Below, one piece after another: positions 1 through 64,000 of a stretch of 64,000 bases of DNA (within the stretch, counting starts at the first letter, position 1; each line of letters opens with the position of its first letter). Under the pieces are notes generated by a model. It saw nothing but the letters and a program-made list of their open reading frames with translations, was not told where the DNA came from and searched no databases. The position numbers and the translations under genes were made by a program. Source of the stretch: Candidatus Latescibacterota bacterium (GTDB taxonomy: Bacteria; Latescibacterota; UBA2968); assembly GCA_965208125.1 (NCBI GenBank), contig OZ242320.1, positions 3,520,001-3,584,000 on the forward strand. The letters run 5' to 3'.

Positions 1-2264
1 ATTGGTGTGGCGGTAAGCGTCAATACATCCACCAGGCGCCGCATTTCTTTTAACCTCTCTTTGTGCCGCACCCCAAAGCGGTGTTCTTCGTCTATGACCA
101 GAAGACCGAGGGATTTGAAGTTGACATCTTTTGACAATAACCGATGTGTGCCCACCACAATATCTACGGTGCCTTTCTTCATCGCCTCAAGAGTTCGCAT
201 TTGTTCGGCCCGCGTGCGGAAGCGGCTCAGGACCGCTATATGGATGGGAAATTCGGAAAACCGTTCGCAGAATGTGCGATAATGTTGCTGCGCCAAAATG
301 GTTGTGGGGGCGAGCACTGCTACTTGTTTGCCATCTAAAATTGCCTTAAACGCCCCGCGAATCGCCACTTCTGTTTTGCCATATCCCACATCGCCACAGA
401 TCAATCGGTCCATTGCTGACCGCGCTTCCATATCTTTTCGCACGGCGTCAATCGCTTCTTGTTGATCCCGGGTTTCGCGATAGGGAAACGAGGCTTCCAG
501 TGCGTTCATTTCTGATCCATCAGGTGAAAATGCCGTGCCCGGTTGCGCCTTGCGTTCGGCGTATAATGACACGAGTTCCGCTGCCATTTTGAATATCGCT
601 TTGCGCGTCTTTTCCTTTAGCCTCTCCCAGGCTACTGTGCCCAATTTGCTCAATACGGGTACTACGCCATCTTGTCCGGAATATTTTTGCACCTGATTCA
701 TCTGATCTACCGGTACAAAAACCCGATCTCCATCCCGATATCCAATGGTCAGACAATCGCTGGATATGCGGCCTATTTCAATTCGCTCCACGCCTTCAAA
801 CCGGCCAATTCCGTGATCTACATGTACGACAAAATCGCCTCGCTGAAGAGCGGACACTGTCTTGATGGGCTGTGCATCTTGAAAGCGGCGATACCGTCGT
901 CTGCGATGTACGCGGCTGTAAATTTCGTGATCGTTGATTAAAAAGACTTTGCCGAAACGGTATGTAAATCCGGATTGTAGCGTGCCTACATACAGAGAGA
1001 CCACATCGGCGCTTTCTTCCAGAATTTCTTCCAATCGCGCTTTTTGCCCATCACTTTCACACAGAATGACCACTTCATAAGCGTCCAACCAGTACTTTCG
1101 CAAATCCTCTTTTAATAGCTGTACATGGCCTTCGTAGTGTCGCCCACTCTGTCCGCCCAAATCCACTACTTCCTCAGATGCCCCTCCCAGTGCGCGATTC
1201 AAGACTCTGGGCATGTGTTCCAGTTGCCGAAGTACGGTTTCCGGTTGTCGGAGTACACATTGCACTGGCAAGGGTTCTGTTTCCGCCCGCCGCTTTTTTT
1301 GTCGCTGTGCGATTTGTTCGCACGCGCGCCATGCGTTATCTGCAGCAGTAGCGATGCCATCCGGGTCATCGAGGACGAGCCAGCATCCTTCGGGCACGTA
1401 ATCCAACAGGCCCGTTCGCTCGCCGTATAACACACTCAGGTAATGTTCCTGTCCTTCAAAAATGCCTTCGCGTTCCAGTAAGTTTCGCACCTCGGGCAAT
1501 TCAATGCCCAAATCCCGTTCTGCTATTTCCAGATTTTCCAGATAAATATCTGCCATTGTCAGGGGAAGTACACTTTCCCGACAGGGCAAAATGCGCGTTT
1601 CATCCAATTGTGCGATAGACCGCTGAGTGCCCAAATCAAATGCCCGGATGGATGAGATTTCATCGCCCCAAAACTCCAGTCTGACCGGATTTGTATTGCC
1701 AAATGAACAAATGTCGAGGATGCCGCCGCGCATCCCAAATTGCCCCACACCTTCTACAGTTGTTACCCGTTCATATCCGATTTCCACCAGATGGTCCGCG
1801 AGATCTAAAGGGGAAACTTCCTGTTCCAGGCGAAGCGTTTTTACACTCAAGTCAAAGAGGTCCGGGGGCAAGGTGTGTCCCATCAAGGCTTCGATGGATG
1901 TGACCACAATGCCACTGGCTTCCCGGTGCAACTGGTCCAGTGCCTCCATCCGCAATCCCACCACATCGAGGTGCGGGGAACGCCCGTCAAAATGAGCTAC
2001 ATCCCAACTCGGAAAGTACCCCACGTGTTCTTCGTCCAGCAGCCGCTCCAAATCATTGCGCAATGCCTCGGCGCGGTCCTCATCTGGACATACGACTACT
2101 ATGGGACCAGGTACGGTTTCTTCAATCCACGCGATGGCAAATGCCGATAGCGATCCGGATCCTCCTCGCATGGTTATGACCCGATCTCCCGATTCCAGTT
2201 TTTGTGACAGGTCTTTAAATGGCGGCGAGTTTTTGATTCTGTTGTACAATCTGTCAACGGACAT
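1..2264 (-). CDS. mfd: Transcription-repair coupling factor (3' end runs off the window)
   Basis: Manual translation from ATG at 2264 gives MSVDRLYNRIK..., a UvrB-homology segment (GQFGMRGGILDICSFG, RLEFWGDEISSIRAFD), RLICGDVGYGKTEVA and VDVLTLTATP at the window edge. It is absent from the ORF track because no stop lies inside the window. Confidence 0.95.
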   Translation of the reverse strand, partial: MSVDRLYNRIKNSPPFKDLSQKLESGDRVITMRGGSGSLSAFAIAWIEETVPGPIVVVCPDEDRAEALRNDLERLLDEEHVGYFPSWDVAHFDGRSPHLDVVGLRMEALDQLHREASGIVVTSIEALMGHTLPPDLFDLSVKTLRLEQEVSPLDLADHLVEIGYERVTTVEGVGQFGMRGGILDICSFGNTNPVRLEFWGDEISSIRAFDLGTQRSIAQLDETRILPCRESVLPLTMADIYLENLEIAERDLGIELPEVRNLLEREGIFEGQEHYLSVLYGERTGLLDYVPEGCWLVLDDPDGIATAADNAWRACEQIAQRQKKRRAETEPLPVQCVLRQPETVLRQLEHMPRVLNRALGGASEEVVDLGGQSGRHYEGHVQLLKEDLRKYWLDAYEVVILCESDGQKARLEEILEESADVVSLYVGTLQSGFTYRFGKVFLINDHEIYSRVHRRRRYRRFQDAQPIKTVSALQRGDFVVHVDHGIGRFEGVERIEIGRISSDCLTIGYRDGDRVFVPVDQMNQVQKYSGQDGVVPVLSKLGTVAWERLKEKTRKAIFKMAAELVSLYAERKAQPGTAFSPDGSEMNALEASFPYRETRDQQEAIDAVRKDMEARSAMDRLICGDVGYGKTEVAIRGAFKAILDGKQVAVLAPTTILAQQHYRTFCERFSEFPIHIAVLSRFRTRAEQMRTLEAMKKGTVDIVVGTHRLLSKDVNFKSLGLLVIDEEHRFGVRHKERLKEMRRLVDVLTLTATP

Positions 2265-2296
2265 AAATTTCTAACTTTTCCTCCCAAACAGTACAC

Positions 2297-2337
2297 GCCA
2301 AAAAGCTCGACACATTGTATGCGTCGAGCTTTTTGGC
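2297..2337 (-). terminator. Intrinsic terminator after tRNA-Asp
   Basis: Inverted repeat GCCAAAAAGCTCGAC...GTCGAGCTTTTTGGC directly downstream of the tRNA CCA end. Confidence 0.7.
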
Positions 2338-2341
2338 AAGA

Positions 2342-2419
2342 TGGCGGGGTAGACGGGGCTCGAACCCGCGACCACCGGCGTGACAGGCCGGTACTCTAAC
2401 CAGACTGAGCTACTACCCC
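2342..2419 (-). tRNA. tRNA-Asp (GTC)
   Basis: Reverse complement GGGGTAGTAGCTCAGTCTGGTTAGAGTACCGGCCTGTCACGCCGGTGGTCGCGGGTTCGAGCCCCGTCTACCCCGCCA; cloverleaf, GTC anticodon, encoded CCA. Confidence 0.97.
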
Positions 2420-2464
2420 AGGTTTAATTGTAAAACAATCTTCAAAATTCCCTGAAGGACCGAA

Positions 2465-2493
2465 AATTTAACAAGGTGTCTTTGCAGTGTCAA
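2465..2493 (-). promoter_or_regulatory. Sigma70 promoter of tRNA-Asp
   Basis: TTGACA-17 bp-TAAATT on the minus strand. Confidence 0.7.
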
Positions 2494-2583
2494 GCAAATT
2501 TAGCATATCATATCCCTTGTTTTTGGCATATCATCTCATTATGTTAAGGCGATTTCGCGCCAAAACTTTCAAAGGAGAATTTT

Positions 2584-5500
2584 ATGACTCGACGCGATGC
2601 TGTCTGGATCGTTTGCTTCCTGATCGCAGGGGCGCTCGGTCTTACATGTTATATCCAGTTTTTTGACCGCGCGCTTCCCGTTGCTTCGCTCAATTTTCGC
2701 GTTGATCGAGAACAAGCACATCAGGCTGCCGAAGTGTATCTTAACCGCCTGGGTTATGATCTCAAGGATTACGAAAGTGCTCAGGTCTTCTCGTACTCCA
2801 GCCTGTCTCAGGTTTTTCTCGAACGCACCCTGGGTCTTGAGGAAACCAACCGACTCGTGCGCGAATGGGTCTCGATATGGTATTGGAATATCCGCTGGTT
2901 TAAGCCGCTTCAAAAAGAAGAACTCCGCGTGCGTATTGATCCCGGTGGACGTATCGTAGGGTTTACACACAGCATTCTCGAATCTGACGAAGGTGCGAGT
3001 CTCTCAGAAGAAGATGCCCGCGCCATTGCCGAAACCTTTCTGGCCGATGTGCAGGGCTTTCAACTCGGCGATTACGAGCCTATCGAAGCGTCGAGCATTG
3101 AGCGTCCCAATCGGATGGATCACACTTTTACTTTTCGAAAAAAAGATTTTGTCGTGGGCGATGATGGACACTACCGCTTGAGCGTTACGGTTAAGGGCGA
3201 CAAAGCAGGCTATTTTGCCGAATACCTCAAAGTGCCCGAAACTTTTTCGCGCAATTATCGAGAAATTCGCTCGCGTGCAGGGCTGCTTACCACTATTGCT
3301 TCGGTTTTCGCTTTCGCACTGGGCATTGCAATGGTTGTCGTGCTTGTGCGAAAATATCGCCAGCGCACATTGATATGGCGCGCTGCTCTTGGCGTGGGCA
3401 TTCTCGTGGCTGCTACCAGTTTTCTCGGTGCCGTTAATGGCTATCCGATCACGCGCTTTGGTTACGATACCACGCAGTCCTTTGTTTCCTTTATTCTCAC
3501 CTTTATCTTTTATACCTGTCTATTGAGTGCCGTGCTCAGCGGAATCATGATTACCCTATCTGGCGCAGCCGGGGGGGCTGCTGCCCAGGATGTAGAAGGT
3601 TGGAAAAATCCACTCGCGCGTCTGTCTCTACGCGGCTGGCGATCCTCAAGATTTGCTCGCATCACCCTCATCGGTTATGGGCTTGCATTTGCCCACCTGG
3701 GATATGTGACCATTTTTTACATTTTGGGCAATGATTATCTGGGGGTCTGGTCTCCCGCGGCGATGACACAGTACAGTAATACGTATAGTACTTATTTGCC
3801 GTGGATCTATCCCTTGCTTATCGGTCTCGTCGCCGCAACTTCAGAAGAATTTCTCTTCCGCCTGCTTGCTATTTCCTTGCTCATTCGCTGGCTAAAAAAA
3901 CCCTGGTTGGCCATTCTCATTCCCGCGATTGTGTGGGCCTTTTTGCACGCGAATTATCCGCAGGAGCCTATTTATATTCGCGGTCTCGAACTCACCGTGG
4001 TTGGCGTTATCTTTGGTATTGTGTTTTTGCGCTATGGCGTTTGGGCAACCATTATTTCTCATTATGTGTACAATTGTTTTCTCGGCATTTATCCGATGGT
4101 GCAGTCCGATAGTCTCTACTTCAAGGTCTCGGGCATTCTGGCGGTTGCGATTATCTTTATTCCAGCTATTCCCGCTATTTTTGGTGTGATTACGGGGCGG
4201 TATAAAGAGATTGAGGAGCCCGAAGAGGTTTCGCTCCCTGAAGCGCCAGAGAAGCCAGTATCTGAAACACCGATTTCCGAACCCGAACTACCCCCTGAAC
4301 CCGAAGTCGAGCGCAAAACGCCTGCAGATTATCTCATTCCAAAGAGTGGTCTCGTAGTTTTTGGTATTTTGGGTCTGATCGGTTGGGCTGTGTATTTCAT
4401 ATCCGATCTCCCGGGATTTGCCAAATACGCCCGCGAGTCCATTATTACGCGAGCCGCGGCGATTGAGAAGGCAGAGGATATCCGGCGTCAACTCGGTCTC
4501 GATCTCGAAGGCTATCAACGCACCACGTCGTTTTCCAGCAGTTTTAGATCCGGCCATTTTACACATCTCATCCGAAATGTCGATCTGGCGCGTGCGGATA
4601 CGCTCGCTGCCGAACACACGGCATCGTGGCGCTGGCGGGTGCGATGGTTCAAACCACTTGAAAAAGAAGAACTCACTATCAGTATTGATGGCAATGGCGA
4701 TTTTTGCCGCATCTCGCATTATGTTCCCGAAAGTCGAGAGGGCGCAGAACTCAGTACGGAAGAAGCGCAACAGATCGCCGAGTCTTTTCTGTCCGAATAT
4801 TTACGGCGAGATGTGACAGATACCGCGATTTACAAACGCCTTGAAGCCCGCTCGCAAAAACGCGAAAATCGGATGGACCACAGTTTTGTGTGGGAGCGCA
4901 CGGATATTAAAGTTGAAGAGGGAGAATTTCGCATTACTGCCTCTGTACAGGGCGATCAAATCGGTCAGACAAACGCATACTACAAAGCACCCGAAGAGTT
5001 TTTGCGCAAATTGCGAGAACGCACGGCCAAAGGTACGATTGTCTCTACTGTCTCGACGATTGCAGTGATTGTCGCCGCTGTGCTCGCCATTATTTTCTTT
5101 TTGCGCGCTTATCGCGATGGACATGTCAACTGGCGCTTGCCCATTTGGGTTGGCATTTTGGCCAGTGTATGTTATGTGCTCGCCATACTCAATAATCTGA
5201 CTGCGTTCTACGCAGGTTATAATACCAGTGAAGCGATGAGCACCTTTCTCGGAGATAAACTCATTGGCTTCGTCATAGGACTTGTTATTGCTGCGATCAT
5301 GGTTTTTTTACTCAGTGCATTTGGCGATACCATATATCGTCGTGAACGCCCCCATGAGATGCAAATTTCCGATTGGATAGATGTGCTTCGCCTGAAAATA
5401 AATAGCGTGGGACTCTGGTGGCAGGTTGTCTTTCTGGTCGTGTGCTGTTTGGGTATTATGAGAGGTAGCAGCATTTTTTCGTCTTATATCACCCTCACCT

Positions 5501-5985
5501 ATCTCGGTGATTATCTCACCGCAGGCGGTGGCTCGCCACCCGGTATCAATAGTTATCTGCCCGCATTTGGTGAACTCATCAACGAAGTCAACTTTATACT
5601 CCTGGCTCCCTTCGGTGTACTCGGTGTTTTGTTCGTCTTTTGGCGCGTGATAGGCAAGATAAATCTGCTGATTCTCGGCGTAGTGCTCGTACTCATTTTT
5701 CAATCGGTGGTCTCGCCAGCAAAAGACTTTTACCACGCGGGCATTCTTCTCGCCAAAAGCGTTCCCTATTGGCTGATTGTGGCATTCCTCATTTTGAAGT
5801 ATATCCGCTTCAATCTGCTTTTTTATGCTGTGACGTTCTGGTGTTCAATTATTTTTGTTGGCATTCGCTATCTCAAATACGATCCCAGCATTTATCAGGT
5901 CAATGGAATTTTCATGGTTCTCTTTGGTCTCGTTCCTCTCATTCTCGCCGTTCTCGCATGGTACAAAGCGCGATCCTCGGTGTAG
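2584..5985 (+). CDS. Large CPBP (CAAX/Abi) family intramembrane metalloprotease with internal duplication
   Basis: EEFLFR, WAFLH and HYVYN motifs; many TM segments; repeated RWFKPL(Q/E)KEEL domain; RBS AGGAG. Confidence 0.8.
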   Translation: MTRRDAVWIVCFLIAGALGLTCYIQFFDRALPVASLNFRVDREQAHQAAEVYLNRLGYDLKDYESAQVFSYSSLSQVFLERTLGLEETNRLVREWVSIWYWNIRWFKPLQKEELRVRIDPGGRIVGFTHSILESDEGASLSEEDARAIAETFLADVQGFQLGDYEPIEASSIERPNRMDHTFTFRKKDFVVGDDGHYRLSVTVKGDKAGYFAEYLKVPETFSRNYREIRSRAGLLTTIASVFAFALGIAMVVVLVRKYRQRTLIWRAALGVGILVAATSFLGAVNGYPITRFGYDTTQSFVSFILTFIFYTCLLSAVLSGIMITLSGAAGGAAAQDVEGWKNPLARLSLRGWRSSRFARITLIGYGLAFAHLGYVTIFYILGNDYLGVWSPAAMTQYSNTYSTYLPWIYPLLIGLVAATSEEFLFRLLAISLLIRWLKKPWLAILIPAIVWAFLHANYPQEPIYIRGLELTVVGVIFGIVFLRYGVWATIISHYVYNCFLGIYPMVQSDSLYFKVSGILAVAIIFIPAIPAIFGVITGRYKEIEEPEEVSLPEAPEKPVSETPISEPELPPEPEVERKTPADYLIPKSGLVVFGILGLIGWAVYFISDLPGFAKYARESIITRAAAIEKAEDIRRQLGLDLEGYQRTTSFSSSFRSGHFTHLIRNVDLARADTLAAEHTASWRWRVRWFKPLEKEELTISIDGNGDFCRISHYVPESREGAELSTEEAQQIAESFLSEYLRRDVTDTAIYKRLEARSQKRENRMDHSFVWERTDIKVEEGEFRITASVQGDQIGQTNAYYKAPEEFLRKLRERTAKGTIVSTVSTIAVIVAAVLAIIFFLRAYRDGHVNWRLPIWVGILASVCYVLAILNNLTAFYAGYNTSEAMSTFLGDKLIGFVIGLVIAAIMVFLLSAFGDTIYRRERPHEMQISDWIDVLRLKINSVGLWWQVVFLVVCCLGIMRGSSIFSSYITLTYLGDYLTAGGGSPPGINSYLPAFGELINEVNFILLAPFGVLGVLFVFWRVIGKINLLILGVVLVLIFQSVVSPAKDFYHAGILLAKSVPYWLIVAFLILKYIRFNLLFYAVTFWCSIIFVGIRYLKYDPSIYQVNGIFMVLFGLVPLILAVLAWYKARSSV

Positions 5986-5988
5986 GAG

Positions 5989-7221
5989 GTGTCTGTGCCC
6001 CATCTTCATACGGCCTGGCAGACTTCAGTAGAGGAGGAGGCTTACTGGCAGTCGATTCGCAAGCAGTACATGATTGCGCCAGATGAAGTTTATCTCAATA
6101 CTGGCTCTTTTGGTTCGCAGCCCAGGCCCGTGTTTGAGAAGATGCTGGAAATATTGGAGGATGTTGAACGCAATCCTACAAGGCATCGGGCGGAATACAA
6201 CAGCGTTGTAGATAAATCTCGTGCCCGCCTGGCGGCGTTTATCAATGCGCCGGCAGAGGATATTGCTTTTGCCACCAATGTTACTATGGCTATCAACATG
6301 GTTGTGCATGGCCTGGATTGGCGACCGGGCGATGAAATTCTGGCTTCAAATCAGGAATACGGCGCGATTGACAACTGTCTGCATCTGGCTGAACGCCGCT
6401 ATGGTGTGGTGGTCAAGCGTGCCGAAATTCCCATTCCTCCCGAACATCCCGAAGATATTCTGAACGCTTTTGAGGCTGAATTTACAGATCGTACAAGGCT
6501 GATCTTTTGCAGCCATATTACCACTCGTACTGGTTTGATCACTCCGATTAAAGCGCTGACCCGACTGGCGCACGACCGCGGTGCGCTGATTGCAGTAGAT
6601 GGCGCGCATGCCCCGGGGATGATCCCGCTGGATCTGCAGGACCTCGGTTGCGATTTTTACGGCGGCAACTGTCACAAATGGCTCTGTGCACCCAAAGGCA
6701 CGGGTTTGCTTTATGCATCATCTTCAATGCAAGAGCGACTCAATCACGTTGTAGTGAGTTGGGGATACAGCCGGGAAGGCGCGAAGAGGGGGGCAGACGA
6801 CATTCTGCGGATCAATGACCGTCCGTTTATGTGGGGGATTGAGAACTGGGGCACCCGGGATCAGGCGTGTTTTGCGGCTGTAGGGACAGCGGTTGAATTT
6901 CAAGAGGCGGTTGGCAAAGATCGGATTCGGGAACGAGGGCAACAACTGGCGGCGTATCTGCGGGATCGTTTGGCTGCAACTGGCTGGGCAAAACAGCTCA
7001 CGCCTTCCGTGTCAGATCTATCTGGATCGATCTCAGCTTTCCATCTTTTCGGATTCGACGATCTGGATCTTTATGAGCGATACCGGATTACTGTGCCGAT
7101 TGCAAAGAGCGATAGGGTTTACTGGATGCGCGTTTCCACTCATATCTGCAATGGCTTTGACCATGTAGATCGTCTGGTAGATGCTTTACACGAACAGAGA
7201 AAGGAGAGAATTGTTTTATAA
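5989..7221 (+). CDS. PLP-dependent class V aminotransferase (isopenicillin N epimerase / cysteine desulfurase-like)
   Basis: YLNTGSFG, VDGAHAPG and NCHKWLCAPKG (PLP lysine). Confidence 0.85.
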   Translation: MSVPHLHTAWQTSVEEEAYWQSIRKQYMIAPDEVYLNTGSFGSQPRPVFEKMLEILEDVERNPTRHRAEYNSVVDKSRARLAAFINAPAEDIAFATNVTMAINMVVHGLDWRPGDEILASNQEYGAIDNCLHLAERRYGVVVKRAEIPIPPEHPEDILNAFEAEFTDRTRLIFCSHITTRTGLITPIKALTRLAHDRGALIAVDGAHAPGMIPLDLQDLGCDFYGGNCHKWLCAPKGTGLLYASSSMQERLNHVVVSWGYSREGAKRGADDILRINDRPFMWGIENWGTRDQACFAAVGTAVEFQEAVGKDRIRERGQQLAAYLRDRLAATGWAKQLTPSVSDLSGSISAFHLFGFDDLDLYERYRITVPIAKSDRVYWMRVSTHICNGFDHVDRLVDALHEQRKERIVL

Positions 7222-7224
7222 CTT

Positions 7225-9009
7225 TTAAGAATCTACCTCGCTGAATCCTTTGGGCAATTCTTCTCCTTTCACAAGTGCGGCCTTCAATGCGCGTGAGTGC
7301 TGACAATTTCCTCTGTATTGAAATCCACGGCAGGCACATGACACGTCGTTTCCATCTACTTCCAATTCGTAAAAAGCCCCTGGCCGTGACGAACTTTCCG
7401 CGCGATATTTTGCAATTTTGGGTCCACTCAACACCCGTGCCAAAATCTCAATAGCTTCTTGAGATGGTTGTTGGCTTTCGACCCGTTCTCCAGTACCAAA
7501 TGTCTCTGCATGCGCTTCTCGAAAAGCCGCGCTTGCCTCGCGCAACACTTCGCCCACTTGTGCGCTGTCTATATCCTCTGGCAAGGCATCTTGCAATACA
7601 TCCATAATGCGTCGCATTTCACCCATCACGTCGCGATGGAAATCTTCGGGTAGTGCGCTGCCTTCCACCATCTGATCGATCAAATCTGCTTTTGTTTCCA
7701 GCACTGTGCGTACAAATGTATCGACTGTATCGCGTCCAACCATATAAGTCACATTTACCATACCGGTCTGTCCAATGCGATAAGCCCGATCTTCGGCTTG
7801 CCAGTGATTGACGGGTACCCAGTCCAGATCGTTAAAAATGACCTGGCGAGCCGCTGTCAGGTTTAGCCCCACGCCACCCACTGTGATATTTGCCAGCAAC
7901 AATCGCACATCATCGTCTTCCTGAAACCGATCCGCCCTTTCTTGCCGTTGTGCTACCGGCACTTCACCTGTAATGACTACGGCTTGATCTCCGAATTTTG
8001 TTTTTAAAATTTCCAGTGGGCGCAAGAAGCACGAAAATACTATCGCTTTTTCGCCCTGATCTACTACATTTTCTACAAAGGGCAATGTCGTTCGCACTTT
8101 GGATGTCGCCAGGCGAAGCCTTGCCCTTGTCAACTGTCCCAGCGCGCGTCCCCGTTCTTCAGATGAGTGGGATTCTTCTAAAGCCTCTCGCACCCCTCGT
8201 CGAGAATATTTCCGCAGGAGACCCAGAACGGCTGTGCTCATTCGATGCGCGACCCGACTCGATACATCCACATCTAACCATGTCCGTATTTTGGGCGGCA
8301 AATCCAGGACCTGATTCTTGGTCCGCCGCAACATAATTCCGTGTAAGTGCACGGTTAGTTCTTCGATATTACTCGCACCATCCGTTACCCAGCCATATTC
8401 CCCCTTATACGCATCGCAATACCGTTTTGCAAATCCCATAAAACTGCGTCCCAGAGCATGCCGAGCAAGTTGTAGCAATGGAAAGAGATCCCTTGGACGA
8501 CTCGTCAGGGGCGTGCCCGTTAAGATATGCACCACTGTTTCTTCGGGCAATTGCTTTACCAGTTGTATAGAAAATTTGTGTCGCTGACTGCGGTGATTTT
8601 TTAAATAATGCGCCTCGTCAAAGACAACGCCTTTCCATCCCAGTGCGCATAACGCATTGATGTGCTTGCCCAGGATATCGTAGTTGACAATCGCCCAATC
8701 CTCAAACTCCGCTTCAGGGGGATCGTCCGGTCCAATAATCCATGTTTGTACACGAGGTAGAACTACCGCAATTTCTCTCGCCCAATTGCGTTTCACTGTC
8801 GCCGGACAAATCACCAGATACGGTCCCTGAGGTTCGGTTTGTGACATGGCAATTACGGACTGCCGCGTTTTGCCCAGCCCCATGTCATCGGCTAAGATCG
8901 ACCGCCGCCGTCCCATCAAAAACGCGATTCCCTCTACCTGATGTGGATAAAGTCCTTTGGCAATATCTGTTGCGCGATTGAGTGTTGCTGTGTCGAATGT
9001 TTCAGCCAT
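7225..9009 (-). CDS. SNF2-family (SMARCAL1/HARP-like) helicase with C-terminal SWIM zinc finger
   Basis: LADDMGLGKT, DEAH, LTGTP, GLNL, QAEDRAYRIGQ; C-terminal CACRGFQYRGNCQH; start chosen at MAETF. Confidence 0.85.
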   Translation of the reverse strand: MAETFDTATLNRATDIAKGLYPHQVEGIAFLMGRRRSILADDMGLGKTRQSVIAMSQTEPQGPYLVICPATVKRNWAREIAVVLPRVQTWIIGPDDPPEAEFEDWAIVNYDILGKHINALCALGWKGVVFDEAHYLKNHRSQRHKFSIQLVKQLPEETVVHILTGTPLTSRPRDLFPLLQLARHALGRSFMGFAKRYCDAYKGEYGWVTDGASNIEELTVHLHGIMLRRTKNQVLDLPPKIRTWLDVDVSSRVAHRMSTAVLGLLRKYSRRGVREALEESHSSEERGRALGQLTRARLRLATSKVRTTLPFVENVVDQGEKAIVFSCFLRPLEILKTKFGDQAVVITGEVPVAQRQERADRFQEDDDVRLLLANITVGGVGLNLTAARQVIFNDLDWVPVNHWQAEDRAYRIGQTGMVNVTYMVGRDTVDTFVRTVLETKADLIDQMVEGSALPEDFHRDVMGEMRRIMDVLQDALPEDIDSAQVGEVLREASAAFREAHAETFGTGERVESQQPSQEAIEILARVLSGPKIAKYRAESSSRPGAFYELEVDGNDVSCACRGFQYRGNCQHSRALKAALVKGEELPKGFSEVDS

Positions 9010-9035
9010 AGAGATGACCTGTTTGGTGAATTTAG

Positions 9036-10607
<1,572 letters not shown>

Positions 10608-10636
10608 GACGAGGGTTATCTGTTTTAGTACATGAC

Positions 10637-10675
10637 AAAGCGCTGTGCAGAAGTGCTCTGCACAGCGCTTTTTTT
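10637..10675. terminator. Bidirectional terminator between ilvC and the RND gene
   Basis: AAAGCGCTGTGCAG-loop-CTGCACAGCGCTTT plus T-tract between convergent genes. Confidence 0.75.
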
Positions 10676-10691
10676 AAGGTATTGATGCGAT

Positions 10692-13600
10692 TCAGGCTCT
10701 TTTTGCCACGGCCACAATCCGCTTTGTATATCCCGACAGGTCATCCATGAGCGAATATATGGTGGGCAGGATGACGAGGGTGAGGATAGTAGAGATCGAG
10801 AGGCCAGAGATAATGACCAGACCAATTGGTCCCCAGCGTCTGGCATTGCCTTCGGCATTGCCGTAAATCATCGGGATAACCAGTGGCGTAAGCCCCAGGA
10901 TAGTCGTGGTTGCAGTCATTAAAATGGGACGCAGACGATCTTGTCCACCGCGCAAGATCGCATCCCTTCGATATAGCCCCTGCTTGCGATAGCGATTGAT
11001 GTGGTCGATTAATACAATGCCGTTGTTGACCACAATGCCAAACAAAATGAGCAATCCATAAGTCGCATTGCTGTCCAGCGCAATGCCGAATATGTAAAGT
11101 CCCAATGCGACGCCTATAAATGCAAAACTGATGGAAAACATGATGGTAAATGGATGGATGTACGATTCAAATAGCGATGCCATGATGAGATAAATGAGCA
11201 GTGCCGCGAAAATCATAGTGAAATTTGTTTCACCCTCTTCAGAAGACATATAACGGAACCGTCGATCCATTTGCCAGCTATACCCATTGGGCAATGGGAT
11301 GGCGTCCATGCGGTCGCGCATTTCATAACCGACCTTTTGCACCTCCGATGCTTCCGTATTTGCAAATACGGTTACGGTTGACATTCGATCCTGACGCTCG
11401 ATGGATTGGGGACCTTTGGTCAATTCAAAGTCGGCCAGGCTGGCAAATGAAATCATAGTGCCGCGGTTGTTTTCAAAGGAGAGGGTCTTGAGTTGGTCCA
11501 GCGTGGCGCGATCCTCTTCCCGCAATTGCAGCGCAATGTCGATTTCTCCATCTGGCGTTTTGAATTTGCTATTTCCACGAGAACCCAATGCCGTGGCAAC
11601 TGTTGTGGCTATTTGCTGCGGTGACAGGCCGTATTGTTGCGCGCGGTCTCTCCTCACCGATACCCTGATTTCTTCTGCGCCACTTTCCAGGCTGGTTTCC
11701 ACGTCGTGAATGCCCTCGATATCGTCCATTCGCAGCCGAATATCTTCAGCTAAAATCGCCAGCACTTCGGGATTTCGCCCTTTGATTTCTACTCCGACGC
11801 CCGTGGCACTGCTGCCACCACGCCTGAAGCCAGCCTTAAAACGCACGCCAGGGATATCTTTGGGCAACAAAGCACTTACCTGTTTTTTTACATCATCTGT
11901 GCTGAGCGGGCTTTCTTCGACGGGTTTTAAGTACAAATAAATCGTATTGCCACGTCGGGTACTAAATCGCGTTTTTATCGCTTCGATATCCAGTTCTTCC
12001 TTGTGCGGGATGATAATGGCTTCAATCTGTTTAAAAAGCGCGAGTGCGTCGTCGATATCGTACGTTCGCGGCATTTCCACCATATAACCCACCATGCGGT
12101 CGGGTTGGTAGCGATAGCGCTGTACTTCAATTTTGGTAAAGATGTATATGCCGCCAAAGAGGATAAATGTCGCGACGACAACGGTGGTCCAGCGATAGTG
12201 CAGGGTTGTGCTAATTACGCGCGTATAAACACCTTTGAGGCCGAGATGTCGAAACCGGAAATAGAGATAGCCGATTGTGGCGGCAAATGCGCCCAGCGCG
12301 ATCCACGCGCCTATTGGCACGGTTGAAAGTCCGCCCAAGATCCACAGGGTATTATCTTTGAGCCAGGTGATCGATTCGACAATGCCTTTCTGGTATATGA
12401 GATACGCCGCGCCTGTGGCAAATAAAGTGCCCAATCCAATTTTCAGGAAGAGATCGACGCGAGTACCTGCATTTGAAAATGCTCGAGAGCAGGCCAGAGG
12501 TATGAGTGTCAAAGCCACGCATAGTGCGGCTACGACTGCAATGCACACGGTGATGGCAAAATCGCGCATCCACATTGTATTGTACGAGCCAGAAATGAAG
12601 ATGAGGGGTACAAATACACATATTGTCGTCAGTGCCGCCGCCAGTACGGGTATGCCGATTTCACGGCTGCCCTCAATCGCTGCGGTTCGAGTGCCATCGC
12701 CTACATCGAAACGCCTGCGATAAATATTTTCCAGAGCCACGACCGCTGGATCGACCAGCATCCCAATGGCGACCATTAAACCCATCATCGAGATCATGTT
12801 CAGCGTGATAGTTGATCCAAACACTTGCCGCATCAGATACATGATCATGAAAACGCACAATACCGAAATGGGAATGGCCGACCCCACAATGAGCGTGCTG
12901 CGGAAGTTTCGCAAAAAGACAAAAATGATGCCAATAGCCAGCATGCCGCCCAACATGGCGGATTGCCCCAGGCTGGCGATACCCTTTACCACTGCTTCTG
13001 ATTGGTCTCGGCGCAAGTGCAATCTCAATTTGTCGCGTCCAATTTCATCTTGAAGGGCGTCTAACTCTGCCCGGACCAGTCGGCAGGTTTCTACCAGATT
13101 GGCTGTAGAGGTTTTGCGAATTTCCATAGAGACCACATCGCGCCCGTCCATGCGTTCAAAATATCGCTTTTCCGGATAGTCGTAACTCACCTGCGCCACA
13201 TCTTTTATTTCCAGACCATTGGGAAGCGTGAGATCGCGTATTTGATCCACTTCATCAAATTCGCCCACTGCCCGCACCGCGAGGCGTTTGTTGCCCTCTG
13301 TGACATAACCGCCGGAAATATTGATGTTGTTGGAGCGTATCGTTCTGTTGAGGGTGCGAATGTCTAAGCCATGGGCGTGCATGCGGTTTTTATCGACATC
13401 GACTCTGAGTATTCTTTCGTCGGCGCCTTCCATTTCGACATTGCCCACCCCGGGGATGCGTTGCAAACGCGGTAAGATTGTGTTTTTATATACCGTAGCA
13501 AGTTCAGATTGATTATCGCCCAGCCAGATCATATTGTAGTCCAGAATTTCCCAATCTGCCGAGTCCCATCTGCGCATTTCAATGCGTTCGAGGTCTTCGG

Positions 13601-13958
13601 GGAGTTGGTTCCGAACTTGATCGACGCGATCCCGAACCTGAATAGATTTGAGATCCATGTCGGTACCGTAGTCGAATTCCATGAAGACATAACCTCGACT
13701 GTCATAGGATCGCGCGCGGAGTGATTCAATGCCGGGAATCGTGCCCAGTATCTCTTCGATTGGCTTGGTAATTTTCTTTTCGATCTCTTCGGGCGATGAC
13801 GAGGGATATGAAAAGCTCACATACATCCTGGGATACTGCAAGTCGGGAGCGTATTCGAGGGGTAATCTGAATAGGGAAATAAAACCCATGACTATGAGAC
13901 TGAGCGCTATCATTACAGCAGTAATGGGCTTTTGGATCGCATATTCCGAGAGTTTCAT
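10692..13958 (-). CDS. RND (AcrB/AcrD/AcrF family) efflux permease
   Basis: 1088 aa with RND topology; SSPEEIEKKITKPIEE, GIVVNNGIVLID, RLRPILMT. Confidence 0.9.
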   Translation of the reverse strand: MKLSEYAIQKPITAVMIALSLIVMGFISLFRLPLEYAPDLQYPRMYVSFSYPSSSPEEIEKKITKPIEEILGTIPGIESLRARSYDSRGYVFMEFDYGTDMDLKSIQVRDRVDQVRNQLPEDLERIEMRRWDSADWEILDYNMIWLGDNQSELATVYKNTILPRLQRIPGVGNVEMEGADERILRVDVDKNRMHAHGLDIRTLNRTIRSNNINISGGYVTEGNKRLAVRAVGEFDEVDQIRDLTLPNGLEIKDVAQVSYDYPEKRYFERMDGRDVVSMEIRKTSTANLVETCRLVRAELDALQDEIGRDKLRLHLRRDQSEAVVKGIASLGQSAMLGGMLAIGIIFVFLRNFRSTLIVGSAIPISVLCVFMIMYLMRQVFGSTITLNMISMMGLMVAIGMLVDPAVVALENIYRRRFDVGDGTRTAAIEGSREIGIPVLAAALTTICVFVPLIFISGSYNTMWMRDFAITVCIAVVAALCVALTLIPLACSRAFSNAGTRVDLFLKIGLGTLFATGAAYLIYQKGIVESITWLKDNTLWILGGLSTVPIGAWIALGAFAATIGYLYFRFRHLGLKGVYTRVISTTLHYRWTTVVVATFILFGGIYIFTKIEVQRYRYQPDRMVGYMVEMPRTYDIDDALALFKQIEAIIIPHKEELDIEAIKTRFSTRRGNTIYLYLKPVEESPLSTDDVKKQVSALLPKDIPGVRFKAGFRRGGSSATGVGVEIKGRNPEVLAILAEDIRLRMDDIEGIHDVETSLESGAEEIRVSVRRDRAQQYGLSPQQIATTVATALGSRGNSKFKTPDGEIDIALQLREEDRATLDQLKTLSFENNRGTMISFASLADFELTKGPQSIERQDRMSTVTVFANTEASEVQKVGYEMRDRMDAIPLPNGYSWQMDRRFRYMSSEEGETNFTMIFAALLIYLIMASLFESYIHPFTIMFSISFAFIGVALGLYIFGIALDSNATYGLLILFGIVVNNGIVLIDHINRYRKQGLYRRDAILRGGQDRLRPILMTATTTILGLTPLVIPMIYGNAEGNARRWGPIGLVIISGLSISTILTLVILPTIYSLMDDLSGYTKRIVAVAKRA

Positions 13959-14220
13959 AAACGGACCTCAAAAAGGTAAAGTTGCAGGTTGAAGTAAAGA
14001 GTGAGACGCGAATCTCAGGGGGCGTTCATCAGTGGCTGAGACTGATTTCGCTAAGTAACCATTTACTTACTTATGGATAATATACAACATTTCGCTGCAA
14101 AAGCAACCACAGTTTTTTTAAAATTTCACCGTTACAGAAAAGACTTGCGATTTTGTTTCAATAGATATTTCATGCTGAAGTTTGGAACATACACACATTT
14201 ACTTTTTAAAGGAGACTCCA

Positions 14221-15102
14221 ATGGGCAATCGCGTCAATCGCGCAGTTGAATTGCTTTCAGAAGATCAACCGATCTATTACACGGGGGCACACACAGGGCA
14301 TGTGCTTACGTTTGAACAGGGGCAGAATGATGCCAGTACCTGGGCGGATTATATCAATGTGGGTATGGAACACGGGGCTTTTAATCTGGGAGGGCTTGAC
14401 GACTATATGCGCGGTCTGGTGAGCGGAGGACCTACAAATAGTGGACACAGGACGCCCGCTGTTATTGTTGAAGCTCCGGTGGAGGGCGCGTCGGAAAATA
14501 TCGTGCGCTACAATGCCTGGCAATTTCGACAGATTCTCGCGCGCGGTGTACACGGTATTTTGCTCTGTCAGGCGGAATCGCCCGATGCGATACGCGCTTT
14601 TGTCGAATCGTGTCGCTATCCCATTAACAAAAGTGGTGTTGGACATGGCCTCAGTACGGGGACGCGAGGCGTGGGGTCCGAATCGTCTGCTGCAGCGATA
14701 TGGGGTGTTAGCCGCGATGAGTACATTCAGAAGGCCGATCCCTATCCGCTGAATCCCGATGGCGAGTTGCTGCTGGGCATCAAGATTGAGAATGTGCGCG
14801 GTGCGTCCAATATCGAACAGATTCTCAAGGTGCCCGGTATTGGGTTTGCCGAAATGGGGCCGGGTGATTTGAGTATGTCGATGGGGTATTTGCACCGTCC
14901 AACGCCTTTTCCACCCGAAATGCAAGAGGTGAGGGATCGCGTGAAGGCCGCGTGTGCAGAAAATGGCGTTGCTTTTCTCGAGGGGGGTAGTCCCGAGACG
15001 GTTACCGCAAAAATAGACGAGGGCGTGCGCGTGGTTTCCGGTGGCAGAGAAGAGATCGCGCGTATTGGACGCGAATATTCAGGCCGTCGTATGCCGGTTT
15101 AA
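14221..15102 (+). CDS. HpcH/HpaI aldolase/citrate lyase family protein
   Basis: MEHG, GTRGVG, KIENVRG, GPGDLSMSMG; RBS AAGGAG. Confidence 0.8.
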   Translation: MGNRVNRAVELLSEDQPIYYTGAHTGHVLTFEQGQNDASTWADYINVGMEHGAFNLGGLDDYMRGLVSGGPTNSGHRTPAVIVEAPVEGASENIVRYNAWQFRQILARGVHGILLCQAESPDAIRAFVESCRYPINKSGVGHGLSTGTRGVGSESSAAAIWGVSRDEYIQKADPYPLNPDGELLLGIKIENVRGASNIEQILKVPGIGFAEMGPGDLSMSMGYLHRPTPFPPEMQEVRDRVKAACAENGVAFLEGGSPETVTAKIDEGVRVVSGGREEIARIGREYSGRRMPV

Positions 15103-15108
15103 AAAAAT

Positions 15109-15135
15109 AGGGCTGTGCGATGTTTGCACAGCCCT
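15109..15135. terminator. Hairpin/terminator between convergent genes
   Basis: AGGGCTGTGC-loop-GCACAGCCCT with an upstream A-tract (T-tract on the minus strand). Confidence 0.6.
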
Positions 15136-15157
15136 GGAGGTCCGATTTAATACGCGC

Positions 15158-15631
15158 TTAAAATGGATTGCCCTCGCGCGCCAGCTCAAATTTTCGCCAG
15201 CCGACTTGTTTGTTATCTTCGAATACTTTTTCTATCGCGTAAAAGGAGGACGGATCGTATTCTCGCCAGACGCCCGTTTTTTTCCCCTCCAAATATCGGC
15301 CTTCTTCTTTTTTTACACCGTTTCTAAAATAAGATATCCAATACCCGTCTTTTACACCATTTGTCCAGTTGCCTTCTATTTTTTTCTGTCCGTTGCTGTA
15401 AAATGTGATTTCAAGCCCGTCTTGCATGACACCATTTTGGTATGTGCCTTGCCCGCGCACGTTGCCTGCGGTATCGTAATATGTCCAAACCCCAGTGCGA
15501 TCGCCGCTGTCGTATTGCCCTTCTGCCACTACGCGGCCGTATTGTTTTATTTGTGTCTGTCCTTCAAATAGTGAGGGCATCTGACACCCGGCTGTGAGCA
15601 TTCCCACGAGAAGAATTACAACTTTGAACAT
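15158..15631 (-). CDS. MORN-variant repeat (YwqK-like) lipoprotein
   Basis: Lipobox LTAGC; repeats G.W.YY..G...EG.Y.NG. Confidence 0.75.
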   Translation of the reverse strand: MFKVVILLVGMLTAGCQMPSLFEGQTQIKQYGRVVAEGQYDSGDRTGVWTYYDTAGNVRGQGTYQNGVMQDGLEITFYSNGQKKIEGNWTNGVKDGYWISYFRNGVKKEEGRYLEGKKTGVWREYDPSSFYAIEKVFEDNKQVGWRKFELAREGNPF

Positions 15632-15873
15632 TTTTTTCTCCTGTTTCTTTGATGGATGTTTTAATGTAATATAACTAATATACAAAACTGCTTTCACAAG
15701 GCAAAGATGAAATGACAAATGACGTGTTTAATGCTTGTGCGTGTGCATAATATTATACCGGCTCTCAACTGCAAAGCGATTGCACTCAACGATCTCTTTA
15801 TTGTCACAATCGTCCTCTCTTCGTTATTTTTATTTTACAAACGGTTCGCCCATCGTGCGATAAAAAGTCCAAT

Positions 15874-16599
15874 ATGTTACTCACCGAACTCGGCCAACGC
15901 CTTCGCGCTCAACGGGAACGCCTTGGTCTCAAGCAAAACGACATTGCCAATGCCCTGCAGGTAAGCCCACAGGCCGTTTCCAAGTGGGAAAGAGGTGAAA
16001 ACGGTCCAGATATTGCTACTCTCGGACCGCTTGCCAGATTGCTCGGCGTTTCTACGGACTGGCTTTTGGATGCACATGGCGAAAATCAAGATGTTTTTGA
16101 TGCTACTATCTTCACCTCTACAGTTGTCGGTGCATACCAAAAATCATTACAAATGGAAGCGCGGGAGTTTGCAGCCTGGGCAAATGGTATTTTGTTTCAA
16201 CTGACCGAAGCTGTTTTGCGCCACGATGGCGTTCCGCTCAGATATATGGGAGACGCATTTTTGTGTTTTTTTTCTGGCGTTCACCATCAGCTTCGCGCTG
16301 TCCAGGCAGCGGCATTTTCTCAGCGGCTCATCAGTGAGGACCTGGTTATCGGCTTGAGTAGTGGTGAGATTTATTTGGGCGCAATGGGGCATCCCGATTA
16401 CGCCCATCCCGATGTGACAGGCGAAGTGGTCAACATCGCATTTATTGTCCGAGAATGGGCAGAAACAAATGTCCGCAAAGGAATTGCAGCAACGACATCC
16501 GTATTGAACAATCTCGATGAAGTTTTTGACATTTCCCAACCCACAGAAATCAATTTTCGCGGCATCAAAACGCCCATCTCAATTTGTCAGGTCAGATAG
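15874..16599 (+). CDS. XRE-family HTH regulator fused to a degenerate class III adenylate/guanylate cyclase domain
   Basis: LKQNDIANALQVSPQAVSKWERGENGPD (HTH_3); C-terminal RYMGDAFLCFF, IGLSSGEIYLG, DVTGEVVNIA. Confidence 0.8.
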   Translation: MLLTELGQRLRAQRERLGLKQNDIANALQVSPQAVSKWERGENGPDIATLGPLARLLGVSTDWLLDAHGENQDVFDATIFTSTVVGAYQKSLQMEAREFAAWANGILFQLTEAVLRHDGVPLRYMGDAFLCFFSGVHHQLRAVQAAAFSQRLISEDLVIGLSSGEIYLGAMGHPDYAHPDVTGEVVNIAFIVREWAETNVRKGIAATTSVLNNLDEVFDISQPTEINFRGIKTPISICQVR

Positions 16600-16644
16600 G
16601 GGAGTTCCCTGCCCGCGTGTGCCAACCGAGAGAAAGGATAAAAT

Positions 16645-18096
16645 ATGGCCGATATAGTGTTGCCCGATAGCGCGACTGATATTCAAATTCCCGATTATTC
16701 GCATCTGCTCTATAAAGTCGCCGATATGTCTCAGGCAGATTTTGGACGGAAAGAGATCACAATTGCCGAGCGCGAAATGCCCGGTTTGATGGCTGTGCGC
16801 GAGAAATACGCAGATCAGAAACCTCTGAAGGGTGCTCGCATAATGGGGTCTTTGCACATGACGATTCAGACAGCTGTGTTGATCGAGTCGCTCAAAGTGC
16901 TGGGAGCCGATGTGCGCTGGGCATCGTGCAATATTTTTTCAACGCAGGATCACGCCGCTGCCGCGATTGCGGAAACAGGTACGCCGGTTTATGCGTGGAA
17001 GGGCGAGTCGCTGGAAGAATACTGGGAATGCACTTTGCAAGCACTCAATTTTGTGGAGGGTGGACCGACTCTTATTGTCGATGATGGCGGGGATGCGACG
17101 CTGCTGGTTCACCGGGGGTATCAGGCAGAAGACGATCCTTCGATTCTCGATGAGCCGACTGATAATCGCGAATTGGAGATTGTCAATGCTGTGCTCAGGC
17201 GGCAACTCGAACGCAATCCGCGTTTTTGGCACAATATGGCCGCGGATATTCAGGGCGTGTCAGAGGAGACCACAACGGGTGTTCACCGCCTGTATCAGAT
17301 GCGGGATGACGGCACTCTTCTTTTTCCTGCGATCAATGTCAATGATTCGGTGACCAAATCGAAATTCGATAATCTCTATGGTTGCCGCGAGTCGCTCGCC
17401 GATGGTATTAAGCGCGCGACAGATGTTATGGTCGCAGGGAAGGTCGTTTGCGTGTGCGGTTACGGCGATGTGGGCAAGGGTTGTGCCCAATCTATGCGCG
17501 GATTTGGCGCGCGCGTGTTGGTGACGGAGATCGACCCGATATGTGCTTTGCAAGCGGCGATGGAGGGGTTTGAAGTGACGACTGTAGAAGATGCCCTTTC
17601 CGAAGCCAATATTTTTGTTACGACGACGGGCAATACGGATATTATCCGCATTGAGCACATGGAAAATATGCTCGATCAATCCATTGTGTGCAATATCGGG
17701 CATTTTGACAATGAGATTCAGGTCGATAAGCTGGTCGATTATACGGGTATTGTGCACGAAAATATCAAGCCGCAGGTCGATAAATACACGTTTCCAGATG
17801 GGCGTGCGATCTTTTTGCTCGCAGAAGGCCGTCTGGTCAATCTCGGCTGCGCGACCGGGCATCCTTCTTTTGTGATGTCCAATTCGTTTACCAATCAGGT
17901 GCTGGCGCAGATGGATCTTTGGGCACAGCAGCGCGAAGTCGGCGTTTATACCCTGCCCAAACACCTCGATGAAGAGGTTGCGCGCCTTCATCTTGAAAAA
18001 CTGGGTGTAAAGTTGACCCAACTCACGCAGAAGCAGGCCGATTATATTGGCGTGTCCGTCGAAGGTCCGTACAAACCCGGTCATTACCGGTATTAA
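16645..18096 (+). CDS. ahcY: Adenosylhomocysteinase
   Basis: [58 protein letters not shown]. Confidence 0.98.
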
Positions 18097-18140
18097 CGCT
18101 CAGGGGCTGGGAGATAAGCTCTCAGCCCCAGCCCTATTTT

Positions 18141-19019
18141 ATGCGATTTTTAGACTATTTTACCGGCAATCAACCGGTCATTTCCTTTGAGATTTATCCG
18201 CCGCAGACGCAGGGTGGTATGCGCGCCCTCAAAGCGCGGGTTATTCCCAATTTGCTCAAGCTGAATCCCAGTTATATGACGGTTACGTATGGCGCGGGTG
18301 GTTCTACGCGCGCCAAAACGCTGGAGATTGCCTCGTTTATCCAGAATGAGTTTGGTCTGACCGCGGCGTGTCATCTCACCTGTGTGGGGTCGTCCCGAAC
18401 AGATATCGATGATATTCTGAAGGCGATTCGCACAGAGGGTATTCGCAATATTGTCGCGCTTCGCGGCGATCCCCCTCGCGGAGAGGATACTTTTGTGCCC
18501 GCAAAAGATGGATTTGCATACGGCAATGAGCTTGTGGCGCATATTCGCAGTGCAGAACCGAAAGATGATGGGTTTGGGTTGGCTGTTGCAGGATATCCCG
18601 AGAAACACCTCGAAGCGCCCGATTTCGATACGGATATTGCAAATCTGAAGCGGAAAGTTGAATCTGGTGGGGATATTGTTATTACACAGCTTTTCTATAA
18701 TAACGATTACTTTTTTCGCTTTGTCGATCGCGTGCGCGCAGCCCATATCACAGCACCTGTTGTTCCGGGTCTGATGCCGATTCTCTCGGCAGGGCAGATC
18801 CAGCGCATCGCGTCTCTATGTGGGGCTGAGATTCCCGGAGATTTGCAGGATCAACTCAAGGGGGCTGTGGATGATGAAGACAAGGCGATGAAAATTGGGG
18901 TAGATCAGTGTATCGCTCAGGCAACCGAATTGCTCGAACAGGGTGTGCCGGGTATTCACTTTTACGTGCTCAACAAATCCACTCACATGCGCCGGATTAT
19001 CAGTGCGCTTCCTCTCTAA
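18141..19019 (+). CDS. metF: 5,10-methylenetetrahydrofolate reductase
   Basis: SFEIYPP, VTYGAGGST, HLTC, ALRGD, AGYPEKH, ITQLFY, GIHFYVLN. Confidence 0.95.
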   Translation: MRFLDYFTGNQPVISFEIYPPQTQGGMRALKARVIPNLLKLNPSYMTVTYGAGGSTRAKTLEIASFIQNEFGLTAACHLTCVGSSRTDIDDILKAIRTEGIRNIVALRGDPPRGEDTFVPAKDGFAYGNELVAHIRSAEPKDDGFGLAVAGYPEKHLEAPDFDTDIANLKRKVESGGDIVITQLFYNNDYFFRFVDRVRAAHITAPVVPGLMPILSAGQIQRIASLCGAEIPGDLQDQLKGAVDDEDKAMKIGVDQCIAQATELLEQGVPGIHFYVLNKSTHMRRIISALPL

Positions 19020-19617
19020 GCGGAAACTTCTCAGTGATCAGCATGATTGGCTTTTTATTGGCGAATACCCTGTAGGTGCGGCTGAGTAGAGGTTCTCCTT
19101 CAAGGTGCGCGATGGCTTCCGGCAAATCCCGTGCGGTTTCACAGCAGCACCACAACAATTCACGGCGGGTTTCCAGTCCGCTGTTTTGCAGAATTCCTCC
19201 CAATCCCGCAGGATCTGATTCCAATTCGTCCAAAATGCCTTTTGGTAAGTGTTGCGGTACAATGAGAGATGTGGCATACGCCTGAATTTTTGGCGTTTCT
19301 TTGCCGATTGAGGGCGTTTGTAGTACTACTTGTCGCGCGATGACTGGTACTCCTGCTGGAAGTTCGAGCCAGATATGCTCGGAGCAGAGTGTCTGTTTCG
19401 CCTGATGGAGGATCGCGACTTCCACCGGTGCGAGTGTATAGGCTTCGATGAGCCTTGTGACGGTGCCGTCGGTGACGATCAATGCCCGCTGGAATGGCGT
19501 TAACTTCGCGATGTTGATTTCTCCAGACATCGCCGGCCTTTCGGCTTGTGCGATAAATATATTTTTTACATGCGTGTCAACAAAGGTTGCCGAACTGAAA
19601 ATTGAATCTGTCTTCAT
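19000..19617 (-). CDS. Chorismate pyruvate-lyase-like (DUF98/UbiC-fold) protein
   Basis: LIVTDGTVTRLIEAY, RQVVL, AYATSLI, ETRRELL, MLITEKFP. Confidence 0.7.
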   Translation of the reverse strand: MKTDSIFSSATFVDTHVKNIFIAQAERPAMSGEINIAKLTPFQRALIVTDGTVTRLIEAYTLAPVEVAILHQAKQTLCSEHIWLELPAGVPVIARQVVLQTPSIGKETPKIQAYATSLIVPQHLPKGILDELESDPAGLGGILQNSGLETRRELLWCCCETARDLPEAIAHLEGEPLLSRTYRVFANKKPIMLITEKFPLREEAH

Positions 19618-19747
19618 CGAGCTATTGTCCTTTCATATATACAGTTGTTACTTAACATCAGTGAGCTTTAGACACATAAGAAGAAAAAAAGTTCTTTGAA
19701 ACATTGCATGTGTGATTCTAATCAGTTATTTTGACGGAAAGGACAGC

Positions 19748-20512
19748 ATGCGTATTATCACATGGAATGTAAATGGATTGCGGGCGGCACTTCGCAAGGG
19801 GTTTATGGATCATATTAAGACGCTAAACCCCGATGTGATCCTTTTGCAAGAGATTCGGGTTTTGCCCGAGCAACTATCTGCGAGCGAGCGCAATCCCGAG
19901 GGATGGGATGTTATCTGGCATCCGGCTGAGCGCAAGGGCTATGCGGGTACTGCGGTATGGTCTCGCACGCCTTTAAGTGAAGAAGAGCGCGGTGTGGGGG
20001 AGGGCGATTCTGAAGGTCGGATTTTGCGGGTGAGTACTCGGGGTATTCAATTCGTCAGTGTGTACCTGCCTTCGGGGTCATCGGGCGATGAACGCCAGGC
20101 GATCAAGGAGCTATGGATGGATCGCTTTCGCCCCTGGGCCGATGGTCTGGTCAAAAAACGGATTCCCATAATTATGGGCGGTGATTTTAATATCGCGCAT
20201 ACCGAACGCGATATTTTTTATGCTAAAAGCAACGAGAAGAATTCGGGTTTTTTGCCGCATGAACGCGCGTGGATGGGCGATATTATCGCTTCTGGCTGGC
20301 GCGATTTTACACGGGAGCACTACGGCGATATTCAGGGTCCTTATTCCTGGTGGTCCAATCGGGGGAGAGCCAGAGAATTAGACCGCGGCTGGCGCATCGA
20401 CTATTTGTTGGGCAATGCAGCAGCCGCAAAGCGCGTTCAATCTGCCCATGTTGACCGCAAAGGCGGCTTGACCATATCTGATCACGCACCGGTTGTTGTA
20501 GATTTGAAATAG
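19748..20512 (+). CDS. xth: Exodeoxyribonuclease III / AP endonuclease
   Basis: ITWNVNGLRA, LQE, GDFNIAH, YSWWS, GWRIDY, SDHAP. Confidence 0.93.
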   Translation: MRIITWNVNGLRAALRKGFMDHIKTLNPDVILLQEIRVLPEQLSASERNPEGWDVIWHPAERKGYAGTAVWSRTPLSEEERGVGEGDSEGRILRVSTRGIQFVSVYLPSGSSGDERQAIKELWMDRFRPWADGLVKKRIPIIMGGDFNIAHTERDIFYAKSNEKNSGFLPHERAWMGDIIASGWRDFTREHYGDIQGPYSWWSNRGRARELDRGWRIDYLLGNAAAAKRVQSAHVDRKGGLTISDHAPVVVDLK

Positions 20513-20534
20513 CTAATACACACAGGAGATTTCT

Positions 20535-21965
20535 ATGCACACTCTTGAAACACATCCCTTTGCAGCGTTGTTCGGTGTTGATGAAAGCGTGGCTTCGCAG
20601 GCATTGTCCGAAGCGATGTCCCGAGGTGCCGAATTTGCCGATCTCTATTTTCAGTATGTGCGTACGACGTCTCTCAGTTTGGAAGATGGGATTGTTTCCA
20701 GTGCCAATACAGGCGTTGATCAGGGCGTGGGGATTCGCGCGGTGATTGGAGAGCAGGTTGGCTATGCTTTTTCCGAGAGTTTAGAAGTAGATGCTATTTA
20801 TAAGGCTGCTCGGACAGCGGCTGCGATAGCAGAAGGCACAAAGAATATGCCGCCGCAACACCTGCAGGGTAGAGAGGTTGGCAATTACTACGCGATTGGC
20901 CGCGACTGGGATGAGGTCAATATTACCGAACGCCTGCCACTGGTGCAAAGTTCAGAGACGATGACTCGCGCAATGGATCCCTCAATAGAAAAGGTGTCTG
21001 TGGGGTGGATGGACAGGGATGAGCGCGTGCTTATTGTGACCAGCGATGGTGTTTTCAGTACGGATCGTCGGCCTATGGCGACGCTGTATTGCTCGGTGAC
21101 TGCGAACAAGAATGGCGTGCGGCAGAGCAATGGGGCTTCGGTTTCCCGGCGCGAGGGCATTGGCTATTTTACCGAAGAGAATATCAGAGCGGTCTGTCAA
21201 AAGGCGGTTGATCGCACGATGATTCTCTTTGAGGCGCAGCGCCCACCTGCTGGCGAGATGCCGGTGGTGCTTGCAGCAGGTGCTTCGGGTATTTTGCTCC
21301 ACGAGGCGATTGGGCACGGTCTGGAAGCTGATTTCAACCGCAAGGGTACGTCCATTTATGCGACGATGATGAATGAGAAAGTCGCCCCGGATTTTGTGAC
21401 GATTGTCGATGATGGTTTGCAGGAAAATGATCGCGGGGCGCTCAATGTAGATGACGAGGGTCAGGCTACCGCGTGTACAACGCTTATTGAGAACGGCGTC
21501 TTAAGAAGCTATTTGCACGATCGCATTTCGGCAAAACACTATGGGGTTGCACCCACGGGGTCGGGGCGCCGAGAGAGCTTTCGGCATGTTCCTATGCCGC
21601 GTATGCGATCTACGTATATGCTCGACGGACCCCACGCCCGCGACGAGATTATTGGCGCTGTCGATTACGGCATTATTGCCGATACATTTACCAATGGACA
21701 GGTGCAAATTGGCGCGGGAGATTTTACTTTTTATATCAAGAATGGATGGCTTATCGAAGGCGGCAAAATTACCGCGCCGATCAAGGATGTCAATATTATT
21801 GGCAATGGTCCCGAGGCATTGAAAAATGTGGTTATGGCAGCAGGCGATGCCGTGTTGGACGATGGTAGCTGGACGTGTGGAAAAAACGGACAGGGCGTGC
21901 CCGTTTCGATGGGCGTTCCGACGATGCTGGTGGAAAAGAGTATGACTGTGGGTGGGGTGAACTAA
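20535..21965 (+). CDS. tldD: TldD metalloprotease
   Basis: GILLHEAIGHGLEADFNRKG, PMPRMRSTY, CGKNGQGVPV. Confidence 0.93.
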   Translation: MHTLETHPFAALFGVDESVASQALSEAMSRGAEFADLYFQYVRTTSLSLEDGIVSSANTGVDQGVGIRAVIGEQVGYAFSESLEVDAIYKAARTAAAIAEGTKNMPPQHLQGREVGNYYAIGRDWDEVNITERLPLVQSSETMTRAMDPSIEKVSVGWMDRDERVLIVTSDGVFSTDRRPMATLYCSVTANKNGVRQSNGASVSRREGIGYFTEENIRAVCQKAVDRTMILFEAQRPPAGEMPVVLAAGASGILLHEAIGHGLEADFNRKGTSIYATMMNEKVAPDFVTIVDDGLQENDRGALNVDDEGQATACTTLIENGVLRSYLHDRISAKHYGVAPTGSGRRESFRHVPMPRMRSTYMLDGPHARDEIIGAVDYGIIADTFTNGQVQIGAGDFTFYIKNGWLIEGGKITAPIKDVNIIGNGPEALKNVVMAAGDAVLDDGSWTCGKNGQGVPVSMGVPTMLVEKSMTVGGVN

Positions 21966-23281
21966 TGGAACGAGAACTTCTCCAACAGGCAGAACAAGCG
22001 ATCGAGCAGGCGCGAAGAGCAGGTGCGAATGATGCGATAGCGCGGGTGCGTGATGAAAACAGCACGGAGTACACGTATCGCGATGGAAATATCGAGCAGG
22101 TTCAACAAAGTGCTACTCGTGGCTTGAGCATTCAATTGTATGTCAACGGGCGGTATTCGACACACCAGACCTCGGATTTGCGCGCGGCGTCTGTTGCCCG
22201 ATTTATCGAAGATGCGGTTGCGTTGACACGGCATCTGGCCGAAGATCCGCATCGCGTTATTCCCGATGCTGCGCTGTATGCAAATCGCCCGGATACGGAT
22301 CTCCAATCCGACGATGCTGTGGTGCGCGATCTGCCTCGCGAAGCGTGTATTGATTGGCTGAAAAAGATGGATGCTATCACCCATACAGATGACCGTGTGG
22401 TGAGTGCTACCGCTGATGCCTACTATGGTTGGAATACGTCGGCTCGGGTGAGTTCAAATGGATTTTCGGGGATACAGAGCGGGACTTCGATAGGCTATGG
22501 CGCGAGTGTGACGCTCAAAGAGGGCGGGCATGGGCGTCCCGAAGATCATCGCTATGTGCGGGCACATCATTTGTCGGATTTGCCCGATCCGGAGACGGTT
22601 GCGCGCGAGGGCCTCAATCGCGCGATTTCCCGATTGGGTAGTGAAAAAGCGCCGAGCGGGCGGGCGACTATGGTGGTTGATCCCGAAGCGGGCGGGCGTT
22701 TGGTTGGCGCGATATGGGGTGCGTTGCAGGCGCGCAGCGTTCAGCAGAACCGGTCTTTTCTCGCTGATAAAAAAGACGCGCAAGTTGCCAGTTCGCTCCT
22801 GACGGTGACAGATGATCCCCTGATGGTGCGCGGTCTCGCATCTCGGCATTACGATGGCGAGGGCATTGCGGCAAAGCGCAGGTGCGTTGTCGATCAGGGC
22901 GTTTTGCAAATGTATTACGTCGATACGTATTACGGACGCAAACTCGGCTGGGAGCCTTCAACGGGAATGTCGTCTAATCTCGTTTTTGCACCGGGCGATA
23001 AAGATCTCAATGGCCTGGTTTCAGGGATTAAAGACGGCTTTCACGTCACGTCGTGGCTCGGCGGCAATGCCGATACGACGACTGGAGATTTTTCTTATGG
23101 TTTTCGCGGCTTTCGCATTGCCAATGGGCAGAAAACAGGTGCGGTGTCGGAAATGAATATCGCTGGCAATTTTCTCGATCTGTTGCAAAATCTCGTCGCC
23201 GTGGGCAATGATCCCAATGTCTATTCCAGTATGCAAACGCCCACTTTGGTTTTTGATAATGTGGCGTTTAGCGGGAAGTAG
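21965..23281 (+). CDS. pmbA: TldE/PmbA family protein
   Basis: Coupled to tldD (TAATG overlap); DGEG and TTGDFSYG motifs; lacks HExxH. Confidence 0.88.
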   Translation: MERELLQQAEQAIEQARRAGANDAIARVRDENSTEYTYRDGNIEQVQQSATRGLSIQLYVNGRYSTHQTSDLRAASVARFIEDAVALTRHLAEDPHRVIPDAALYANRPDTDLQSDDAVVRDLPREACIDWLKKMDAITHTDDRVVSATADAYYGWNTSARVSSNGFSGIQSGTSIGYGASVTLKEGGHGRPEDHRYVRAHHLSDLPDPETVAREGLNRAISRLGSEKAPSGRATMVVDPEAGGRLVGAIWGALQARSVQQNRSFLADKKDAQVASSLLTVTDDPLMVRGLASRHYDGEGIAAKRRCVVDQGVLQMYYVDTYYGRKLGWEPSTGMSSNLVFAPGDKDLNGLVSGIKDGFHVTSWLGGNADTTTGDFSYGFRGFRIANGQKTGAVSEMNIAGNFLDLLQNLVAVGNDPNVYSSMQTPTLVFDNVAFSGK

Positions 23282-23307
23282 AATGAGTGGCACGCCGAGG
23301 AAAAATA

Positions 23308-24591
23308 ATGTCTGCCGCGTCAAAAACGCCGCGCCATATTGCGCTGGATATTCTCTGCCGCGTTGAACGGGGCGCATATCTCGACCGCTTGCTCGACGCG
23401 CAGCGCGAGCATATCCGCGGTCTCGATGGCGATTTGCTTCAACGTCTCGTGCGGGGTACGCTGACCTTTCGGGCGCGTATCGACCATATTTTGACGCCCT
23501 ATCTCAAAAAACCCCTGTCCAGACAGCACGCGAAACTCCGCAATCTCCTGCGCCTCGGTGCTTATCAACTCCAGTATCTCGACCGCGTGCCACCTTATGC
23601 AGTTGTTTCTGAATCCGTTATTCTCGCCCGTCACATTCTCGGGGATCCGGTTGCCAGGCTGGTCAATGCCGTGTTGCGCGGTGTAGCCGAAGACCGCGAG
23701 CCAGTTGTTTTTCCCGATTTTGATCGCGATCCCGTCGAATATCTCGCCATTGCGACATCACATCCTCAATGGCTCGTCGCGCGATGGATCAAACGCTACG
23801 GCATAGATGAAACACGCGTCTTGTGTGAGTTTGACAATGCCCAACCCGCCCTCACGATTCGCCCCAATGCGTTGCGAACGACGCCCGATGCCCTGCGCGA
23901 GCAACTCGCTATTGAGGGGATTGAGGCCGAATTTTCAGCGTCCGATCTTCTCACAGTATCCCATGTGGGTCGCCTTTTTCAGAGCAGGGCTTATTGCGAT
24001 GGTCTCTTTAGCGTTCAAGGCGCGGGGGCTGCGATGGTTGTTCCTCTGCTCGATCCCCAACCCGGCGAGGCTGTTCTCGATTTGTGTAGTGCGCCCGGTG
24101 GTAAAGCCACTGCTATGGCGGAGCGCATGAAAAATCGGGGTTTTATTCTCGCTACAGATCTCTACCCGCGCCGTCTCGAAATATTAAAACAAAACACGCA
24201 TCGACTCGGGGTTACATGTGTTTGCCCACTCGCTGCCGATGCGCGTTATTTGGCTGTGAATCGCTTATTTGATCGGGTTCTGGTCGATGCGCCCTGTTCC
24301 TCGCTGGGTATTCTGAATCACCATCCCGATCTGCGATGGCGGGAATGTGATATTCACGGTCTTGCGCGCTTGCAACGTGCTCTTCTCGATAACGCAGCCG
24401 ATTACGTGTGCCGAGGGGGCGTTCTGGTTTATAGTACTTGTACGCTTGAACCGGAGGAAAATGAGCGCGTTGTCGAAGGCTTTTTAAGCGATCATCCGGG
24501 CTTTCAAGTCACCCATCCCTATCTGCAATTACCACCCCATAAAACTGGTAATGATGGTGTTTTTGCCGCGCGGTTGCATAAAACTTCTTAA
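23308..24591 (+). CDS. rsmB: 16S rRNA m5C967 methyltransferase (NusB domain + Sun)
   Basis: LRLGAYQL, VNAVLR, DLCSAPGGKA, DAPCS, YSTCT. Confidence 0.9.
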   Translation: MSAASKTPRHIALDILCRVERGAYLDRLLDAQREHIRGLDGDLLQRLVRGTLTFRARIDHILTPYLKKPLSRQHAKLRNLLRLGAYQLQYLDRVPPYAVVSESVILARHILGDPVARLVNAVLRGVAEDREPVVFPDFDRDPVEYLAIATSHPQWLVARWIKRYGIDETRVLCEFDNAQPALTIRPNALRTTPDALREQLAIEGIEAEFSASDLLTVSHVGRLFQSRAYCDGLFSVQGAGAAMVVPLLDPQPGEAVLDLCSAPGGKATAMAERMKNRGFILATDLYPRRLEILKQNTHRLGVTCVCPLAADARYLAVNRLFDRVLVDAPCSSLGILNHHPDLRWRECDIHGLARLQRALLDNAADYVCRGGVLVYSTCTLEPEENERVVEGFLSDHPGFQVTHPYLQLPPHKTGNDGVFAARLHKTS

Positions 24592-26072
24592 GCCAACTCG
24601 TAGTGGCCGGGGTCAGGTAGTGGCACTGGCCGGGCATCTTCGGTGTTGATGCTCCAGTCGGCCAGTCGCAGGCGCATGGCGGCGAGGGCGTCGCGATGTC
24701 GATCTTCGTCGATCACATTGACCAACTCGCCTGGGTCGGCGACGAGGTCGTAGAGTTCGTCGCGGTCTCCCATGGGGTCGTGGACGTACTTCCACTGGCG
24801 GGTGCGGACCATCTTGCACCGACCGGCTGCCTCGCGCCACTGCAAGGTGTCAATCAGGGTTTTGCGGCCCCAGGGTTGGGGTAGCTTTTCCAGGTCGGCC
24901 ATGGTAAATAGCGGTCCTCCGCTTCCGTATTCGGAAAAAGTCGCGTCCCGGGGTGCGGCTGCGGTTACAGTGGGCAGTGGTATTCCGTGCATGGAATGCG
25001 GCTGCGCCAGCCCTTGTAATTCCAACAACGTCGGCACCACGTCGATCAGATTGGCCATGCTCTGATCGCGCACCCCGGCGGTGACCTGCCCGGGCCAGGA
25101 GACGATTAGCGGTACCCGCGTCAGGCTGTCGTAGAAGACTCCGCCCTTGCACTGCATGGCGTGTTCGCCCATAAAGTCGCCGTGGTCCGAACAAAAGACC
25201 ACAATCGTCTGCTCTCGCAGCCCCAGTGCGTCGAGTTTGTCGAGTATTTGGCCGAGCGCGTCGTCGATAAAGCGCACCATGCCAAAATACGAGGCCATAA
25301 CGCCGTAGAGATCTTCTATCGGATCGCGGCGCACCCCCAGCATCTGGTAGAGTACGCGGTTGCGCTCGGGGGCGCGTTCGTCGTCGAATTCGTCGTCGCG
25401 CCAGGGGGGAAGGTCAATGTTCTCGGGCGGAAACAAGGCCGCGTACTTGGCCGGGCACAGCCACGGTTCGTGTGGATCGGGAAAGGAGACCCACAGGGCA
25501 AAGGGGTGGTCCCGGTGCTTTTCGATAAAGCGCGTCGTCTGTCCGGCGATCAGGCCGGTGGAGTGATCTTCCAACGGCAACTCGGAGGTGCCGTAGCTGA
25601 AGCGAGGGTTCTGATGGGCGAGCTGGCGATTTTCGGCGGCGACCTTGCGGCGACCTTCTGCCGACCGGAACCAGTCCATGCCCCGCGTCTCATCGCCGCT
25701 ACCGCCGTGGGTAGAGGGGTTCCACACATCGAAGAGTGCTAAGTCTTCTTCCCTCTGGAAGCAGTGATTTTTGCCGATCAAGCCCGTGGCGTAGCCAGCC
25801 GCTTTCCAGATCTGCCAGGCGTGTTCGGCACCGGCTGGCATCAGGGTCTGGTTGCGTCGGCCCCCGTGCGAGTGGGGAAACTGCGAGGTCCAAAATGAGA
25901 TGCGTGCTGGCACGCAGAGTGGGTGTGGGGTAATGGCGTTTTCAAAGAGCACGCCGTCGGCAGCCAGGCGCTCCATCGACGGGGTTTGGCAAAAGGTGTT
26001 GCCGTAGAGATGGCTGGCTGTGGCGCGCTGCTGGTCGGTCATGATTACCAGGATGTTGGGGCGGTCAGTCAT
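24588..26072 (-). CDS. Formylglycine-dependent sulfatase
   Basis: PNILVIMTDQQR, CVPAR (CxPxR), GKNH, SDHGD. Confidence 0.9.
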   Translation of the reverse strand: MTDRPNILVIMTDQQRATASHLYGNTFCQTPSMERLAADGVLFENAITPHPLCVPARISFWTSQFPHSHGGRRNQTLMPAGAEHAWQIWKAAGYATGLIGKNHCFQREEDLALFDVWNPSTHGGSGDETRGMDWFRSAEGRRKVAAENRQLAHQNPRFSYGTSELPLEDHSTGLIAGQTTRFIEKHRDHPFALWVSFPDPHEPWLCPAKYAALFPPENIDLPPWRDDEFDDERAPERNRVLYQMLGVRRDPIEDLYGVMASYFGMVRFIDDALGQILDKLDALGLREQTIVVFCSDHGDFMGEHAMQCKGGVFYDSLTRVPLIVSWPGQVTAGVRDQSMANLIDVVPTLLELQGLAQPHSMHGIPLPTVTAAAPRDATFSEYGSGGPLFTMADLEKLPQPWGRKTLIDTLQWREAAGRCKMVRTRQWKYVHDPMGDRDELYDLVADPGELVNVIDEDRHRDALAAMRLRLADWSINTEDARPVPLPDPGHYELA

Positions 26073-26100
26073 GGTGTGCTACCTCATTTTTTTATGCGGC

Positions 26101-27354
26101 TTACGACATGGCTTTGCTCAATATCTGCGATGTGCTCGAGCGCATGATTCGGGGATCGACTTGTTCACCATTGCTGAGTGTGTCGCGCACTTGAGAGCCT
26201 GAAATAAAGACCGGTTGTTCATCGGGGTGATTTTCCATCAAATCTACGCGTCCAAGTGATTCGTAATAGGCGGCAAACCCAACGTTCACGGGCTGAATTT
26301 GGAGGTCGCCATTCAGCTGCTCAAAAATTTCCTGTGCATCGAAGTCCCCCCAGATGGCACTGCCGTCGTGATAGGGGGCATCGGCGTGTTTGCGGCCGAT
26401 AATAATGTCGGTGAATCCAAAGTTCTGGCGATAAATGGCGTGCATGACGGCTTCTTTGGGTCCGGCGTAGAACATTTTGATATCCAGTCCGAGCAAAATC
26501 ACCCTGTCCGGTACAGATTCACCGCGCTTTTGCCACAGGTCCGCATCGCTATCCCCTTCGCCCAGTCCCCGAGATGCGATGAGTGCTTCGTAAGTTTGCA
26601 TGCGAATTTCTGCGCGTACGTCGTCCGATTTGGTTTCGCCTACGAGGGGATTTAAGCACGCACCTGCGTTGTGTCCCTGGCGCAGGAGGGTTTCCAAACC
26701 ATATACCAGCGCGTATTCGTGTGCGCGATGCAGGGCATTGCGCGTTTGAAATGCCACAACGCGGTTCCAACCTTTTTGAGCTAACAAGGGCCTGACTTCT
26801 CGCGGGCTGAGTACGTATTGTCCAAAATGTGGATTTTTGGGTTGGGGTAGTACCTGAATTTCACCGCCCAGGAGATGGGTTTTGTCGGCATCGCCATTCA
26901 GGACCATATCGGCGCCAGGATGGTCTGTGCGGTCCGTTAAATATACGCGCTGGAGGTATTTGGTTTTGTCCCATTCAAAGATGTCGCTGATGTCCAGCAT
27001 CGCCACAATTTCGCCAGATGTGTTTTCCAACGCGACTTTCTGTCCAATTGAAAGTGTTTGGGCGAGGTCGGGACTCACGGGTAGTGATATTGGGATGGTC
27101 CAGGCATAGCGCTTGCCGCCTACTTCGATGATGGCTTCGTCGAGTATCCGATGATATGTTTGTGCATCCATTGGTCCTGTTAGTGGACTCAATCCGCCGT
27201 CGCCAAAACGATAGACCGAGGATAGATCTGCATCGCTGACCGGGACGCGCGTCAGTCCGTTTGCTCTGGACAAAAATGTTTCAACATCTACTACCATGCG
27301 ATTGACCGGTTCGGATAGACCACCGTGGGGTGCAATCAAGGGTGTATCGGACAT
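26101..27354 (-). CDS. sat: Sulfate adenylyltransferase
   Basis: [41 protein letters not shown]; RBS GGAGG. Confidence 0.92.
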
Positions 27355-27463
27355 TTGGATAAACCTCCAGTGTTGTTTTTGATATTCTTGATTCACTAAG
27401 TAATGAATATATCTTTGGCCTGTTTTCTGTCAAGAAATAAAGCGGTTTCGGACCTCTACTTTT

Positions 27464-28525
27464 TCAACGCAGTTCATCCCATTTGAATTCCAGGCGGATG
27501 AGATCTGGGGGCGATTCGCGGTGGTGGAGGGATTTATAGGTTATGATGTTGAAATATACTTTTTTGGCGCGCGTTGTGAAATAAGGCATCGCATAGTACC
27601 CGTCGGGTACAACTGCGCCTTCGTAATTGTCCAATATGGCATAGGAGAGGATTTCGAGTGATTCGGAATCGAACTTGAATAGGCACAATTTCATGCCGCG
27701 TATCGATTCCATGTAATTTCTACCGATGAAGTAGTAGCTGCCATCTCGCTTGAAAAGTCGCGGTCTGCCTATCTGGGCGCGTATGAATTTATAGGTCTGT
27801 GTCAGGTTCACTTCTCTGATTAAGCGGAACGATCTATCGGTAAAATGCATTCGCTGTATGCCGTCCAGTCCCCGCGTGTTGAAGATGTATCCGTCTTCAT
27901 ATCTCAGGAAGGATGTTTCGTTGATGGGGGCGTTGCCAAAGGCTTTTGTGAGGTTTGCTACAAACTGCCAACTTTTTCCGTTGTCATCGGATCGAATCAC
28001 ATCCACATTGGGACTGTTATTTCGATAATGCCGGTAGGGCGTCAGGAGCATCCAGGTCGTTCTGCCTTCTGTTAGAGATTCAAACGCATAGACATATTCC
28101 GTGCCGTTGATGGAGCCGAGTTTTTCGCCGCCTTCAAAATGCACGCCATTGTCCGAAGACCGATACGCAAGTAGCCCGAATTTGTCTTTGGAATTTGGGA
28201 AATGCGGATCTACGTACAGGCCAATATCCCCATTGGCGAATCGGACAAATTCTCCGTTCTGGATCGTGAATCCATCCAGGTGCGCGACAATTTTCCGATC
28301 CGAAATTGTCCCCGTGGTGGGATTGTAGCGAAACATCTCCCAGTCCGCCGCTGGTTCTGTGTTGTGCCGGGTGCCGCGTTTGTAGGCGATCAGGACATTA
28401 TTTTCGTCCAGAAACAATAGGTGAGGTGCCTTCACATAGGGCAGTGTCTCTTGTTCTGCGGCTCGTATCAGGATTTCCAGAGTTTTGTAATGAGGCAGGG
28501 TGGGAGTATGAGATTGAGGGTTCAT
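27464..28525 (-). CDS. Sialidase/BNR (Asp-box) repeat protein
   Basis: Asp-boxes YRSSDNGVHF and IRSDDNGKSW. Confidence 0.6.
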   Translation of the reverse strand: MNPQSHTPTLPHYKTLEILIRAAEQETLPYVKAPHLLFLDENNVLIAYKRGTRHNTEPAADWEMFRYNPTTGTISDRKIVAHLDGFTIQNGEFVRFANGDIGLYVDPHFPNSKDKFGLLAYRSSDNGVHFEGGEKLGSINGTEYVYAFESLTEGRTTWMLLTPYRHYRNNSPNVDVIRSDDNGKSWQFVANLTKAFGNAPINETSFLRYEDGYIFNTRGLDGIQRMHFTDRSFRLIREVNLTQTYKFIRAQIGRPRLFKRDGSYYFIGRNYMESIRGMKLCLFKFDSESLEILSYAILDNYEGAVVPDGYYAMPYFTTRAKKVYFNIITYKSLHHRESPPDLIRLEFKWDELR

Positions 28526-28539
28526 AATAAATATAAGAA

Positions 28540-28575
28540 AACAGGCACTTGCGAGAATATGCGTAAGTGCCTGTT
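28540..28575 (-). terminator. Terminator after tRNA-Lys
   Basis: AACAGGCACTT...AAGTGCCTGTT with a T-tract on the minus strand. Confidence 0.7.
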
Positions 28576-28581
28576 GGATTA

Positions 28582-28657
<76 letters not shown>

Positions 28658-28676
28658 GTTTTTTTGTGTGATTGGA

Positions 28677-28705
28677 AATGTAAAGAAGCCTTTGTTTGAT
28701 GTCAA
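28677..28705 (-). promoter_or_regulatory. Sigma70 promoter of tRNA-Lys
   Basis: TTGACA-17 bp-TACATT on the minus strand. Confidence 0.7.
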
Positions 28706-29175
28706 GTCTTGCGAATATAAGTTCCGCTGCGTCCACCGCTTTTTTGTAAGAGACAGATTTCTCCGATGACCATGTTGCGATCTACTGCTTTGCACATGTC
28801 GTAAATGGTCAATAGGGCGACGCTTACGGCGGTGAGCGCTTCCATTTCGACACCTGTGCGGTCGGGTACGCGCACAGTTGCATGTGCTGTAATGCTCGTG
28901 TTTTCGACTTCAAAATTGAGTTCAACGCCCGTAATGCCCAGCGGATGACACATTGGGATGAGTTCAGAGGTGCGTTTGGCGGCCATGATGCCCGCAATGC
29001 GCGCGGTTTCCAGCACATTGCCTTTGGGGATATTGCCTCCGGTAATGAGATGTAGAGTTTCGGGTTGCATTTCAATTTTGCCCGATGCGATTGCCTCGCG
29101 GTCTGTCACCTTTTTATCTGTGACATCTACCATCTTTACGGATCCCAGTTCGTCAATATGTGTCAATTTTGCCAT
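28702..29175 (-). CDS. moaC: Cyclic pyranopterin monophosphate synthase
   Basis: MVDVTDK, LIPMCHP, TGVEMEALT, YDMCKAVD, KSGGRSG. Confidence 0.96.
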   Translation of the reverse strand: MAKLTHIDELGSVKMVDVTDKKVTDREAIASGKIEMQPETLHLITGGNIPKGNVLETARIAGIMAAKRTSELIPMCHPLGITGVELNFEVENTSITAHATVRVPDRTGVEMEALTAVSVALLTIYDMCKAVDRNMVIGEICLLQKSGGRSGTYIRKT

Positions 29176-29181
29176 GATCTT

Positions 29182-30405
29182 TTACCAACTATTTAATAAA
29201 ATGAGGTCTAATTCGGTTCCCGCAGGTACATGGGCATCTTCGGCATTGACCACGAATAAGCTGTTCGCGCGGGCCATTGAGAACAGATCGGCCGAGCCGT
29301 GGTGCCCGACCCAGGTGCTTTCCCAAACGCCGTTTTTGCCCTGAACACTGTGCGCGGGTACAAATTGCTTTCGCCCGGGCGTTTGTCGAAAGTCGGCGCT
29401 GAGCACTGTGCGGACGGTGGGGAGGTGCAGATCCGTCATGCCCTGCATTTTTCTGATCGCAGGGCGCATGAGCAATTCCAGGCCGACTACGGAAGATACC
29501 GGATTGCCGGGTAAGCCAAAGACCTGTCGCGCGCCTTTTACGCCAAATGTCAGGGGTTTGCCGGGTTTCATGCGGATGCGGTCAAATAGTACTTCGACAC
29601 CCAGATCTCGCATGCCGTCTTGCACCAGATCGTATTCGCCGGCGGAGACACCACCCGATAGGGCGACGATATCACAGGTCTCCAGGCCTTCGCCGATGGT
29701 TTGTATCAACGCATGGATATCGTCTTCTACAATGCCGAGATAACGCGCCTGCGCCCCCGAGCGCAAGACTTGAGCTACCATCGAGTATCCATTGCTGTTT
29801 CGAATTTGCCCGGGTTTGGGTTTGTGGTGTGGTTCCACCACTTCGCTGCCGGTTGCCACAATGCCGACTACTGGTTGGCGATAGATCTCGATATGGATAT
29901 GTCCCACAGCGGCGAGAATGCCAACTTCCGGGGGACGTATGACTGTGTTGGCCTGTAATACTACCTGATCGACGCGCACATCTTCGCCGAGGCGGGCGAT
30001 ATTTCTGCCTGTTTCCGTGGTGTCGAGTACCTGCACTTTTTGGGTGTCTGTATGTGGTAAAGTATCCTCGACCATAATTACCGTGTCTGCACCATCGGGT
30101 ACGGGTGCGCCCGTCATAATTTGAGAGGCTTGTCCACATTCTACGCGTTTTTGCGGCACGGTGCCCGCTGGGATCTCTTCGATTACATCGAGTATGACTG
30201 GTGTATCTCCAGATGCGGATGCGATATCTGCTCCCTGAAGGGCATAACCATCCATGAGGGCTTTGTCAAAGGGGGGCATGTCGATATCCGATCTCACGTC
30301 TTCGGATAAAACGCGCCCGAGCACATCGTCCAATCCAACGCGGGTTTTGTCAATTATCTGTGTGTTTTCCATTACTATGCGAATGGCATCATCCATTTCA
30401 ATCAT
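29182..30405 (-). CDS. moeA: Molybdopterin molybdotransferase
   Basis: PPFDKALMDGYA, IMTGAPVP, TGSE, SGGVSAG, KPGKP, GLPGNP. Confidence 0.95.
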   Translation of the reverse strand: MIEMDDAIRIVMENTQIIDKTRVGLDDVLGRVLSEDVRSDIDMPPFDKALMDGYALQGADIASASGDTPVILDVIEEIPAGTVPQKRVECGQASQIMTGAPVPDGADTVIMVEDTLPHTDTQKVQVLDTTETGRNIARLGEDVRVDQVVLQANTVIRPPEVGILAAVGHIHIEIYRQPVVGIVATGSEVVEPHHKPKPGQIRNSNGYSMVAQVLRSGAQARYLGIVEDDIHALIQTIGEGLETCDIVALSGGVSAGEYDLVQDGMRDLGVEVLFDRIRMKPGKPLTFGVKGARQVFGLPGNPVSSVVGLELLMRPAIRKMQGMTDLHLPTVRTVLSADFRQTPGRKQFVPAHSVQGKNGVWESTWVGHHGSADLFSMARANSLFVVNAEDAHVPAGTELDLILLNSW

Positions 30406-30534
30406 AACTTTACTCCTTGTTTTATTTTCATTAATCGCGCATAATATACGTAAACTTGCCCGAAGTATCTGAGATTTTTTTGTATTTTTTATGGGAAAAT
30501 CGCGATAGAGTGTATCTTAACTATGAGGAGCAAT

Positions 30535-31254
30535 ATGTCCAAGACAGCAATTATTACTGGCGCAGGCACCGGAATTGGTGCGGGTATTGCCATTGCTTAT
30601 GCCGAAGCGGGCTATAATCTCGCGCTTGTGGGGCGGCGCGTAGAACCGCTTGAAGAAACGGCACGGCAATGCGGCACCGAGAATATCGAGATTTGCGCTG
30701 CCGATGTTGCCGACCGCCAGGCGGTTCAATTGCTTGCCGAACAAACGGTCGCGGCATTTGGTCGCATCGATATTTTAGTGAACAACGCGGGTATCAATAC
30801 CAAAAAACGCCACTTGACCGATATTGCAGATGAAGACTGGGACCGCGTTATGGAGATCAATCTCACGGGTGCTTTTAATGCGTTTCGCGCTGTTTTGCCA
30901 CAAATGAAGGTGCAAAATGACGGTCTGGTTATCAATGTCTCATCTATGGCTGGCAAAAGAGCCGGTATGATTAGCGGTGTGGCTTATTGCGCGTCCAAAT
31001 TTGGCATGGCCGCGCTGAATCAATCGATCAATGTCGAGTTTCGAGAGGAGGGCATTCGCGCCTGCTGTATTTATCCCGGTGAAGTCGATACACCTATCTT
31101 AGACCATCGCCCCAATCCCGTCTCTGATGAAAAACGCGCCGCCGCTCTTTTGCCCGAAGACATTGCCGCTGCCGCACTTATGGTCGCCCAGATGCCAGAC
31201 CGCGTCATTGTCGAAGAAATTACCATTTTTCCACGCCGGGTGGTTGGGAGATAG
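30535..31254 (+). CDS. SDR family oxidoreductase
   Basis: TGAGTGIG, NNAG, YCASK. Confidence 0.9.
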   Translation: MSKTAIITGAGTGIGAGIAIAYAEAGYNLALVGRRVEPLEETARQCGTENIEICAADVADRQAVQLLAEQTVAAFGRIDILVNNAGINTKKRHLTDIADEDWDRVMEINLTGAFNAFRAVLPQMKVQNDGLVINVSSMAGKRAGMISGVAYCASKFGMAALNQSINVEFREEGIRACCIYPGEVDTPILDHRPNPVSDEKRAAALLPEDIAAAALMVAQMPDRVIVEEITIFPRRVVGR

Positions 31255-31278
31255 AAGAATATCAGTAAGGAAAATAAA

Positions 31279-32820
31279 ATGAAAACCGAAATTATTATCA
31301 ATGTCGCTTCACACGAGTCGAGAATTGCCATTCTCGAAGATGGCCGGCTCGCGGAGATTCTCGTTGAACGCGCTGAAAAAGAACGCATGGTTGGCGATAT
31401 TTACCAGGGGGTTGTAACCGCTGTTCTGCCTGGCTTGCAGGCAGGTTTTGTCGATATTGGGCAGGAAAAAGCGGCTTTTTTGCACGTTTCTGATATGCCT
31501 GGCTCGCCCGGCTCAATGGTCGAACTCGACTCGGAAATCCTCGAAGACATTCGAGATCAGACCAATGGACAGGGTAAATTCAATATTGATGAGCTTTTGC
31601 ACAAAGGCCAGGAGATCATTGTGCAGATTACAAAAGAGTCCATCAACACAAAAGGACCGCGCATTTCCGCTGTGCCATCGCTCGCTGGTCGGTTTATGGT
31701 GCTTGTGCCCGATGGCGATAAAGTAGGTGTGTCGCGCAAAATTACCAATTGGCGCGAAAAGCGGCGCCTTCGGGATATCGCGGGCAGCCTAAAACCCGAG
31801 GGTTTTGGCCTTATCGTGCGTACCGAAGCTCGTGGCAAGGGCGAGCGGGAACTCAGGCGCGATCTAAAGCAGCTTTTGACAACGTGGAGGAGAATTCAGA
31901 AACAAGGGATGAAAAATAGCGGTCCCAAATTGCTGCACAAAGAAGTGGGCATGACATCTGGCCTTATCCGCGATTTGTTTACGGAGGATGTTCATCGTCT
32001 CGTCGTCGATTCGAAACGCGAATACAAGGAAATTCAGGCATATCTCAAAGGGGTTTCGCCAGAGTTGCGCCGAACCGTCGAATACTATGGCGATACGCGA
32101 CCGATTTTCGATGCTTTTGGCATTGAAGCTGAGATTGAAAAACTCACCGAACGAAGAGTCTGGTTCAAAGGCGGTGGTTATCTGGTTATTGATCCGACAG
32201 AGGCGCTGGTTGCCATCGATGTCAACAGCGGACGCAGCGTGGGTAAAGGGCGCGCCAAGCAGGATGAGACTGTGCTGAAGACCAATTTGGAGGCTGCCCG
32301 GGAAGTTGCCCGGCAACTCCGTTTGCGCGATATGGGCGGGCTGGTGGTTGTCGATTTTATCGATATGGACCATGCGCGAGATCGCAAGCGCGTTGAAGAA
32401 GAAATGCGTCAGGCTATTCGCCGCGACCGGTCCAGGATCCGGTATTCACGGATTACGGAGTTTGGTCTGATGGAGATGACCCGCCAGCGGGTTCGTCCCA
32501 GTTTGATGTCCACTTATTCTGCGCCCTGCCCGCAATGCCAGGGTACGGGATATATTCCAAGCCAGGAAACCGTGCTGTCGCGCATCGAACGCTGGCTCAA
32601 ACGCTCTCGCGCAGCCGCGCTCGAACGACGGCTCACTGTGCAGGTTCACCCTACACTCGGATTTTATTTGCTCGAAAATCGCAGGGAGCGCCTCAAAGCT
32701 ATTCGCAAATCCACCCGGGTTTGGCTCGATGTGGAGTCGGCTCCAGATTTGAGTGAGGAAGATTATCGCATTTTTTCCAGAAAGCGGAAGGTTGATGTGA
32801 CAAATGAAGTTCAAACTTGA
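31279..32820 (+). CDS. rng: Rne/Rng family ribonuclease
   Basis: S1 domain (GDIYQG...FVDIG), AIDVNSG, TNLEAA, LRLRDMGGLVVVDFID, CPQCQG. Confidence 0.9.
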   Translation: MKTEIIINVASHESRIAILEDGRLAEILVERAEKERMVGDIYQGVVTAVLPGLQAGFVDIGQEKAAFLHVSDMPGSPGSMVELDSEILEDIRDQTNGQGKFNIDELLHKGQEIIVQITKESINTKGPRISAVPSLAGRFMVLVPDGDKVGVSRKITNWREKRRLRDIAGSLKPEGFGLIVRTEARGKGERELRRDLKQLLTTWRRIQKQGMKNSGPKLLHKEVGMTSGLIRDLFTEDVHRLVVDSKREYKEIQAYLKGVSPELRRTVEYYGDTRPIFDAFGIEAEIEKLTERRVWFKGGGYLVIDPTEALVAIDVNSGRSVGKGRAKQDETVLKTNLEAAREVARQLRLRDMGGLVVVDFIDMDHARDRKRVEEEMRQAIRRDRSRIRYSRITEFGLMEMTRQRVRPSLMSTYSAPCPQCQGTGYIPSQETVLSRIERWLKRSRAAALERRLTVQVHPTLGFYLLENRRERLKAIRKSTRVWLDVESAPDLSEEDYRIFSRKRKVDVTNEVQT

Positions 32821-32845
32821 CATAAAGTGCGACTTCGGATAAATT
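32817..32845 (+). promoter_or_regulatory. Sigma70 promoter of rplU-rpmA
   Basis: TTGACA-17 bp-TAAATT, followed by a leader hairpin at 32861-32885. Confidence 0.7.
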
Positions 32846-32905
32846 TAGCCCTCTTTGGATTTCCCGATCCTCGCCGGGTCGGGAAGTTTGTTTGTAAATA
32901 AAAAG

Positions 32906-32937
32906 TGGGGGCTGGGGACTGGAGGCTGGGGACTGGA
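32906..32937 (+). repeat. Heptamer tandem repeat (TGG(G/A)G(G/A)C)x4
   Basis: tgggggc tggggac tggaggc tggggac tgga in the rplU leader. Confidence 0.75.
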
Positions 32938-32959
32938 ACAGTTTCTGGAGGTTTTGAGT

Positions 32960-33277
32960 ATGTATGCAGTGGTCGATATCGCCGGTAGCCAATACAAGGT
33001 GCAAGAGGGCGATCATATCCGCGTGGCTCGGCTCGACGCCGAGGAGGGGGATTCACTTACTTTTCCCCAGGTGTTGCTCGTAGGTGACAGCGATGAAATT
33101 AAAGTGGGGACGCCTCAGGTTGAAGGGGCTGCCGTCGAAGTGAGTGTTAAAGGACACGGTCTCGCAGACAAAATTACGGTTTTTAAGATGAAGCGCCGCA
33201 AGAATTATCGGCGCAAGAGAGGGCATCGGCAATCTTATACCGATCTTCAGGTTGAAAAAATTGTAGCGGAAAGCTAA
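32960..33277 (+). CDS. rplU: 50S ribosomal protein L21
   Basis: [28 protein letters not shown]. Confidence 0.97.
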
Positions 33278-33294
33278 AATCAAGGAGGCTTTTC

Positions 33295-33546
33295 ATGGCA
33301 CATAAAAAAGGTGTTGGCAGTTCGAGAAATGGCAGAGATAGCGCGGGAAGACGTCTGGGTGTGAAATCCCCTGGCGGCCAGGTTGTCTCTGCAGGGACGA
33401 TTATTATGCGCCAGCGCGGCACAAAAATCCACCCGGGCAATAATGTTCGCAAGGGTAAAGACGATACGTTGTTTTCGCTCATCGATGGCCGCGTCAAGTT
33501 TGAGCATCTCGGTAAGAAGCGCAAGAAGGTGAGTGTTTATGCGTAG
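33295..33546 (+). CDS. rpmA: 50S ribosomal protein L27
   Basis: [26 protein letters not shown]. Confidence 0.98.
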
Positions 33547-33593
33547 ATGCGGGTTTAAAACCCGCACCCACAGGTTTCAAATCCGTCCCAATC

Positions 33594-34552
<959 letters not shown>

Positions 34553-34625
34553 GAGTTGGCAAAAAACAAAGTACACGACAAAAGAGTAAAACAGCGGGAT
34601 GATCCACTAAGGACACAAAGAACAC

Positions 34626-34695
34626 GGAACGGGGTACAACTGCGACGCTTCACCAGCAGTTCACGGATTGTAGGGGCGATCCCTTGTGGTCGCCC
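34626..34695 (+). repeat. Composite intergenic repeat with GTAG REP-like hairpin (copy 1)
   Basis: GGAACGGGGTACAACTGC...GCAGTTCA then GTAGGGGCGATCCCTTGTGGTCGCCC; similar copy at 60180-60247. Confidence 0.65.
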
Positions 34696-34767
34696 GCATT
34701 TCCGTAATTTACGACAGGAAAACCATTGCTTTTGTAGTATAGTGTAAAAAAAGAGAAACGGTTCCAC

Positions 34768-34817
34768 AATCAGCCCGTTCAATCTCCCCAATAGAAGGGT
34801 AGTTGGACGGGCTGATT
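34768..34817. repeat. Inverted repeat at the left edge of the R-M locus
   Basis: AATCAGCCCGTTCAA...TTGGACGGGCTGATT; arms resemble the hairpins at 50279 and 52406. Confidence 0.7.
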
Positions 34818-34849
34818 ATCTTATGTGCAAAAAATGAGAGGACGATCAA

Positions 34850-36985
34850 ATGCAAGATAGCCAGGTCAATCGCATTCCCAACTTTATCTGGGGCATTGCC
34901 GACGATGTGTTGCGCGATCTGTACGTGCGGGGCAAGTACCGCGATATTATTCTGCCGATGACGGTGATTCGGCGGCTGGATGCGGCGCTCGAGCCGACCA
35001 AGCAGACGGTTCTCGCTATGCAAACCAGACTGGATGAGGATGGCGTGATTGAGCAGGAAGCCGCTCTGAAGCAGGCTGCCGGGCACGCTTTTTACAACGC
35101 ATCTCCATTTACTTTGCGCGATCTTCGCGCCCGCGCCAACCGGCAGCAACTTCGCGCTGACTTTGAGGCGTATCTGGATGGGTTTTCGTCCAATGTGCAG
35201 GATATTTTGAAGAATTTCGAGTTTCGCAACCAGATTCCGCGGTTGTCCGATGCCGATGCTCTCGGCGCGCTGATTGAGAAATTTCTGTCGCCGGATATCA
35301 ATCTGAGTCCCTATCCGGTGGAGAATGGCGATGGCTCTGTGCGGTTTTCCGGTCTGGACAACCACGCGATGGGTACGATTTTTGAGGAACTGGTGCGGCG
35401 GTTTAATGAGGAGAATAACGAGGAGGCTGGCGAACACTGGACGCCGCGTGATGCGGTCAAGCTGATGGCAAATCTCATTTTTCTCCCGGTGGCTGACGAG
35501 ATTGAGTCGAGTACCTATTTGCTATACGATGGTGCTTGCGGCACGGGTGGCATGTTGACTGTCGCAGAGGAAACGCTTCGAGATCTCGCCCAGGAGCGGG
35601 GCAAACAGGTTTCCACGCATCTTTATGGACAGGAGATCAATGCCGAGACCTATGCTATTTGCAAGGCGGACTTGTTGCTGAAGGGCGAGGGCAGCGCGGC
35701 GGATAATATTGTTGGGGGACCGGAGTATTCGACGCTTTCCAACGATGCTTTCCCTTCCCACAAGTTTGATTTTATGCTCAGCAATCCGCCTTATGGCAAG
35801 AGTTGGAAGAATGATCTGGCGCGTATGGGGGGCAAGAGCGGCTTATCTGATCCGCGATTTCTTATCGCTCATGACGGCGATGCGGAGTATTCCCTGCTCA
35901 CCCGCTCCAGCGATGGGCAGATGCTGTTTCTCGCCAATCTGCTTTCCAAGATGAAGCGCGATACCGCGCTGGGCAGCCGTATTGCCGAGGTTCACAATGG
36001 GAGTTCTCTGTTCACGGGTGACGCCGGGCAGGGTGAGAGCAATATCCGCCGCTGGATTATCGAGAACGACTATCTGGAGGCGATTGTCGCGTTGCCGCTC
36101 AATATGTTCTACAATACCGGTATTGCCACGTACATCTGGGTGCTGACCAATCGCAAGCCCGCGCATCGGCAGGGCAAGGTGCAACTTATCGATGCGACCG
36201 AGTGGTACAGTCCTCTGCGTAAGAATCTGGGCGCCAAGAACTGCGAGTTGTCCAATGACGACATCCGCCGTATCTGCGACGCTTTTCTGGCGTTTGAGGA
36301 GACTGAGCAGTCGAAGATTTTTCCCAATAAGGCATTTGGCTACTATAAGGTGACGGTTGAACGACCACTGCGGCTCGCTGTGGATTTGTCGCCGGAGCAA
36401 CGGGCGCGATTTCGGGATGCTTGCCGTGAAGCAGATGAAGAGCCGCTCGCCGATGTGGTTGATCTGGTGGCGGAGAACATTGGCAATGGTCCTCATCTCG
36501 ACTTTAACAGTTTCATGGATGTGGTCGCCGCAGAGGCGTCTGAGCAGGGCGTCAAGCTGATTGCCAAACGGAAAAAGCTGTTGCAAACGTCGCTGGCATT
36601 TCGGGATGAAGCCGCCGAGCCGGTGATTAAGAGAGTTCACAAATTGGGCAATAGGGAGCCAGATCCGATTCGCGGTCTGGTAGAGGCGCCTGTGAATGAT
36701 CAGTGTGTCGTCGTTGAATATGAGCCAGACAGCGAGTTGCGCGATACCGAACAGGTGCCTCTGCTCGATGAGGGCGGTATTGAGGGCTTCTTGCACCGTG
36801 AAGTGTTGCCATACTCTCCGGATGCCTGGTACGTCTCGACAAGTGTTAAAATCGGCTATGAGATCAGCTTTACTCGCCACTTCTACAAGCCACAACCCAT
36901 GCGGTCACGAGAAGAAATCCGCGCTGATATAATGGCGTTGGAGCAAGAGAGTGAAGGGGTGTTGACGGAGATTATTGGGGAGTAA
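34850..36985 (+). CDS. hsdM: Type I R-M methyltransferase subunit (m6A)
   Basis: IWGIADDVLRD, GEHWTPRD, YDGACGTGGML, NPPY, FYNTGIATY. Confidence 0.95.
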   Translation: MQDSQVNRIPNFIWGIADDVLRDLYVRGKYRDIILPMTVIRRLDAALEPTKQTVLAMQTRLDEDGVIEQEAALKQAAGHAFYNASPFTLRDLRARANRQQLRADFEAYLDGFSSNVQDILKNFEFRNQIPRLSDADALGALIEKFLSPDINLSPYPVENGDGSVRFSGLDNHAMGTIFEELVRRFNEENNEEAGEHWTPRDAVKLMANLIFLPVADEIESSTYLLYDGACGTGGMLTVAEETLRDLAQERGKQVSTHLYGQEINAETYAICKADLLLKGEGSAADNIVGGPEYSTLSNDAFPSHKFDFMLSNPPYGKSWKNDLARMGGKSGLSDPRFLIAHDGDAEYSLLTRSSDGQMLFLANLLSKMKRDTALGSRIAEVHNGSSLFTGDAGQGESNIRRWIIENDYLEAIVALPLNMFYNTGIATYIWVLTNRKPAHRQGKVQLIDATEWYSPLRKNLGAKNCELSNDDIRRICDAFLAFEETEQSKIFPNKAFGYYKVTVERPLRLAVDLSPEQRARFRDACREADEEPLADVVDLVAENIGNGPHLDFNSFMDVVAAEASEQGVKLIAKRKKLLQTSLAFRDEAAEPVIKRVHKLGNREPDPIRGLVEAPVNDQCVVVEYEPDSELRDTEQVPLLDEGGIEGFLHREVLPYSPDAWYVSTSVKIGYEISFTRHFYKPQPMRSREEIRADIMALEQESEGVLTEIIGE

Positions 36986-36999
36986 ATATCATACCAACC

Positions 37000-37028
37000 T
37001 TGAAGAGCTAAATAAAGTTGGCTATACT
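37000..37028 (+). promoter_or_regulatory. Sigma70 promoter (copy 1 of a duplicated promoter)
   Basis: TTGAAG-17 bp-TATACT; ATAAAGTTGGCTATACTAAAT shared with the copy at 50327. Confidence 0.7.
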
Positions 37029-37150
37029 AAATATGCCAATTAATGACAATTGATACTTGTCACGCCTGCATGCCTGAAGCAAGCGTCCAAGAGGGGTGGT
37101 GTTTTGACGGAGAAACGCGCTACCCAAATCCGACTGAGGGTGAGAGGGCA

Positions 37151-37498
37151 ATGAAATCATTAGATGACCATATTGAGATTACCCCCGGTATATGCAGCGG
37201 CAAGCCTCGTATTGCTGGCCGTCGTATTACCGTGGCGCACATCGCCATCTGGCATGAACGCATGGGCAAATGTGCAGATGAAATCGCCACAGAATACGAT
37301 TTGACACTGGCCGATGTGTATGCAGCATTGGCCTACTATTTTGATCACCGAGAGGAAATTGACCAATCGATTCAAGAGGGTGAAGAATTTGCGGAGGCTT
37401 TACGCCAGAAGACACCGTCTCGCCTGGGTTTTATGGCAGGGCAGATTAAAGTCCCAGACGACTTTGATAGCATGGGCAGCATTGAGGAAGATAACTAA
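37151..37498 (+). CDS. DUF433 antitoxin-like protein with a Phd/VapB-like C-terminal tail
   Basis: IEITPGICSGKPRIAGRRITV...LADVYAALAYYFDH (DUF433); tail RLGFMAGQIKVPDDFD. Confidence 0.8.
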   Translation: MKSLDDHIEITPGICSGKPRIAGRRITVAHIAIWHERMGKCADEIATEYDLTLADVYAALAYYFDHREEIDQSIQEGEEFAEALRQKTPSRLGFMAGQIKVPDDFDSMGSIEEDN

Positions 37499-37500
37499 AC

Positions 37501-40500
37501 ATGGCTGATAATGACAAAACTGTTCTCGATGGATGGAAGAAAACACGATCTGGAGCACGGGCTGGTCGGGGTTTTGATTATCAACATCGATTTTCAACTC
37601 TTATCCTTGTTCAGCAATGGGCCGGACTGTTACCTACGGGCAATCTTGTCCCAGAGGGGCTTGAAGATTGTGTTGTAGAGTTGGCCGATCGTGACATTTG
37701 GATCCAAATCAAATCGAGAGAGCAGGGCACATTCAGCAAAGGCGAAGTAAAAAAAATTTTTGAGCAAGCCCGACGGAAAGCCAGCCTTGTCAACAATCAA
37801 AAGCCTACACTATTGGTTGCTGGTCTTGAGCGACCTTGTCCTACTGTTACCGGATACGAGATGGATGGTCTCTTTGATGGCAAAACCGAGAAGGTTGTTG
37901 TTTGCACTACACCGGAAGAGGAAATAGTTAATTTACTGTCTCAACATCTAAATATAGCGGAGATTATCGCCGAAGGACTGATGAACGACCTGTATAAACT
38001 CGTTGCTGAGAGTTCGGCGGCCAATGCCTCGCTTCCCTTTGAGAGAAGGCGGCGTATATCTACGACGGAGGTTGAATGCCGCATCCTTGAACGGCTTGAG
38101 GCTGAAGATCCTTCCGCAATCAATCGTGCTTTCGATATAAGGGCTCTGGAGCCTGTTGACTTCGTTACTCCTGTCTCTGAGCCTGGTTTTTATCAGGGCG
38201 TTAAAGTTAAACCTGGACACATCGCTTCCGGGTTAGTTATAGAGCGTCCAGGGGAAATACAAGACGTTGCCCAGGCATTTAAGAAACGCCGGCATCTTCT
38301 TGTCACCGGCCCCTCAGGGTCAGGAAAATCTGCTCTCATTTGGCTGGTCGCTCATTCGTTGACTACTGAGTTCCGCTGGTATCAGATTTCTGCCCAAGCG
38401 AACGCGCAAGATGCTGATGCAATTATTCGTTTCGTGAGGTCACGCCGCCCTAAGAAAGTCTCTCCGATTGGATTGATATTTGATGATGTTGGAGAATCCA
38501 GCAGCAATCTGTGGGATATTCTTACGAACCAACTCAGAAGTCTGTCAGATGTTTATATATTGGGATCAGTGCGTAATGAGGATATAGCTCTGATTACTAA
38601 TCAATCTGATACCGAATTTTTTGAGATCAGACTTGATAGTGAACTTGCACAGAGTATGTGGAAAAAACTGAACAGACAAAGCCAGACGAACTGGACTTAC
38701 TGGCGTGAACCGTTTGAACAATCCGATGGGCTGATGCTCGAATACGTACACCTCCTGACGCAGGGTAAGCGACTTGCCGCCGTGATCGGTGAACAGATTC
38801 GTCAAAGGGAACGAGAAAAACGATATGACGAACTCGCCATAATTAGAAGCACGGCTGTTCTATGTGCTTTCGGTGGCGAAGTTGAGGCTAAAAGGCTCTT
38901 CGAATTACTACAATTGCCACCAGACAGTGCAGCGCAGGCATTAAAGAGATTAATTGACGAACATCTTGTACGCGAAAGCCGTCCAGGTGTGCTCGGCGGT
39001 CTTCATGCTTTACGCTCGAAAGCACTTTGTGATGCTTCCCATGATGATGTTTCTTATCTACGCAGCGACTCGTTATGGCAGTCACTGGCGGCCTCAACAA
39101 ATGAGACATTGCCAAGAATTATTCAGTCAGTTCTCAATGAGACACAGAATGGAGCTGAATCTGTGACGATTCAGAATCTGGCGAAGGCACTTGCAGCAAG
39201 CGATGACATTGAGGTATGGGCTGCTATTCTTACCGGATTGGGTATAGGTACAATGGAACAATCTGTCGCTTCATTCATGGAAATGCTTGAAAAGCATGGA
39301 GTCCAACGCACCCATTGGTTTTTGGCCTCAATGTTCGCGGATGCCAGCATCGATGTCCCTGAATTATCAGGATTTGAAAACTTAAAGCCTATGCGAAACG
39401 CCGTGATAGCCTTCCGCGCGTTACCGAAACGCGATCTTCGGGCCGAATGTTTACAGATGTTGCCTCAGGGGACACAAGCTCCGGTATGTACAGATATTCG
39501 GCAACTTAACCTATTGCTCTCCTCTCTGGTACCGATACCTGGAGGAGACCACAGCCGGATTCCATTCAAGACGGATTTCTCTGGTTATGGTGAGCAGAAT
39601 ATTCATGATGTAGCCGCTCTCTTATCGACTGCTTACTTGATCGGGCCCGACGTGGCCAAAGATCTCGTGGACGCCTTTGGTGGGGAGCAGACCTTGTTTA
39701 CCTGGTTTCATTCCCAGATTCCTTGGGTAACTGTACCTAAAATTGAACCACAGGGAACTCATGGACGCACCGTCCGTGCTAACAGGTTTTTTGTAGCCGA
39801 GTCACATCAGACTGACGCTCATAAAACTCTCTGTGATATTTGTGAGACATTGATTGCTATATCGCCAATGTCGGATGCAGCTGCATCCGATGCCATAGGT
39901 CTGTCAGGACAGTCTATAGAAATAAACGGACTTAGCGATTGGTCAAAAAATATACCCAGAGAGAACCTTCCTTCAAAGGCTCGGGTGGCTTGGAACGTTG
40001 CCTTTCGCCAAATTTTGCTCGCACGAGCAGCTGAGCATAGTCTAACGGATTACACGCACGAGATGGCTGATCAGGTGAGACACACAGAAAAAATTTTTCG
40101 TTTGTTTTCGGAGCAATGGATCAAAGGATGGAGGATATCGAATAAGGACAGGCTTGTTTCGGAGATCAATGAGATTATGGATCATGTCGATGACTTGATC
40201 TATGCTAAGCCAAAAACATTAGCTTCCTCAATGACAAGTACCACCGGTGATACAGAAGAGGATGATAAGCTCGGTGCATTATTGGCTGGCGTACTTAGTA
40301 ATCTTGTTCCACGAATGTGTAAAATACCACCTGAGCCCAACGCGAAAGCGGCCGCGGCATTCACCAGCGGCCTCGCTGCACAGGCACGAGAGCAGGGAAG
40401 ATCCGAAATTTGGCGCACAACGCCATCACCGCCGTTAGATGAGTTAGCCACATTCTCAGAGCGTCTTGATGGTGTTGCTTGCATCTTGCACGAAATAGCA

Positions 40501-41343
40501 CACGACGATACAGCCAGAGCAATCAAAAATCTCCGTAAGGCAGCCAGGAAAGGGAGAATGGGAAAAGCTATTCATTCCGCGGCTGGTCGTTGTCGCTTGT
40601 TGGCTAAACAACGCTTCCATCGGAGGCTGCGTGCTTTAGAAAACGCGCTTAAAGCACAGGGTTTGACTGCCAGATGCAGAACTCGTCCTGTCAATGACGC
40701 CGATAGTATTGATTGGCCTGCCGTAGAAGTTGCCATTCTTATCAAGATCACAGATTCTGCAACTGATTGGGATTATCTCGAATACGGTCTTGCGATTGGA
40801 AAAAAGCAACTTGCACAAGATTGGCGATTCTGCGTTGTGCCTGTCATAAATAATCAAGTCATTGCAGACTTAGCATTCATTTCTTCATCACAAGGGCCAT
40901 TACCTGATGTGGAATTCGCACACAAATGGGAAGCTCATATTGACTTGCCGTTCCTCTCTCCTGAAATTTCAAATGCATTTGATGCAGCCGTAGAAGCCTG
41001 TAAGCAGATCTCAGCAATTATTAGCCATCGTGATCTGAAAACACTCCATCCTATGGAAGAAGAAGCTTTCTTGAAGGCCATAGACGACTTCGAGTGCTAC
41101 CGGAAGACTGTTGATGCTTTTCAACAAAAGACAGGACTGGAGCTATTTGATGGGGCACTGGCGTATCTCGACGAAATATGGAATCAGATTGTTAGCGAAA
41201 TTGAGTCCCTGAAAACAGGTCAGATGGTTGATAACCCATTGTGCCACATCATGGCGGATATGGAAAACGAAAAGGTTATTGAACTGGGTGTTGCGAAGAT
41301 ACTCTTGCGACAAGCTGAATGCTGCACTGTCGCCGCAGAGTGA
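37501..41343 (+). CDS. Putative antiphage nuclease-STAND ATPase (Cap4/DUF4297-like N-terminus + P-loop NTPase + long unknown C-terminus)
   Basis: GARAGRGFDYQ...EGLED...IQIKS; Walker A GPSGSGKS; Walker B LIFDD; LGSVR sensor; 1280 aa; visibly lower GC than flanking genes. Confidence 0.65.
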   Translation: MADNDKTVLDGWKKTRSGARAGRGFDYQHRFSTLILVQQWAGLLPTGNLVPEGLEDCVVELADRDIWIQIKSREQGTFSKGEVKKIFEQARRKASLVNNQKPTLLVAGLERPCPTVTGYEMDGLFDGKTEKVVVCTTPEEEIVNLLSQHLNIAEIIAEGLMNDLYKLVAESSAANASLPFERRRRISTTEVECRILERLEAEDPSAINRAFDIRALEPVDFVTPVSEPGFYQGVKVKPGHIASGLVIERPGEIQDVAQAFKKRRHLLVTGPSGSGKSALIWLVAHSLTTEFRWYQISAQANAQDADAIIRFVRSRRPKKVSPIGLIFDDVGESSSNLWDILTNQLRSLSDVYILGSVRNEDIALITNQSDTEFFEIRLDSELAQSMWKKLNRQSQTNWTYWREPFEQSDGLMLEYVHLLTQGKRLAAVIGEQIRQREREKRYDELAIIRSTAVLCAFGGEVEAKRLFELLQLPPDSAAQALKRLIDEHLVRESRPGVLGGLHALRSKALCDASHDDVSYLRSDSLWQSLAASTNETLPRIIQSVLNETQNGAESVTIQNLAKALAASDDIEVWAAILTGLGIGTMEQSVASFMEMLEKHGVQRTHWFLASMFADASIDVPELSGFENLKPMRNAVIAFRALPKRDLRAECLQMLPQGTQAPVCTDIRQLNLLLSSLVPIPGGDHSRIPFKTDFSGYGEQNIHDVAALLSTAYLIGPDVAKDLVDAFGGEQTLFTWFHSQIPWVTVPKIEPQGTHGRTVRANRFFVAESHQTDAHKTLCDICETLIAISPMSDAAASDAIGLSGQSIEINGLSDWSKNIPRENLPSKARVAWNVAFRQILLARAAEHSLTDYTHEMADQVRHTEKIFRLFSEQWIKGWRISNKDRLVSEINEIMDHVDDLIYAKPKTLASSMTSTTGDTEEDDKLGALLAGVLSNLVPRMCKIPPEPNAKAAAAFTSGLAAQAREQGRSEIWRTTPSPPLDELATFSERLDGVACILHEIAHDDTARAIKNLRKAARKGRMGKAIHSAAGRCRLLAKQRFHRRLRALENALKAQGLTARCRTRPVNDADSIDWPAVEVAILIKITDSATDWDYLEYGLAIGKKQLAQDWRFCVVPVINNQVIADLAFISSSQGPLPDVEFAHKWEAHIDLPFLSPEISNAFDAAVEACKQISAIISHRDLKTLHPMEEEAFLKAIDDFECYRKTVDAFQQKTGLELFDGALAYLDEIWNQIVSEIESLKTGQMVDNPLCHIMADMENEKVIELGVAKILLRQAECCTVAAE

Positions 41344-41430
41344 GTCTTACATGAGGAATAGTTCTTGTCTCATGTGGGCAGGTAAAGCAAGACTGGATGA
41401 TTGTATATTAACTTGGTTGGGAGAATCATA

Positions 41431-42798
41431 ATGATCAATGAACTCCAACCCTACCCTTCCTACAAATCTTCTGAAGTCGAGTGGCTTGGCGATGTGCCTG
41501 CCCATTGGGAAGTCAAGAGATTGAAGACAATAGGGCGTATCCGTTATGGGTTGGGTCAGCCACCTCGTGAATTAGCCGACGGGCTACCTTTGATACGTGC
41601 CACAAATGTGGATCATGGTCGCATAACTGACAAGAATTTGTTGTACATTGATCCATCAGATGTGCCGAACGGCCGCGATGCCATTCTAAGGGAGAAGGAG
41701 ATTATAGTCGTACGAAGTGGAGCCTACACGGGTGACTCGGCTATCGTTCCAAAAGCCTACGATGGAGCGATCACAGGTTACGATATGGTCGTAAGCGTGA
41801 CGGGGGCGCAACCTGAATTTGTCGCTATGGCGTTGTTATGCAAATACGTACGGGACGACCAATTGATTGCCGCAAGCACTCGATCTGCTCAGCCACACCT
41901 AAATGCTGAAGAATTGGGAACAGCAATATTGTTGGTTCCACCCCTCTCCGAACAAACTGCCATCGTCGCGTATCTTGACCAGGCCGACGAGCGCATCCGC
42001 TGCTACGTCAGCAGCAGGGAGTGGCTTATCGAACTGTTGGAGGAATATCGGCAGGGGGTCATCCACCACGCAGTCACGCGCGGCCTTGATCCTGATGTGC
42101 GCCTCAAGCCCTCCGGTGTCGAATGGCTTGGCGATGTGCCAGCGCATTGGGGCGTTGCTGCGGTCAAGAGACATTATTCCATTCAGTTAGGCAAGATGTT
42201 GCAGAATGGCCCAAACGTTCCAACAGACATTGCAGTGCCTTATCTGAAGGCGCAACATGTTCAGTGGTTTTCTGTTCGCACAACTGATGCGCCGACAATG
42301 TGGGCGAGTCCCCATGAAATTGAACAGTTTGGTATCCGAGCAGGCGATCTCCTTGTCTGTGAAGGCGGTGAAGGTGGACGATGCAGCCTCGTTGAAGAAG
42401 TGCCGCCCGGCTATATCATTCAAAACGCTCTTCACCGTGTAAGGTCATTCGGAACGAATAGGAATGATTATTTACAGTACGTGATGAGTTCTATTTCAAA
42501 AACAGGTTGGTTTGACGCAATCAACAACAAGGCAACAATAGCCCATTTTACAGCGGAAAAGTTCGGTTCATTGATGATACCCATCCCACCCCTCCCCGAA
42601 CAAACTGCCATCGTTCTCTATCTCGACAAGGCGACAGCTGACATTGACGCTGCCATTGATCGTGCGCGGCGAGAAATTGAGTTGTTGGGCGAATACCGCA
42701 CTCGCTTGATTGCCGATTTGGTTACAGGTAAAGTAGATGTGCGTGAAGCAGCGGCCGATCTGCCCGATGATGGGGATGTATCAGCGCTTGATTTTTGA
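41431..42798 (+). CDS. hsdS: Type I R-M specificity subunit
   Basis: Two TRDs with repeated VEWLGDVPAHW and PPLxEQTAIVxYLD; C-terminal YRTRLIADLVTGKVDVR. Confidence 0.93.
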   Translation: MINELQPYPSYKSSEVEWLGDVPAHWEVKRLKTIGRIRYGLGQPPRELADGLPLIRATNVDHGRITDKNLLYIDPSDVPNGRDAILREKEIIVVRSGAYTGDSAIVPKAYDGAITGYDMVVSVTGAQPEFVAMALLCKYVRDDQLIAASTRSAQPHLNAEELGTAILLVPPLSEQTAIVAYLDQADERIRCYVSSREWLIELLEEYRQGVIHHAVTRGLDPDVRLKPSGVEWLGDVPAHWGVAAVKRHYSIQLGKMLQNGPNVPTDIAVPYLKAQHVQWFSVRTTDAPTMWASPHEIEQFGIRAGDLLVCEGGEGGRCSLVEEVPPGYIIQNALHRVRSFGTNRNDYLQYVMSSISKTGWFDAINNKATIAHFTAEKFGSLMIPIPPLPEQTAIVLYLDKATADIDAAIDRARREIELLGEYRTRLIADLVTGKVDVREAAADLPDDGDVSALDF

Positions 42799-42877
42799 CG
42801 AAATTGAGCGCGTTTAACGCCTGTTGCACAGTGTCCCGATATTGGATATATACTCACCGAAACGGAGTATGCTAAAC

Positions 42878-44374
42878 ATGACCAACAACCGAGACCATGA
42901 TTATCTCCTTGGCTTGGTACGAGAATTGTGCAACCTGCCGCATGAGACCGATTGGGTTGAGTTCAAAGTCAACTATCGTAAGCCACACACCATCGGGGAG
43001 TACATCTCTGCGCTTGCTAATGCAGCGGCTCTCCATGGCAAAGCCCACGCGTACATGCTTTGGGGAGTAGAGAACGGAACGCATGTCGTTGCTGGCACAA
43101 AATTTTCGCCAGCGACCGCGAAAAAGGGCAACGAGCCGCTTGAGACCTGGCTGTTGCGACTTCTAACTCCCCGCATCGACTTTCGTTTTCACGAAGTTAT
43201 GGTTGATGAACTTCGCGTCGTTCTCTTAGAGATTGAACGTGCGTCACGGCATCCGGTCGCGTTCAATGGCATCGAGTACATCCGAGTGGGTAGTACTAAG
43301 AGAAAGCTCAAAGACTATCCCGAAAAGGAACGGACACTTTGGCGTGTGTTTGATCGGGTGAGCTTTGAAGAAGGCATCGCCAACGAACGCCTGAGCAGCG
43401 AGGACATTTTGCTCCTGCTTGACTATCCAAAATACTTCGATCTGCTCAATGTACCACTGCCCGATGGTCGCGTAGCCATCCTTGACGCACTCCGGCGAGA
43501 CCGACTGATTGCGCCCTGCGAGGCAGGCAGCTTTAATATCACAAATCTGGGGGCGATTCTCTTTGCGAAAAATCTTGGCGACTTTCCACGGCTGAAGCGC
43601 AAGGCCATTCGGATTATCCAGTACGTCGGTACGGGACGCATTGAGACCCTGAGAGAATACGAAGACACAAAAGGCTATGCCGCTGGTTTTGATGAACTGA
43701 TCGGTTATATTGACGCGCAACTGCCAGCAAATGAAGTCATCGGACAAGCACGACGCGAGACAGTACGGGCATTTCCCGAGTTAGCTGTACGCGAATTAGT
43801 GGCAAACATGCTCATCCATCAGGACTTTTTCGTAACGGGGGCAGGGCCTATGGTGGAGATATTTGAAGGCCGCATCGAGATTACGAATCCCGGCGAGCCG
43901 CTGGTGGATACTCAGCGTTTCCTCGATAGCCCTCCGACATCTCGCAATGAAGTACTCGCCTCGCTCATGCGTCGCTTTCAGATTTGTGAGGAGCGCGGCA
44001 GTGGGATTGACAAAGTCGCGATAGAGGTTGAGCGTTATCAGTTACCTGCCCCGCTTTTTGAAGTGCCAAAAGGTTTCACGCGCACTACCCTGTTTGCCCA
44101 TAAGTCTTTGGCCGATATGAGTAAGGCAGAGCGGATGCGAGCATGCTACCTGCATGCCTGTTTACAATACGTGACCCGTCAGCGAATGACCAATGCGTCA
44201 CTACGCGAACGATTCGGGATTGCCGAAAAAAACGCTTCGATGGCTTCACGATTCCTCAATGAAACTATGGAAGCAAACCTTATCGTTGTGGCAGATCCCG
44301 ACGCTGGCCCGCGAAATCGCCACTACCTGCCCTTCTGGACGGCCCTTGAACCGAATGCAGGAGAAATGGTTTGA
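42878..44374 (+). CDS. Schlafen/AlbA_2 + HATPase_c_4 + wHTH protein (copy 1)
   Basis: ETDWVEFK, ISALAN, LWGVEN; RELVANMLIHQDF, SRNEVLA, EERGSGID; C-terminal TNASLRERFG HTH. Confidence 0.8.
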   Translation: MTNNRDHDYLLGLVRELCNLPHETDWVEFKVNYRKPHTIGEYISALANAAALHGKAHAYMLWGVENGTHVVAGTKFSPATAKKGNEPLETWLLRLLTPRIDFRFHEVMVDELRVVLLEIERASRHPVAFNGIEYIRVGSTKRKLKDYPEKERTLWRVFDRVSFEEGIANERLSSEDILLLLDYPKYFDLLNVPLPDGRVAILDALRRDRLIAPCEAGSFNITNLGAILFAKNLGDFPRLKRKAIRIIQYVGTGRIETLREYEDTKGYAAGFDELIGYIDAQLPANEVIGQARRETVRAFPELAVRELVANMLIHQDFFVTGAGPMVEIFEGRIEITNPGEPLVDTQRFLDSPPTSRNEVLASLMRRFQICEERGSGIDKVAIEVERYQLPAPLFEVPKGFTRTTLFAHKSLADMSKAERMRACYLHACLQYVTRQRMTNASLRERFGIAEKNASMASRFLNETMEANLIVVADPDAGPRNRHYLPFWTALEPNAGEMV

Positions 44375-44530
44375 TGAATCCCCCAAAATGACCCAATGGA
44401 AGCATAACCAACCGATTTTTTTCTTGACTGAAAGACCTAAAATGACCCAATAGAAATATTTTAAAATCTCTAATTTATTTTTTTTCAAATACTTATGAGA
44501 AATTTTTTTCTTGACTGTTATTTGATTGGT
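44370..44530 (+). repeat. Repeat / IHF-like core module A
   Basis: TTTTTTTCTTGACTG x2 and AAAATGACCCAAT x2; 25-bp core TAATTTATTTTTTTTCAAATACTTA at 44471-44495. Confidence 0.7.
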
Positions 44531-44564
44531 CATAGAAATGAATCCGCGATGCAGTGAAGAGGTC

Positions 44565-44759
44565 GAGTCGTCATTTGGTCTGGAATTGCTCTCTACGGTG
44601 CATTGGATCGCCAGCGAGGAGAAGATATTGGATTTTGATGACATCGTGAATCATACTTACGCCTGGAGCGAGAGAAAGAAGCAGTTTTCACAGCGTCAGA
44701 TTAAGATTGCATTTGATGTTTTGTCGGAGAAGGGCTGGGTTGAGCATACCGTAAGATGA
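44565..44759 (+). pseudogene. C-terminal remnant of a DarG-type macrodomain antitoxin
   Basis: ESSFGLELLSTVHWIA...AWSERKKQFSQRQIKIAFDVLSEKGW resembles the DarG C-terminus; macrodomain and darT are absent. Confidence 0.65.
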
Positions 44760-44794
44760 AGAACTATTTGCTCTTTTGGATCTGAGTTGCCATT

Positions 44795-45017
44795 CGGTAA
44801 TTGACGCAAAGCGGGCCGATAAGTTGTAAATTTCACTTAACTTATTTATTTTATTAAAATTATGTTAATTGATGGTCATTTGCTTGATGGTTGTTTGACG
44901 GTTGTTTGATAGAAAACCCTAAAAATGACTCGACAGGGCAGGTTTAATTTTTTAACTTATTGTTATACAAACACTTACTATTTTACAATTTGTTTGATGG
45001 TTGTTTGATAGAAAACC
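44795..45017 (+). repeat. Repeat / IHF-like core modules B and C
   Basis: TAATTGA(C/T)G pair around a core at 44838-44862; 11-bp-phased TG(C/T)TTGA units at 44881, 44892, 44903 and 44991, 45002 around core TAACTTATTGTTATACAAACACTTA (44953-44977). Confidence 0.72.
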
Positions 45018-45114
45018 AAACGATGATCGATACTACCGGGCGCGGTTTGGAAGTTTGTATCGGCGATATGAGGATGTAGAGCAGCCTGATTTTGACGAAA
45101 GCGAGCACGTTAAC

Positions 45115-46818
45115 ATGAGTGAAAGCCAGGACATCGCTCTCATTGATGAGTTGCGCAGTCTGCGGACAGAGACCGAATGGTTGGAGTTCAAGCGCAATCG
45201 CTATGAACCCAGACAGATCGGGGAATACCTGTCCGCGCTTGCGAACTCGGCCTGCATCGCTGCTAAGCAGGCTGGCTATCTTGTCTTCGGTATTGACGAC
45301 GAGACACATGAGGTCGTCGGCACAAATTTTGATCCTTATAATACCAAAGCGAAGGGCAATCAAGACCTGTTGCCCTGGGTTGGGGCGGGGTTGCATCCGA
45401 ATGCAGGATTCGAGCCACGTATTGTCAATCATCCGGATGGTCGGGTCGTTGTCTTTGAGGTTGGCCCCGCGAGAGATCAACCGGTTAGCTTTTACGGAAA
45501 AGCTTATATCCGCGTAGGTTCCAGCAAGACCGAACTTAGCAAGTATCCCGAGAAGGCGCGCGTGATTTGGACGCACGGGAGCGACTGGTCCGCAGAGGTG
45601 TGTGAACAGGCGAGGCTTGATGATCTTGACCCTGACGCCCTGGTCAAGGCGCGCGAGCAGTTCGTCATCAAGCATCCGGCGCAGGCGGATGAGGTCAAAG
45701 AGTGGGACGATGCGACATTTCTCAATAAAGCCCGGATTCTAAAGCAGGGTGCTGTGACGAATACGGCACTGCTGTTGCTGGGAAGGCCGGAATCGTCGGC
45801 TCTACTCTCGCCGGTGGTGGCTAAAATTTCTTGGATACTCAAGGACGACCACAATCTCGAGTTGGATTACGAGCACATTGGACCGCCGTTCTTGCTTGCG
45901 GGAGACCGTCTTCTGAATCGCGTTCGCAACCTCACTGTGCGCGCCCTGCCGAGTGGGACACTGTTCCCTCAAGAAATTACTCAGTACGACCCGTGGGTAA
46001 TCCGCGAGGCCCTGCACAACAGCATCGCACATCAGGACTATCGTCTGCGTGGACGGATTGTTGTCGTCGAATTTCCTGACCGTATCTTGCTGACCAATGT
46101 TGGGGATTTTCTGCCCGGCGATGTCGAGACGGTCATCCAACAGGACGCTCCCCAGGCCATCTACCGCAATCCATTCTTAGCTGATGCCATGGTTGAATTG
46201 AATCTGATTGATACTCAGGGTGGCGGTATTAAGCGCATGTTCGATACACAGAGGAAGCGTTTCTTTGCACTCCCAGACTACGATTTGACCGAGATAAGTA
46301 GCGTGGCTGTGAGCATCCACGGTCGCATTCTTGATGAGCGCTATACTCGGCTCCTGATGGAACGAACTGACCTGAACCTCAGTCAGGTTATGCTACTTGA
46401 CCAGGTACAGAAGGGAATGCGTATCAGCCGGGAAGATCATCGCTATCTGAAGACCAGTGGCCTTGTTGAAGGCCGTTATCCTAACTTGATGGTCGCTGAA
46501 TCGATTGCTAAGGTGACGGGGGATACTGACCGCTACGTCCGCGAACGTGGGTTCGACAAGCAGTACTACCTGGATATAATTTTAACCTTGATCCGCGAAC
46601 ATGGCCCGGTCAGTCGCAAGGAGATCGATCAGGCCCTGACTTCGAAGCTACCTGATCGGCTGACAGAGGAGCAGAAACAGATCAGGGTCCGTAATCTTAT
46701 ACAGGAATTGCGTCTCTCCGATTTGATCGTCAACCAGGGGTCCCGTGTTCAACCCGCATGGGTGCTTACAGAAGCGCATCCGGAAAGAAAATTTAGTAAA
46801 GAAAATAAAGAAAACTAG
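45115..46818 (+). CDS. Schlafen/AlbA_2 + HATPase_c_4 + wHTH protein (copy 2)
   Basis: ETEWLEFK, LSALANS, LVFGIDD; REALHNSIAHQDY, YRNPFLA, DTQGGGIK; C-terminal VSRKEID HTH. Confidence 0.8.
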   Translation: MSESQDIALIDELRSLRTETEWLEFKRNRYEPRQIGEYLSALANSACIAAKQAGYLVFGIDDETHEVVGTNFDPYNTKAKGNQDLLPWVGAGLHPNAGFEPRIVNHPDGRVVVFEVGPARDQPVSFYGKAYIRVGSSKTELSKYPEKARVIWTHGSDWSAEVCEQARLDDLDPDALVKAREQFVIKHPAQADEVKEWDDATFLNKARILKQGAVTNTALLLLGRPESSALLSPVVAKISWILKDDHNLELDYEHIGPPFLLAGDRLLNRVRNLTVRALPSGTLFPQEITQYDPWVIREALHNSIAHQDYRLRGRIVVVEFPDRILLTNVGDFLPGDVETVIQQDAPQAIYRNPFLADAMVELNLIDTQGGGIKRMFDTQRKRFFALPDYDLTEISSVAVSIHGRILDERYTRLLMERTDLNLSQVMLLDQVQKGMRISREDHRYLKTSGLVEGRYPNLMVAESIAKVTGDTDRYVRERGFDKQYYLDIILTLIREHGPVSRKEIDQALTSKLPDRLTEEQKQIRVRNLIQELRLSDLIVNQGSRVQPAWVLTEAHPERKFSKENKEN

Positions 46819-46942
46819 TCTAAAAAAGAGTAGCGGCATAAAAGGAATATATATAAGTATTTGTTTTTATAAGGTTTGTTCTTTACTAAAATTTGGAATA
46901 TTTTTGGAATTTAGTAAAGATTTAGTAAAGAATTTAGTAAAG
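46792..46942 (+). repeat. TTTAGTAAAG repeat module D around an IHF-like core
   Basis: Direct copies at 46792, 46910, 46921, 46933; inverted copy at 46881; core TAAGTATTTGTTTTTATAAGG at 46854. Confidence 0.78.
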
Positions 46943-47076
46943 CCGCGTTATTTTTCAAGCTCTTAATCGACTGCGGTCCTGAATCTTTCACAGTAGTTGA
47001 CTGGTACTTGACTGAAACGCATTTGGAATGATATTTTTCCATACTTGGAAAGCAACCCGGAGCGAGAGAGCAAGGT

Positions 47077-50000
47077 ATGAAGAGTCGGGATACTGAACCA
47101 ACGCAATCTCAGAAAGAAGAACTGGACGCGCTTGCGGCTTTGCCCGATGACGAGATAGATACTTCTAATATTCCCGAGATTATCGAGGGATCAAATTCTG
47201 TGCGCGGGCTGTTCCATAAGTCCGCCAGTGAGCGGAGTAAGGCGATGGGTGAACTCAGAGGCAGACGCCCGTCGGTTACCGATACTTCTGAACGCGGGTT
47301 GGAAGATCGCATTTGCGAGATGTTGGCTGGTAGGGGGGGTAAATCGGATACGGGTGATGTAGGGGAGCGTCCGGCTGCATATAGCGCGGGTTGGCGTTAT
47401 GGGGAGCGCGAGGATTACGACCGCGAGTATTGCGTGGATCTGGCGCAGTTGACGGCTTTTCTGGTGGCGACGCAGCCGGGGGTTGCTGAGGCGCTGTCTT
47501 TGGAGAGCGATAATCCGACGCGACGCCGGTTTCTCGCCCGGTTGAAGAGCGCAGTTGGCAGGCGCGGTATTGTCGATGCGCTTCGCAATGGTGTTAAGCA
47601 CGGGCCGCACGATATTGCGCTTTTTTACGGTGCGCCATCGCCGGGCAACCAACGGGCGGTGAAGCTTTATGAGCAGAATCGCTTTTCGGTTACGCGCCAG
47701 TTGTCGTATAGCAATGCCAATAAGCGGCTCGCGCTTGATCTCGGGCTGTTTATCAATGGTCTGCCTGTGGCGACTTTTGAGTTGAAGAATAGTCTTACGA
47801 AGCAGACGGTGGCAGATGCGGTTGAGCAATACAAACGCGATCGGAATCCGAGGGAGGAACTTTTTCGCATTGGTCGTTGTCTGGCTCATTTCGCGGTGGA
47901 TGAACACGAGGTGATGTTTTGTACGCATCTCAAGGGTAAGTCGTCGTGGTTCCTGCCTTTTAATAAGGGTTGGGATGATGGTGCTGGCAATCCGACCAAT
48001 CCCAATGGGCTTAAGACCGATTATTTGTGGCAGGAGGTTTTGACCCGGCAGAGTTTGACGGATATTATTGAGCATTATGCTCTGTTGGTGGAGTCTGCTG
48101 ACGCACAGACCGGGCGCAGGTCTCGGACGCAAATCTGGCCGCGCTATCACCAGTTGGATGTGGTGCGGAAGTTACTGGCTGATGCTGTGGAGAAGGGGGC
48201 GGGGCAGCGCTATCTCATTCAGCATTCGGCGGGTAGTGGAAAGTCCAATTCTATCGCGTGGTTGGCGCACCGTCTCATTGGGGTGGAAAAGGGCGGTGAG
48301 ACGGTTTTTGATTCTATTATTGTTGTGACTGATCGGATTATTCTGGATAGGCAGATCAATGATACCATCCGGCAGTTTGCGCAAGTGGGTGCGACTGTTG
48401 GGCACGCTGACCGATCTGGCGATTTGCGCCGCTTTATTGTTGAGGGAAAGAAAATCATTATCTCGACTGTGCAGAAGTTTCCGTTTATCCTGGACGAGAT
48501 TGGCACAGATCATCGGGGAAGCCGCTTTGCTATCATTATTGATGAGGCGCATTCCAGCCAGGGTGGGCGTACGTCTTCGGCGATGGCGCAGGCTCTGGGC
48601 GACCATGAGGATGGGGATGATGAAGATACTTTTGAAGATAAAATTAACCGGATTATTGAGCAGAAGCGTCTGTTGACCAATGCCAGCTATTTTGCTTTTA
48701 CTGCCACGCCGAAGAATAAAACGCTGGAGTTATTTGGCACGCCAGTGCCGCAGCCCGATGGCACGACAAAGCATCGGTCCTTCCACGGATATGCGATGAA
48801 ACAGGCGATTGAGGAGGGGTTTATTCTGGATGTGCTGGGTAATTATACGCCGGTAACGAGTTATTATCACCTCGCCAAGACGATAGAAGATGATCCGGAG
48901 TTTGATACAATAAAGGCGAGGAAGAAGCTCATCCGCTATGTGGAAACGCACAGCCATGCGATTCGCCTCAAAGCCGAGATTATGGTTGATCATTTCCACG
49001 AGCAGGTGCTGGCACCGCGCAAAATTGGGGGACAGGCACGGGCGATGGTTGTAACGGGTGGTATTCAGATGGCGATTGAATACTATCACGCTATCCGCAA
49101 TTACCTGAATGAGCGCAATAGCACGCACAAAGCTATTGTCGCTTTTTCTGGCGAGGTAGATTACGGTGGTGAGAGGGTGAGTGAATCGTCGTTGAACGGT
49201 TTTCCATCATCGCAAATTGCCAGCAAGATTCAGGAAGATCCCTATCGGTTGCTGGTCTGTGCGGATAAGTTCCAGACGGGCTATGATGAGCCTTTGTTGC
49301 ATGTGATGTACGTGGATAAGGTGCTTTCTGGCATTAAGGCCGTGCAAACGCTCTCTCGTCTCAACCGCGCCCATCCGGATAAGCGCGATACGTTTGTGCT
49401 GGATTTCTACAATGACGCTGATATGATAAAGGATGCTTTTGCTGATTACTACCGCACGACTATTTTGGCGGATGAAACCGATCCCAACAAGTTGCACGAT
49501 CTCAAGGCTGAACTGGATGGGCGGCAGGTTTATTCCGATGAGCAGGTCCGCAATGTGGTGGCGTCGTATTTGAAGGGCGATGACCGCAGTGCTCTTGATC
49601 CCATTCTGGATGCGTGTGTGGCGATCTATCGCAGTGAACTGGATGAGGATGGGCAGGTTGAATTTAAGGGCAATGCCAAAGCCTTTGTGCGCGCATACAA
49701 CTTCTTGTCTCAGGTGCTTCCCTATGCAAATGTGGAATGGGAACAGCTTTCCATTTTTCTGAATTTTCTCGTTCCCAAGCTGCCGACGCCCGCTACTGAA
49801 GATTTGTCGCTGGGTATTGAGGGTGCTATTGATATGGATAGCTATCGCGCCGAGAAACAGGCGACGATGCAAATTCTGCTATCCGATGAGGATGCCGAGA
49901 TCGAGCCGGTGCCCACGGGTGGCGGCGGTCATAAGCCAGAGCCGGAAATGGATCGGCTTTCCAATATTCTCCGGTCCTTCAATGATCTTTTTGGCGATAT

Positions 50001-50256
50001 TCCGTGGACCAATGAAGATCGCATTCGCAGGATGATTACCGAGGATGTTCCGAAGATGGTTGATGCGGATAGTGCCTATCGCAATGCGCGGGAACATTCA
50101 GATGAGCAGAATACGCGCATTGAACACGATAAGGCGTTGGAGAAAGCGATTATGGCTCTGCTCTCGGATGATACTGAACTTTACAAGCAGTATTCACAGA
50201 ATGAGGCGTTTAAGCGTTGGTTGGAAAATAGCGTGTTTGAACTGACCAATCGCTAA
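47077..50256 (+). CDS. hsdR: Type I R-M restriction subunit with a BrnA-like N-terminal extension
   Basis: DLGLFINGLPVATFELKN, QHSAGSGKS, DEAH, FTATP, KFQTGYD, QTLSRLNR. Confidence 0.95.
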   Translation: MKSRDTEPTQSQKEELDALAALPDDEIDTSNIPEIIEGSNSVRGLFHKSASERSKAMGELRGRRPSVTDTSERGLEDRICEMLAGRGGKSDTGDVGERPAAYSAGWRYGEREDYDREYCVDLAQLTAFLVATQPGVAEALSLESDNPTRRRFLARLKSAVGRRGIVDALRNGVKHGPHDIALFYGAPSPGNQRAVKLYEQNRFSVTRQLSYSNANKRLALDLGLFINGLPVATFELKNSLTKQTVADAVEQYKRDRNPREELFRIGRCLAHFAVDEHEVMFCTHLKGKSSWFLPFNKGWDDGAGNPTNPNGLKTDYLWQEVLTRQSLTDIIEHYALLVESADAQTGRRSRTQIWPRYHQLDVVRKLLADAVEKGAGQRYLIQHSAGSGKSNSIAWLAHRLIGVEKGGETVFDSIIVVTDRIILDRQINDTIRQFAQVGATVGHADRSGDLRRFIVEGKKIIISTVQKFPFILDEIGTDHRGSRFAIIIDEAHSSQGGRTSSAMAQALGDHEDGDDEDTFEDKINRIIEQKRLLTNASYFAFTATPKNKTLELFGTPVPQPDGTTKHRSFHGYAMKQAIEEGFILDVLGNYTPVTSYYHLAKTIEDDPEFDTIKARKKLIRYVETHSHAIRLKAEIMVDHFHEQVLAPRKIGGQARAMVVTGGIQMAIEYYHAIRNYLNERNSTHKAIVAFSGEVDYGGERVSESSLNGFPSSQIASKIQEDPYRLLVCADKFQTGYDEPLLHVMYVDKVLSGIKAVQTLSRLNRAHPDKRDTFVLDFYNDADMIKDAFADYYRTTILADETDPNKLHDLKAELDGRQVYSDEQVRNVVASYLKGDDRSALDPILDACVAIYRSELDEDGQVEFKGNAKAFVRAYNFLSQVLPYANVEWEQLSIFLNFLVPKLPTPATEDLSLGIEGAIDMDSYRAEKQATMQILLSDEDAEIEPVPTGGGGHKPEPEMDRLSNILRSFNDLFGDIPWTNEDRIRRMITEDVPKMVDADSAYRNAREHSDEQNTRIEHDKALEKAIMALLSDDTELYKQYSQNEAFKRWLENSVFELTNR
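50226..50256 (+). repeat. 31-bp direct repeat copy 1 (hsdR 3' end)
   Basis: AAATAGCGTGTTTGAACTGACCAATCGCTAA, identical to 52352-52382. Confidence 0.9.
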
Positions 50257-50278
50257 GGCAGAATACTTAGCGTAGCAG

Positions 50279-50316
50279 AAACAGCCCGTCCAAAGAGTTG
50301 GATGGGCTGTTTTTTT
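50279..50316 (+). terminator. Terminator after hsdR
   Basis: AAACAGCCCGTCCAA-AGAG-TTGGATGGGCTGTTTTTTT. Confidence 0.8.
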
Positions 50317-50326
50317 ATTTGCAGTC

Positions 50327-50355
50327 TTGAATATGTGGATAAAGTTGGCTATACT
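50327..50355 (+). promoter_or_regulatory. Sigma70 promoter (copy 2 of the duplicated promoter)
   Basis: TTGAAT-17 bp-TATACT. Confidence 0.7.
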
Positions 50356-50447
50356 AAATGCGGTATTGAACAGGCGTTCTTCGGGTGTCTTGTATGGACG
50401 AGGGAAGCAAAGGGTTATTAGAGCCAGATTATTTCAGGTAATTTTCC

Positions 50448-52331
50448 ATGGCAGAATTACGATTCGACATTACGCCGTTTCTGGATCAAGATGAAGGCCA
50501 GCACTTTGATCGCAAGTCGTTGTATGAAGGGGCAGTGGGTGCCAAACGGGCACGTAATCGCCGCGCCGTGCGGGATCAGGTTGCGGAATATGTGGCGGGC
50601 TTCGCCAATGCCGAAGGTGGCGTACTGATCCTGGGTATAGAGGATGACCGCACCATTACTGGACACCAGCTTCCTCAGGATGCCTTGAACAGTATCCTGA
50701 AGACCCCGAGCACTCGCTTGAAGCCCGTACAGCCCGATGGCTTTATTATGAATGTTCAAGGGTGCGAACTGATTGTTTTTGATGTGCCGGCTTCAGATGT
50801 TCCCGTTCAGGTAATCGGGGATGGCTTCCCGCTGCGAATGGGTGACCAGACAGTGCAATCCAGCGAGAGCCAAATCAATACGCTCAAGTTTGAAGGTATG
50901 GCGGAGAGTTGGGAAAGCCGACGATCATCAATGACTTTGGCTGATCTGGATGAACGACTGTTAGAAAGTGCAAGACAAGGGGCGGGTTTATCCGCTTTGA
51001 GTGATGAAGAATATTTGCTCAAGCGCAAATTGGCCGATCGCCGTGGGCGAGGGATTGTGCTTCGAAATGCTGCGGAGTTACTCTTTGCCCGTTATGGTCC
51101 GGACCATCCCAATGCTGGCGTTCGTCTATTTCGCGTTATTGGTACGGAGCGCTATACCGGACCCGAACACAATGTCGAAGAACGTCCGCGCTGCGAAGGC
51201 AACTTACCTGCGGTCATATTGGAAATCCGCACTGTCATCAGCAGTCTGTTGCGACGCCCTATGCGACTCGTGGGTAGTCGCTTTCAGGAATCCGCCGAAT
51301 ACCCGGATTTCGCCTGGCTGGAGGCGTTGCTCAATGCCATCGCACACCGCGATTACAGGATTGAAGGCACCTGTACAGAGGTCTGGCTATTCGATGACCG
51401 TATGGAAGTGGTCAGTCCGGGCGGACTGGTTGGCAACTTGACTACGGAAGCATTGCTCACACTCAAGCGCGTTCATCACAGCCGCAATCCCCGGATTATC
51501 CGGGTGCTCGTAGATCTCGGTCTCGCACGCGACCAGGGCGAGGGTATCCCACGGATGTTTGCAGAGATGGAAGACGCTTTTTTGCCAAGGCCAGATATAG
51601 ATGCTACCAATCGCAGTGTCACAGTCACGCTTCGGAACACGCTTACCCTGAACGCCAGTGATAGAGAATTTATCTCGGCACTCGGTGATATTGAGCTTTC
51701 TCGCAATGAGTTTCGGGCATTGCTTTACACTTATCGTCATGATCAGATAGACAATGCCAGGTTGCGGGCTTTATCCGGTCTGGATACCTTAAATGCCAGT
51801 TACCTTTTGCGCGGCCTCCGCGACCGGGATTTGCTGGCACTTCATTCTCACGGTCCCAACAGCTACTACACACTGACTTCTGTTCTGACATCGCAAGTTG
51901 GAGAATATAGAGCAAAAGGTAAGGAACTCGGTGCGGATGGGAGGGAGTTCGACCCGGATACAGGTAAGCTAGGCCCGGATACAGGTAAGCTAGGCCCAGA
52001 TACAGGTAAGCTAGGCCCGGATACAGGTAAGCTAGGCCCAGATACAGGTAAGATTCCTGATGATATCCAGGTCGCTATCGACCAACTTGGCCAGCGACCG
52101 CGTCGAGAAAATCTACGCCCTGTCATTCGCGCGATATGCGATCAAGGGAGATGGGTAACTGCCGCTGAACTTGCCGATTACTTGGGTTTTCACAAAAAAA
52201 ATCTATTAGGACACCTCGGAGAAATGGTGCAAAGTAAAGAACTCGAGCGACGCTTTCCGGACAAGCCTAAACATCCTCGTCAGGCTTACCGAGCCGTTGT
52301 GCCCAACACCCTTAGTCCTGAAACACGTTAG
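50448..52331 (+). CDS. Schlafen/AlbA_2 + HATPase_c_4 + repeat linker + Fic-associated wHTH protein (copy 3)
   Basis: DEGQHFDRKS, AGFANAEGGVLILGIED; EALLNAIAHRDY, SRNPRI, DQGEGI; C-terminal FPDKPKHPRQAY. Confidence 0.8.
   Translation: MAELRFDITPFLDQDEGQHFDRKSLYEGAVGAKRARNRRAVRDQVAEYVAGFANAEGGVLILGIEDDRTITGHQLPQDALNSILKTPSTRLKPVQPDGFIMNVQGCELIVFDVPASDVPVQVIGDGFPLRMGDQTVQSSESQINTLKFEGMAESWESRRSSMTLADLDERLLESARQGAGLSALSDEEYLLKRKLADRRGRGIVLRNAAELLFARYGPDHPNAGVRLFRVIGTERYTGPEHNVEERPRCEGNLPAVILEIRTVISSLLRRPMRLVGSRFQESAEYPDFAWLEALLNAIAHRDYRIEGTCTEVWLFDDRMEVVSPGGLVGNLTTEALLTLKRVHHSRNPRIIRVLVDLGLARDQGEGIPRMFAEMEDAFLPRPDIDATNRSVTVTLRNTLTLNASDREFISALGDIELSRNEFRALLYTYRHDQIDNARLRALSGLDTLNASYLLRGLRDRDLLALHSHGPNSYYTLTSVLTSQVGEYRAKGKELGADGREFDPDTGKLGPDTGKLGPDTGKLGPDTGKLGPDTGKIPDDIQVAIDQLGQRPRRENLRPVIRAICDQGRWVTAAELADYLGFHKKNLLGHLGEMVQSKELERRFPDKPKHPRQAYRAVVPNTLSPETR
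51953..52052 (+). repeat. 21-bp coding tandem repeat x~4.7 (PDTGKLG)
   Basis: CCC(G/A)GATACAGGTAAGCTAGG units. Confidence 0.92.
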
Positions 52332-52351
52332 GTTTCTCTTTTCCGGCTGTC

Positions 52352-52445
52352 AAATAGCGTGTTTGAACTGACCAATCGCTAACGCTGGGTACGCCGCAAA
52401 AATAAAAACAGCCCGTCCAAAAAGTTGGATGGGCTGTCTTTTTGT
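52352..52445 (+). repeat. 31-bp direct repeat copy 2 plus duplicated terminator
   Basis: Copy of the hsdR 3' end followed by AAACAGCCCGTCCAAAAAGTTGGATGGGCTGTCTTTTT. Confidence 0.88.
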
Positions 52446-52462
52446 TCGTATCACTGAAGGGG

Positions 52463-52783
52463 CTATTTGATAGCGAGTTCTTCGTCTTCTTTTTCCAGAG
52501 ATAAAGTTTCCCCAAAAGGTTCGCGGTCGAGGCGGTCACCCAGGATAATGGTTAGCACGGCACCGCCGACAAATGCGGTTATGAATCGCGCACCTGAAAA
52601 GAAGGCAATGGCCGCGGCTATGAGGCTGTTGCTGATTACAGCGGTGATTATGAGATCATCTGGATCAGGTGTGCGGTGGCGTTTATAGGTTTTATCGCAT
52701 AGCATGCGGAGGGCATTGCCCGCTACTGTGCCGAACAGGGCGAAGGCGATGAGCAAAATTGTGGAAAATAGACGAGGGATCAT
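52463..52783 (-). CDS. Small hypothetical membrane protein
   Basis: 106 aa with about three hydrophobic segments; RBS AAGGAGG. Confidence 0.65.
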   Translation of the reverse strand: MIPRLFSTILLIAFALFGTVAGNALRMLCDKTYKRHRTPDPDDLIITAVISNSLIAAAIAFFSGARFITAFVGGAVLTIILGDRLDREPFGETLSLEKEDEELAIK

Positions 52784-52813
52784 AGGGCCTCCTTAGTGAT
52801 GTACAATGGGTCA

Positions 52814-53215
52814 TTATGGATTATTGTCAAATCCGCCTTCACGCGTCTGGCGAGTCATTTCCTGGATGAGTTTGGGCGCGGGGTCTTCCCAACCTTCGGG
52901 TTTGAGTATTTTGCCGTCTTCCCGGCGAATGACTTTTCCGTTTACGACTTTTTGCATGTTTGCATTGTGGACGATGTCGAAGAGCGGGTCGAGGTTGATG
53001 CCGTTGCGTACGGCGAAATCGCAGATGTAGTAAATTGCATCGACGAGCGCGTCGGCCTGTTCTGTGACGGTCTGCGCGGCCATTAACTCGTCCATTTCAT
53101 CGTTGACCATTTGTCTTATGAATGCGATGCCTTCTGCTGTCATGTTTTGCGGATGCGCTGGCAGGTCGTCGTTACAGGCCATTGTAAATTCGCGCACTTG
53201 AGCTGTATATCCCAT
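52814..53215 (-). CDS. MazG-like / PRA-PH family NTP pyrophosphohydrolase
   Basis: DEMDEL, ADALVDAIY, VHNANMQK, REDGKILKPEGW. Confidence 0.8.
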   Translation of the reverse strand: MGYTAQVREFTMACNDDLPAHPQNMTAEGIAFIRQMVNDEMDELMAAQTVTEQADALVDAIYYICDFAVRNGINLDPLFDIVHNANMQKVVNGKVIRREDGKILKPEGWEDPAPKLIQEMTRQTREGGFDNNP

Positions 53216-53415
53216 GCGTACTCCTGGTGAAAGATAAGGGGGGAGGGGTAAGAGGTGAGATGTATGCGTTAGAAATTACTACAATACACAATCAAAAACA
53301 AATGCAATGGTTCGTCTATTCGTTTTTGGTCTTTGACTTTTGGGCGTTGCGTCTATATTTTTTGGCGCGATATTTTGTTGATTGGTGAACTATGACGCGA
53401 AAGGACTTATGTTAC

Positions 53416-54642
53416 ATGGCGAGTATTAACGCAAATTACGACAAATTGGCTGCGGGATATTTGTTTCCCGAGATTGCGCGGCGGACGCAGGTTTTTCTCG
53501 ATGCCCATCCAGAGGTGTCGGTGATGCGGTTGGGTATTGGCAATACGACCGAGCCGCTGACGAGGAGCGTGATTGCCGGTTTGCACGATGCGGTGGATCA
53601 GATGGCGCGTGTGGAGACGTATCGCGGCTATGCCGATGGCGGAGAGGGCGAGCCTGAGATGCGGGAGGCGCTGGCGAAACGCTATGCGAAGCACGGGGTT
53701 GATCTCGATGCGTCTGAGGTTTTTGTGAGTGATGGCGCCAAGTCGGATTCGGCGAATATCCAGTCGATTTTTGGGATGGATAATGTGATTGCCGTGCAGG
53801 ATCCGGCATATCCGGTATATGTCGATAGCAATGTGATTGCCGGGCGGACGGGCGGGGCGGTGGACGATCAGTACGAGGGACTGGTTTATATGCCGTGTAC
53901 AGAAGAGAATGGTTTTATGCCCGAGGTGCCGGATGAAAAGGTGGATTTGATCTATATTTGCAGTCCGAATAATCCAACGGGTGCTGTGGCAACCCGAGCG
54001 CAGCTTCAGGCGTTTGTAGATTATGCGATAGAACACAAGGCGGTGATTATTTACGATGCGGCTTATGCCGGGTATATCTCGGATGCGGATTTGCCGCGAA
54101 CGATTTACGAGATTGAAGGGGCAAAGTCCTGCGCGATTGAGATCAATAGTTTTTCCAAAGATACCGGGTTTACGGGCGTGCGCCTGGGGTGGACGATTGT
54201 GCCGATGGATCTGGTGGTAGAAGACGCAGAGGTGGGTAAGTTGAATACGCTGTGGGGCAGGCGTCAAAATACGTTTTTTAATGGTGCTTCGAATATTGTG
54301 CAACTGGGCGCTTTGTCGGTGTTTACAGAAGAAGGCGAGCGAGAGTGCCAGGAGATGATTGCGTATTATATGGAGAATGCGCGCATTATTCGGGCGGGGC
54401 TGAGAGGTATTGGGCTGATGGTTTTCGGCGGTGTACACGCGCCGTATTTGTGGCTCAAGACACCGAACGGCCTGTCCTCGTGGGACTTTTTTGACAAGTT
54501 GTTGTCAGAAGCCCATGTTGTGGGTACGCCGGGTTCGGGTTTTGGTCCTGCTGGCGAAGGCTATTTTCGCTTGAGTTCGTTTGGACATCGAGAAGATGTC
54601 GAGCGGGCAGTGACGAGTATTCAGGCGAATTTGAAGATTTGA
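53416..54642 (+). CDS. dapL: LL-diaminopimelate aminotransferase
   Basis: GYLFPEI, SDGAKSD, DPAYPVYVDSNV, CSPNNPTG, SFSKDTGFTGVRLGW, PGSGFG. Confidence 0.93.
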   Translation: MASINANYDKLAAGYLFPEIARRTQVFLDAHPEVSVMRLGIGNTTEPLTRSVIAGLHDAVDQMARVETYRGYADGGEGEPEMREALAKRYAKHGVDLDASEVFVSDGAKSDSANIQSIFGMDNVIAVQDPAYPVYVDSNVIAGRTGGAVDDQYEGLVYMPCTEENGFMPEVPDEKVDLIYICSPNNPTGAVATRAQLQAFVDYAIEHKAVIIYDAAYAGYISDADLPRTIYEIEGAKSCAIEINSFSKDTGFTGVRLGWTIVPMDLVVEDAEVGKLNTLWGRRQNTFFNGASNIVQLGALSVFTEEGERECQEMIAYYMENARIIRAGLRGIGLMVFGGVHAPYLWLKTPNGLSSWDFFDKLLSEAHVVGTPGSGFGPAGEGYFRLSSFGHREDVERAVTSIQANLKI

Positions 54643-54651
54643 GGTGAAAGG

Positions 54652-56097
54652 ATGACGCGATCCAATCCAAACATCATTTTTATTCTGGCTGATGATATGG
54701 GCTATGGAGATCTGGCGTGTCAGAATCCAGAGTCTAAAATTCCAACGCCCAATCTGGACAGGTTGGCGTCACAGGGGGTTCGTTTTACCGATGCCCACGC
54801 GCCGTCCAGCGTTTGTACGCCGTCGCGCTATGCGATTCTTACGGGACGATATTCGTGGCGCACCCGGTTGCAAGGCGGCGTGTTGTGGCCCTGGGATCCG
54901 CCTTTGATTGATCCGGGGCGAACGACGGTGGCGACATTGCTGCGCGATCAAGGGTATCGCACGGCTTGTATTGGGAAGTGGCATCTGGGATGGCACTGGG
55001 AGACAAAGGATGGGCGTGCGGCTTATGAAGGCGCGGAATACGGGGTGTTGGGTAGGGATCAGCGGTATGAGTTGGGTAAGAATATCGATTTTAGTAAGCC
55101 GGTTACTGGCGGTCCTGTGGAATGTGGATTTGATTATTATTTTGGCGATGATGTGCCCAATTTTCCGCCTTATACCTGGTTTGAAAACGATAGGTTAGTG
55201 GATGCGCCAGTGGAGGAGAAGCCCGAGGAAATGTTTGGGACGCCCGGAGCTATGGCGCCGGGATGGTCTCTCGAAGCGGTGATGCCAGAGTTGACCCATC
55301 GCGCGGTTCAATATATTGAGGCGGCGGATGATCAACCGTTTTTTTTGTATTTTCCACTGACTGCGCCGCACACGCCGATTGTTCCAATAGATGAATTTAA
55401 GGGTATGAGCGAGGCGGGTGATTTTGGAGATTTTGTGTGTGAAGTGGATTGGACAGTGGGCGAGGTGATGGCGGCTCTTGATCGAAAAGGGATTGCCGAG
55501 AATACGCTGATTATTTTTACCAGCGATAATGGGCCAGAAAATTCTGCGTATAGACGGATCCAGGAATACGGTCATTACAGTATGGATGGCTTGCGGGGGT
55601 TAAAACGCGATGTGTGGGAAGGCGGGCATCGGGTTCCGTTTGTTGCCAGATGGCCCGGTCGGATTGAGGGGGGCAGGGTTTGCGATGAGGTGATTTGTCT
55701 GTCCGATTTTATGGCTACGGTGGCGGCGATAACCGGCGCGTCTTTGTCGGAAGATATGGGTGAAGATAGTTATAATATACTGCCCGCGCTTTTGGATGAG
55801 ACTTTTGATACGCCTATCCGGGAGGCGACTGTGCATCACAGCATTCGGGGGAAGTTCGCCATTCGGAAGGGTCACTGGGTGTTGATTGATGCACCGAGTG
55901 GGGATGATAATAAAGAGCCGGATTGGTTTGTGGATGAACGCGGGTATGTGCCCCACGATCATCCGGGCGAACTTTTTGATCTCGAACGCGATCGGATTGA
56001 GCGATTTAACTGTTATGCTGAATATCCCGAGATCGTTGAAGAACTCAAGTCTTTGCTCGAGAGGTATAAGCGAGAAGGCCGAAGTGTTTCGCGCTGA
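54652..56097 (+). CDS. Arylsulfatase
   Basis: ILADDMGYGD, CTPSRYAILTG, GKWHLG, SDNG. Confidence 0.92.
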   Translation: MTRSNPNIIFILADDMGYGDLACQNPESKIPTPNLDRLASQGVRFTDAHAPSSVCTPSRYAILTGRYSWRTRLQGGVLWPWDPPLIDPGRTTVATLLRDQGYRTACIGKWHLGWHWETKDGRAAYEGAEYGVLGRDQRYELGKNIDFSKPVTGGPVECGFDYYFGDDVPNFPPYTWFENDRLVDAPVEEKPEEMFGTPGAMAPGWSLEAVMPELTHRAVQYIEAADDQPFFLYFPLTAPHTPIVPIDEFKGMSEAGDFGDFVCEVDWTVGEVMAALDRKGIAENTLIIFTSDNGPENSAYRRIQEYGHYSMDGLRGLKRDVWEGGHRVPFVARWPGRIEGGRVCDEVICLSDFMATVAAITGASLSEDMGEDSYNILPALLDETFDTPIREATVHHSIRGKFAIRKGHWVLIDAPSGDDNKEPDWFVDERGYVPHDHPGELFDLERDRIERFNCYAEYPEIVEELKSLLERYKREGRSVSR

Positions 56098-56117
56098 TTG
56101 AAAAAGGGAGCAATTTT

Positions 56118-57050
56118 ATGGGACATATTTTGCGTGTCCTGATTGTATTTGCGTGGATTGGTACCGCCGGGGCAGAGGTGCAGGTCGCGTTTCGCTTTGA
56201 GGCTGTTTTTGGCGAAATAGGGGGTGGTGATGGGCAGTTTCTCGATCCGGAGGGATTGACTCTGGATACGTCGGGCAATGTGTTTGTGGTAGATACGGGC
56301 AATGATCGCGTCCAAAAATTGTCCCCAACTGGCACTTTTTTGAGGGCGGTGGGGGGACCGGGCTGGGAAGATGGGCAATTTAATAAACCGGGTGGTATTG
56401 CCGCGAGCAAGGGGCTGGAGATTTATGTGGCCGATGGCCGAAATCGCCGCATTCAGGTGTTTAATCTCAATTTGCGTCTTCTGGCGGTGATTGGTGGTGC
56501 GGATACTGGTGGTTCTATGGATCTGGGTACGCTCAGTGGTATTGCCGTGTCAGATGCAGATGAGATTTTGGTGAGCGATATCGATGCCGATCAACTGGTG
56601 CAGATCGATACATATAGCCGCGTTGATCGCAGTTTTGGCGGATTTGGATATGGGGCTGGCAATTTGCGGCGGCCTTTAGGGATTGCTATAGAAGGGCGCG
56701 AGGTGGTTTATGTTTGTGATAGCGAGAATGATCGGATCGCGATGTTCGACAGGTTTGGCAATTTTCAAAAGGCAATGGGCGAAGATGTTTTGTTGCAGCC
56801 CTCGGCGCTTTGCATGGGGCCAGAGCGGACGTTGATTGTGGCGGATACAGGACACCATCGCATTGTGGTTTTTGATCTCGAGTCTGGCGGTGTTGCAGGC
56901 TCTTTGGGTGGTCCCGATCCGGGAAAGGGTGCGATGGCGTTCCAGTTCCCCCGGGGTGTTGCACTTGGACGCGCTGGCAGGTTGTTCGTTCTGGATTCGG
57001 GCAATGGGCGCATTCAGAAATTGCAAATACAGGTTTCAAGGGTGAAGTAG
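56118..57050 (+). CDS. Secreted NHL-repeat beta-propeller protein
   Basis: Signal peptide; repeated P.G...G...V.D.GN.R.Q. Confidence 0.85.
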   Translation: MGHILRVLIVFAWIGTAGAEVQVAFRFEAVFGEIGGGDGQFLDPEGLTLDTSGNVFVVDTGNDRVQKLSPTGTFLRAVGGPGWEDGQFNKPGGIAASKGLEIYVADGRNRRIQVFNLNLRLLAVIGGADTGGSMDLGTLSGIAVSDADEILVSDIDADQLVQIDTYSRVDRSFGGFGYGAGNLRRPLGIAIEGREVVYVCDSENDRIAMFDRFGNFQKAMGEDVLLQPSALCMGPERTLIVADTGHHRIVVFDLESGGVAGSLGGPDPGKGAMAFQFPRGVALGRAGRLFVLDSGNGRIQKLQIQVSRVK

Positions 57051-57085
57051 GAAGTGTGAAGTGTGAAGGATGAAGTGTGGAGTGA
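57044..57085 (+). repeat. Heptamer tandem repeat (GAAGTGT)x~6
   Basis: gaagtag gaagtgt gaagtgt gaaggat gaagtgt ggagtga. Confidence 0.7.
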
Positions 57086-57146
57086 GGAAAGGCCGGGATG
57101 TTCCGCGGGGGCGGGATGTCCTGTTTTTTTTAGCGAGACGCGAGAG

Positions 57147-60100
57147 ATGAGTTTTAACACCCTTCGTATTGCTCAGGGTATTGTATTTTTTTTCGTGTGT
57201 GTTGTGACGGCACAGGCACAGGTTCCCGTGCCAGAGCAGTTTACGCTGTTTGATGGGGAACGTGTGTTTCAAGCGGATGGGAGCCGTGGCCCTTTTTCGA
57301 TTTCCGATCGCGCCATTGAGGCGGGGAGTGAGCGGGTTTGGGTGGATGGGGTGTCGCTCATTCGGGATCGGGATTATGTGGTGGATGCCGACCGCGCGTT
57401 GCTGACGCTTTTGCGGGATGTTGTGCGGGGTGTGGAGATTGTGGTGCGTTTTAGGCAGCATCCTCTGGTGACCGCGCCTGTGGTTCAGCGCCGTCAGTTT
57501 CAACCGGGGAAAGGTGGTGGGGATCAACCGATTGTGCGTGTATTATCCCCCCCTGTGGTGCGAGATAGGGATGAGGAGCAGAAGTTGACGATTGGCGGTC
57601 ATAAGAGTATTTCTGTAACTGCGGGGTCTCAACACGCGGTTCATCAAGCTTTGCAGTTGCGTATTTCGGGCGAGGTTGCCGAGGGGGTCAATTTATTGGC
57701 TGTGTTGTCCGATCGCAATTTGCCAATAGGCGAGCAGGGTGGGTCGAAGCGGTTACAGGAATTGGATCGCGTGTTTTTTCAGGTTAATGCCAATCGGGTA
57801 TCGGCTACGCTCGGCGATCTCGATGTGGCGTTTGAAGGGACTGTGTTTGGGCGCTATCGGAGGCAGTTGCAGGGCGCGCGTGTGTTGGCCCATCGGCAGA
57901 ATGGGCAGGTCGCGGCTTTTGGGGCGGTGTCGCGGGGGCGTTGGGAAACGCGGCGGCTGGTGACGATTGAGGGGTTTCAAGGCCCCTATTCACTGTCGGG
58001 GGGTGGCTTGAGGGGGCAAATTGTGCCAGAGTCTGAGCGCGTGTATCTCAACGGGCGATTGCTCAACCGCGGTGATGGGGCAGATTATACGATTGATTAC
58101 GAGCGCGGGCATGTGGCGTTCATGCCTGAGATACCGATTGGGGTGGAGAGCCGCGTTACAGCGGAATACCAGGTGATTGATGCCGGAATGAGAAGCCGGC
58201 TGATGGGTATAGAGTCCCGCGTGTCCCTCGCTGAGGGGATGTCTGTGGGGACGACGCTGATTCGAGAGTCTGATCGTTCTGCACTGTCGCCTGGGATAGC
58301 TTCAGTGCATCGACAGTTGGGGGTGGTGTACGCGACGTACACGCCGTGGTCAAATGCGCGTATTTCTGGGGAGTTTGCTCTGAGTGATCGGGATTTGGGA
58401 AGTGGACGCGGGTTTCGCATGGATGGCGCGTGGCAAGCGCGCAATTTTGAAGTCACGGGCCGGTTTCGTCAGGTTGGGGCCAATTTTGAAGCATTTGAGC
58501 GATTGGATAGAGGGCGGGCAGCCGGGCGGTGGGGGTGGCAAGCCGATACTGCGCGAACCGCCCAACGCGAGGGTGAGATGGCTGTGCGTTGGGATTTGGG
58601 CAAGGTGCTTTCTGTTACTGGGGAATACGGACGGCATTTGGGCGCTGTGCGAACGGACCGGAAAAGTGTGGGGATTCACGCGCCTGTAGGGATGTACCGC
58701 TATGAGTCGCTCGGACGCGGTAGCGGCGAGATGCGCCGACATGAGGGACAGATTGAAGTGTCGATGGGGGAGGTTGTGCCGGGGTTTCGTTTTTCGCTGG
58801 AAAATGGGGTGGGCGATGGTGTGAGTAGCAGTTCGCTTTTTTATGCCACACGTCCGCGTTTTTTGCCTCAGGGTGTTGACAAACAGGAGTTGGTGTGGCA
58901 CATAGGTGTTGGCGAAGGGCGAAATTGGTCGTGGGTATCGGAGTTGAAATATCGGAAGTTCAGGCAGCGGGAAGCGGTGTGGCAGGATAGTTTGCGCGGG
59001 TGGTCGCACACCCACAGGGCGCAGATGACAAATTGGAGGGGTTGGATTTTTTCTGGTTCTTATACCCATGGGAAAATCCATATCGGGCGCGAACATCAGC
59101 AGACGACGACACATCTGGGGCGCGTGCGGTTGGGGCATAATCGTCCTGGCTCGTCGCATCAGATAACGTATCGCGTTTCGAGTACGCGGATCAGTCAGCC
59201 CATTTTTGTCGAGGTAGGATCCGGGCTGGGGGAATATATCTGGGAGGATGCCAATGGCGATGGTTTGCGCGATGTGGAAGAGTTTGTACTCGATGTCGAT
59301 GGCGATTATGTGCGGGTTTATGACTACGGGCAATTTGCACCTGCACGCGATGGCGCGCTGGGCATGCGCGTGGAGATTGATTTTCGGCGTTTGATTGGAG
59401 ATGAGCACATTTTGTCCGCTGTTGCGCTGGATGCGTCGTTGCGTGCGGAGCGGCAGATTGCGACCGGGGCGAAGCATGCGGCTCCCTGGGATCTGTTGGG
59501 TTTTGATGCAGATGCTGGGATTTTGGGCGCTCGCAGGGATGGGCTGGCGCGTCTTTATTTGTTTCGGTATCACAGACGTGGATCATTGCGTTTGACTGCG
59601 CGCGTGCGCGATCTGGTTAATCGGGCGTTTTACGGCGGGGCTGCCGAGTTTTTTGTGCAGGGTGGCGTGTTGGGAAAATTGAGGCCTGTCAATCGTCTTG
59701 AACTGGAGACGGAATTTGATCTGGGGCATAGAGAGCGAGAGGGTGCAGGTGCTTTTGCCTATCGCATTGATGGGGCGAGTGGTGCGTTGCGTTGCGCGTT
59801 CAGGTCTGCGCGTAAATGGTATTTGCGGTTGGGCATTTTGGGTGGGCGAGATTGGGAAGGTATCCGGACGTTGCGCGTGTGGCATATCGGTGTCCAGCCA
59901 GAGGTGATTTACGCTTTGCCCGGTCGCGGTCGATTGCGCGGTCGATTGGATTGGACGCGGGCCTGGGCGACGGATATAGCGCCCTTGTTTTTGGGGTTGG
60001 CACGGGGTAATCGTCAGGGGCAGAACTGGGCGTGGCGATTGGGGATGGATTACCGCTTTGGCAAATATGTATCGGCGCGGGTGATGTACGATGGTCGCGT

Positions 60101-60158
60101 AAGGCCTGCTCGTCAGACGATACATCTCGGGCGCGTGGAGATGCGAGCGGTGTTTTGA
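57147..60158 (+). CDS. Large outer-membrane beta-barrel protein (hypothetical, FCB-type)
   Basis: Signal peptide; ESERVYLNG...DYTIDYERG motif seen twice; amphipathic strands; C-terminal Phe. Confidence 0.65.
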   Translation: MSFNTLRIAQGIVFFFVCVVTAQAQVPVPEQFTLFDGERVFQADGSRGPFSISDRAIEAGSERVWVDGVSLIRDRDYVVDADRALLTLLRDVVRGVEIVVRFRQHPLVTAPVVQRRQFQPGKGGGDQPIVRVLSPPVVRDRDEEQKLTIGGHKSISVTAGSQHAVHQALQLRISGEVAEGVNLLAVLSDRNLPIGEQGGSKRLQELDRVFFQVNANRVSATLGDLDVAFEGTVFGRYRRQLQGARVLAHRQNGQVAAFGAVSRGRWETRRLVTIEGFQGPYSLSGGGLRGQIVPESERVYLNGRLLNRGDGADYTIDYERGHVAFMPEIPIGVESRVTAEYQVIDAGMRSRLMGIESRVSLAEGMSVGTTLIRESDRSALSPGIASVHRQLGVVYATYTPWSNARISGEFALSDRDLGSGRGFRMDGAWQARNFEVTGRFRQVGANFEAFERLDRGRAAGRWGWQADTARTAQREGEMAVRWDLGKVLSVTGEYGRHLGAVRTDRKSVGIHAPVGMYRYESLGRGSGEMRRHEGQIEVSMGEVVPGFRFSLENGVGDGVSSSSLFYATRPRFLPQGVDKQELVWHIGVGEGRNWSWVSELKYRKFRQREAVWQDSLRGWSHTHRAQMTNWRGWIFSGSYTHGKIHIGREHQQTTTHLGRVRLGHNRPGSSHQITYRVSSTRISQPIFVEVGSGLGEYIWEDANGDGLRDVEEFVLDVDGDYVRVYDYGQFAPARDGALGMRVEIDFRRLIGDEHILSAVALDASLRAERQIATGAKHAAPWDLLGFDADAGILGARRDGLARLYLFRYHRRGSLRLTARVRDLVNRAFYGGAAEFFVQGGVLGKLRPVNRLELETEFDLGHREREGAGAFAYRIDGASGALRCAFRSARKWYLRLGILGGRDWEGIRTLRVWHIGVQPEVIYALPGRGRLRGRLDWTRAWATDIAPLFLGLARGNRQGQNWAWRLGMDYRFGKYVSARVMYDGRVRPARQTIHLGRVEMRAVF

Positions 60159-60179
60159 GAATTAAAAATTAAAAATTGA

Positions 60180-60247
60180 GGAACGGTGTATAACTGCGTA
60201 GCAGTTCATTAAAAATTAAATGTAGGGGCGGTGCCTTGTGCCCGCCC
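60180..60247 (+). repeat. Composite intergenic repeat with GTAG REP-like hairpin (copy 2)
   Basis: GGAACGGTGTATAACTGCGTAGCAGTTCA...GTAGGGGCGGTGCCTTGTGCCCGCCC. Confidence 0.65.
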
Positions 60248-60267
60248 GCCGTTGTGCAAAGGTGCAG

Positions 60268-61920
60268 ATGAATAGAAATAAATACATAAAAGTATGGCGA
60301 TACTTTCTGCTTGCGATTTGGATGGTTTGTGTCGTGTCCAGCGCGGGGGGAGAGGTGCGTGCGATTGTGAAGCGCGTGCAGGTTGAAGGTACGCGGTTTG
60401 TAAGTGCGCGTGATGTGCGAGGGTGGCTGGTTACGCGGGCGGGTGTTGCGGTAGATTCGGCGTTGTTGCGAAAGGATGTTCAGCGCATTTTGAAGGGGTA
60501 TCAGGCGCGTGGATTCTGGCAGGTGGCGGTGGCTTTTTCTATGCGTGAGAGCGACGCGGCAGTGGCGTTTGAGATTGTCGAAGGGGTGCGAACGCGGGTC
60601 GTGTCTGTGGAGGTGCGTGGTGATTTGATCTTTGATTCATCGGAGGCCTTTGGTCTTGCGCAGGGTATGGTGTTGCTGGAAAGTGATTTGAACCAGCGGT
60701 TGGATCATTTGTTGCGTTTTTATGAAAATCGGGGCTATCCGTTTTGCGCGTTGCGTCCAGATGTGCGATTTGACGGTGATAGCGCACGCGTGCAGGTGGT
60801 GGTGTCGCCCGGTCCTCTGGTGCATGTCGATGCGGTGCGTTTTGAGGGCAATGAAACGACGCGGGAAGATGTTTTGTTGCGGCATATTTCGTTTGTTGCG
60901 GGCGAGGTCTATGATCAGCGTCGCGTGAATGCTTTTGTGCGGCAATTGCAAAATTTGCCGTTTATTGACCGGGTTTATACGCCTGAACTCGTATCTACCG
61001 GTGATGAGATGGCTCTTGTGATCGATTTGGAGGAGTCGCGTCACACGCGCGTTGAAGGGGTGCTCGGTGTGGGGTCTGGACGGGGTTTGACCGGGGAGGT
61101 CGCGCTCGATGTTCTGAATTTTTCTGGTGGAGGACGAGAGGGGTACGCGCTGTGGTCGCGGCAGGGGGTGGGTTTGTCGAATTTGCGCGTTTCGTATCGC
61201 GAACCCTATATTTTAAATAGTCCGCTTTCTGGTTGGGGTGCGGTGGAGATGGTTGCGCGCACAGGGTATGTGACGCATAAGTTTGGGGGGGGCGCAGATG
61301 TTGCTGTGGGTGAGGGTGCACGGTTTTTTGGCGGTGTTGCACACAGGCGCGTTTTGCCCGATTCCGCAGGGTTGGGATTCTTCGAGGCTGAGAGGATGTG
61401 GTCTCTCGAGTCGGGTGTTCGGTTTGATCGGCGAAGGCAGGCCCTGGGCGGTTGGAAAGCGGAGGTCAGGGGAGAGGTTGGCGAGGTTTCTGATGGGATC
61501 AGGCGCGTGCAGTGGGGGGTTGATGGTCAGGTGTTTTTGCCCGTGGGCAGGCAGTCTGTTGTTGTGGGACGGGCGCGCGCTTTTTGGGTGGGACAAGAGG
61601 GGGATGTGCCGCAGTCTGCTGGCATCTGGCTGGGGGGTGCACAATCGCTGCGGGGCTATCGGGAAGAGATGTTTTGGGGAACGAATGCGGGGTGGGTTAA
61701 TGTGGAATGGCGGTGGTTGTTGGGGCCGAAAGCGCGACTTTTTGCTTTTGTCGATGCGGGAAGGATTGCGGGAGCAGGGTCGCGTTCATGGCCCGTGTCC
61801 TATGGCGTGGGGCTTTTGGCAAATGGACGGATGGGCGCAGTTGGGATAGATTATGGTTTGCCACGGGGCGAGAGTCTGGGGCAAGGTATGGTACATGTGC
61901 GGATGGTCAGTGCGTTTTAG
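60268..61920 (+). CDS. BamA/TamA (Omp85) family protein with POTRA domains
   Basis: POTRA motifs (YQARGF, YENRGYPF, FEGNETTRE); LGGAQSLRGYREE; C-terminal Phe. Confidence 0.85.
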   Translation: MNRNKYIKVWRYFLLAIWMVCVVSSAGGEVRAIVKRVQVEGTRFVSARDVRGWLVTRAGVAVDSALLRKDVQRILKGYQARGFWQVAVAFSMRESDAAVAFEIVEGVRTRVVSVEVRGDLIFDSSEAFGLAQGMVLLESDLNQRLDHLLRFYENRGYPFCALRPDVRFDGDSARVQVVVSPGPLVHVDAVRFEGNETTREDVLLRHISFVAGEVYDQRRVNAFVRQLQNLPFIDRVYTPELVSTGDEMALVIDLEESRHTRVEGVLGVGSGRGLTGEVALDVLNFSGGGREGYALWSRQGVGLSNLRVSYREPYILNSPLSGWGAVEMVARTGYVTHKFGGGADVAVGEGARFFGGVAHRRVLPDSAGLGFFEAERMWSLESGVRFDRRRQALGGWKAEVRGEVGEVSDGIRRVQWGVDGQVFLPVGRQSVVVGRARAFWVGQEGDVPQSAGIWLGGAQSLRGYREEMFWGTNAGWVNVEWRWLLGPKARLFAFVDAGRIAGAGSRSWPVSYGVGLLANGRMGAVGIDYGLPRGESLGQGMVHVRMVSAF

Positions 61921-61996
61921 TTTGTGTGACGCCTGCATGCGGAGTATATTTTGAGGCGCACGAAATTCGTATGCAATTATTCACGAGGAGAGTTTT

Positions 61997-63919
61997 ATGT
62001 TGAATAGGATTCGCATTATCATGCTGGTAATGCTTGCCGCGGGTCTCATGTGGAACTGTGGCGGTGAGCGCGGGTTGGAGCCTTCCGGGGTAGATGAGCA
62101 GATTGGACGTCCGCTGAGTAAAATGGCTGTAGCGGATGGGGGTATGTCTCAGGCGATTGTGGTGGCGACGGTGTCGCAAGATGACGCGCCTGTGGCAGGT
62201 GTGATGGTCGAGTTTGCGCGTTCTATTGCCGGGCAGGCACCCGATTATCAGTGGTCGGGTATGACCGATGATATGGGGCGCGTCACGGTGGAGATATCAG
62301 GTCAGGCGAGTGGATATTATCAGGCGCAGGCGTCTCAGGATGGCTCTGTGACGGGGCGCTGGTCGAGTATCCCGATTAACGGGGGCTATACGTCAACAGT
62401 TGCGTTGCCCATTGGTGGACAGGCGCAGGTGACGGGTACGTCTCGACTCATATCAGTTGGCCTTGTTGTGTCTCAAACGGGTCGGCTATCCGTGACTGGA
62501 CAGGGGTTTATCAATGGCTTTGAAATGGCTCTTGAAGAAGTGAATTCACAACTGAGTGATGCGACTTTGAGGTTTATTGTCGAGGATGATCGGAGCACTA
62601 TAGAAGGCGCGATTGCGGCGTATAATAAACTTATTCATAGAGACGGCGTGCCAGCCATTCTCGGTGTTTATACTTCTACTATAGTGCGCGCGGTATTTCC
62701 CATTGCGCAGGAAAATGAGGTTGTGGCGATCAGTCCTACTTCGGCCGCACGCGGCCTTAGCGCGATTGGCGATTTTGTCTTTCGCGTCGCCCTTACCGTT
62801 GATGCGCTGATCCCGGGGAGTGTAAAACTGACGCGGGAAAAACTGGGCTATGAGCGTGTGGCCACAATGTATCAAAGCATGGATGTTTTTTCGCAGAGTA
62901 GCGATGAGGTATTAAAGCAGGCCTTCAGTGAGAATGGCGTCGAGGTTCTGGGTACTGAGACTTTTGAAACCGGCGCTATGGATCTTTCCGAGCAATTTTC
63001 CCGGATTGTGGCGTTGAATCCAGATGCGATTTTTGTTTCGGCTTTGGCAACAGAGCGGGCACAGGCTCTGATTGATGGAGGACAACACGGCATTCCTATT
63101 CTGATTCCCCTGCTCACTATGGATGAGGTAGAACGCGCTGGAGAGGCAGCCGAAGGGGCAATTAGTTTTACGTCGTGGAGCAGTGCGGGTGATGTGCCGG
63201 CCAGTCGCGCCTTTGTTGAGAATTATATGGCGAAATACGGTGCCGAGCCGAGCCGATTCGCCGCCGCGTCCTACGCGACGGTTCATATTTTGGCAAAAGC
63301 GATTGCAGATGCCCAGTCCTCCGATTCGCGCGCAATTCGGGACGCATTGGCTCAGATCGAGAATTTGGATACGATTTTGGGTGCGTTTTCATTTGACGCC
63401 AATGGAGATGCGGTTTACGATCCGGCTGTTCTGATCGTCAAGGATGGAAAATTTGAGGTGTTTGATACAAAAACTGCCTTGGCGACAATCGGCGAGACGA
63501 ACGAAAGCGGTGTGGCCGGAAAAGCGGTTTTCACACAAATCGGCGATAATATCAAGCTCGTCATCTCGCTCTCTAATGCGTCCGCAGGTGAACACGCTGT
63601 CCATATCCACACAACTGGCGATTGCAGTGCGCCAGACGGGACATCGGCTGGTGGGCATTGGAATCCCACTGGCGTTGCACACGGAAAATGGGGAGAAGGT
63701 GAATTTCACCTCGGCGATATTGGCAATATGACCGTCGATGATCAAGGCATGGGGAAAATTGAATTGACGACAAATCTTTGGGAGATGAACACTGGCTCAG
63801 CCAAAGATATTGTTGGAAAAGCGATCATCGTCCATGCGGGTGCTGATGATTTTGTCTCACAACCTTCAGGCAATGCTGGTGCACGCATCGGTTGCGGTGT
63901 GATTGAGTTAGGACAGTAA
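61997..63919 (+). CDS. Lipoprotein: small beta domain + LivJ-type ABC substrate-binding domain + Cu/Zn superoxide dismutase
   Basis: Lipobox-like MWNC; SBP motifs (EDDRS, GDFVFRV, LGAFSFDANGD); SodC motifs HAVHIH, SAGGHWNP, HLGDIGN, IVHAGADD, GNAGARIGCG. Confidence 0.85.
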   Translation: MLNRIRIIMLVMLAAGLMWNCGGERGLEPSGVDEQIGRPLSKMAVADGGMSQAIVVATVSQDDAPVAGVMVEFARSIAGQAPDYQWSGMTDDMGRVTVEISGQASGYYQAQASQDGSVTGRWSSIPINGGYTSTVALPIGGQAQVTGTSRLISVGLVVSQTGRLSVTGQGFINGFEMALEEVNSQLSDATLRFIVEDDRSTIEGAIAAYNKLIHRDGVPAILGVYTSTIVRAVFPIAQENEVVAISPTSAARGLSAIGDFVFRVALTVDALIPGSVKLTREKLGYERVATMYQSMDVFSQSSDEVLKQAFSENGVEVLGTETFETGAMDLSEQFSRIVALNPDAIFVSALATERAQALIDGGQHGIPILIPLLTMDEVERAGEAAEGAISFTSWSSAGDVPASRAFVENYMAKYGAEPSRFAAASYATVHILAKAIADAQSSDSRAIRDALAQIENLDTILGAFSFDANGDAVYDPAVLIVKDGKFEVFDTKTALATIGETNESGVAGKAVFTQIGDNIKLVISLSNASAGEHAVHIHTTGDCSAPDGTSAGGHWNPTGVAHGKWGEGEFHLGDIGNMTVDDQGMGKIELTTNLWEMNTGSAKDIVGKAIIVHAGADDFVSQPSGNAGARIGCGVIELGQ

Positions 63920-63942
63920 TAGGAGACAGGCTGTAGAGTCTG

Positions 63943-64000
63943 TTACACGCTCACCACCACAGCCCGGATACCCGCGGCGAGTACTATTACTGTCACGCGG
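63943..64000 (-). CDS. 3' end of a probable membrane protein (partial)
   Basis: Minus-strand frame ...RVTVIVLAAGIRAVVVSV* entering from the window edge. Confidence 0.35.
   Translation of the reverse strand, partial: RVTVIVLAAGIRAVVVSV

Follow-up and report, generated by a model that had tools for sequence, protein, structure and literature searches.

Two Schlafen-GHKL genes in a locus for type I restriction-modification carry iteron-like arrays at or near their stop codons that are probably read by their own winged helices

Among described systems, SLFN-pAgo is a sibling family of the proteins considered here, in which guide-RNA filaments reportedly lock the SLFN domain in an inactive state and the active nuclease consists of ATP/GHKL-driven tetramers. 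RptR reportedly binds TTTAGCTAA units, repeated in direct orientation, in a type I R-M/DarTG island, at sites defined by a TAGCTA palindrome. In a published screen, HisKinase-type pSlfns were cloned together with no more than 100-150 bp of the DNA upstream of them, and the two systems reported to defend are DUF262-Slfn and an Ig-like pSlfn5. In the literature searched we found no description of the pairing of a gene with cognate repeats, and repeats that are apparently read by a protein's own DNA-binding tail offer a testable handle on a large and poorly understood class of defence proteins. A first-pass annotation of the 64,000-nucleotide stretch analysed here (the window) proposed that three Schlafen/AlbA_2 genes, each with its own repeats, guard a type I R-M system; its observation is largely real, with repeats far above chance, and its interpretation is partly supported.

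The locus contains hsdM, the type I R-M methylase (34850-36985; N6_Mtase 172.5 bits, HsdM_N 78.1 bits), hsdS (41401-42798; Methylase_S 62 bits, in two stretches) and hsdR (47077-50256; HSDR_N, SWI2_SNF2, ResIII and T1R_D3-like by Pfam) and, as annotated, holds three genes of the AlbA_2/Schlafen plus HATPase_c_4 plus wHTH type, whose products share 22-30% pairwise identity; all features described here lie on the + strand unless stated. Alb1 (copy 1, 42824-44374; SLFN_AlbA_2 65.6 bits, HATPase_c_4 77.8 bits) combines a Schlafen/AlbA_2 domain, a GHKL-like ATPase and a C-terminal wHTH by Pfam, AF2 and Foldseek, and its true start is likely ATG 42869 or 42878, with homologue matches beginning at residues 17-19. 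Its AF2 model (pLDDT 86.5) places the wHTH in helices 434-450, 457-464 and 471-483 with a wing at 490-500, and Foldseek matches it to 3lmm (E 2e-20) and to SLFN N-domains (E 2e-4 to 1e-3). Alb2 (copy 2, 45001-46818; 64.4 and 44.1 bits for the same two domains by Pfam) ends in a wHTH-like tail recognised by alignment and likely starts at ATG 45115, orthologue ORFs having their start points at residues 15-19. Alb3 (copy 3, 50448-52331; 42.4 and 80.4 bits, with MarR_2 at 29.1 bits) adds to these domains, by Pfam and alignment, a wHTH at aa 417-466, a heptad linker and a second, weakly detected wHTH-like tail (MarR_2 E 0.0075). Alb1 and Alb2 represent two subfamilies of the catalogued Schlafen-nuclease plus GHKL-ATPase plus HTH class.

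Downstream repeats are kept, for copies 1 and 2, in homologues from other phyla and metagenomes. KTRNTTGAYGG units with an 11-bp period, the first on the stop codon or close to it, accompany the gene in 70 of the 80 copy-1 homologues, which come from many phyla; counted here are loci with at least one period-11 run within -15 to 300 of the stop. Such runs number 104 in the bins from -50 to 149 relative to the stop, against about 1 in each 50-bp bin over the rest of 485 kb. Among 79 loci, 11 have a first unit that overlaps the stop and 28 others have one no more than 12 nt away. The usual array consists of two unit pairs 88-89 bp apart regardless of the next gene, the spacing in 30 canonical modules being 88 bp (12 loci), 89 bp (10), 90 bp (four), 87 bp (three) or 85 bp (one), with no conservation of the spacer sequence between the pairs. 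HsdR is next downstream in only 26 of the 80 loci; the other downstream genes are unrelated (Mks-like, McrB, TOTE, PLD-SNF2, methyltransferase, AAA_15 and one housekeeping gene) and some modules adjoin neighbours on the opposite strand, as assigned by a crude ORF picker. The housekeeping and opposite-strand neighbours make the module a poor fit to a regulator of the downstream gene and, judged from sequence, the arrays travel with their own gene whatever is downstream, anchored to its stop codon. The Schlafen acidic pair is conserved (E41 without exception, E46 in 90% of rows or more), as are the GHKL residues, so that the protein is more than a repressor.

Furthermore, the variable unit bases of the copy-1 family co-vary, within the C-terminal wHTH, with the wing tip and with the residue that opens the recognition helix, in a set of 73 sequences (seven with in-frame stops) placed on a FastTree tree after six loci with doubtful units and one with a short sequence had been left out. 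The wHTH accounts for 45 of the 424 scored columns and for seven of the top ten mutual-information columns for unit position 2, nine for position 3 and one for position 8. K471 accompanies a purine in 14/14 loci and S/A471 a pyrimidine in 44/44, while T/S496 accompanies G in 21/22 and R/K496 AT or AA in 19/19; residue 471 is the first of the recognition helix in the AF2 model and 495-499 form the wing tip. Independent-pairs tests gave same-way versus opposite changes of 8.6/0 (13 pairs), 9.5/0 (11) and 10.5/0 (12), with p about 0.002-0.004, the controls giving p 0.45 and 1. The wHTH coding region physically adjoins the array. A small number of ancient 'wHTH+array' haplotypes could therefore have been shuffled as blocks between N-terminal backbones, which could inflate the independent-pairs test, an objection countered by the z near 0 of most wHTH columns.

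In the window, the module behind Alb1 itself (44367-44528, by sequence and pair scan) is partly degenerate. A TTGA unit overlaps the Alb1 TGA stop (TTGA 44371-44374), as the first-pass annotation described, followed by a single unit TTTCTTGACTG at 44420-44430 (core 44424) and an 11-bp pair TTTCTTGACTG/TTATTTGATTG at 44507-44528 (cores 44511/44522), the cores at 44424 and 44511 standing 87 bp apart as in the family mode of 87-90; an Alb1 97% identical to that of the window (G017) has the same module behind it. The best-phased units, which had been attributed to copy 1, lie upstream of copy 2 in an orphan module of the 'TTGT' type (44869-45015; sequence, repeats, pair scan and promoter scan), with cores at 44884/44895/44906 and 44994/45005, the second pair 99 bp past the 44895 pair, and a promoter-like TTGTTA-18-TACAAT (44960-44989) between the pairs. 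By the residue-base code these units misfit copy 1, which has P496; in relatives a 'TTGT'-type module is found directly 3′ of a gene resembling Alb1 (61% identical) whose wing residue 496 is T, as the code requires for G at unit position 2. A further TTGA pair, GTAGTTGACTG/GTACTTGACTG (46993-47014, by repeat, pair and promoter searches), lies upstream of hsdR, and its second unit also supplies the -35 box in a promoter-like TTGACT-18-TATTTT (47008-47037); in relatives an ~88-bp unit that ends in pairs of this kind is present in 1-3 copies. TTGAYNG-N4-TTGAYNG pairs number 12 in the 5.75-Mb genome versus ~6 expected genome-wide, and 5 of the 12 fall within 44511-47008.

Alb2 has an array of its own, TTTAGTAAAG x5 (46792-46942), with sites in the last codons of Alb2 (46792), inverted on the - strand (46881-46890) and in tandem (46910, 46921 and 46933), and sites and shuffles alike bear out the five copies, three of them at 11/12-bp spacing, that were first reported. 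The window's five copies compare with 0.05 expected, 0/100 shuffles reach five and the whole 5.75-Mb genome contains 10. The array follows Alb2 in 12/12 genus loci examined (TTTATTAAAG in six genomes, with a co-varying inverted copy in 4/6), and 8/8 distant clades have an inverted plus tandem xAGYAAAG-type array, the family layout being one inverted and 2-4 tandem units at 11-12-bp spacing. The motif co-varies with the wHTH here as in copy 1: the TAGTAAAG and TATTAAAG groups are separated by 13 of 164 variable columns, all in residues 560-599, and the recognition-helix residue is H in 6/6 xxxCAAAG clades and non-H in 4/4 xxxTAAAG/TAGAG clades.

We propose, with a probability of roughly 55% for the model as a whole, that an iteron-like array whose first unit lies on or close to the stop codon of its gene is read by the protein's C-terminal winged helix and serves as an autogenous operator or roadblock. 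Binding of the units by the wHTH is itself highly probable from array conservation and covariation, which would uphold for copies 1 and 2 the earlier claim that each wHTH binds its cognate repeats; for copy 3 that claim fails. An oligomer, plausibly a GHKL-mediated dimer of dimers, would be loaded in cis on the 2+2 sites, where, 3′ of its gene, it would limit transcription into the neighbour, hsdR here and other defence genes elsewhere, and would retain the protein where it is encoded. In favour of the model, units ahead of Alb2 and of hsdR coincide with local promoter-like hexamers; against it weigh the promoter scans, the hairpin potential of the Alb2 array and the arrays that occur without Alb2, all given below. 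That transcriptional control or insulation is the main role we put forward tentatively, at somewhat below even odds. Alternatively, in a sharper form of the first-pass model, the arrays may hold the Schlafen-GHKL protein inactive as a DNA-bound oligomer whose putative tRNase would fire on leaving the DNA, released by loss or degradation of the locus, by competition from foreign DNA or a DNA mimic (the first-pass annotation named the Ocr/ArdA type) or by ATP-driven rearrangement, which would make the array a cis-encoded DNA 'antitoxin'. Such a role would suit a module anchored to the stop codon rather than to the neighbour's start and kept whatever follows, and the conserved nuclease and ATPase residues; the inactive nucleic-acid-templated filaments reported for SLFN-pAgo resemble it by analogy only, and the HisKinase-type clones with their short upstream DNA are not among the two systems that the screen reported to defend. 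We nevertheless consider it unlikely, though deserving of real weight, since the toleration of orphan modules and of degenerate own modules, such as that of Alb1 in the window, speaks against a strict need for the array.

This locus is a defence island in which cassettes are swapped, and some of its modules in this genome are therefore orphans or relics. A C-terminal remnant of the macro-domain antitoxin gene darG (44538-44758) shares 84-95% identity with the C-terminal end of ORFs of 198-362 aa in relatives; the form of 362 aa has a Macro domain and lies after DarT. Guarding of the R-M system, as first proposed, is not a necessary link: hsd genes are absent within 2.5 kb of 44/80 copy-1 homologues, searched with the window's hsd proteins, and two relatives (G004 and G008) keep Alb2 and Alb3 at the same site with no hsdM, no hsdS and no full hsdR. 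The repeats might be mainly recombination substrates, cassette junctions that swap defence genes at the hsd locus with protein binding secondary, in keeping with genus modules that are found at every cassette junction, are duplicated and precede unrelated Alb1-like, Alb2 and ImmA/IrrE-DUF4411 genes, with deletion relics (a fusion of the Alb2 tail with darG, 5′ fragments of hsdR and the ~100-bp repeat around Alb3) and with a copy number that varies from 2 to 4 units and reaches TTGACGGTTGC x9 in G014. This is improbable, as it leaves unexplained the fixed 88-89-bp geometry with its free spacer, the cross-phyla stop-codon anchoring and the residue-base covariation; furthermore, no recombinase is linked, the sole mobility gene noticed among 18 genus loci being a transposase-like ORF (G006).

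More improbable still is that the Alb2 array is a hairpin, acting as 3′-end stabiliser, terminator or cruciform, or the site of an RptR-type regulator rather than of Alb2. Folding of the inverted copy onto a direct one scores z -2.96 (2/200 shuffles as good) and z -3.43 (0/200), and from genome to genome both arms vary in concert, but no T-tract lies behind the hairpin and it was not called by the terminator scan. The reported precedent of RptR and the TAGYAAAG arrays that occur without Alb2, in seven genus loci and upstream of hsdR in 3/80 copy-1 loci (L037, L038 and L090), would favour another reader; yet the array follows Alb2 even without a nearby hsdR in 5/8 distant clades, its variants track the last wHTH only, it lacks the TAGCTA palindrome and a regulator gene would hardly fit into the gap of 140-300 bp upstream of hsdM. 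Finally, the possibility that common promoter elements (TTGAC -35 boxes, UP-like repeats) or chance low-complexity sequence in AT-rich spacers account for the units is very remote and largely refuted, for although their TTGAC core resembles the -35 consensus, local promoter-like matches use units as -35 and the window's spacers are low in G+C (0.418 in 44001-45000), the units pile up behind stop codons, occur in high-G+C loci too and co-vary with the wHTH, their pairs are rare and concentrated at this locus, the 30 canonical modules show no enrichment of sigma70-like matches (+ strand 4/30, - strand 2/30 versus 4.2 in shuffles) and the promoter scan across the region is not above shuffles (13 versus 9.3 +/- 2.9).

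The 21-bp units of copy 3 (51953-52052; 4.8 copies, 96% matches by TRF) are present as first reported, lying not before the Pfam-detected wHTH but after it and before the weak second tail. In frame they encode PDTGKLG x5, and 8/8 aligned Alb3 orthologues have 4-7 heptads of the form x-D-[TGAI]-[GER]-[KE]-[LF]-x at the same place, so that they are a coding heptad linker rather than binding sites. The promoter scan found a promoter-like TTGAAT-17-TATACT (50327-50355) upstream of Alb3, flanked by an imperfect GCAGTCTTGAAKATGYG-like direct repeat (50321-50377) that is a candidate operator, and Alb3 orthologues retain this region upstream, whatever their location. The Alb3 cassette is bracketed by an ~100-bp direct repeat (repeat search, 85% and 93%), whose left copy (50219-50319) comprises the hsdR 3′ end and a terminator hairpin and whose right copy lies at 52345-52446, with terminator-like sites at 50277-50314 and 52408-52437.

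Genes of the Alb1 and Alb2 families are accompanied, at their 3' ends, by short repeated units that appear to be matched to the winged helix-turn-helix (wHTH) tail of the encoded protein; as features of sequence, this linkage, the anchoring at the stop codon, the geometry and the residue-base covariation are established. The first-pass annotation had given each of the three Schlafen/AlbA_2 genes of this type I restriction-modification (R-M) locus its own cognate repeats. Repeats are indeed present at all three: TTTAGTAAAG occurs five times at 46792-46942, once inverted, where 0.05 would be expected in the window and the 5.75-Mb genome holds 10; TTGAYNG pairs at 11-bp spacing number 12 in the genome against about 6 expected, five of them within 44511-47008; and a 21-bp repeat at 51953-52052 runs to 4.8 copies with 96% matches, in frame and encoding PDTGKLG five times. 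The pairing of gene with cognate repeats holds for Alb1 and Alb2, where it extends to large families, and falls for Alb3, and some units had been misassigned.

All genes named here for the locus lie on the + strand, and their order, taken from a Pfam search, is hsdM (34850-36985), a DUF433 gene (37043-37498), a STAND NTPase of 1280 aa (nSTAND_NTPase5; 37501-41343), hsdS (41401-42798), Alb1 (42824-44374), a 73-codon ORF that is a C-terminal remnant of darG (44538-44758), Alb2 (45001-46818), hsdR (47077-50256) and Alb3 (50448-52331). The type I R-M system is complete in the window, with hsdM, hsdS and hsdR all found by Pfam, and its genes are separated by the DUF433 gene, the STAND NTPase, Alb1, the darG remnant and Alb2. 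The DUF433 and STAND NTPase genes (37043-41343, between hsdM and hsdS) recur as a pair in one relative (G020); other relatives hold AAA_15, HATPase_c_3 or other genes in that gap.

In domain order (PF04326, HATPase_c_4, then a (w)HTH) the three proteins resemble the class catalogued as pSlfn HisKinase-HTH or as 'Schlatpase' with a C-terminal HTH. SLFN_AlbA_2 (PF04326) scores 65.6, 64.4 and 42.4 bits in Alb1, Alb2 and Alb3 (curated cut-off 25.3) and is followed by HATPase_c_4 at 77.8, 44.1 and 80.4 bits (cut-off 26). The tail is a Pfam match in Alb3 (MarR_2, 29.1 bits, cut-off 27), three helices with a beta-hairpin wing in the AF2 model of Alb1 (pLDDT 86.5, pTM 0.77), and in Alb2 an alignment pattern with sub-threshold matches only. 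Across 59 aligned rows the GHKL residues E324, N328, G392 and G394 of Alb1 are invariant, as is E41 of the Schlafen acidic pair (E-x4-E/D), while E46 is kept in at least 90%; the corresponding segment reads ETEWLEFK in Alb2 and EGQHFDRK in Alb3, a match at motif level only, the reference pattern in the published account being E15/D20 of RorSlfn5. Foldseek matches of the Alb1 model include the N-domains of SLFN14, 13, 11, 5 and 12, and the best whole-length structural match is DIP2311 of Corynebacterium diphtheriae (PDB 3LMM, E 2e-20), which is also the only PDB sequence match (E 0.0014), at an identity of just 15-17%; 3LMM is a structural-genomics entry, and its title names neither a function nor a DNA target. 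PF04326 genes number eight in the genome, and the low identity among Alb1, Alb2 and Alb3 (only 22-30%) marks them as old paralogues rather than products of recent duplication.

The class itself and its tie to type I R-M are already known, as are DarTG inside type I R-M loci and the repeat-binding protein RptR. One census assigns 19.2% of 5,930 pSlfns to HisKinase-HTH, GHKL domains are recorded in 60,692 of 103,533 SLFN proteins with tails that are mostly HTH, and both the association and the exchange of such genes with type I R-M have been noted in that literature. In the passages at hand, experiments on the catalogued class concern Ig-like and DUF262 pSlfns and SLFN-pAgo, not the HisKinase-HTH subclass. 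Few kinds of prokaryotic Schlafen are commoner than the Schlafen-GHKL-HTH proteins, and those passages give no target, trigger or role for the subclass; the main-text passages of the catalogue papers mention neither cognate repeats at the gene 3' end nor a DNA target of the HTH, and in the main texts searched no account of cognate repeats 3' of such genes came to light.

With one genome scanned per species, 80 copy-1 homologues were recovered, 52-70% identical and spread over many phyla; among them L072 carries the TTGA module of the window's genus. Direct-repeat runs of period 11 (9-mers with at most one mismatch) cluster right after the stop codon, with 104 in the bins from -50 to 149 vs about one in each 50-bp bin elsewhere, and at least one such run lies between -15 and 300 in 70 of the 80 loci. 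The units share the consensus KTRNTTGAYGG. Of 79 loci, 11 have a first unit that shares bases with the stop codon and 28 more have it at most 12 nt away; where the distal pair alone was detected, it is still mostly 84-99 nt past the stop. The full layout of two pairs is found in 30 loci, with the pairs 88 (12 loci), 89 (10), 90 (4), 87 (3) or 85 bp (1) apart, and the spacer sequence between them is not conserved.

The module had been proposed to guard the R-M system, and this tie proves not to be obligatory. With the window's hsd proteins as queries, an hsd gene lies within 2.5 kb of only 36 of the 80 homologues, both hsdS and hsdR in 23, and G004 and G008, in which the island site lacks hsdM, hsdS and a complete hsdR, hold Alb2 and Alb3 there. 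By tblastn, hsdR is the next gene downstream in only 26 of the 80, and Pfam assigned ten other neighbours as Mks-like, PLD+SNF2, methyltransferase, McrB, AAA_15/DUF3696, MutS2-like, TOTE, one housekeeping carboxylase and two genes without a match; these identities come from tblastn and from ten chosen ORFs, the longest-ORF list being crude and including some antisense artefacts. As hsdR follows so seldom and the other neighbours are so varied, the module is to be assigned to Alb1 rather than to hsdR. Among a dozen or so loci linked to hsdR and inspected by eye, the second pair often stands just 10-45 nt 5' of the hsdR start.

A change of the 3' repeats with the wHTH, as foreseen in the first-pass annotation, is found in both families, and in the copy-1 family it can be followed to single residues. 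The unit consensus of each of 73 loci, called by a rule devised for this analysis, was compared by mutual information with every protein column, after L054 (short sequence) and L038, L042, L088, L093, L104 and L107 (doubtful units) had been dropped; 7 of the 73 sequences contain in-frame stops. Residues 455-505 hold 45 of the 424 scored columns, and they contribute seven of the top ten columns for unit position 2 and nine for position 3, vs one of ten for position 8. Mutual information peaks at residue 496 (z 15.3 and 10.3) and at residue 471 (z 13.5), and z is near 0 for most of the other wHTH columns. The pattern reads like a code, at least in the aligned sequences: unit position 3 is a purine with K471 (14/14) and a pyrimidine with S/A471 (44/44), position 2 is G with T/S496 (21/22), R/K496 is accompanied by AT or AA (19/19) and P496 by AC (13/20), and D496 is paired with G at position 3 (5/5). 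In the AF2 model residue 471 opens the third helix (471-483) and the wing, a beta-hairpin, has residues 495-499 at its tip; it is with these two parts that winged helices canonically contact DNA. Tests of independent pairs on a FastTree tree built from residues 1-440 only counted 8.6 changes in the same way among 13 pairs, 9.5 among 11 and 10.5 among 12, in each case with none in the opposite way (median p 0.002-0.004), with p 0.06 in two weaker tests and p 0.45 and 1 in two controls on unit position 8. As the gene tail and its sites adjoin, recombination of old tail-plus-site haplotypes may have inflated this independence. A cis element of such fixed geometry (11-bp units, pairs 88-89 bp apart, anchoring at the stop codon), together with a residue-base code, makes the class directly testable.

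These rules allow the units in the window to be reassigned. Alb1's own module is that at 44367-44528, partly degenerate, with cores at 44424 and 44511, 87 bp apart. The well phased TTGTTTGAYGG units at 44884-45015 fit the T496-type Alb1-like proteins of relatives (L072/G006 and others) and misfit the P496 protein of the window; the likeliest reading is therefore that a replaced cassette left them behind as an orphan. The GTAC-type pair before hsdR (46993-47014) agrees at positions 2-3 with the rule of AC for P496; its leading G goes mostly with A495 (13/15), and the Alb1 of the window has G495. Promoter-like hexamers overlap the units 5' of Alb2 and 5' of hsdR in the window.

In the copy-2 family the array 3' of the gene is present in all 12 genus loci with an Alb2 gene or fragment. 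It is TTTAGTAAAG-like in the window, G002, G005, G019 and G016 and of the TTTATTAAAG kind in G017, G020, G012, G004, G008 and G014, with one unit of each kind in G010, and the inverted copy changes in step in four of the six TTTATTAAAG genomes. Thirteen columns split the two unit groups among the genus orthologues, all of them within residues 560-599 and none among the 139 variable columns before residue 550. Furthermore, 15 full-length metagenomic homologues, 47-75% identical and forming eight independent clades, keep the array layout in 8/8 clades with clade-specific units (TAGCAAAGG, TAGTAAAGG, TAACAAAGG, ATCAAAGC, TTTAGTAGAG, AATAGGATA and so on), often with a unit at the stop codon and with hsdR as the next gene in only three clades. 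The helix residue before a conserved N-L is H in 6/6 clades with xxxCAAAG units and R/N/R/Q in 4/4 with xxxTAAAG/TAGAG units. An Alb2-type array also follows the darG remnant in seven genus loci with no intact Alb2 adjoining; homology there begins 45 nt inside the 3' end of Alb2, so these arrays are read as deletion relics. Three distant hsdS-Alb1-hsdR loci (L037, L038, L090) have a TAGYAAAG-type array nested between two TTGA pairs and no Alb2 gene; the array may be what is left of an Alb2 cassette, or else an independent element close to hsdR. The Alb2 array can fold as a hairpin (z -2.96 and -3.43).

For Alb3 the 21-bp units had been taken as binding sites, a reading that finds no support: they encode a linker of four to seven heptads, x-D-[TGAI]-[GER]-[KE]-[LF]-x, at the same place in 8/8 aligned orthologues, the 21-bp period being seven codons. 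The heptads are preceded by the Pfam wHTH (aa 417-466) and followed by a conserved tail whose wHTH matches stay sub-threshold. A promoter-like TTGAAT-17-TATACT is conserved upstream of Alb3; flanked by an imperfect direct repeat, it makes a candidate operator, and Alb3 may thus fit a pattern of autoregulation from an upstream operator. Relatives at a greater distance in the phylum carry 11-bp tandem units after the stop, CCTGCTCTAAA three times in L213 and GGTTTATGAAG four times in L214. Elsewhere in the genome a fourth wHTH-tailed AlbA_2 gene (a 552-aa frame) has TTTAAGTGCA seven times at a 10-bp period about 90 nt past its stop (G000:C1, downstream of 2456412-2456750); no repeats were found at the genome's other AlbA_2 genes, namely a fifth with a wHTH tail, two without such a tail and one with a different tail.

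We favour a model in which an oligomer of the protein would occupy the two plus two sites and the module would act as a 3'-end operator or roadblock that also holds the protein at its own locus; in the published account of the sibling SLFN-pAgo family, the GHKL domain drives tetramerisation. The operator or roadblock role is not secure, and the model of the first-pass annotation, in which the DNA-bound protein is parked, inactive, at its own units, stays a serious rival, because the modules contain no conserved promoter, unrelated neighbours keep the module beside them, and the nuclease and ATPase residues are conserved. Taken furthest, the iterons would be a cis-encoded DNA 'antitoxin' or licence: the Schlafen tRNase-ATPase would be loaded co-translationally at the stop-codon units, would be inert there as a 2+2 oligomer, and would become an abortive-infection or addiction nuclease once that DNA is lost, degraded or out-competed. 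We consider this rather unlikely. If true, the wHTH-plus-iteron tail would be transferable as a control module, serving other toxic heads as well and matched at each locus by the residue-base code. Clones that include upstream DNA only omit the predicted cognate sites of such genes.

The autoregulated-repressor pattern, with an operator at the gene's own promoter, fares worse for the Alb1 family, where period-11 runs are essentially absent at the gene start (5 in bins -1650 to -1450 vs 104 after the stop). A promoter inside a repression loop was dropped as a general feature because the 30 canonical modules have no conserved promoter, sigma70-like promoters numbering four on the + strand and two on the - strand vs 4.2 in shuffles. 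The IHF-like motif WATCAANNNNTTR is found in only 3 of 30 spacers (0.07 expected) and is a subclade feature, not a defining one. ATCAA stands 22-25 nt 5' of the distal pair in 6 of the 30 canonical modules (L075, L076, L081, L094, L097 and others), in three of them within a match to WATCAANNNNTTR. A sigma54 -24/-12 reading of the units and stop-start (TGATG) coupling were both judged by eye and rejected, as the spacing misfits and 25 of 79 unit consensi show C, not T, at that place.

Among known systems, RptR of the EPEC RptR-hsdMS-DarTG-hsdR island is similar in setting, as it too reads short direct repeats (three TTTAGCTAA) in a type I R-M/DarTG island, and relatives of the present locus likewise have DarT-DarG between hsdS and hsdR. 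RptR is described as a small all-helical dimer, encoded upstream, that binds a TAGCTA palindrome in its own promoter (PMC12255303, NAR 2025); here, in contrast, a large nuclease-ATPase would do the reading with its tail, at sites that come after its stop codon. By eye, TAGCTA is absent from the units TTTAGTAAAG and TTTATTAAAG. The gap from the malate dehydrogenase (MDH) gene to hsdM, where a small RptR gene would be expected, is about 300 bp in the window and about 140 bp in G017. The same source describes BrxR/CapW (WYL-HTH) and the type II R-M C-proteins as defence-encoded HTH proteins that set the expression of toxic neighbours (PMC12255303). Those proteins use upstream-promoter sites and have no nuclease or ATPase effector domains, whereas here the sites lie 3' of the gene. 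SLFN-pAgo (RzAgo) shares the Schlafen+GHKL supradomain and, in the published account, a nucleic-acid-recognition module that controls its nuclease via oligomerisation; its sensor is an Argonaute core with RNA guides, and here a wHTH with fixed chromosomal units would take that place. The parC site of plasmid R1 consists of two clusters of 11-bp direct repeats, bound cooperatively by ParR on one face of the helix; unlike at iteron-type centromeres, no partition or replication genes are present here and the sites are chromosomal, after a defence gene. The PrrC anticodon nuclease is embedded in type I R-M loci, and what holds it is the R-M protein complex rather than a set of DNA repeats. It is alike as an RNase-type back-up effector inside an hsd operon, and it differs in fold, in that there is no PrrC-type Pfam match here, and in that the hsd link is not obligatory here. 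Type III toxin-antitoxin systems (ToxIN-like) have tandem repeats of about 34-37 nt upstream of the toxin with a terminator between; the units here are of 10-12 bp, downstream of the gene and in 2+2 or 1+3 copies, and this reading was rejected.

The hsd locus is a cassette-swapping island. Forty relatives were searched at the DNA level and 18 fetched same-genus loci annotated, among which the interval from the MDH gene to a PRA-PH gene is strongly variable, holding hsdM/S/R with or without DarT-DarG, an HTH_3+Peptidase_M78 gene with DUF4411, AAA_15 or others, and across which different genomes carry different subsets of Alb1-like, Alb2 and Alb3 genes. G013 and G011 have an intact DarT-DarG, placed between hsdS and hsdR, truncated darG forms of 198-212 aa lie 3' of hsdS in six other relatives, and in several genomes only a 5' fragment of hsdR is left. 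Fragments of hsdR residues 1-72 persist without the rest of the gene at L020, L022, L023, L024 and L025, and G005 has two. These short fragments mark places where DNA between repeated upstream modules was deleted. At cassette junctions the intergenic modules are met again and again, in varying copy number, and orphan modules and gene relics together record cassette turnover. For annotation, the conspicuous repeats in type I R-M and other defence islands now have an explanation.

A direct repeat of about 100 bp (the hsdR 3' end plus a terminator hairpin) flanks Alb3 at 50219-50319 and 52345-52446, in two blocks 85% and 93% alike, and looks like a cassette-insertion scar. In relatives without Alb3 at this place, hsdR continues directly into the right-hand copy. 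One G+C-rich terminator hairpin (AAACAGCCCGTCC...GGATGGGCTGTTT) is repeated at 36999-37032, 50279-50312 and 52408-52437, that is, 3' of hsdM, hsdR and Alb3, and in relatives also 3' of the MDH gene, and it behaves like a small repeated terminator element. In G014 TTGACGGTTGC is present nine times (L022, about 8990-9090), and L016, L019 and L023 have one to three copies of a unit of about 88 bp, ending in TTGACTG pairs, 5' of hsdR. Slippage or phase variation could account for the varying copy number of the TTGA units. In four sponge metatranscriptome runs, contigs are 90-99% alike to portions of Alb1, Alb2, hsdR and the darG remnant; they give no starts, strands or levels, may include DNA carry-over, and show no more than that RNA libraries contain related sequence. 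Finally, a metatranscriptome contig of a related strain (run X2) joins window positions 42806-42984 to 44989-45037, which places a TTGT-type module directly at the start of an Alb1 gene, another arrangement of the same cassettes.
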